In this document: positions 1 through 27,097 of the stretch, one piece after another | Numbering within the stretch: position 1 is the first letter of the stretch | Layout of the letters: each line of letters starts with the position of its first letter | NCBI RefSeq assembly: GCF_006345805.1 | Contig: NW_021834722.1 | Location: forward strand, 1 to 27,097 | Direction of reading: 5' to 3' | DNA from: Octopus sinensis | Lineage: Eukaryota | Length of the DNA stretch: 27,097 nt | Notes under the pieces: generated by a model | What the model saw: the letters and a program-made list of their open reading frames with translations, nothing else | What the model was told of the DNA's origin: nothing | The model's database searches: none | Translations under genes and position numbers: made by a program

Positions 1-59
1 CGATAAGAGATCTATAGATGATTTTTAAACTAAAAACTGTATAAAAGAAAATGTCCTTG

Positions 60-410
60 TTTGTTTCAATGTCATCAGAGAACAGAAGCAACGGGTGCGA
101 GCGACGGCTTTGTGTCTACTCAATAGCCGCCAAGAGCGAATCAGATGATCAATTCACTAATGGGTAAAAGATTGTAGGTCTTTTTGTTGCTACGTGAATA
201 GCAACATCCAGACATCTCCACTTATGTAACCTTTACTCAATCTCCGTCCACCACTTGTTCTCCTGTCCTAGACCACAGGAAATTTCGCTACCACGCGCAG
301 CGCTTCGGGATCTCTGGGAGCGACCGGCCCAGTCTTTGCGTCGCTTAATAGTCGCCAGCTTCCTGCATGTCGGGCAGTTCGGCGCTACTAACTCACCGTG
401 TCCTTATTAA
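60..410 (+). mobile_element. Degenerate 3' remnant of a non-LTR retrotransposon (RTE/RTEX-like C-terminus)
   Basis: GC-richer than the flanks. One frame from ~197 reads HLCNLYSISVHHLFSCP...LRDLWERP, resembling the C-terminal C..C...H.HLFxCP...DLWxRP knuckle of RTEX-like ORF2 proteins. Upstream frames are broken. Clade assignment is from memory and weak. Confidence 0.4.
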
Positions 411-619
411 CTAACCATGTCCTAGAATAGTTCTTATATCAAAAAATGTTGCAACATGCTTAAAGAATTTAAAATTAAGAAAACACAGTAGAGAAATAAT
501 AGTTAATTAAAATTAACCTTGTGCAGTATCAACACTTTTTCATGACTTTAAGAACTGTAATAATGATTTTAAAAAAGTTTATAAAATTAATTAAAAAATT
601 GTTGTTACTAAAAAATGAA

Positions 620-2347
620 TTAATATCTGAGGTAAATAGTAGAATCATTTTCTACATTATAATAATCCAGTTTTTGCGTATCGTCATCAATTTCAACCAT
701 TTTGCCCAAATCCTTTCATATTTCTAGAAAAAGAAAACCTTGTCGAATAAGAAAATAGAAAGTACATTCTTGCGCTGTATTTCAAACAATTTCCTCAATA
801 ACATTTTAAATCTGCATATCTCAATTAGACCTATTTAAAATGGTATAAATAACAAAAAATAACATGGGAATTTCTTCACCAACTCCTTCCCAGAATTTTC
901 ATTTACAATCTTTAATGCTACAAATATTATAAAATATGAACATATTAAATCCTCCGCGATTGTTTTCTTGATTATTGAGCTCCCGGTAAGCCCGTTTTCA
1001 GGACCTTGGTAGAATAAAAAATATTTAAATCCAAACTATTGCATTTTTGTGATTCTTTTTTGAATTTATTGCTGTCAAAACGGCTCTTGTTTGCAGCTTC
1101 AGCTAAAAATCGTTCATTGAATGTAATTTCTATTCTGTTGAGGACCTTTATATTGGTTAATATAGAAATTAGCAATGGTCTCTGAGAATTTTTAATTGTA
1201 CCAAAATCACAACACAATTCCCTCAATTTTGGAAGGAAATTTAGTTCCTCAAATGAACATATCTATATAAAATGCATTATTAGACACTAACATCATCAAT
1301 AGGACAATCTTTAAGATAAAGTACAGATAAGGCTGGAAATATTCCACCTTCATTTTTGGGGATTTTAATTGAACGGATAGGATTCGAAGAGATATTTAGA
1401 AAATTCAATCTATAAATAATTTTAAAAAATAAAATAATAAAAAATACACTTTTTAAGAAAACGAAGATCGTTGATGTTATCCCACGACGAAATAAGATTA
1501 AAGCTCAGATCAAGCGAAGTCAACGAATCACAAAATACAGATAAATATGATATTTCCGAAATCAAATTATGACTCAATGAAATTGTTTCAAGTCCAGTCC
1601 ACATACACATTGAAATAGAAACATTATCGAGAAAACAGCAATTTAAAGCAATGGAAACAAGAAAATGTTTTTCCCCACTTTTTTCTTTCCATTGAATCTT
1701 ATTAAAACTCAAATCAAGAAATTCTAAATTTTGAATTTTCCTACAAATTTCCAAAACATCCTCTCCGTTTGATATCAGAGAATTGCACAAATTCAGTTGA
1801 GTTGTCTGGCCAAGAAAACTATCAATTTCTTCATTATTTTCCGGTTTACCAAGACCGTTAACATAATAGTCGGACAAATCAATAATAGTAATAAAATTAT
1901 ATTTTCTAATAAAATATAAAAATATAAAACTTGGCTGATTCTTTTAATTTTTTTGCACCAATAAAATTTATTGATTTATTAAAGATGGTAGTGATGACTT
2001 GGTCCTCTTCAATTTCATTTGATGTTAAATAAAAATTATATTTTTTTATTAAAGCTTCATAAAATGTTAAGCCGAAATTTGCCTTTGAAGGAGAAATGAA
2101 TGATCCACTTTGTGGGTTGCTTAAATGTTATAATAGAAATGCAAACTTGGCTTTGAAATAGAATTGGCCATTAAATGTTCCGTTGTGTTTACCTCTTGAT
2201 GAGTCATCCCAGTCAACACCAATCCACGTTCCTTAATAGATTTCATAGTGACGGTCTTAAACCATTTTTATCCTTTACTTCACCGTGGTACTTCACAGTT
2301 CCTATGGAGCCATTAAGCTCAACACGATCACCACATGAAATAGTCAT
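620..2347 (-). CDS. TBCE: Tubulin-specific chaperone E (CAP-Gly, LRRs, C-terminal ubiquitin-like domain), ~486 aa, 9 introns of 24-40 nt, intact
   Basis: Spliced translation gives MTISCGDRVELNGSIGTVKYHG, GTWIGVDWDDSSRGKHNGTFNGQFYFK..GSFISPSKANFG (CAP-Gly), LRRs (LEFLDLSFNKI, LTSLDLSFNLISSWDNI), VLNRIEITFNERFLAE and MVEIDDDTQKLDYYNVENDSTIYLRY*. All introns are GT-AG. 1728 nt minus 267 nt of introns = 487 codons with no frameshift. Confidence 0.95.
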
Positions 2348-2759
2348 GATATATCTAATAGATTTTTAAATAAAAAAATTAAAATAGTAACTTTAATTAA
2401 AACAATAAAAAAACACTAAAAATAATTAGTTTTCCTGATTTGAATCAGTGTTCCGACTACAACGACATGACAGTTGCGTATAGGAACAGTTCAAACTCTT
2501 CATAGAACAATATTGTAAAAATGAACTTTCTTTGCACAAATGTTCAAATATAGGCAGAGATATCCTTAAATTACATTAAAGTTTTGCATTTTGAATTGTA
2601 AAAATTAAAAGTACAGTAAATTCTCTAAAATAACCCAACGTGCCATTAGTGGTAATTGCTCTAGGCTTAAAATTTAACAAAAAATTAAACTAATGAGTTA
2701 TAAAGATTAAAATACCCTGTCAGTGAATAGCTGTTTAATTTTCTGTTTGTTGAAATAAA

Positions 2760-4102
2760 CACTTCGAGGAGGACAATAACGATATTTTTAAGAATGATTT
2801 TCGAAGAATATAAAAGCGTTAATTCCCATATGAAAAATTTTCAAAGAGATGGAATATTCGAAAATTGATGAAAAGCTGTCGAGTGGATGGATCTGATGGA
2901 ATTGCAAGGTATTTTTAATTGTTTAAAGTTTTAATGTGCATTACTAGACGATGTTAGAATATCTAGCAAAATTAAAATTTTACTAAGGTGCTTCTTCTCG
3001 ATAATTTTGAGAACTCTACCGAATTTTTATTCATACCGTTTGAATCATTTTTAAACAGTTTTGAATTGTAGGAGAGATTTGTAAAGAGATTTTATTGACC
3101 GAAGGACCAGGTTAAGACAGTTAATTATAATCCATCGTGATTCCCGATTCATGTCGCAAGCGAAGTAGATCCTTCTGAAAGCTTCGAGCCTGCCCGCAAT
3201 GATCGGACTGAGACGACGATGTCCCTGGTGAGAGTTCTAGAAGTCTTTTTCGGTGGTCATTCAGTGCTTCCTGAGCGTTCGGTTCTAACTGACATGGTGG
3301 ACCCCATAAAGCCACGCTAAGAAGGAATGAAGGTAAGAGATCCCCATTTTTCAACTGTTTCGTGCCAGAAGGACTCGTCGCCTCACTAGCGGGGAACGAA
3401 ACGAGAATTGTAAAAATAACATTTTACAACAATATTTATATTTTATAAAAATCAGGTTGACTTAAAAGCGATGTTTGAAATCATTATTAATTCTGACACA
3501 AAATAATTTAAGTAATCAAATATAAAAATAAAACATAATATCTTGTAAAAATAGACGTGGATACACTAATGACGCGGAAACCGAAGTCCAGTAAAATGAA
3601 TCGCATATATTTATACTGGATGAGGTAAAAAGAATAATCATGCTGATCAAAGTTGAAATAATTTTTCTGCAATTACTGAAACAAGAGAAAATAGAGATAA
3701 TGAACAAATACGACGTGCGTGTTGTGAACTAGCGGTAAAACACAATGCTAAAGTGAACATAATGCCTCTAATGTTAACTTAGGATGATAATATCAGCAAG
3801 TTTTACAAACGCCATAAGAATGCACGAAAGGTAGTTGATACAATCAAGGTTCTATAATTGATAAATTGACTTGAAAATGGTATAGCAGACTACAGTTATG
3901 GAAAAAACTCTTAAGAGTATTTAAGTAAAGTACAAAAAGGATTTTTATGATAGCCGACAGGGGAATAAGCAGAAGAATTCTGTCAGGTGAAGGAAGCGAG
4001 AGAAGGTCACTCAATCTAAAACGGATTTCTGTGCCAGGAATTGTGTCAATAAAAATATCTGGAAAATGGTTTCAAAAAGACGTGTGTCAGTTGAAAACTT
4101 AG
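2760..4102 (+). CDS. Unidentified multi-exon host gene; frameshifted as assembled; boundaries approximate
   Basis: Coding-like blocks are separated by short GT-AG introns: AVEWMDLMELQ, VLLLDNFENSTEFLFIPFESFLN, GEICKEILLTEGP, VDLKAMFEIIINSD, RDNEQIRRACCELAVKHNAK, DDNISKFYKRHKNARK. Several joins need single-base frame corrections. No family recognised. Confidence 0.45.
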
Positions 4103-4205
4103 ATTCTCTATATTAAAAAAATCTGTCGTTTATTAAATTTCATCCTTAAATTAACTAACAAATATTTAATTAAAATGGGGAATAAGTTATACACGAATTA
4201 ATAAA

Positions 4206-4305
4206 GAGCCTGGAGGTCAGCTCAAAGTCGCCGCACTGCGTATCGAGTGGCAGTTTCCGCGGAGCACTGCGACCGAGATTCGCTGGAAGAGCCGTCTGGC
4301 ACTCA
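4206..4305 (-). mobile_element. ~100-bp 3' fragment of a CRE-clade retrotransposon, same family as 15855-16876
   Basis: The minus strand reads ttccagcgaatctcggtcgcagtgctccgcggaaactgccactcgatacgcagtgcggcgactttgagctgacctccaggctc, which aligns closely with 16745-16827. It encodes LFQRISVAVLRGNCHSIRSAATLS*. Confidence 0.8.
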
Positions 4306-4392
4306 TGATGATCCTTAAATTATGATGATTTAATTACACTCGAGTAAAAAAACAAAACATTTCAAATATAAAAATGGATCAAAGTGAGCTAC

Positions 4393-7180
4393 TCAATTAT
4401 TATTGAGATTACTATTTTTTTCAACAAGCTTCTCAATGCCAAGTGATTCACCATCGGGAATACCATAGCCCTTTAACATCCCCAATGGATTAGAAGGAGT
4501 AATACAGGAGTCAGAGGGTTCCTTCCTAATACACCGATCAATCTCTATCGACGAAAAGTACGCCACACACTATACAATATTAAAACACACCAACAGAAGG
4601 AAGATCTCTCATTCCAAGAGAATTAGAAAAGGCACACCTCGTTAAAAGATGCGCAACTTGTAGTAAAAATGCAGCTTCATAACGTTTAGAAGAAGGCACT
4701 ATAAATCGTACTTCATCGTGAATGCTGAGTGCTAGACGGCCGCTAATTCCAGCATCCGACATCAACCAACGAGTTGCTGTGAGCAATAAATGCAAAAAAT
4801 CGACAGCAGAGCTCTGTATAACCCAATTTAGTCGGGAACGAGAAAACTATTTTATGTAAAAAATAACTACTTTTTGACCAACAGCCGACGGTGTCAGTGC
4901 CTGTGATATAAGACAACCTAGAAATGGCGTACGAGGGTTCTCTGAAAATGCAATTGCCTCCATCACATTAAAGACGTCAGATTCGCTAACAAATGATTAA
5001 AAATATACCTTCCTCCAACCCATCGATAATCTCTGGATAGGCTAAAAAGATTAAATATATTAGTAAACCTCACACGTCTCCCTTCGTCTGACGATACAAA
5101 TTATTTGCCTTTAATAAAGCCTCCTCCTGCGACAATTCGCATTACAGGCCATCATCATTGCGGCAGTGAGTTTACTCCAGAACCATAAATTCGGAAAAAA
5201 TTAAAAACCTAAACAAAATATTCAAATTTAAACCTTAGCCTGAGAACGAGAGAGTCCAATGATCTCAGCAGTGCGACTATGGAGATCGGACCCCTCAGAT
5301 TTACTTCCCTGATGAAGCATCCACGAAAACCCAGTACTTCCTAAAAATTCACAAAAAAACTTATTGCCATGAATTTTTGAAAAATATGCATCCCCAAGAA
5401 GAGAAGCAATCCACAACTCCTCCAAATCTACATCTGCCCCAACAAAATGATAGTCCACGGGCGATTGAATCATAGCTTTCAGTTCACTACCAATACGATC
5501 AGTCTGATAGTAATCAAAGCTAACAAATACTCTTGCATTACTAGCAGTCAGCCATGTAGGCTCAACTGCCCGTCTCGTCACTGTCCCTGAGACAATAACA
5601 CGTGGAAGTATTGCCCCAAATAAACTTTGGAGGTTGGGGAAGCAATCTCGTTTTGATTTAACCAAACGACGTATTGAGACCTCAAAAATGATTTAATTTT
5701 AACTTAATTCTATCGAGGTTATTTCGCCAATAAGTCAAAGTTGTGGCCCAAATCAACAAATCTGTGGATTCTGGAGCAAACTCAGAGACTAATTGACCGT
5801 TTTTGAGTTTTTCAACGTTTTCCTTGCATAAAACAATGTTGATTTTACGAGTTGAACAATCCTATAATAATTTGAGTAGTTTTTATAACTTGTCTTAAAA
5901 ACGACAAAAATTCCAAGATGGAGGTACCCCATCGACATCCTGTGAAAGGGGGATTCTTTTTTCATAATAGGAACTTAATTTCCGCTCAAACCAATTCCCT
6001 AACTACAATAAAATTAATTAAAACAACCTTCCAATAAGTATTATTCCGTAACTCAACATTATTGAGTATTTCAGGCCCATTTTTGAAAATATTTTCTAAA
6101 AAATCGTCACAATTTTCTCCGGAATGATTAAAGAGAAACTTTACAATATTAAAAAGGGCAAATCTAAAAAATTCAAACCACAAACAAATACTTTGAAGGA
6201 TAAGGATATAATTTATCCATATCAGATCTTTCAGTCACTCCAAGCGCGGGAACAAGAAATCCCCAGCCATAAACGGAGTGGTAAAATAACGGACATCCAA
6301 AAAAACTTAGTTTTAGCAATTTAGTGACAATTCTCTTTGAAAGTGACAAATTCGACGGAGAGAATGTCGTCCTTTCATTACTTTGAGGACTATCACATAT
6401 ATTTCTATACCAGCTGACAATTTTAACCAGGATTTACTTAACCGTGGATAATCATTGAGATAGTTCATGCTTAGAACACGTTCCTTCTTGAATAGTTCAG
6501 AAAGTTGATCGATTTGTTGTTTTTTGGGTATTTTTTGTGTTTGAAGGGAATTGTTCTCCAATCAAGGTCCCAGGTCCAAGGACAATCAGCAGATTTTTTG
6601 ATATTGCCACGGCGCTGTTTGCAGCGTTTAATAAAAGACGTTTTTTTTTTTCTTTTCATCTTGGAGGAATTTATTTTGTGACCGACTCAAAAAATGTTCC
6701 CAATTCTCGTTTACTGGCAAATACATGGATCCCATTTCTAACATTCCAGCCAAAGTCACATCCGACGGAAATCTTAAGTTATAAAATCAAATTAAACCGA
6801 GAACAATACAACTTAAAAAGACGACTAAATACTCTGAAAGTAGCCAGTACGTCATTAGCACAATAATCAATAAGTTCATTGAATGATTGACGTACATCAG
6901 TCACTGATCCTGTCACGAATATTTTTCGGAGGTCTTTTTAAGAGTTGACCTCTGCAGTGATATGCATGGACGTCTTGTAGGGAGTGGTTGTCCCCAAATT
7001 CATCCAAATCTCAGCTTCTGTCTCATCTTCCACTATTGACTTTTGTCGAATGGCCATTTTTGATCACTCGTGAATCCCGAACAAGCAATGTGGAGTGACA
7101 TTGTGGCTCTGTTGTCTTCTGCTCGTATTATAATTAAATCTATCCAGAACAATCTTAACTATATTTTACGTACAACAATA
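4393..7180 (-). pseudogene. POLG: Mitochondrial DNA polymerase gamma catalytic subunit; not translatable as assembled (pseudogene or consensus errors); N-terminal exonuclease motifs missing
   Basis: Motifs seen: TMSLHIACSG, SLQDVH, exo [71 protein letters not shown], motif [13 protein letters not shown], motif B AKVFNFFRIYGSG, NWVIQSSAVDFLH, motif C SIHDEVRF and TPSNPLG..YGIPDGESL. TGA stop at 4393-4395. At least 8 frame breaks (near 6985, 6937, 6645-6597, 6525, 5890, 5625, 5172, 5133). Gene identity is secure; functional status is not. Confidence 0.85.
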
Positions 7181-7249
7181 TATTACTTGTAAATAAAAAA
7201 TGTACGTGATAAAATTGGTTAAAAAATATGTATCCATAATATTAGTTGT

Positions 7250-8370
7250 ACCTTAATTCGAAATCTTAACCCATGGATTAATGACTGATTAAGGAGGTGC
7301 TACAGGTACCAAGGCCTCAATTAAATATAAATTTGTCTCACTACAATCAATTAAATGTACTGAGAAATCAACAAAAACATCCCGCTGCTTTTTGCTAATT
7401 ATAATTTCTTCATTAGCAATGTCTGGAAAATTTGTGGCCAACTTTTTAAAATTTCCAACTTTTTTGATTTTTCTATTTCCTTTCTAGATGTAGATGTAGT
7501 TTCTTCTGGGTCTATAATAATTTTACAAACTTGATGAATTACGTCGGTGAACTGGACAGTTATACGGGCACACTTAACATTAATCAAGGAAATGAACAGA
7601 TTGTTTTAATTACCTAATTTTAAATATATTTTTGTCTAAAGTCTATTTTTTCTTTCAATGGTATATTATTGGTTTTCAAAAATGATTGAATAGTTTTCGA
7701 CATACTCAGTTTTATTTTCTATTTAAGTATTTTGTGAAAACTTTTACAGAATAGAAATACATTTGATAGATTTCAGGTTATTAAACTCATATTTTTTGAA
7801 AATGAGATTGGTAATAAAAAAAAAAATGTAAAACCATTATTTGGGCCTTCTCACCGTTAAAAATTTGTAATACTTCATTATGAATCAAGTAATGAAGAAA
7901 AATTATTTAATGGGCATTATAAAGTCATTTAATATTGTTTTCAGCAAATCATCTTGACAGAAACTAGCATTCAATTAACTTTTCTTTATAATAATTTATA
8001 TCAATTAATTAACTTCTTTCATACTTAGAATTGACTTAATCAAAGAAAAAACTAATTGACGAGACCGTCGACTAAGAAGTACCTTGTGTGCTGTTAAACA
8101 CTTAGTCGGCTCATATTTGCGTTCAAGACCAGCCCCGACTATACATAATGAATATGTTACTTATGTATTAAACACCAATATAATAAACTAGTCATTGCAG
8201 AATATAAGGAGTTTAATAGAATGACTGGTAAATAGTAAATGACCGCAAAAAATAATGAGCCTCCAAAAGTATCATCATCAAACATTCAAGTAAAAATCCT
8301 TATTGAGAAAGTATAAATTTAGAAAAGAAAATATGAATTTGGTTCAAAACGTCCGTAAAAAGTGCATTAA
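7250..8370 (-). CDS. Unidentified multi-exon host gene with an N-terminal hydrophobic segment; frameshifted as assembled; boundaries approximate
   Basis: Exon-like blocks: FDDDTFGGSLFFAVIYYLPVILLNSLYSAMTSLLYWCLIHK, a 22-nt GT-AG intron, GAGLERKYEPTKCLTAHKVLLSRRSRQLVFSLIKSIL, CARITVQFTDVIHQVCKIIIDPEE and KQRDVFVDFSVHLIDCSETNLYLIEAL. Frame break near 7440. No family recognised. Confidence 0.4.
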
Positions 8371-8559
8371 AACTTCTAAACGAAAATTTTATTTTAACAC
8401 AGCTTTTTGCTATAAATTACACCTGTCAAACCTTTATTTCAAAGTTAACTAAAAATCCGCCGTAAAATAATAACATCTGAATGAAAAGGAACATAATTAA
8501 AAAAATGACTTACATTAACTACAATAAAATCAACAAAATCTGATAAAAAATAAAGAGTT

Positions 8560-9328
8560 CTACTTCATGAATATGCTGATATTTCTCAAAAAACCTAAGA
8601 TAAATAAAAAATAAAAAAACCTGCATTCGCAGCCGTCGGCACGATATCTTGAACAAAAGTTAAAAAAAGTTCATTTTCTAAATACTCCTTAAACATGTCA
8701 GGTTTAAATTTCAACTTAAAATAATTATTTTTTGCCATAGTCTAATAGAATAAATAAATAATATTACAGAAGATTTGTAATTTTTCTCATAACTTTCCCA
8801 TGGCTGAATTTCGATAATAAGAATTCCACCTGGCAACAAATCAGCATAAATTCTCTGAAATGCTATTCGAAGACCTTCGTCGCCATTCACAAGATGAATC
8901 CACTTTGTGATACTCAAAGCCATAATAACATCATATTGTTTCTTTGGAATATATCCGTCAATACTATCGATAACATAATTTTCCTAAAAATAAAATAAAA
9001 TCTATACATAACAGAATGATATATTCGATGGAAATGATTCATTTCTATTATTGTTGGGATTAGAAATGCTGCGTGAGGCTCTCAGAATAAGTGATTTGTC
9101 AATATCTATTCCAAGGATATGTCGTGGTTTAAATCTTTTAGCAATCATAATAGTAATATATCCAACGTTGCAGCCAATGTCCAATATATTTTTGTCTTTA
9201 AACCACTCACATTTCATAAGTGATAGTCTCGGATCTTCATTATTCTGAATTCTGTATCCATAATAACGATCGTAATTCCCATATGGAAAATATTTTTTCT
9301 TTGTTTTTTTCTTATTAATATTAGTCAT
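8560..9328 (-). CDS. MEPCE: 7SK snRNA methylphosphate capping enzyme / Bin3 methyltransferase, ~230 aa, 3 introns (24, 26, 26 nt), intact
   Basis: Motifs [71 protein letters not shown]. The spliced frame is continuous to TAG at 8560-8562 (231 codons). The ATG at 9328 is the likeliest start. Confidence 0.93.
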
Positions 9329-9479
9329 TTCTACGTTTAAAATTACAACAAAATTGAATGCCACACTACCTTTATAATTATATTTTTTTTAGAAATAAAA
9401 TAGTGTAAAATATAAAGTAAATTGATTAATAATTAACAAAAATAGAAAATAATATTAGTCTGGTTAAATAATTTTATTG

Positions 9480-9501
9480 TTAGGGTTAGGGTTAGGGTTA
9501 G
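9480..9501 (+). repeat. Short interstitial (TTAGGG)3-TTAG telomere-type repeat
   Basis: Direct reading: ttagggttagggttagggttag. Confidence 0.8.
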
Positions 9502-9939
9502 TAAAAAATTTTCTAACAAAATAATTTCCATGTTGGGTTTAAAAATGTTTGTAAACAACTTTTTTTATTTATAAAATTAACAAAAACTGTTCATAGAATA
9601 CAGCTCACAAATGAAAATTTATCGGCTTTAATAAAAGTCGGAATTATGTCAAAAATATCAATAATTCAGAAGTAGTTTCAAGCACGATTAAAAGATGATT
9701 AGATTTTCTTATTTTTGTTTTTATTATAAATTCGGCCTTAAAACGAAATTAATTTGACACCCTTAGTATAAATGCTAGGATAGTTAAAACATGAGTTTCT
9801 AATAAATGTTTTAAAATTAACTTTTTGTTAATTTTTATATAAAATACAAGAATATTAATATTGATATATTAATTGGTTTGTTAAGTTTTACTGACAAATT
9901 AAAATTATTGATTAAATTCTGAATTTTCCATTTCCAAAA

Positions 9940-9992
9940 TCTGCCGTTAATTTGACGGGAACTAAAAATTGCAAATTTGAGAGATTTAACTG
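9940..9992 (-). mobile_element. Possible solitary terminus of a pogo/Tigger-like DNA transposon
   Basis: The minus strand reads TA|CAGTTAAATCTCTCAAATT with an internal inverted pair (ccgttaa/ttgacgg). No partner terminus was found. Confidence 0.25.
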
Positions 9993-10424
9993 TATATAGA
10001 TAATCTGCAATGGTAGCAAGTCCAATCCTAAAAGGATTGTTTGCACCTGAAAAAAATAGTCTATAGTCCTTAAAAATTCATCTTTGACCAGTAATAAAAA
10101 CTCATAAAAAGAATAAAGTTTGGTTAGTAAAGAAAGATTTTAATAGCTAGATTAAAGCTATAGTCTGAATCGAATTCTACATTAATAATATAAATATTGA
10201 AACTTTTCACTGTTTTTAGATTTCATAATTAGATATTTTTTGCTTTTAAGAATCAGCATAAAACAAATAAATGTGATTGTAGTCAAAGAATAATTCCAAT
10301 AAAGATTATATAATTTTATTGATTTCCATAGGGTCTCTGAAATTCACAAATGAAAAATTAACCAGGTTTTTATTAAATGCACTTCTAAAAATTAAAAAAA
10401 GTAATAGCTTACGATCACTTTTAG

Positions 10425-11917
10425 TTTTACTCTTCGTGGCGGAAACTAAAAGTTTAAAACATATGAATCACATGCGCTCGTCGTGGTGGTGGCTAAAATA
10501 TTTAAACATATAAATCACTTGTAGTTGTGCTTTTCGTGGTGGGGACTAAAATATTAAAACATATAAATCACTTGTAGTTGTGCTCTTAGTGGTGGGGACT
10601 AAAACATTAAAACATATGAATCGAATCACTTATAGTTGTGCTGTTCGTGGTGGGGACTAAAATATTAAAATATATGAATCACTTGTAGTTGTGCTTTTCG
10701 TGGTGGGGACTAAAATATTAAAACATATAAATCACTTGTAGTTGTGCTCTTAGTGGTGGGGACTAAAACATTAAAACATATGAATCGAATCACTTATAGT
10801 TGTGCTGTTCGTGGTGGGGACTAAAATATTAAAATATATGAATCACTTGTAGTTGTGCTTTTCGTGGTGGGGACTAAAATATTAAAACATATAAATCACT
10901 TGTAGTTGTGCTCTTAGTGGTGGGGACTAAAACATTAAAACATATGAATCGAATCACTTATAGTTGTGCTGTTCGTGGTGGGGACTAAAATATTAAAATA
11001 TATGAATCACTTGTAGTTGTGCTTTTCGTGGTGGGGACTAAAACATTAAAACATATGAATCGAATCACTTGTAGTTGTGCTTTTCGTGGTGGGGACTAAA
11101 ATATTAAAAAATATATGAATCACTTGTAGTTGTGCTTTTCGTGGTGGGGACTAAAATATTAAAACATATAAATCACTTGTAGTTGTGCTCTTAGTGGTGG
11201 GGACTAAAACATTAAAACATATGAATCGAATCACTTATAGTTGTGCTGTTCGTGGGGGGACTAAAATATTAAAATATATGAATCACTTGTAGTTGTGCTT
11301 TTCGTGGTGGAGACTAAAATATTAAAACATATTAATCACGTGTAGTTGTGCTCTTCTTGGCGGGGACTAAAATATTAAAACATATTAATCACTTATAGTT
11401 GTGCTCTTCGTGGTGGGGACTAAAATATTAAAACATATTAATCACTTGTAGTTGTGCTTTTTGTGGTGGGGACTAAAATATTAAAACATATTAATCACTT
11501 GTAGTTGTGCTTTTTGTGGTTGGGACTAAAATATTAAAACATATTAATCACTTGTAGTTGTGCTCTTTGTGGTTGGGACTAAAATATTAAAACATATAAA
11601 TCACTTGTAGTTGTGCTCTTAGTGGTGGGGACTAAAACATTAAAACATATGATCGAATCACTTATAGTTGTGCTGTTCGTAATGGGGACTAAAATATTAA
11701 AATATATGAATCACTTGTAGTTGTGCTTTTCGTGGTGGGGACTAAATTATTAAAACATATAAATCACTTGTTGTTGTGCTCTTAGTGATGGTGACTAAAA
11801 CATTAAAACATATGAATCGAATCACTTATAGTTGTGCTGTTCGTGGTGGGGACTAAAATATTAAAATATATGAATCACTTGTAGTTGTTGCTTTTCGTGG
11901 TGGGGACTAAAATATTA
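10425..11917. repeat. Tandem satellite with 53-58-bp monomers and a 164-bp trimeric higher-order repeat
   Basis: Monomer ~AATCACTTGTAGTTGTGCTTTTCGTGGTGGGGACTAAAATATTAAAACATAT(A/G). The TTTTCG variant recurs at 10531, 10695, 10859 and 11023 (53+58+53 = 164). Roughly 27 monomers; the left edge is degenerate. Confidence 0.95.
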
Positions 11918-11923
11918 ATTGAT

Positions 11924-11992
11924 TTGGAAAATTCCACTTTGAACTTGGAAATCCCATATTGAATTTGGAAAACCCCACTTTGAACCTGGAAA
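11924..11992. repeat. ~21-bp tandem repeat, about 3.3 copies
   Basis: ttggaaaattccactttgaac / ttggaaatcccatattgaat / ttggaaaaccccactttgaac / ctggaaa. Confidence 0.6.
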
Positions 11993-12069
11993 GGTATAGA
12001 TATGACACTGTAATATATCTAAAACAAAAATTTTGTATTGTTTCGAAATTTATTGAATACAGGATATTA

Positions 12070-12696
12070 TGTCACAGCGCTACCGGTTACCGCGAGCGCT
12101 ACGGGTTACTGAATGCTCAAATTTAACATTTAAAGAATTTTTTATAAAAATTAAACCTAAATTTTTTTAGTTATTATATTAAAATTAATAAATATATAAT
12201 TTCAATATTTTTAAAAGGCGCAGCATTTGATAATTTTTAAATAGATAATTTACCATGCTTATTCTATAAAGTTTTCTTGTGCCTCGCTGTTTTGTCAAAA
12301 CTGTACAAGATATGATCATATAGTTAAAATATTGGAAGAGCAGGGGATCATTGGAATATCTAAACAAAAAAAATACAGATTAACTCGAAAGTCCAAGAAT
12401 TTTACTTTCATTACCGGGCGGCTATATCTTAAAGACTCACGTGGAAACCATAAAATAGTCATTTCTGCAGACAATCATGAGGAGATGCAATTAGTGGCTA
12501 CGCAATTCATCAAATACTGATGTGGACATAACACGTTGGAAGAGTTTTGTAATCAGAGATATTTTTTTGTTAAACGCGAAATCATCAGAAAGTAGTATCG
12601 TAATGTGTATGTCGATTTGCGACACACCACTAAAATAGTTGATCCTGAAAACTCGGGTAACCCGTAGCGCTCGGTAATACCCCAGCGCCTGTGACA
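12070..12696 (+). mobile_element. Non-autonomous Ginger2/Tdd-like DNA transposon with an integrase zinc-binding remnant
   Basis: Termini TGTCAC...GTGACA; ~40-bp imperfect TIRs sharing GAGCGCTACGGGTTAC / GTAACCCGTAGCGCTC; 5-bp TSD TATTA (12065-69 and 12697-701). The internal broken frame RKSKNFTFITGRLYLKD...CGHNTLEEFCNQRYFFVKREIIRK..C.C resembles an H2C2 integrase N-terminal region. Confidence 0.7.
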
Positions 12697-12719
12697 TATT
12701 ATTACTGTTAAAAGTAGTG

Positions 12720-14396
12720 TTAAGGTGCATTCCGAGATTTTAGATATATCATAGAATTAAGAGGACTTTGAACAACGGTTGAAATTCTATTCCAGGTATG
12801 ACATTTTTTTCTAAAAATATTTCATAATTTTGAATTAAGTAGGCTAGAGTTATTTTTATCTGTATATTCGCAAATTTTTCTCCACTGCATCTTCTTTGGC
12901 CATATCCAAATGGTATATATGAGCATACGCCCATTTTTTTGATATCATAGTTTAAAAACTATAAAGTCGAGATATCAATTTTTACCGATCAGGATCAAAC
13001 TCTGTCGGATTTTCCCAAACACTATTTAGATGGTGATTTGCAGAAGGAGATATACAGACATACGTCCCTTTGAGTATATCATACCCAAACATTTTCTGAC
13101 TTGTTAATGATTTACCAGAAAACCATATCGTTTTTACAACGCCGCGCAATAAGGGCAGCTGACGGTCTTAAACGTAATGTTTCTTTAAAACATCTATCGA
13201 GAAGGTCCATTTCTTTTAAATCATCATTAGTAAGATTTTTAAAATCTTTTCCACAGACACTAACTTGTTCTTCATAGAGCTTGTCCTAGTAATTAACTTC
13301 TAATCCATTAAACCTGAATTTTTTTATTATGAGCAATAAACAGTGTTAGCCAAGCGGCAGTAGAACAAGGGGTTTGTATTCCTGCTATAAACTGGCCTAT
13401 TATCAGAGCTCTAATAACTCTTTCCTCGACTTTACGCCCGTCACTAAGACAAATATTATCCTATGGTACTGATATTCAAAATCCAATAAAAATTGCAGCA
13501 TATCATTTCCTGATATTCCAAAAATGCGTCTCTTATGAATTTCTTCGATAAGCATAGCGTTCAGTTTTAACTGTGAATTGTATGCATCACTTTTTAATGA
13601 AGTGGACTCGAAATTACTTTTTTACTTTTAGAGGAAACCAAGAAGGAAGAATATAGACTAAAATTGAAAATACGTTGTTTATATCTGATATCCATTTCAT
13701 TCTGCTGTCAAAAACAATATTCCTTACATCGTTACCTTTTATATTAATAAAACCCTTAAACCACATAAACACTCGCATAACATCAAAGTAAAAAGTTCAA
13801 AAAATTCATAATGAATGTCTTGAATTTGAATATATGATTAAACCTGTAGAATTTGAAGGCTTGTCAAACTTTGACATAAAATTAATAACTTCAACAGAAA
13901 TTTTTGGAATGAATATATCCAAAAATTCTTCTTTAAATAAGAATAAAAAAAGTTGTTTGTGTTGTTGAAAAATCATAAATGAACCATTCCATCATACCTT
14001 TAATGTATCATTTTTTCCAAAAATAGGATTTATAAACTTATCATAAATTTCCTCTTCATTTAAATCGTTGTTTCCTTTGGAATAAAATAATTCAGTGGCT
14101 TGACTCCCAAGAAAGACCGTAATAATTTTTCCCATCATGTTGAAGCTCACAACTGGACCGTACTAAATGTTCAAAAATAGATGAGAACTACTTTTTCATA
14201 TGCTTTAACTAAAAAGGTCGTTATGTCGTTTTTAAAGTGCCATATATGACCAAAAAATGGAATCTTAGAAGGTATGAAAGGAGGTAAAGAAAGGTTCTTT
14301 TATTTAATACCAAAATACCTTTTTCGATTTGCTGTCATAAAAATAGCTGAATAAAACCAACGGAATCAATAAAATGGCTAAAAGAAGTTGAATCAT
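12720..14396 (-). pseudogene. CYP51: CYP51-clan cytochrome P450 (sterol 14-alpha-demethylase-like), ~471 aa, 10 introns of 22-29 nt; three single-base lesions as assembled
   Basis: N-terminal anchor MIQLLLAILLIPLVLF; PPFIPSKIPFFGH; AYEKYGPVVSF; DLNEEEIYDKFINPIFGK; LPSWFPL; I-helix AGIQTP; KETLRLRP; FDPDR; heme loop FGYGQRRCSGE. Lesions: an acceptor reading TG instead of AG at ~13974, a -1 at ~12955 and a -1 at ~12768. These could be consensus errors in a functional gene. Confidence 0.85.
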
Positions 14397-14452
14397 ACCG
14401 TATTCTCCATTTAAACTAGACGGTTTTTAATATATATTGAAATTGCGTAGCG

Positions 14453-15612
14453 CAGAGGTTTCCAAATGGGGAGGCGCGCCTCCCTAGGGAGGCGTTGACT
14501 CGTGTCAAGGGAGGCGCGAAAAGTATTTCAGAAACATTTTTTAGAAAATATATCTATGTAAAAAACGTGACTATATTCCGATAATAAGAGTTATTAATTT
14601 AAAAATTATATTTTTTCAAAAATTTATTTAATTTATAGACAATTAAATAATTTTAACACATGAATAAATTCTTGAGTGGTTGCAAAAGAAAATTCACGAA
14701 TAATAAAGATTTTGACGATGGTTCAAAAAATCAAAATGATTGGAATATAATCAATACCACTGATTAGAAGGGTGTTTGAACTCAAAGATCAGTTGCAGAT
14801 TTTTCTTGAGGAATGATATTGAAGATGCAAAGTTGTTCAGGATGATGACTTTATTGTCAAATTTGCCTATTTAGTTGACATTTTTGGAAATTGAGTATAT
14901 TGAATAAATCAATGCAGGGACCACAACTACATTTATTCTCTCAAAAGGACAAAAAGTAAAAGCATTTATGAAAAAAATTGGTGAATTGGAAATCAAATAT
15001 AAAAAAAAATATATGACACACAGTTCCCACTTAAACACCGTTTTGCGCCATAGTGAACATTGAAGCAAACAAGACATATTTGCTGAACATTTGGATTGTT
15101 TGTTGAAGCATTTTGCTCACTATTTTAAAGATCTCGACTGTAAAATGTTCGAATGGATACAGAATCCATTATTGATGAAGAAGATAATCAATTTGCATTG
15201 ACAACTTTTGAAAAAGAAAAATTGATAGAATTGTCATGCGATACATTATTGAAACAAAAATTTGAGAGAGAACCGCTAATTTCTTTTTGGTTGAATGTAA
15301 GAACGAATATGAAATTTTGTCGAATAAAGCAATGAAAGTTTTGTTGCCATTTGCTACTTCATATTTATGCGAAACTGGATTTTCTGCACTAGCTGCAATT
15401 AAATCTAAATATCGAACTCGTTTAGTAGTGACTATGAGCTAAGAGTAGCACTCTCTGCGATGACACCAAGATTTGAAAAACTTTGCGCCAAGATGGAAAA
15501 AAAATTATCTCATTAACTTTTTGTTTTAAAAAATTGTTTTTGATAAAATAATAATTGTATTATATTATGGAATATAAAGGGAGGCGCGTAAAAAAAAGCT
15601 TGGAAACCTCTG
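14453..15612 (+). mobile_element. hAT (Buster/Charlie-type) internally deleted DNA transposon
   Basis: 13-bp perfect TIR CAGAGGTTTCCAA; 8-bp TSD GCGTAGCG (14445-52 and 15613-20); subterminal GGGAGGCGCG motifs. Broken transposase C-terminus: [56 protein letters not shown]. Confidence 0.95.
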
Positions 15613-15854
15613 GCGTAGCGTATAAAAAATTCGATTTTCATAGAAATTTAAAGCGTAAATTTTTCGATTCGTCGACAAATGCAATCATTGGTTGGTTCGC
15701 AGTTATCATCCAGAGAAAGATGTTTTACTGTTTCATTATTATTAATAGCACTTTCACAGAACCAAAGAACGTTTTGTTAACTAAGGTCCTGTTTGTGCCA
15801 GCCACACAATTTTTTTTCAAGAACAAGAGAAAAAGTAACTTATTTATTCTAATT

Positions 15855-16876
15855 CGGAGGGATCGGAAGGATCGGCCTCCGTTCGCCTAAAGACCTGGCG
15901 CCGCATGCCCACTTCTCCTCAGTTTCCAGCAGCCGCCAACTTGTCAGAGAGGTTCTACTCCCATTCAACGAACTCTCTCTGGATTTACCGGCCGGCGACC
16001 TGCAAAAATTTTGGACCGCCGCCAACCTCACAATCCCTTCTGAGATGTCCAAACAGAGGGATTGGGACGAGATCTGGGCTGCACACTTCTTTTCAACGCT
16101 ACAGCCCCTACTGGACCAGCACCGCCTGGCGTGCTTGCTCTCCGCAGCACAAAAACACAGTGGCTCCTGGCTCGACGCATTCCCGTAGGCATCAATGGGC
16201 TCGCTTTTGGACGACGAGACCCTCCGGATTGGAGCTGCTCTCCGGTTGGGTCTTGACATCTGCACGCCCCATCGGTGCCGATGCGGTGGTGTGGTGGACG
16301 CGAGAGGTCTTCATCCCCTCTCGTGCCGCCGGAGCGCAGGCCGCTCGCCTCGTCATGGGGCTCTCAACGACGTCATCTCGCGAGCACTGAAAGCTGCCGG
16401 CTTCCCGAACGTACTGGAACCAGTCGGTCTGGACAGGGGGGACGGCAAGCGTCCGGACGGGATGACAACCTTCCCATTTAGGAAAGGTAAGTCCCTGGTT
16501 TGGGATGCAACGTGCGTCGACTCTTTTTCGGCGACAATGCTTTCCAGGACTGTCGCCAACCCGGGCTCCACCAGTGCGCAGGCTGAAGAGACAAAGAGGA
16601 AGAAATACCGATGTATTTCGGACGCTTTTAAGTTTGCCCCCCTCGATTTCGAAACCTCCGGAATTGTCGGAAAGGTCGCGACTCAACTCCTCACAGACAT
16701 TGGCAGGAAAATCTTTTCGAAAACATACGACCGGAGGGAGACGTTCCAGCGAATCTCGATCGCTGTGCTCCGCGGAAACTGCCACTCAATACGCAGCGCG
16801 GCATCGTTGAGCTGACCCTCAGGCTCTCGGCTATTCTCTCACCTACTTACTAGCATCTTTTCTTGTTTCTTTAAAC
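15855..16876 (+). mobile_element. 5'-truncated CRE-clade non-LTR retrotransposon (CCHC knuckle and restriction-like endonuclease only)
   Basis: ORF 16195-16815: CRCGGVVDARGLHPLSC, RH, KRPDG, WDATC, KRKKY, FETSG, QRISIAVLRGN. The upstream frame has QHSGSW-like remnants. 12-bp TSD TTTATTCTAATT (15843-54 and 16877-88). No clear poly(A). Confidence 0.92.
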
Positions 16877-17203
16877 TTTATTCTAATTAATCCGAAATGA
16901 GTGAGTTTTCTCTTTTCTTTGAGTTTTCTTTTCATTGACGTGCGGCTGAATAAGACTAGGAACCCCGTGACATCCCATCCGGAGTCCAACTTATATTTGG
17001 AATCCGCGTGTGATGAAATGTCTATGAGGGAGTCACTCGTCAAACCTGATCGGAGCTTCCGGCAAAGCCAGCCTCTGAGAATAGAACCCGGAACCAAGGA
17101 ATTCAGCAACGAATTCTCGACCGTTCTGCTACGTTTCATAGAAATTATTATTAATTCAGAAAATTACGTTTTTATTAAAAATTAATGATTAAATTAGTTA
17201 AAT

Positions 17204-17625
17204 TCAAAGCAACATTTGAGGAGGTACACTGTCAGCAAATGGCGGCTCTGCAAAATCTTTTTTCTTCTTTTTATACTCTTGTCTTATTAAATATGCTCGT
17301 TCAGTCTATTTTACCAAAACCAATCATCCTACCTGTTTTCTTCTATTCACGCATTCATTCATATCTTCTATATAAGAAGCACAAGCTGTTTTTATTTGAT
17401 TTTTCCCCACCTGGGCTGCACATTTAAAAAAATCTCTATGAAATTTATCGCAGGTTTTTCCAGCACGTGATTGTAAGAGAAATGAATATTTTGTATACGA
17501 GTTGTGAATTAACGGAAATGCCCCCAAAGGCCCTCCTAAAAAGTAAAAATTAATTTATTTAAATTTTGATATGATAATAATAAACCTTTTTCATCAAAAT
17601 AGCAATAAGGATCAAGCAGCTTCAT
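17204..17625 (-). CDS. NDUFS5: Complex I accessory subunit NDUFS5 (twin CX9C), ~114 aa, introns of 50 and 27 nt, intact
   Basis: MKLLDPYCYFDEKG|GPLGAFP...KTCDKFHRDFFKCAAQVGKNQIKTACASYIEDMNECVNRRKQ|TERAYLIRQEYKKKKKDFAEPPFADSVPPQMLL*. Twin CX9C spacing plus the KQ..R..IR...FAEPP tail matches invertebrate NDUFS5. 115 codons in frame. Confidence 0.85.
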
Positions 17626-17714
17626 TACACAACAAATATATTTGATTTTTAAAAAATTATTTTATATAATATTATTTTTGTTGTAAATTTTATAATACGA
17701 TAAACAAGTATTAC

Positions 17715-17955
17715 TCGAAAGCCTTGGAGCACCATCCGACGAAGGGAAGAACCGCGAAAAGTATGCTGATGTCGGGAATGGCAGAGTGTTTGTCCACCTG
17801 GCAGCCGAGACGTCTGGAATACAAGGGACCTCCACTCTTAGCCTGCTCCGACACATCGGGTCACTTATGGAAAGGGTTACCGGCGAATCATCTGAGCACC
17901 GGTATCTGGCCGAGCAAGTTTCTCTGGCTATAGTCAGAGGTAATGCCGCCAATCA
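17715..17955 (+). mobile_element. 3' fragment of a third, divergent CRE-like retrotransposon family
   Basis: Frame reads GKNREKYADVGNGRVFVHLAAETSGIQG...YLAEQVSLAIVRGNAA, the C-terminal half of a restriction-like endonuclease. It is clearly different in sequence from the other two families. Confidence 0.75.
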
Positions 17956-18093
17956 CCAAACGAATCAAACAACTACTACATTTTGAATTATGTTCCTATT
18001 CAATGGAATACCCAATTTGATATTGATTTGTGTTTACTTTTATAATGAAACAACAAAAAGTTAAATTTTGATAATCTCAGTGTTCATTTAAAG

Positions 18094-18552
18094 CAGCAGT
18101 TCTCAACCGTGGTCCCCATAAAATTTTTATTGATCCCCAGGAATTTTGAAAAATAAACCTTTCTTGACTTTATTTAAAGAATATAAGGAACTCAATTTTC
18201 ATTACTGCTAAGTGATCTTGCTGTAAATATTTGACAGTTTAATTTTTTTTGTTGATTAACTATTTGCATTTATAACATTTATTTCATTTACAAACAATTA
18301 TCCTTTTTATCGATAAATAATAAAGTTAGGTTAAATTTTTATCAAAAAAATCAGGATAGAATTCATTATACGAGTTAGTAGAAGAAGATATCAAAATTAA
18401 ACTAATTCTCGATTTCAAAATTTTAATAAATTACAAAGTACTCAATAAAAAAAATTAAGATAAATTCTTTTCCTGAGTTCACACTTATAAATATCTCGTC
18501 CCCAAAAAAATATTTTTAAAAATCTCACTTTTCAAATCACATTTATAGTTAA
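18094..18552 (+). mobile_element. Left end of a hAT/Charlie-type MITE, cut off by the Helitron arm
   Basis: Begins CAGCAGTTCTCAACC, resembling Charlie-type CAGTGGTTCTCAACC TIRs. No right TIR or TSD was found in the window. Confidence 0.45.
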
Positions 18553-19175
18553 CTAGCTCGGCAGCTCGCTTCGCTCACCGCGACCTAGCTCCTGCGGAGG
18601 GCCTGTTTCATCAAACAACTATAAGTTTATGTAGATGTATAAAACTACCTGGTTTAATGTAACCCTATTCTATCGCCTGTTGATAAACGATGTTTGTCGT
18701 CCGTCCTTCCTTGGCATATATGAATAAATTTTCTCTTCTGCCTACCCTCGAGCATCCCACATACAGCTGTCCATGTGAAAAGCACTCACTCTCTAAAAAT
18801 AACCCAACTACCTTTAATGACTGTCCCTGGGCCTTGTTTATTGTCATTGCACACTTTTTTTTCATTTTTTGTGGTTATTTTTTTTATATTTAATTTTTTC
18901 ATTTTTCCATTGTAATTTCCTTTTTTTTCTTTTTTTGTTTTTTACTGGCGGAATGGGGCAGGGGGAGATGCGGCAGGCAAGAAAGCGACACACAAAAAAG
19001 CGACACACAAAAAAAGATTTAATTAATTACCTTATTAAGCTGACCGTTTTTTTTCCTCAGCTTCGTTTTTCCTCCTTCGGTTATCTATTTAAAAAATTAT
19101 TTTTGAATAATAAAAAGTTTAAGAAAAGAGGCATACCGAAAATAAATTCTATCATTACGAAAAACTCAAGTAAAT
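18553..19175 (-). mobile_element. Helitron 3' arm (helicase C-terminus remnant, GC hairpin, CTAG end), inverted copy of 24510-25131
   Basis: AMTINKAQGQSLKVVGLFLESECFSHGQLYVGCSRV...NIVYQQAIE* (18665-~18853). The minus strand ends GAGCGAAGCGAGCTGCCGAGCTAG|T. Confidence 0.9.
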
Positions 19176-19255
19176 CTTAATAATAAAATGGTATGGTGTG
19201 TGTCTGTCTGTCTGTCTGTCTGTCTGTGTGTGCACACCAACTTCAAATTGGCAAT

Positions 19256-19875
19256 ACGATGTCCTCGACTTACATGATGAGGTCCTTAAAACCTTCCCCC
19301 TAAAAAAATTAAAAAAAAATTTTCTGCATTTTGGTTAAAATGAACAACTACAATGTCCTCGACTTACATGATGAAGTCCTTAAAACCTTCCCCCCCAAAC
19401 AAATTAAAAAAAAATTTTCTGCATTTTGGTTAAAATGAACAACTACAATGTCCTCGACTTACATGATGAAGTCCTTAAAACCTTCCCCCCCAAAAAAATA
19501 AAAAAAAATTTTCTGCATTTTGGTTAAAATGAACAACTACAATGTCCTCGACTTACATGATGAAGTCCTTAAAACTTCCCCCCAAACAAATTAAAAAAAA
19601 ATTTTCTGCATTTTGGTTAAAATGAACAACTACAATGTCCTCGACTTACATGATGAAGTCCTTAAAACCTTCCCCCCAAAAAAATTAAAAAAAAATTTTC
19701 TGCATTTTGGTTAAAATGAACAACTACATGTCCTCGACTTACATGATGAAGTCCTTAAAACCTTCCCCCCAAAAAAAATTAAAAAAAAATTTTCTGCATT
19801 TTGGTTAAAATGAACAACTACAATGTCCTCGACTTACATGATGAAGTCCTTAAAACCTTCCCCCCCAAACAAATT
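19256..19875. repeat. ~94-bp minisatellite, left part (about 6.5 units)
   Basis: Unit TTTTCTGCATTTTGGTTAAAATGAACAACTACAATGTCCTCGACTTACATGATGAAGTCCTTAAAACCTTCCCCCCAAAAAAATTAAAAAAAAA. CTGCATT starts at 19324, 19419 and 19513. Variation is mainly in homopolymer runs. Confidence 0.95.
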
Positions 19876-22800
19876 TTTTTTTTTTTTTTTGCACGTTGTT
19901 GCTGTTGTGGTGCACTTTTTTCTTTTTCTTTTCATTGTTATTTGCTATCCAATAATCCATTGTTGCTTCCCTTTCTCTTTTTTGTTTTTCTTTTCCTCTT
20001 TCTCTTTCTTTCTATCTCACCAATAATCCATTTATTGCTAATTCTAATTTTCCATATCTATGTCTGTCTGTTCTGTTTGCAATATCCGTAATAATCGGAA
20101 AAAGACCATCCGTTGTGACCGTTGTTATGCCTTTTTCCATTTATCCTGCATCAAGCTTTCTAAGAAATCTGCCTCTTCCCTTTCCCGATGGGTTTGCTCT
20201 GCTTGCTCTTCTTTCCCCCCGTCATATTTCGCTCCTGCCATCTGTACCGGGTCCTCTGATTTTACTAATCCTATCCCTTCGCCGGACCCCTTCCTGCTTA
20301 ATCCAGAGTCTGTCTTAAGACTCGCTCGTGATTACCGGGCGTCCTATCGTATTCCTATAAGAATTCCTCGTTCTGCCCGTTTTTCCGCGGCGAAGGCTCT
20401 GTCTGCTTTGATCGAGTCAGTCATTTGTGTTCAGTCCATTCCGAATTGGAACCGTTTGTTTTGCTTTGCCATATTTGCCCTGGGCTCCCCAGTTCAAGGC
20501 TTGGGCTCGGTAAAATCCCTTTCCTCTTCCATCAAGGAAAATATTAATAAGTTCATGGAGGATTCCTTCATTCTGCCTCCTCTTCTGGGCAAGTCCCATG
20601 AACCAACTACTCTTAAAGATAATCGTATTCGTTTACGCAAACGTGTCAATTCCTGCCTTATGGCGCATGATGTCGGCTCTGCGGTCCGTATTCTTTCGTC
20701 TTCCGATTCCGTCCGTTCGATAACCCCGGATGTCCTCAAAATTCTCAGCGCCAAGCACCCGGCTGGCGATGTCCCTGCCTTTTGTGCCCGGACCCCTGAG
20801 GAGGTCTCGATCGCCTCTTCATCTGTCCAACAACTTTTGTTTGCTTTGAAATCTTTCAGGGGGAACAGTAGTGGTGGTGTTGACGGTCTCCGTCCCATTC
20901 ACTTAATGGACCTCATCTCCAATACTGCTGAGGCTGGAAACCGTCTTTCTCAATCCATTGCCAAGCTTTGTAACCTATTTCTCCGTGGGGACATATCCGA
21001 GCATGCCAGACTGCTCTTCTTCTCTGCGAACCTGTCTGCTTTGGGGAAGAAAGACGGCGGCATCAGACCTATTGCCGTCGGGAACGTTTTTCGTCGCTTG
21101 TTTGCAAAGGTCGGATGCAAGCTTGTAATTCCTTCTATTAGCGACGAACTCCAGCCCATTCAGTTGGGTGTGGGGGTACCTGGTGGGTGCGAGGCCTCGG
21201 TCCACGCTGCCCGGTGTTTCATTGAATCGGCTCGTCTCTCAGAGCGGCCCCAGTTATTATTAAAATTGGATGTGAAGAACGCTTTCAATTCGCTCAATAG
21301 AAAGCATCTTCTTGAGGTTTGCAAGGCCAGAATTCCTTCTCTGCTGCCCTTCATTTTTCTTTCTTATGGTAACCCGAGCCTCTTGGTTGCTGGCGATTCT
21401 TTCATTTCGTCTTCCTGTGGCGTACAGCAAGGCGATCCTTTGGGTCCTTTATTATTTGCCCTCTCGGTGGACTTTGTCGCCCGCAGGATTGCGTCCCCTC
21501 TTAATATTTGGTATTTGGACGACTGTACTATTGGTGGTCCGCCCGACATTTTGCTAAACGACTTGCAATCTCTACTCCCGGCGTTGTCATCTATTGGTCT
21601 TGAAATCAATTCTCTAAAATCTGAAATCGTTAATCTTAACGTCGAAGACCTCACCTTCGAAGACCTTTTTGCCCAGTTTCGTGGCCTCTTGCCCGATCTG
21701 AGGCAGACCTCTTATTCTGAACTTGAAATCCTGGGTGCCCCGATCCACCACCAATCGGTCTCTCGTATTCTCGATTCCAAGAGAAATGCTCTTGCTTCTC
21801 TTTGTGATAAACTTGTGGACATCGATCCCCATCCCGCTTTTTTTATCCTCAAAAACTTTTTTTGATTCCGAGGATCAATTATGTCCTAAGGAGTTCCTGT
21901 TGCTTTTCTGTTCCCTCTGCTTTGGAGTCTTTTGACGCTCTGGTGCGTTCTTCAGCCGAGATTATTTTTAACGTCAAGTTCGATGATGTCGGTTGGCGTC
22001 AGGCCAAACTTCCTGTTCCTTTTGGTGGGCTTGGGCTCCGCTCGGCTCTCGACATTTCTCTTCCCGCTTTCCTTTCATCGTCTTCAGGATTGTATCTTCT
22101 TGTCCATAAGATTCTTGAAAAATCGCCCGGATCTCGTTTGGACTCTGATATTAATTCTGCACTTTTGCTTTGGAAGGAAAAAGGGCTTGAGTTCCCTTCT
22201 GATAGGTCCCTCCAACGTGAATGGGATAAAATTTTAGTAAGCATCATGCGGACTCGTTGGAGGCTCTCCTGAACCAGCACAGACTGGCTTGTTACCGTGC
22301 CAGCCGCCAACCGCATTCTGGCTCTTGGCTTAACTGCCTTCCTTCGACCCATTTGGACACCTGTCTTGACTCCGACGCCCTCCGTTTTGGCATTTGCCTC
22401 CGCCTCGGACTTCCGATCTGTAGTCCCCACCCCTGCCGGTGCGGATCTACTATGGACGTATACGGGCTCCATGCCCTCTCCTGCAAGAAAAGCGCGGGTC
22501 GTATTCCACGCCATTCGGCGATTAACAGAATCATTCTCGACTCACTCGAAAAGGCCGGCTACCCTTCTGTCCTTGAGCCTAAGGGTCTCGACCGTGGTGA
22601 CGGGAAAAGGCCGGACGGCTCTACGTTGTTCTCGTTTTATTCTGGGAGACCTTTGGTCTGGGATTCCACTTGTGTGGATACCTTCTCAAAGTCTTTCATC
22701 AACGAATCGGCCTCTCTTGCTGGGTCTCGTGCTAATAAGGCTGAGCTTTCGAAGTGCCGGAAATATCAGTCTTTGATGGATGACTTTTGGTTTTGGCCAA

Positions 22801-23040
22801 TCGTTGTCGAGACTTCCGGCGTCTTTGGCTCCGGGACCCTCACTTCCCTAAAGAAATTGGGACATCTTTGTTCTTCGCGGTCCAAGGACCCTAGGGAATT
22901 TACTTTCCTCATTCAGAGGATCCTGCTGGCTGTCATGCGTGGCAACAGCTGTTCCCTCCGTCTCGCTGGGAGAATTTATTAGTTTGTTGACTTTACTTAG
23001 TAGTTTGACCCTAAAAAAAAAAAAAAAAAAAAAAAAAATT
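19876..23040 (+). mobile_element. Near full-length CRE-clade non-LTR retrotransposon (PHD finger - RT - CCHC - restriction-like endonuclease)
   Basis: T-run at the 5' junction, pyrimidine-rich 5' UTR, single ORF region 20060-22982, ~30-nt 3' UTR and A26 tail (23013-38). Probable short TSD AAATT (19871-75 and 23036-40). It interrupts one minisatellite unit cleanly. Confidence 0.95.
20060..22982 (+). pseudogene. Retrotransposon polyprotein, ~974 aa if two single-base deletions are repaired
   Basis: PHD C4HC3 (CSVC..CDRC....HLSC..WVCSAC); RT motifs GGVDGLRP, IRPIAVG, QLGVG, KLDVKNAFNS, GVQQGDPLGP, WYLDD, ILGAPI; GGLGLR; CRC...H...C knuckle; RH, KRPDG, WDSTC, KCRKY, VETSGVFG. -1 shifts at ~21857-63 (T7 run) and ~22245. 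Confidence 0.92.
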
Positions 23041-24052
23041 AAAAAAAAATTTTCTGCATTTTGGTTAAAATGAACAACTACAATGTCCTCGACTTACATG
23101 ATGAAGTCCTTAAAACCTTCCCCTCCAAACAAATTAAAAAAAAATTTCTGCATTTTGGTTAAAATGAACAACTACAATGTCCTCGACTTACATGATGAAG
23201 TCCTTAAAACCTTCCCCCCCAAACAAATTAAAAAAAAATTTTCTGCATTTTGGTTAAAATGAACAACTACAATGTCCTCGACTTACATGATGAAGTCCTT
23301 AAAACCTTCCCCCCAAAAAAATTAAAAAAAATTTTCTGCATTTTGGTTAAAATGAACAACTACAATGTCCTCGACTTACATGATGAAGTCCTTAAAACCT
23401 TCCCCCCCAAAAAAATTAAAAAAAAATTTCTGCATTTTGGTTAAAATGAACAACTACAATGTCCTCGACTTACATGATGAAGTCCTTAAAACCTTCCCCT
23501 CCAAACAAATAAAAAAAAATTTCTGCATTTTGGTTAAAATGAACAACTACAATGTCCTCGACTTACATGATGAAGTCCTTAAAACCTTCCCCCCCAAACA
23601 AATTAAAAAAAAATTTTCTGCATTTTGGTTAAAATGAACAACTACAATGTCCTCGACTTACATGATGAAGTCCTTAAAACCTTCCCCCCAAAAAAATTAA
23701 AAAAAAATTTTCTGCATTTTGGTTAAAATGAACAACTACAATGTCCTCGACTTACATGATGAAGTCCTTAAAACCTTCCCCCCCAAAAAAATTAAAAAAA
23801 AATTTCTGCATTTTGGTTAAAATGAACAACTACAATGTCCTCGACTTACATGATGAAGTCCTTAAAACCTTCCCCCCAAAAAAATTAAAAAAAAATTTCT
23901 GCATTTTGGTTAAAATGAACAACTACAATGTCCTCGACTTACATGATGAAGTCCTTAAAACCTTTCCCCCAAAAAATCAAAAAATTATTTTCTGCATTTT
24001 GATTAAAATGAACAACGCGAATGTCCTCGACATTCATGATGAGGTCCATTAA
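23036..24052. repeat. ~94-bp minisatellite, right part (about 11 units; last unit diverged)
   Basis: Same unit as 19256-19875, resuming in register after the retrotransposon poly(A). The final unit (from ~23990) has substitutions and runs into unique sequence. Confidence 0.95.
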
Positions 24053-24268
24053 AACCTTCAAGGCAAAAATCTCACGTATTAAGAATATCCCTGATGAAAA
24101 CGACAGCGAGAATATTAACAATGATGAACTCCCAATTATTCGCGATAAAGAAATTCAATTCATCCTATGTTTTTCTCTTTAAAATTAAATGCATATATCA
24201 TTATCGACCATGAATCAAAATTAAAGCTATTATCATATTGACTTTGACAGAATGTGCAATCACAGATT

Positions 24269-24473
24269 GCACGACTTTGAATAGAGTGTGCAATTAACAG
24301 ATTTTGAAAAACCACTTTGATAGTTGAAACCACATTAGCACAATCATTAACACAATTTACCACCAATTGACGCACGACCTTGAATAGAGTGTGCAATTAA
24401 CAGATTTTGAAAAACACTTTGATAGTTGAAACCACATTAGCACAACCATTAACACAATTTACCACCAATTGAC
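24269..24473. repeat. Two-copy 103-bp direct repeat inside the Helitron
   Basis: GCACGAC(T/C)TTGAATAGAGTGTGCAATTAACAG...CACCAATTGAC starts at 24269 and 24372. Confidence 0.85.
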
Positions 24474-25171
24474 AGCGCAATCAGAAGAATTTGCGTAAAA
24501 ATATTAACTATTTACTTGAGTTTTTCGTAAAGATAGAATTTATTTTCGGTATGCCTCTTTTCCTAAACTTTTTATTATTCAAAAATAATTTTTTTAAATA
24601 GATAACCGAAGGAGGAAAAACGAAGCTGAAGAAAAAACGGTCAGCTTAATAAGGTAATTAATTAAATCTTTTTTGTGTGTCGCTTTCTTGCCTGCCGCAT
24701 TCCGCCTGCCGTATCTCCCCCTGCCCCATTTCCGCCAGTAAAAAATAAAAAAGAAAAAAAAGGAAATTACAAAGGAAAAATGAAAAAATTAAATATAAAA
24801 AAAAATAAACCACAAAAAATGAAAAAAAAGTTTGCAATGACAATAAACAAGGCCCAGGGACAGTCATTAAAGGTAGTTGGGTTATTTTTAGAGAGTGAGT
24901 GCTTTTCACATGGACAGCTGTATGTGGGATGCTCGAGGGTAGGCAGAAGAGAAAATTTATTCATATATGCCACGGAAGGACGGACGACAAACATCGTTTA
25001 TCAACAGGCGATAGAATAGGGTTACATTAAACCAGGTAGTTTTATACATCTACATAAACTTATAGTTGTTTGATGAAACAGGCCCTCCGCAGGAGCTAGG
25101 TCGCGGTGAGCGAAGCGAGCTGCCGAGCTAGTTATAAATACATTTTGACTAATTTGTTCATTTAGATTAGT

Positions 25172-26157
25172 ATGGCTAACGTGGATTGGATTCAGATTTT
25201 TCTTTTTATTCTGTGTTTGCTCTCTTACCTAGGGAATATTGTTTCTGGATACATCTTTAAATCAAGTTTTATTTATTGAATTTCTAGATAGGTGATTCAA
25301 TCGACTTAATACATAATGTTTCTGCTTAAAACGATCTTTTTATTACCCCTCCTACATTTGTTTTTGAATTTGTGTGGGCAACCACATACATTTCACAAGT
25401 TAAATCTTTTGGATAATTTTTACTAGTTAATTTGGCTTGGATTTATCATGATCTCATTTTTCTGCAAAAAAAAGAATTTCTGTTCATTAATTCTTAAAAT
25501 AAACTCTAATCTTGCCCAAAGTGCTTTATTCGTATTTAATTTGGGTTCACTGGGTTAGTTTATTGTCATTTATTTTATTTAGCTTGGTTTTTGTTCCTTA
25601 GAAAATTTTACATTTATAGCGCTGTAGTCGCTGGACCATTTTCCGCCATATTTTGTTATTTATGGATTGGAATGCTACTTTATCGAACTGAGATAAGCTC
25701 TCGAGATATGAATAAAGTTCAGCGATTTTTTATTTATTTTATGCTTAATGCATTGTCTCTCATTGTTGCTTGGATATGTTTCGCGTTTCATTTAACGTTG
25801 GGTTTGTTGCTTGTTTATTCGGTCCCAATTTTAACAAACTTTCAATTTTGTTTAATGGCACTCAGTCTTTTGACTGGAATTATTCTCTTGTATTTTTTCA
25901 TCGACGTTATTATTGCGTTAAATTACACAAAGTATATTTATACACCAATTCTACTGATCATCGTTGTAATGCTCATACTTACATATAAGCAAGAATTTGC
26001 CACGCCGTCTCTCTCTAATGATTTTATCAGTCGCTATACTACTGGACTAGCAATTTTTGCAGGGATTGAACTTGTTGTTAAACTACTAACATTAATTTAC
26101 AGATCTTGCAATAGTTCCAAGCTTCGAAATATTCAAAATTCACTTGTTAATCTATAA
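25172..26157 (+). pseudogene. Multi-pass membrane protein, possibly TspO/MBR-like; copy 1, with one in-frame TAA
   Basis: Three short GT-AG introns give a continuous frame: MANVDWIQIFLFILCLLSYLGN...FITPPTFVFEFVWATTYISQ...NLGSLAWFLF...LNALSLIVAWICFA...YTPILLIIVVML. The only interruption is TAA at 25327-29. The family call rests on the TPPxFxFxxVWxxxY motif only. Confidence 0.6.
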
Positions 26158-26171
26158 CAACAATTATTTAA

Positions 26172-26670
26172 ATGATTCCTTGGTTATTATAATAAATTGA
26201 TTCTGTGATTGATTTTTACTCACTTACGTAGGAAATAATGTTTCTGGCTACATCCTTAAGACAAGTTTTATTTTTGTTTATTAAATTCCTCAATAGGTAA
26301 TTCTGGAATCGACCAAATAAATAACGTTTCTTGTCAAAACCATCTTTTTACTACCCTTTTTAGCTTTGTTTTTGATTTTGTGTTGGCAACCACATACATT
26401 TCACAAGTTAAATCTATTGGATAATTTTTACTAGTTAATTTGAGTTGGATTTATCATACTCTCATTTTTCTGCAAAAAAATTCTGTTTATTAATTCTTAA
26501 AATTAACTTCAATTTTGCTCAAAGTGCTTTTTCGTATTCAATTTGAATTCACTGGGTTAGTTTATTGTCATTTTATTTAGTTTAATTTTTGTTTCTTAGG
26601 AAATTTTACATATATAGCGCTCTTGTTGCTGGAACGTTTTCTGTCATATTTTGTTATTTATGGATTAGAT
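26172..26670 (+). pseudogene. Tandem paralogue (copy 2) of the membrane protein gene, interrupted by a hAT element
   Basis: Colinear, diverged duplicate of 25172-25670, including the introns (e.g. GCAACCACATACATTTCACAAGTTAAATCT in both). Homology stops at 26670 after ...FCYLWI. Confidence 0.7.
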
Positions 26671-27097
26671 CAGTGGTTCTCAACCTTTATTCTTGTATCG
26701 CCCCCTTGGAATTTTTTTCGCCCCTCCAATTTTTGTATCGCCCCCTTATTTCATTGGTAATAATATTACTATTAAGTAATTATTAGAAATATTTTTTATT
26801 TAAAAAATAAGAGTTTTAATGAGATCCTTGACAAGTTTTTCAAAATTTGTACTTCTTTTCGTAAGTGTAATTCTAATGTCTCCTCTTTCTTCTATGTTTA
26901 GTTTGTTTCCTTTTTTCCGATCATACTATTCAGAGTGCTGAATCCTCTCTCTACGCACTATGATGTAGGAAAACATAATATTATTGGCATCATTTTTTTC
27001 CATAATTTCGGGAAATTCATTTTTAAAGATTTTTCTCCCCAGAATTATGTCAGGTTTACATTTTTAAATTTTATTTTGAGTTCTCCGTCGTTTTTTA
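26671..27097 (+). mobile_element. Left end of a hAT/Charlie-type element running off the window
   Basis: Begins CAGTGGTTCTCAACC with subterminal TCGCCCC repeats, exactly where the paralogue homology ends. The right end is not visible. Confidence 0.6.

Follow-up and report, generated by a model that had tools for sequence, protein, structure and literature searches.

Among myxozoans, the salmon parasite Henneguya salminicola has been reported to lack not only mtDNA but also large portions of OXPHOS complexes I, III and IV. Its mtDNA replication genes are reportedly absent or reduced to pseudogenes, as Yahalomi and colleagues are said to have described in PNAS in 2020, and its POLG pseudogene is said to carry premature stop codons. 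The POLG locus of Myxobolus squamalis (QWKW01000463.1) is one intronless ORF of 1121 codons (3366 nt), read with no frameshift by the same aligner that was used here, and its exo I-III motifs are intact (exo I, MIFDVETS; exo II, LIVGHNIAFDRSF). Exo I, II and III are also kept in the closest unnamed sequence, and exo I and exo II are present in sequence P0122.

The locus described here is probably a decaying POLG pseudogene and lies in a stretch of 27,097 nucleotides, the whole of which is called the window. The window gene shares TMS.H, exo III and polymerase motifs A and C with M. squamalis POLG, but M. squamalis POLG has no introns or frame breaks and has intact exo I and exo II, whereas the opposite holds for the window gene; conversely, a motif B segment is found in the window but appears to be missing from M. 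squamalis POLG. With H. salminicola the locus has in common the myxobolid lineage and a POLG present only in broken form, and we take the window gene to match the pseudogene of that species and hence to be of a kind already known. The damage differs, however, since it consists of single-base frame shifts and a lost 5' third rather than the premature stops that are said to mark the H. salminicola gene.

Materials and Methods

The window POLG was examined by frameshift-aware spliced alignment with three references, namely human, P0122 and M. squamalis. The guide sequences for human POLG, CYP51A1, TBCE, MEPCE and NDUFS5 were entered by hand and not taken from database records; for POLG, a repeat with database sequences gave the same outcome.

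Results

The POLG-homologous region comprises about 2.39 kb of exon, 13 short AT-rich introns and one intron-like 41-nt block (Table 1), and its conceptual product after repair of the frame is 800 aa long. This repaired product matched Pfam PF00476 (family A polymerase) with 47.1 bits (cut-off 34.3), and the conceptual product matched PF18136 (POLG exonuclease) with 63.2 bits. The motif C exon as sole query matched 569 POLGs, the closest named match being M. squamalis KAF1744944.1 (64% identity), and solved POLG chains could be aligned to pieces of the repaired window POLG. The exonuclease-side region gave no match in a word-indexed homology search, no sequence nearly identical to the window was found in the databases searched, and the 27-kb window held no second POLG fragment. 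A dicyemid or orthonectid origin was considered and dropped on the basis of the M. squamalis match and the 2026 myxobolid intron paper.

Table 1. Features of the POLG locus and of the NDUFS5-like gene, in window coordinates.
Feature	Position	Strand	Details
POLG stop codon	4393..4395	-	TGA, after ...LVEKNSNLNNN
POLG-homologous region, retained part	4396..7158	-	spliced alignment and Pfam
Intron, 25 nt	4570..4594	-	
Polymerase motif C	4697..4729	-	LSIHDEVRFIV
Intron, 24 nt	4847..4870	-	
Intron, 23 nt	4986..5008	-	
Intron, 32 nt	5042..5073	-	GTGAGG...TTTTTAG
-1 disruption, non-homopolymer	5130..5143	-	MMMACN / ELSQEEALLKANNLYRQTKG
-1 disruption, non-homopolymer	5168..5181	-	YGSG / KLTAAMMMACN
Polymerase motif B	5176..5205	-	(AK)VFNFFRIYGSG; AKVFNFFRIYGSG
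Intron, 25 nt	5209..5233	-	after ...SQAK; position common to animal POLGs P0003, P0006, P0007
Intron, 24 nt	5337..5360	-	
Polymerase motif A	5402..5446	-	acidic residues kept; near-invariant S -> L
Intron, 27 nt	5504..5530	-	after ...TASNAR; position common to animal POLGs P0078, P0081
-1 disruption, C4 run	5629..5643	-	after WLNQNEIAS
Intron, 23 nt	5681..5703	-	
LPHK...NVGSP counterpart, degenerate	5790..5861	-	DCSTRKINIVLCKENVEKLKNGQL; G.P of NVGSP lost
Stop-laden block, 12 codons	5862..5903	-	three stops, GC 0.20; between ...SWNFC and DCSTRK...
Intron, 22 nt	6003..6024	-	
Intron, 22 nt	6164..6185	-	28 nt with another donor
Intron, 29 nt	6414..6442	-	
Frame disruption, A6 runs	6526..6545	-	FKHKK / PKKQQIDQLSELFKKERVLSMNYLNDYP; human, P0122 and M. 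squamalis references
Probable -1 disruption, A6 run	6587..6604	-	AISK / SADCPWTWDLDW
Probable -1 disruption, A11 run	6637..6657	-	after EKKKK
Intron, 25 nt	6773..6797	-	
Exo III (YxxxD)	6839..6865	-	YCANDVLAT, aspartate kept
Frame disruption, A5 run	6928..6944	-	...GQLLK / DLRKIFVTGS; alternative: 16-nt GT..AG intron deleting 8 colinear residues
W..G..NSL..VH conserved block	6936..7009	-	IWMNLG, then DNHSLQDVHAYHCRGQLLK; -1 deficit, G4 run ~6992-6995
GT..AG stretch, 31 nt, GC-rich (0.45)	7010..7040	-	probably exon with frame damage, not intron
First recognisable POLG block	7072..7104	-	TMSLHIACSGF (human TMSMHMAISGL); ATG at 7099-7101
Putative exo II ghost of the preliminary description	7143..7179	-	IVVRKI/S*DCSG; position only
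5' space, dead, up to end of upstream Bin3/MEPCE-like gene	7159..8590	-	GC 0.27, single-copy in window
NDUFS5-like gene, complete	17215..17625 (about)	-	MKLLDPYCYFDEK, ~50-nt intron, twin-CX9C core 17351-17452, 27-nt intron, C-terminal exon, stop

The preliminary description had called the gene broken, and this needs to be qualified, since most of the apparent breaks are ultra-short introns; about eight to ten frame repairs nevertheless remain after all 13 introns have been removed. The confident introns in the window (n = 31) have a median length of 26 nt and a GC content of 0.21, and those of POLG are 22-32 nt long and very AT-rich. Among animals, introns this short have been reported only in myxobolids and Dicyema (PMC13644364), and the window median fits that of the 2026 H. 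salminicola assembly (median intron 27 bp, GC 29%). Because intron positions are common to the POLG genes of other animals, we regard the window POLG as the original locus and not as a retrocopy. The GT..AG stretches that could serve as rescue introns and hold the frame open had an exon-like GC content of 0.34-0.49, compared with a maximum of 0.33 in real introns, and their excision would remove colinear homologous residues. Two such stretches, of 16 nt (6934-6949) and 31 nt (7010-7040), were accordingly rejected as introns on grounds of colinearity and GC content.

No continuous frame is obtained by canonical intron removal, and the repairs that are still needed are all of single bases. Spliced alignment with the three references called shifts at about 6929, 6540, 5640, 5175 and 5143, there are probably additional shifts near 6995, 6650 and 6600 and in the 5862-5903 block, and five of the repairs were backed by at least two references. 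All of the disruptions are single-base indels, mostly deficits in homopolymer runs (A5, A6, A6, A11, C4 and G4), and no clear nonsense substitution was seen in POLG. In the 5862-5903 block there are 41- and 44-nt GT..AG candidates, and removal of either one breaks the frame. The NSL..VH block (IWMNLG/DNHSLQDVH), which had been overlooked in the preliminary description, sits in other frames and scores 36 against DWMKVGSPNSLAAVH of P0122. A pattern of single-base homopolymer deficits is also produced by long-read consensus errors.

That exo III and polymerase motifs A and C are retained had been read from the sequence before and was borne out by the alignments. The earlier reading of motif B as FNFFRIYG also stands as a reading, but only its first substitution, Y to F, is unusual, since the second position is G, A, S or F among POLGs; K is unchanged, as is the second Y, and at the first Y, which is F here, all of the 24 sequences compared agree. 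The LPHK...NVGSP block, which the preliminary description had called unrecognisable, is degenerate, with DCSTRKINIVLCKEN in its place. The window POLG departs from 15 of the 118 columns conserved at 90% or more (12.7%), compared with a median of 3.4% and with 5.5% in M. squamalis, although a few other full-length POLGs reach 10-13% and match it. Three of the 35 core near-invariant positions are changed, including the motif B tyrosine, and the other 32 are kept. No catalytic residue has been lost from exo III, motif A or motif C, an observation that speaks against a pseudogene.

The 5' third of the gene, where the targeting peptide, the N-terminal domain, exo I and exo II would be expected, is no longer detectable, and none of these four elements was found between 7159 and 8590. 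Recognisable POLG begins only at TMSLH, with no homology upstream, and the RFLD that should precede TMS is missing, the window sequence there being EDNRATMSLH; both points agree with the preliminary description. The PF18136 match does not extend over the complete exonuclease domain (282 positions) but is confined to profile positions 214-282 (about 65), plus a weak TMSLH piece at 163-187 (E 0.06), and positions 1-162 gave no match in any of the three frames from 7000 to 8800. When the first 235 aa of M. squamalis POLG were searched against the window by tblastn, the result was likewise empty (best E 1.3), so that the earlier statement that no FDVE-type exo I lies upstream is upheld by both searches. 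Exo I (DxE) and exo II (HNxxxD) were absent by HMM, by tblastn and by calibrated motif scans, which stayed at chance level; neither the 1.4 kb upstream nor any other part of the window held a sequence that resembles them.

A ghost of exo II that had been proposed at 7143-7179 did not withstand unbiased motif choice, with which it falls to chance level; it is suggestive by position alone. The site is the best at codon level only for the peptide used in the preliminary description, for which 2 of 500 random sequences did equally well, while 59 of 500 scored as well as the site when a family-wide degenerate exo II motif was used. For the M. squamalis exo II motif it is not the best site, and as protein it is at chance level. 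Three further candidates were discarded. An exo I-like remnant picked out by eye (KKQRDVFVDFSVHLIDCSE, at about 7330-7390) was without HMM, phmmer or motif support; splice chains linking that stretch to TMSLH were open in 942 cases, which makes openness uninformative; and the M. squamalis N-terminus, when aligned to the sequence upstream under very permissive pseudogene settings, yielded a nine-frameshift patchwork that we regard as noise.

Three constrained neighbouring genes served as controls. POLG requires 8 frame repairs in 2390 exonic nt, compared with 1 in 2496 nt for TBCE, Bin3 and NDUFS5 together (P 0.017), and homopolymer runs of at least 4 nt are broken in 5 of 56 cases in POLG versus 0 of 69 in the controls (P 0.016); when only the five doubly supported POLG repairs are counted, the contrast in repairs is not significant (P 0.10). 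The locus shows two features expected of an unprocessed pseudogene, namely ancestral intron positions and, with the reservation just given for the five best repairs, lesions enriched relative to constrained neighbours. TBCE, which is expected to be essential, has a possible single -1 deficit at GGG (near 974-990); a reading of this gene as perfectly clean was dropped, since the 38-nt intron that would rescue it is GC-rich, and the one deficit probably stands. The Bin3-like gene has its best matches in nematodes, at only 46% identity. A CYP51-like neighbour looks broken, needing -1 repair (a T5 run lies near 12954) and containing an in-frame TGA near 13992.

The NDUFS5-like gene (Pfam PF10200, 27.1 bits versus a cut-off of 21.2) is intact, as previously noted, with a start, two introns, a stop and zero frame repairs. 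It had been argued that this integrity speaks against full loss of mtDNA, but the argument is weak, because a gene of 334 nt would be intact by chance in about 1 of 3 cases. Its integrity is uninformative, since at the damage rate of POLG the probability of zero repairs is 0.33.

Discussion

We conclude that the locus is probably what remains of the ancestral POLG of a myxobolid myxozoan, still with its introns but no longer functional, and thus an unprocessed pseudogene in decay. The preliminary description had offered three readings, namely a truncated polymerase without proofreading, a dying duplicate and early loss of mtDNA replication; the family of readings formed by a dying gene and loss of mtDNA replication is favoured by the frame repairs, by their enrichment relative to the neighbours and by the departures from conserved columns, which exceed those of M. 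squamalis. A working, N-terminally truncated polymerase devoid of proofreading and translated from the ATG in the TMSLH block appears very unlikely. It would accord with the presence of that ATG, with the retention of exo III, motifs A and C and part of motif B, and with the very fast evolution of myxozoan mtDNA (PMC11034133). What tells against such an enzyme is that about 8-10 frame repairs fall in the polymerase part itself: downstream of the ATG, the frame is open only with these or with GC-rich pseudo-introns that delete homologous residues. In addition, a targeting peptide is missing, and relatives with fast-evolving mtDNA keep exo I-III. The exo-deficient POLG mutators of mouse (D257A) and yeast (mip1 exo-) resemble the window gene in having lost exo I/II function while retaining the polymerase motifs, yet they are point mutants of an intact, expressed enzyme, whereas in the window the polymerase frame itself is broken. 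The suggestion that lost proofreading explains the fast mtDNA of myxozoans is unsupported as a lineage trait, since M. squamalis POLG and the closest unnamed sequence both keep exo I-III. Still more remote, to the point of being barely conceivable, is expression of POLG by recoding, through programmed frameshifting or insertional RNA editing at the breaks. Almost every break is a -1 deficit, a uniformity also seen in systematic recoding systems, but the sites, which include A, C and G runs as well as non-runs, have no common sequence signal, and the constrained neighbour genes do without recoding. To our knowledge, no system of this kind exists in Cnidaria.

Two other explanations would leave the organism with a functional POLG. 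In one, which we consider improbable, the window gene itself works, its breaks are indel errors of a long-read consensus assembly, and its 5' exons are misassembled or too divergent to be recognised. The predominance of -1 homopolymer deficits, the lack of nonsense substitutions, the -1 repairs likewise needed in TBCE and the CYP51-like gene, and the preservation of every catalytic acidic residue of POLG all point in that direction. The notion that all of the breaks are assembly errors is nevertheless weakened by the neighbour and M. squamalis controls: runs of at least 4 nt are broken in POLG but not in the three constrained neighbours. Exo I and exo II, which few other stretches of POLG match in conservation, are intact in M. 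squamalis, so that total divergence of this part alone is unlikely. Moreover, the breaks at about 5175 and 5143 are off homopolymers, the 41/44-nt intron-like block is not removable in frame, the NVGSP block has degenerated through substitutions, and the in-frame TGA of the CYP51-like gene is inexplicable by indel error. In the other, which is somewhat easier to entertain though still unlikely, the organism would still have its mtDNA, an intact POLG, perhaps intronless, would lie elsewhere in its genome, and the window would hold the superseded intron-bearing parent locus as a decaying paralogue. The functional-looking M. squamalis POLG is intronless and the window copy has the ancestral introns, so that in myxobolids the parent may have given way to a retrocopy; the intact NDUFS5 would agree with this, except that its integrity carries no information. 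However, conservation of what is left remains good (64% identity to M. squamalis across the motif C exon, and all but 3 of the 35 core invariants), and for this reason decay is more readily seen as recent than as the outcome of an old duplication. The window also lacks a second POLG fragment, and the oxygen-dependent CYP51-like neighbour looks broken as well, which fits a lost aerobic metabolism.

For the unprocessed pseudogene that we favour, the most economical setting would be a lineage in which loss of the mitochondrial genome is complete or under way, and the window gene would then be the sole POLG copy. Constraint on mtDNA replication may have been lost fairly recently; the slippage-prone homopolymer runs would have been the first to break, with only a modest number of conserved residues substituted so far. 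The broken CYP51-like neighbour is a further likeness to H. salminicola in that it fits loss of aerobic metabolism, whereas the intact NDUFS5 near the window POLG is a difference, Complex I being reported as largely lost in that species.

Decay of the gene is uneven, the 5' third being unrecognisable while the 3' two thirds keep nearly all of the core invariants, and this hints at loss in two steps. One could envisage, as a speculative possibility with little probability attached, that exo I, exo II and the N-terminus went first, that a phase with a mutator polymerase followed, and that mtDNA was lost through the resulting error catastrophe; alternatively, and within the same slim chance, this may be a second myxobolid lineage, distinct from H. 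salminicola, that is losing mtDNA replication independently.

The practical value of these results is mostly cautionary. Stops and frame changes in conserved myxobolid genes are often introns of 22-32 nt, and pseudogene calls in this group, published ones included, need alignment that is aware of both introns and frameshifts. Base composition helps to tell real introns, with a GC content of about 0.21, from exonic GT..AG stretches, in which it is at least 0.34. If our interpretation is correct, the locus would be a snapshot of an animal dismantling the maintenance of its mitochondrial genome, with the replication polymerase caught soon after constraint was lifted, at its ancestral locus and with its ultra-short introns kept.

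Results

The window is eukaryotic and AT-rich, and its minus strand carries an animal-type POLG gene, long stretches of which are 55–65% identical to human POLG. Proteins were aligned with our own protein-to-genome aligner, which allows GT..AG introns in any phase and penalizes stop codons; several hand-entered guide sequences served as alignment guides only, and all key POLG results were repeated with database sequences or Pfam models. About a dozen AT-rich introns of only 22–32 nt were placed in POLG, and most of the breaks that the preliminary description took for damage are these introns. Among the 31 confident introns of five window genes, the median length is 26 nt and the GC content 0.21 ± 0.07 (maximum, 0.33). 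Among animals, introns so short are reported only in myxobolid myxozoans and Dicyema (PMC13644364, 2026); Henneguya salminicola has a median intron of 27 bp, a genome GC content of 29% and no mtDNA (PMC13644364). In an exhaustive search with the cleanest POLG exon (4595–4846, motif C), the top named full-length protein was that of Myxobolus squamalis (KAF1744944.1, 64% identity); a sequence from a Tara Oceans scaffold was slightly nearer, and database searches found none near-identical to the window. From the ultra-short introns and the best named match we infer that the window lineage is myxobolid, at the level of lineage and not of species.

After removal of 13 AT-rich introns, the POLG frame was still not readable. 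Frameshift-aware alignment to human POLG (a hand-entered guide), P0122 (a database POLG sequence) and M. squamalis POLG located the shifts listed in the table. Where homology crosses each shift the spacing is exact or near-exact; for example, window YGSG-x-KLTAAMMMACN-x-ELSQEEALLKANNLYRQTKG aligns with the human counterpart and P0122 YGSGKGLARNMLRDCCKDLSEEEI. The solved POLG chains align with the repaired window pieces, and the conceptual product after repair is 800 aa. GT..AG "rescue introns" of 16–64 nt can formally hold the frame open; they were rejected as true introns because their GC content is exon-like (0.34–0.49, z up to 3.8) and homologous residues would be lost.

Genes, POLG frame breaks and repeats in the window
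Feature	Position	Strand	Introns	Frame repairs	Details
TBCE-like gene	640-2347	minus	7	1	-1 at GGG, or 38-nt GC-rich intron
POLG	4393-7158	minus	13	8-10	homology
Bin3/MEPCE-like gene			3	0	full-length family member
NDUFS5-like gene			2	0
CYP51-like gene	12760-14414	minus	9 (22-29 nt)	2-3	in-frame TGA, -1 at T5
Probable frame shift	about 6995	minus			G4
Frame change	about 6929	minus			A5; at least 2 references
Probable frame shift	about 6650	minus			A11
Probable frame shift	about 6600	minus			A6
Frame change	about 6540	minus			A6; at least 2 references
Stop-laden, AT-rich, intron-like block	5862-5903	minus			12 codons; GT..AG solutions of 41 and 44 nt, both frame-breaking
Frame change	about 5640	minus			C4; at least 2 references
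Frame change	about 5175	minus			not at homopolymer; at least 2 references
Frame change	about 5143	minus			not at homopolymer; at least 2 references
Non-LTR retrotransposon	4229-4297	minus
Non-LTR retrotransposon	15800-17000
Non-LTR retrotransposon	20060-22982
Tandem array	10414-11918				53-nt unit, about 28 copies, 85% match, higher-order period 164 nt
hAT-like transposase remnant	15144-15439	plus			dimerisation-domain-like, two frames
PIF1/Helitron-like helicase C-terminal fragment	18668-18874	minus			inverted relative to next copy
PIF1/Helitron-like helicase C-terminal fragment	24666-25016	plus			second copy
Coding-looking repeated units (KMNNYNVLDLHDEVLKTFPPK...)	19200-19900	plus
Coding-looking repeated units	23000-24100	plus

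Nearly all POLG lesions are one-base deficits, mostly at homopolymers, a pattern that errors in long-read consensus also leave; the neighbouring genes were therefore run through the same aligner. POLG required 8 repairs in 2390 exonic nt, compared with 1 in 2496 nt for three constrained neighbours (Bin3/MEPCE-like, NDUFS5-like and TBCE-like, with the CYP51-like gene left out; P = 0.017), and with the five best-supported repairs alone the contrast gave P = 0.10. Of the homopolymer runs of at least 4 nt, 5 of 56 were broken in POLG, and none of the 69 in the three neighbours was (P = 0.016). The M. squamalis POLG locus (QWKW01000463.1, 1418–4783) served as a positive control: there the aligner, again with the human guide, recovered one unbroken intronless ORF of 3366 nt, with no frameshifts. 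Given that the controls need few repairs and the M. squamalis locus aligns cleanly, we conclude that the damage is specific to the POLG gene and is not produced by the method. In the TBCE-like gene, a 38-nt GT..AG candidate at about 960–997 (minus) has exon-like GC (0.50); the break there is one indel (assembly or real) in an essential gene, or else an atypical intron.

M. squamalis POLG has all three exonuclease motifs intact (MIFDVETS for exo I, LIVGHNIAFDRSF for exo II, and exo III), which is evidence against proofreading loss as a myxobolid trait. The same protein is about 26 residues short precisely at the motif B/O-helix place (AK.FNYGRIYG), and none of the frames of its 5.1-kb contig holds a motif-B-like peptide, which is odd in a species that keeps mtDNA.

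As the preliminary description had it, window POLG is recognizable from TMSLH on (first block TMSLHIACSGF, 7072–7104), lacks RFLD ahead of TMS, has a degenerate LPHK...NVGSP block, and keeps exo III (YCANDVLAT) and polymerase motifs A and C (SIHDEVRF). Motif B does read FNFFRIYGSG; the first Y→F is unusual, but the second F, also held to be aberrant, sits where the family naturally varies (G/A/S/F). The W..G..NSL..VH block, which had been missed, is present, divided between two other frames (IWMNLG/DNHSLQDVH, 6936–7009).

The exo I/II part again escaped detection. Pfam PF18136 (POLG exonuclease domain, 282 positions) matched only at 214–282, and in the three minus-strand frames of 7000–8800 its sole other trace was the TMSLH piece (profile 163–187, E = 0.06); a tblastn query made of the first 235 residues of M. 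squamalis POLG matched nothing in the entire window (best E = 1.3). A Bin3-domain tail in the profile search of 7000–8800 places the end of the upstream neighbour near 8.6 kb, and the 1.4 kb between that gene and TMSLH, AT-rich (GC 0.27) and single-copy within the window, yielded no POLG homology in profile, tblastn or motif scans. Protein-level scans for exo I and exo II were at chance: out of 500 random sequences matched in composition, 92 to 399 did equally well. The exo II "ghost" proposed at 7143–7179 did not gain statistical support: at the codon level the originally proposed 12-mer was exceptional (equalled in 2 of 500), but the family-wide degenerate motif was not (59 of 500), and a scan with the real M. 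squamalis motif never picked the site. Its only favourable point is position, about 17 codons ahead of TMS compared with about 21 in relatives. Few blocks of POLG are as well conserved as exo I and exo II, and the nearest relatives have both intact, so that uniform neutral decay would not remove them yet leave the polymerase motifs almost unchanged; the 5' exons may have been deleted or rearranged, or else released from constraint earlier.

In the palm/fingers core, where most POLGs alter none of 35 near-invariant positions, the window alters three: S→L in motif A, Y→F in motif B, and one probable alignment slip. In the retained region, 118 columns show conservation of at least 90% across 45 full-length POLGs; the window violates 15 of them (12.7%), compared with a median of 3.4%, 5.5% in M. 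squamalis and 10–13% in a few sequences. This excess is mild, and fits a recent release from constraint in which slippage-prone runs break first.

NDUFS5 is complete and needs no repair, as previously described; its integrity had been held to argue against full mtDNA loss, but it is little informative on Complex I or mtDNA, because a gene of 334 nt would stay intact by chance with P = 0.33 at the POLG lesion rate. The reading frame of the CYP51-like P450 is interrupted by a TGA near 13992, downstream of which no AG could complete an intron, and shows a -1 deficit at T5 just past the acceptor near 12954. This P450 is probably a second decaying oxygen-dependent gene, and its apparent decay is in keeping with a loss of aerobic metabolism. 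A frame change in this gene at 13590–13617 (minus) can be solved by a 28-nt or a 19-nt intron (gtaaaaaagtaatttcgag); the 19-nt solution is more colinear with human CYP51, so the genome may hold introns shorter than 20 nt.

The non-LTR retrotransposon is GC-rich (0.47–0.54) in an AT-rich genome and has an RT ORF of 601 aa followed by two more frames. A further, 5'-truncated tail of this element (RRLFQRISVAVLRGNCHSIRSAA) lies downstream of POLG, about 100 nt from its stop codon, and the coding-looking repeated units lie on both sides of the element.

Discussion

Window POLG is best explained, on its sequence, as an unprocessed pseudogene that would be decaying at its ancestral locus, given that its intron positions are common to other animals. 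The setting would most likely be a myxobolid whose mtDNA has disappeared or is disappearing. In H. salminicola, mtDNA-replication genes are reportedly missing or pseudogenes, POLG among them. That species is without mtDNA, and the window, also myxobolid, has a broken POLG. Published work reports that H. salminicola has no mtDNA and is missing large parts of OXPHOS complexes I, III and IV.

Clear nonsense substitutions were absent from the retained part of POLG, which counts against a pseudogene and for a functional gene spoiled by assembly errors, as does the resemblance of the homopolymer deficits to long-read consensus error; since the control genes have no broken homopolymer runs of at least 4 nt and two POLG breaks lie away from homopolymers, we regard assembly error as improbable. 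It is somewhat less doubtful, though still unlikely, that the window copy is a paralogue superseded by an intact POLG, perhaps intronless, elsewhere in the genome. A working, truncated enzyme without proofreading is very improbable, and recoding at the frame breaks is scarcely credible.

A decaying POLG is a kind of finding already known, and the case itself would be known too if the window belongs to H. salminicola. What is added here is an intron-aware description of the lesions, the indication that proofreading loss would not be myxobolid-wide, and the uneven decay of POLG.
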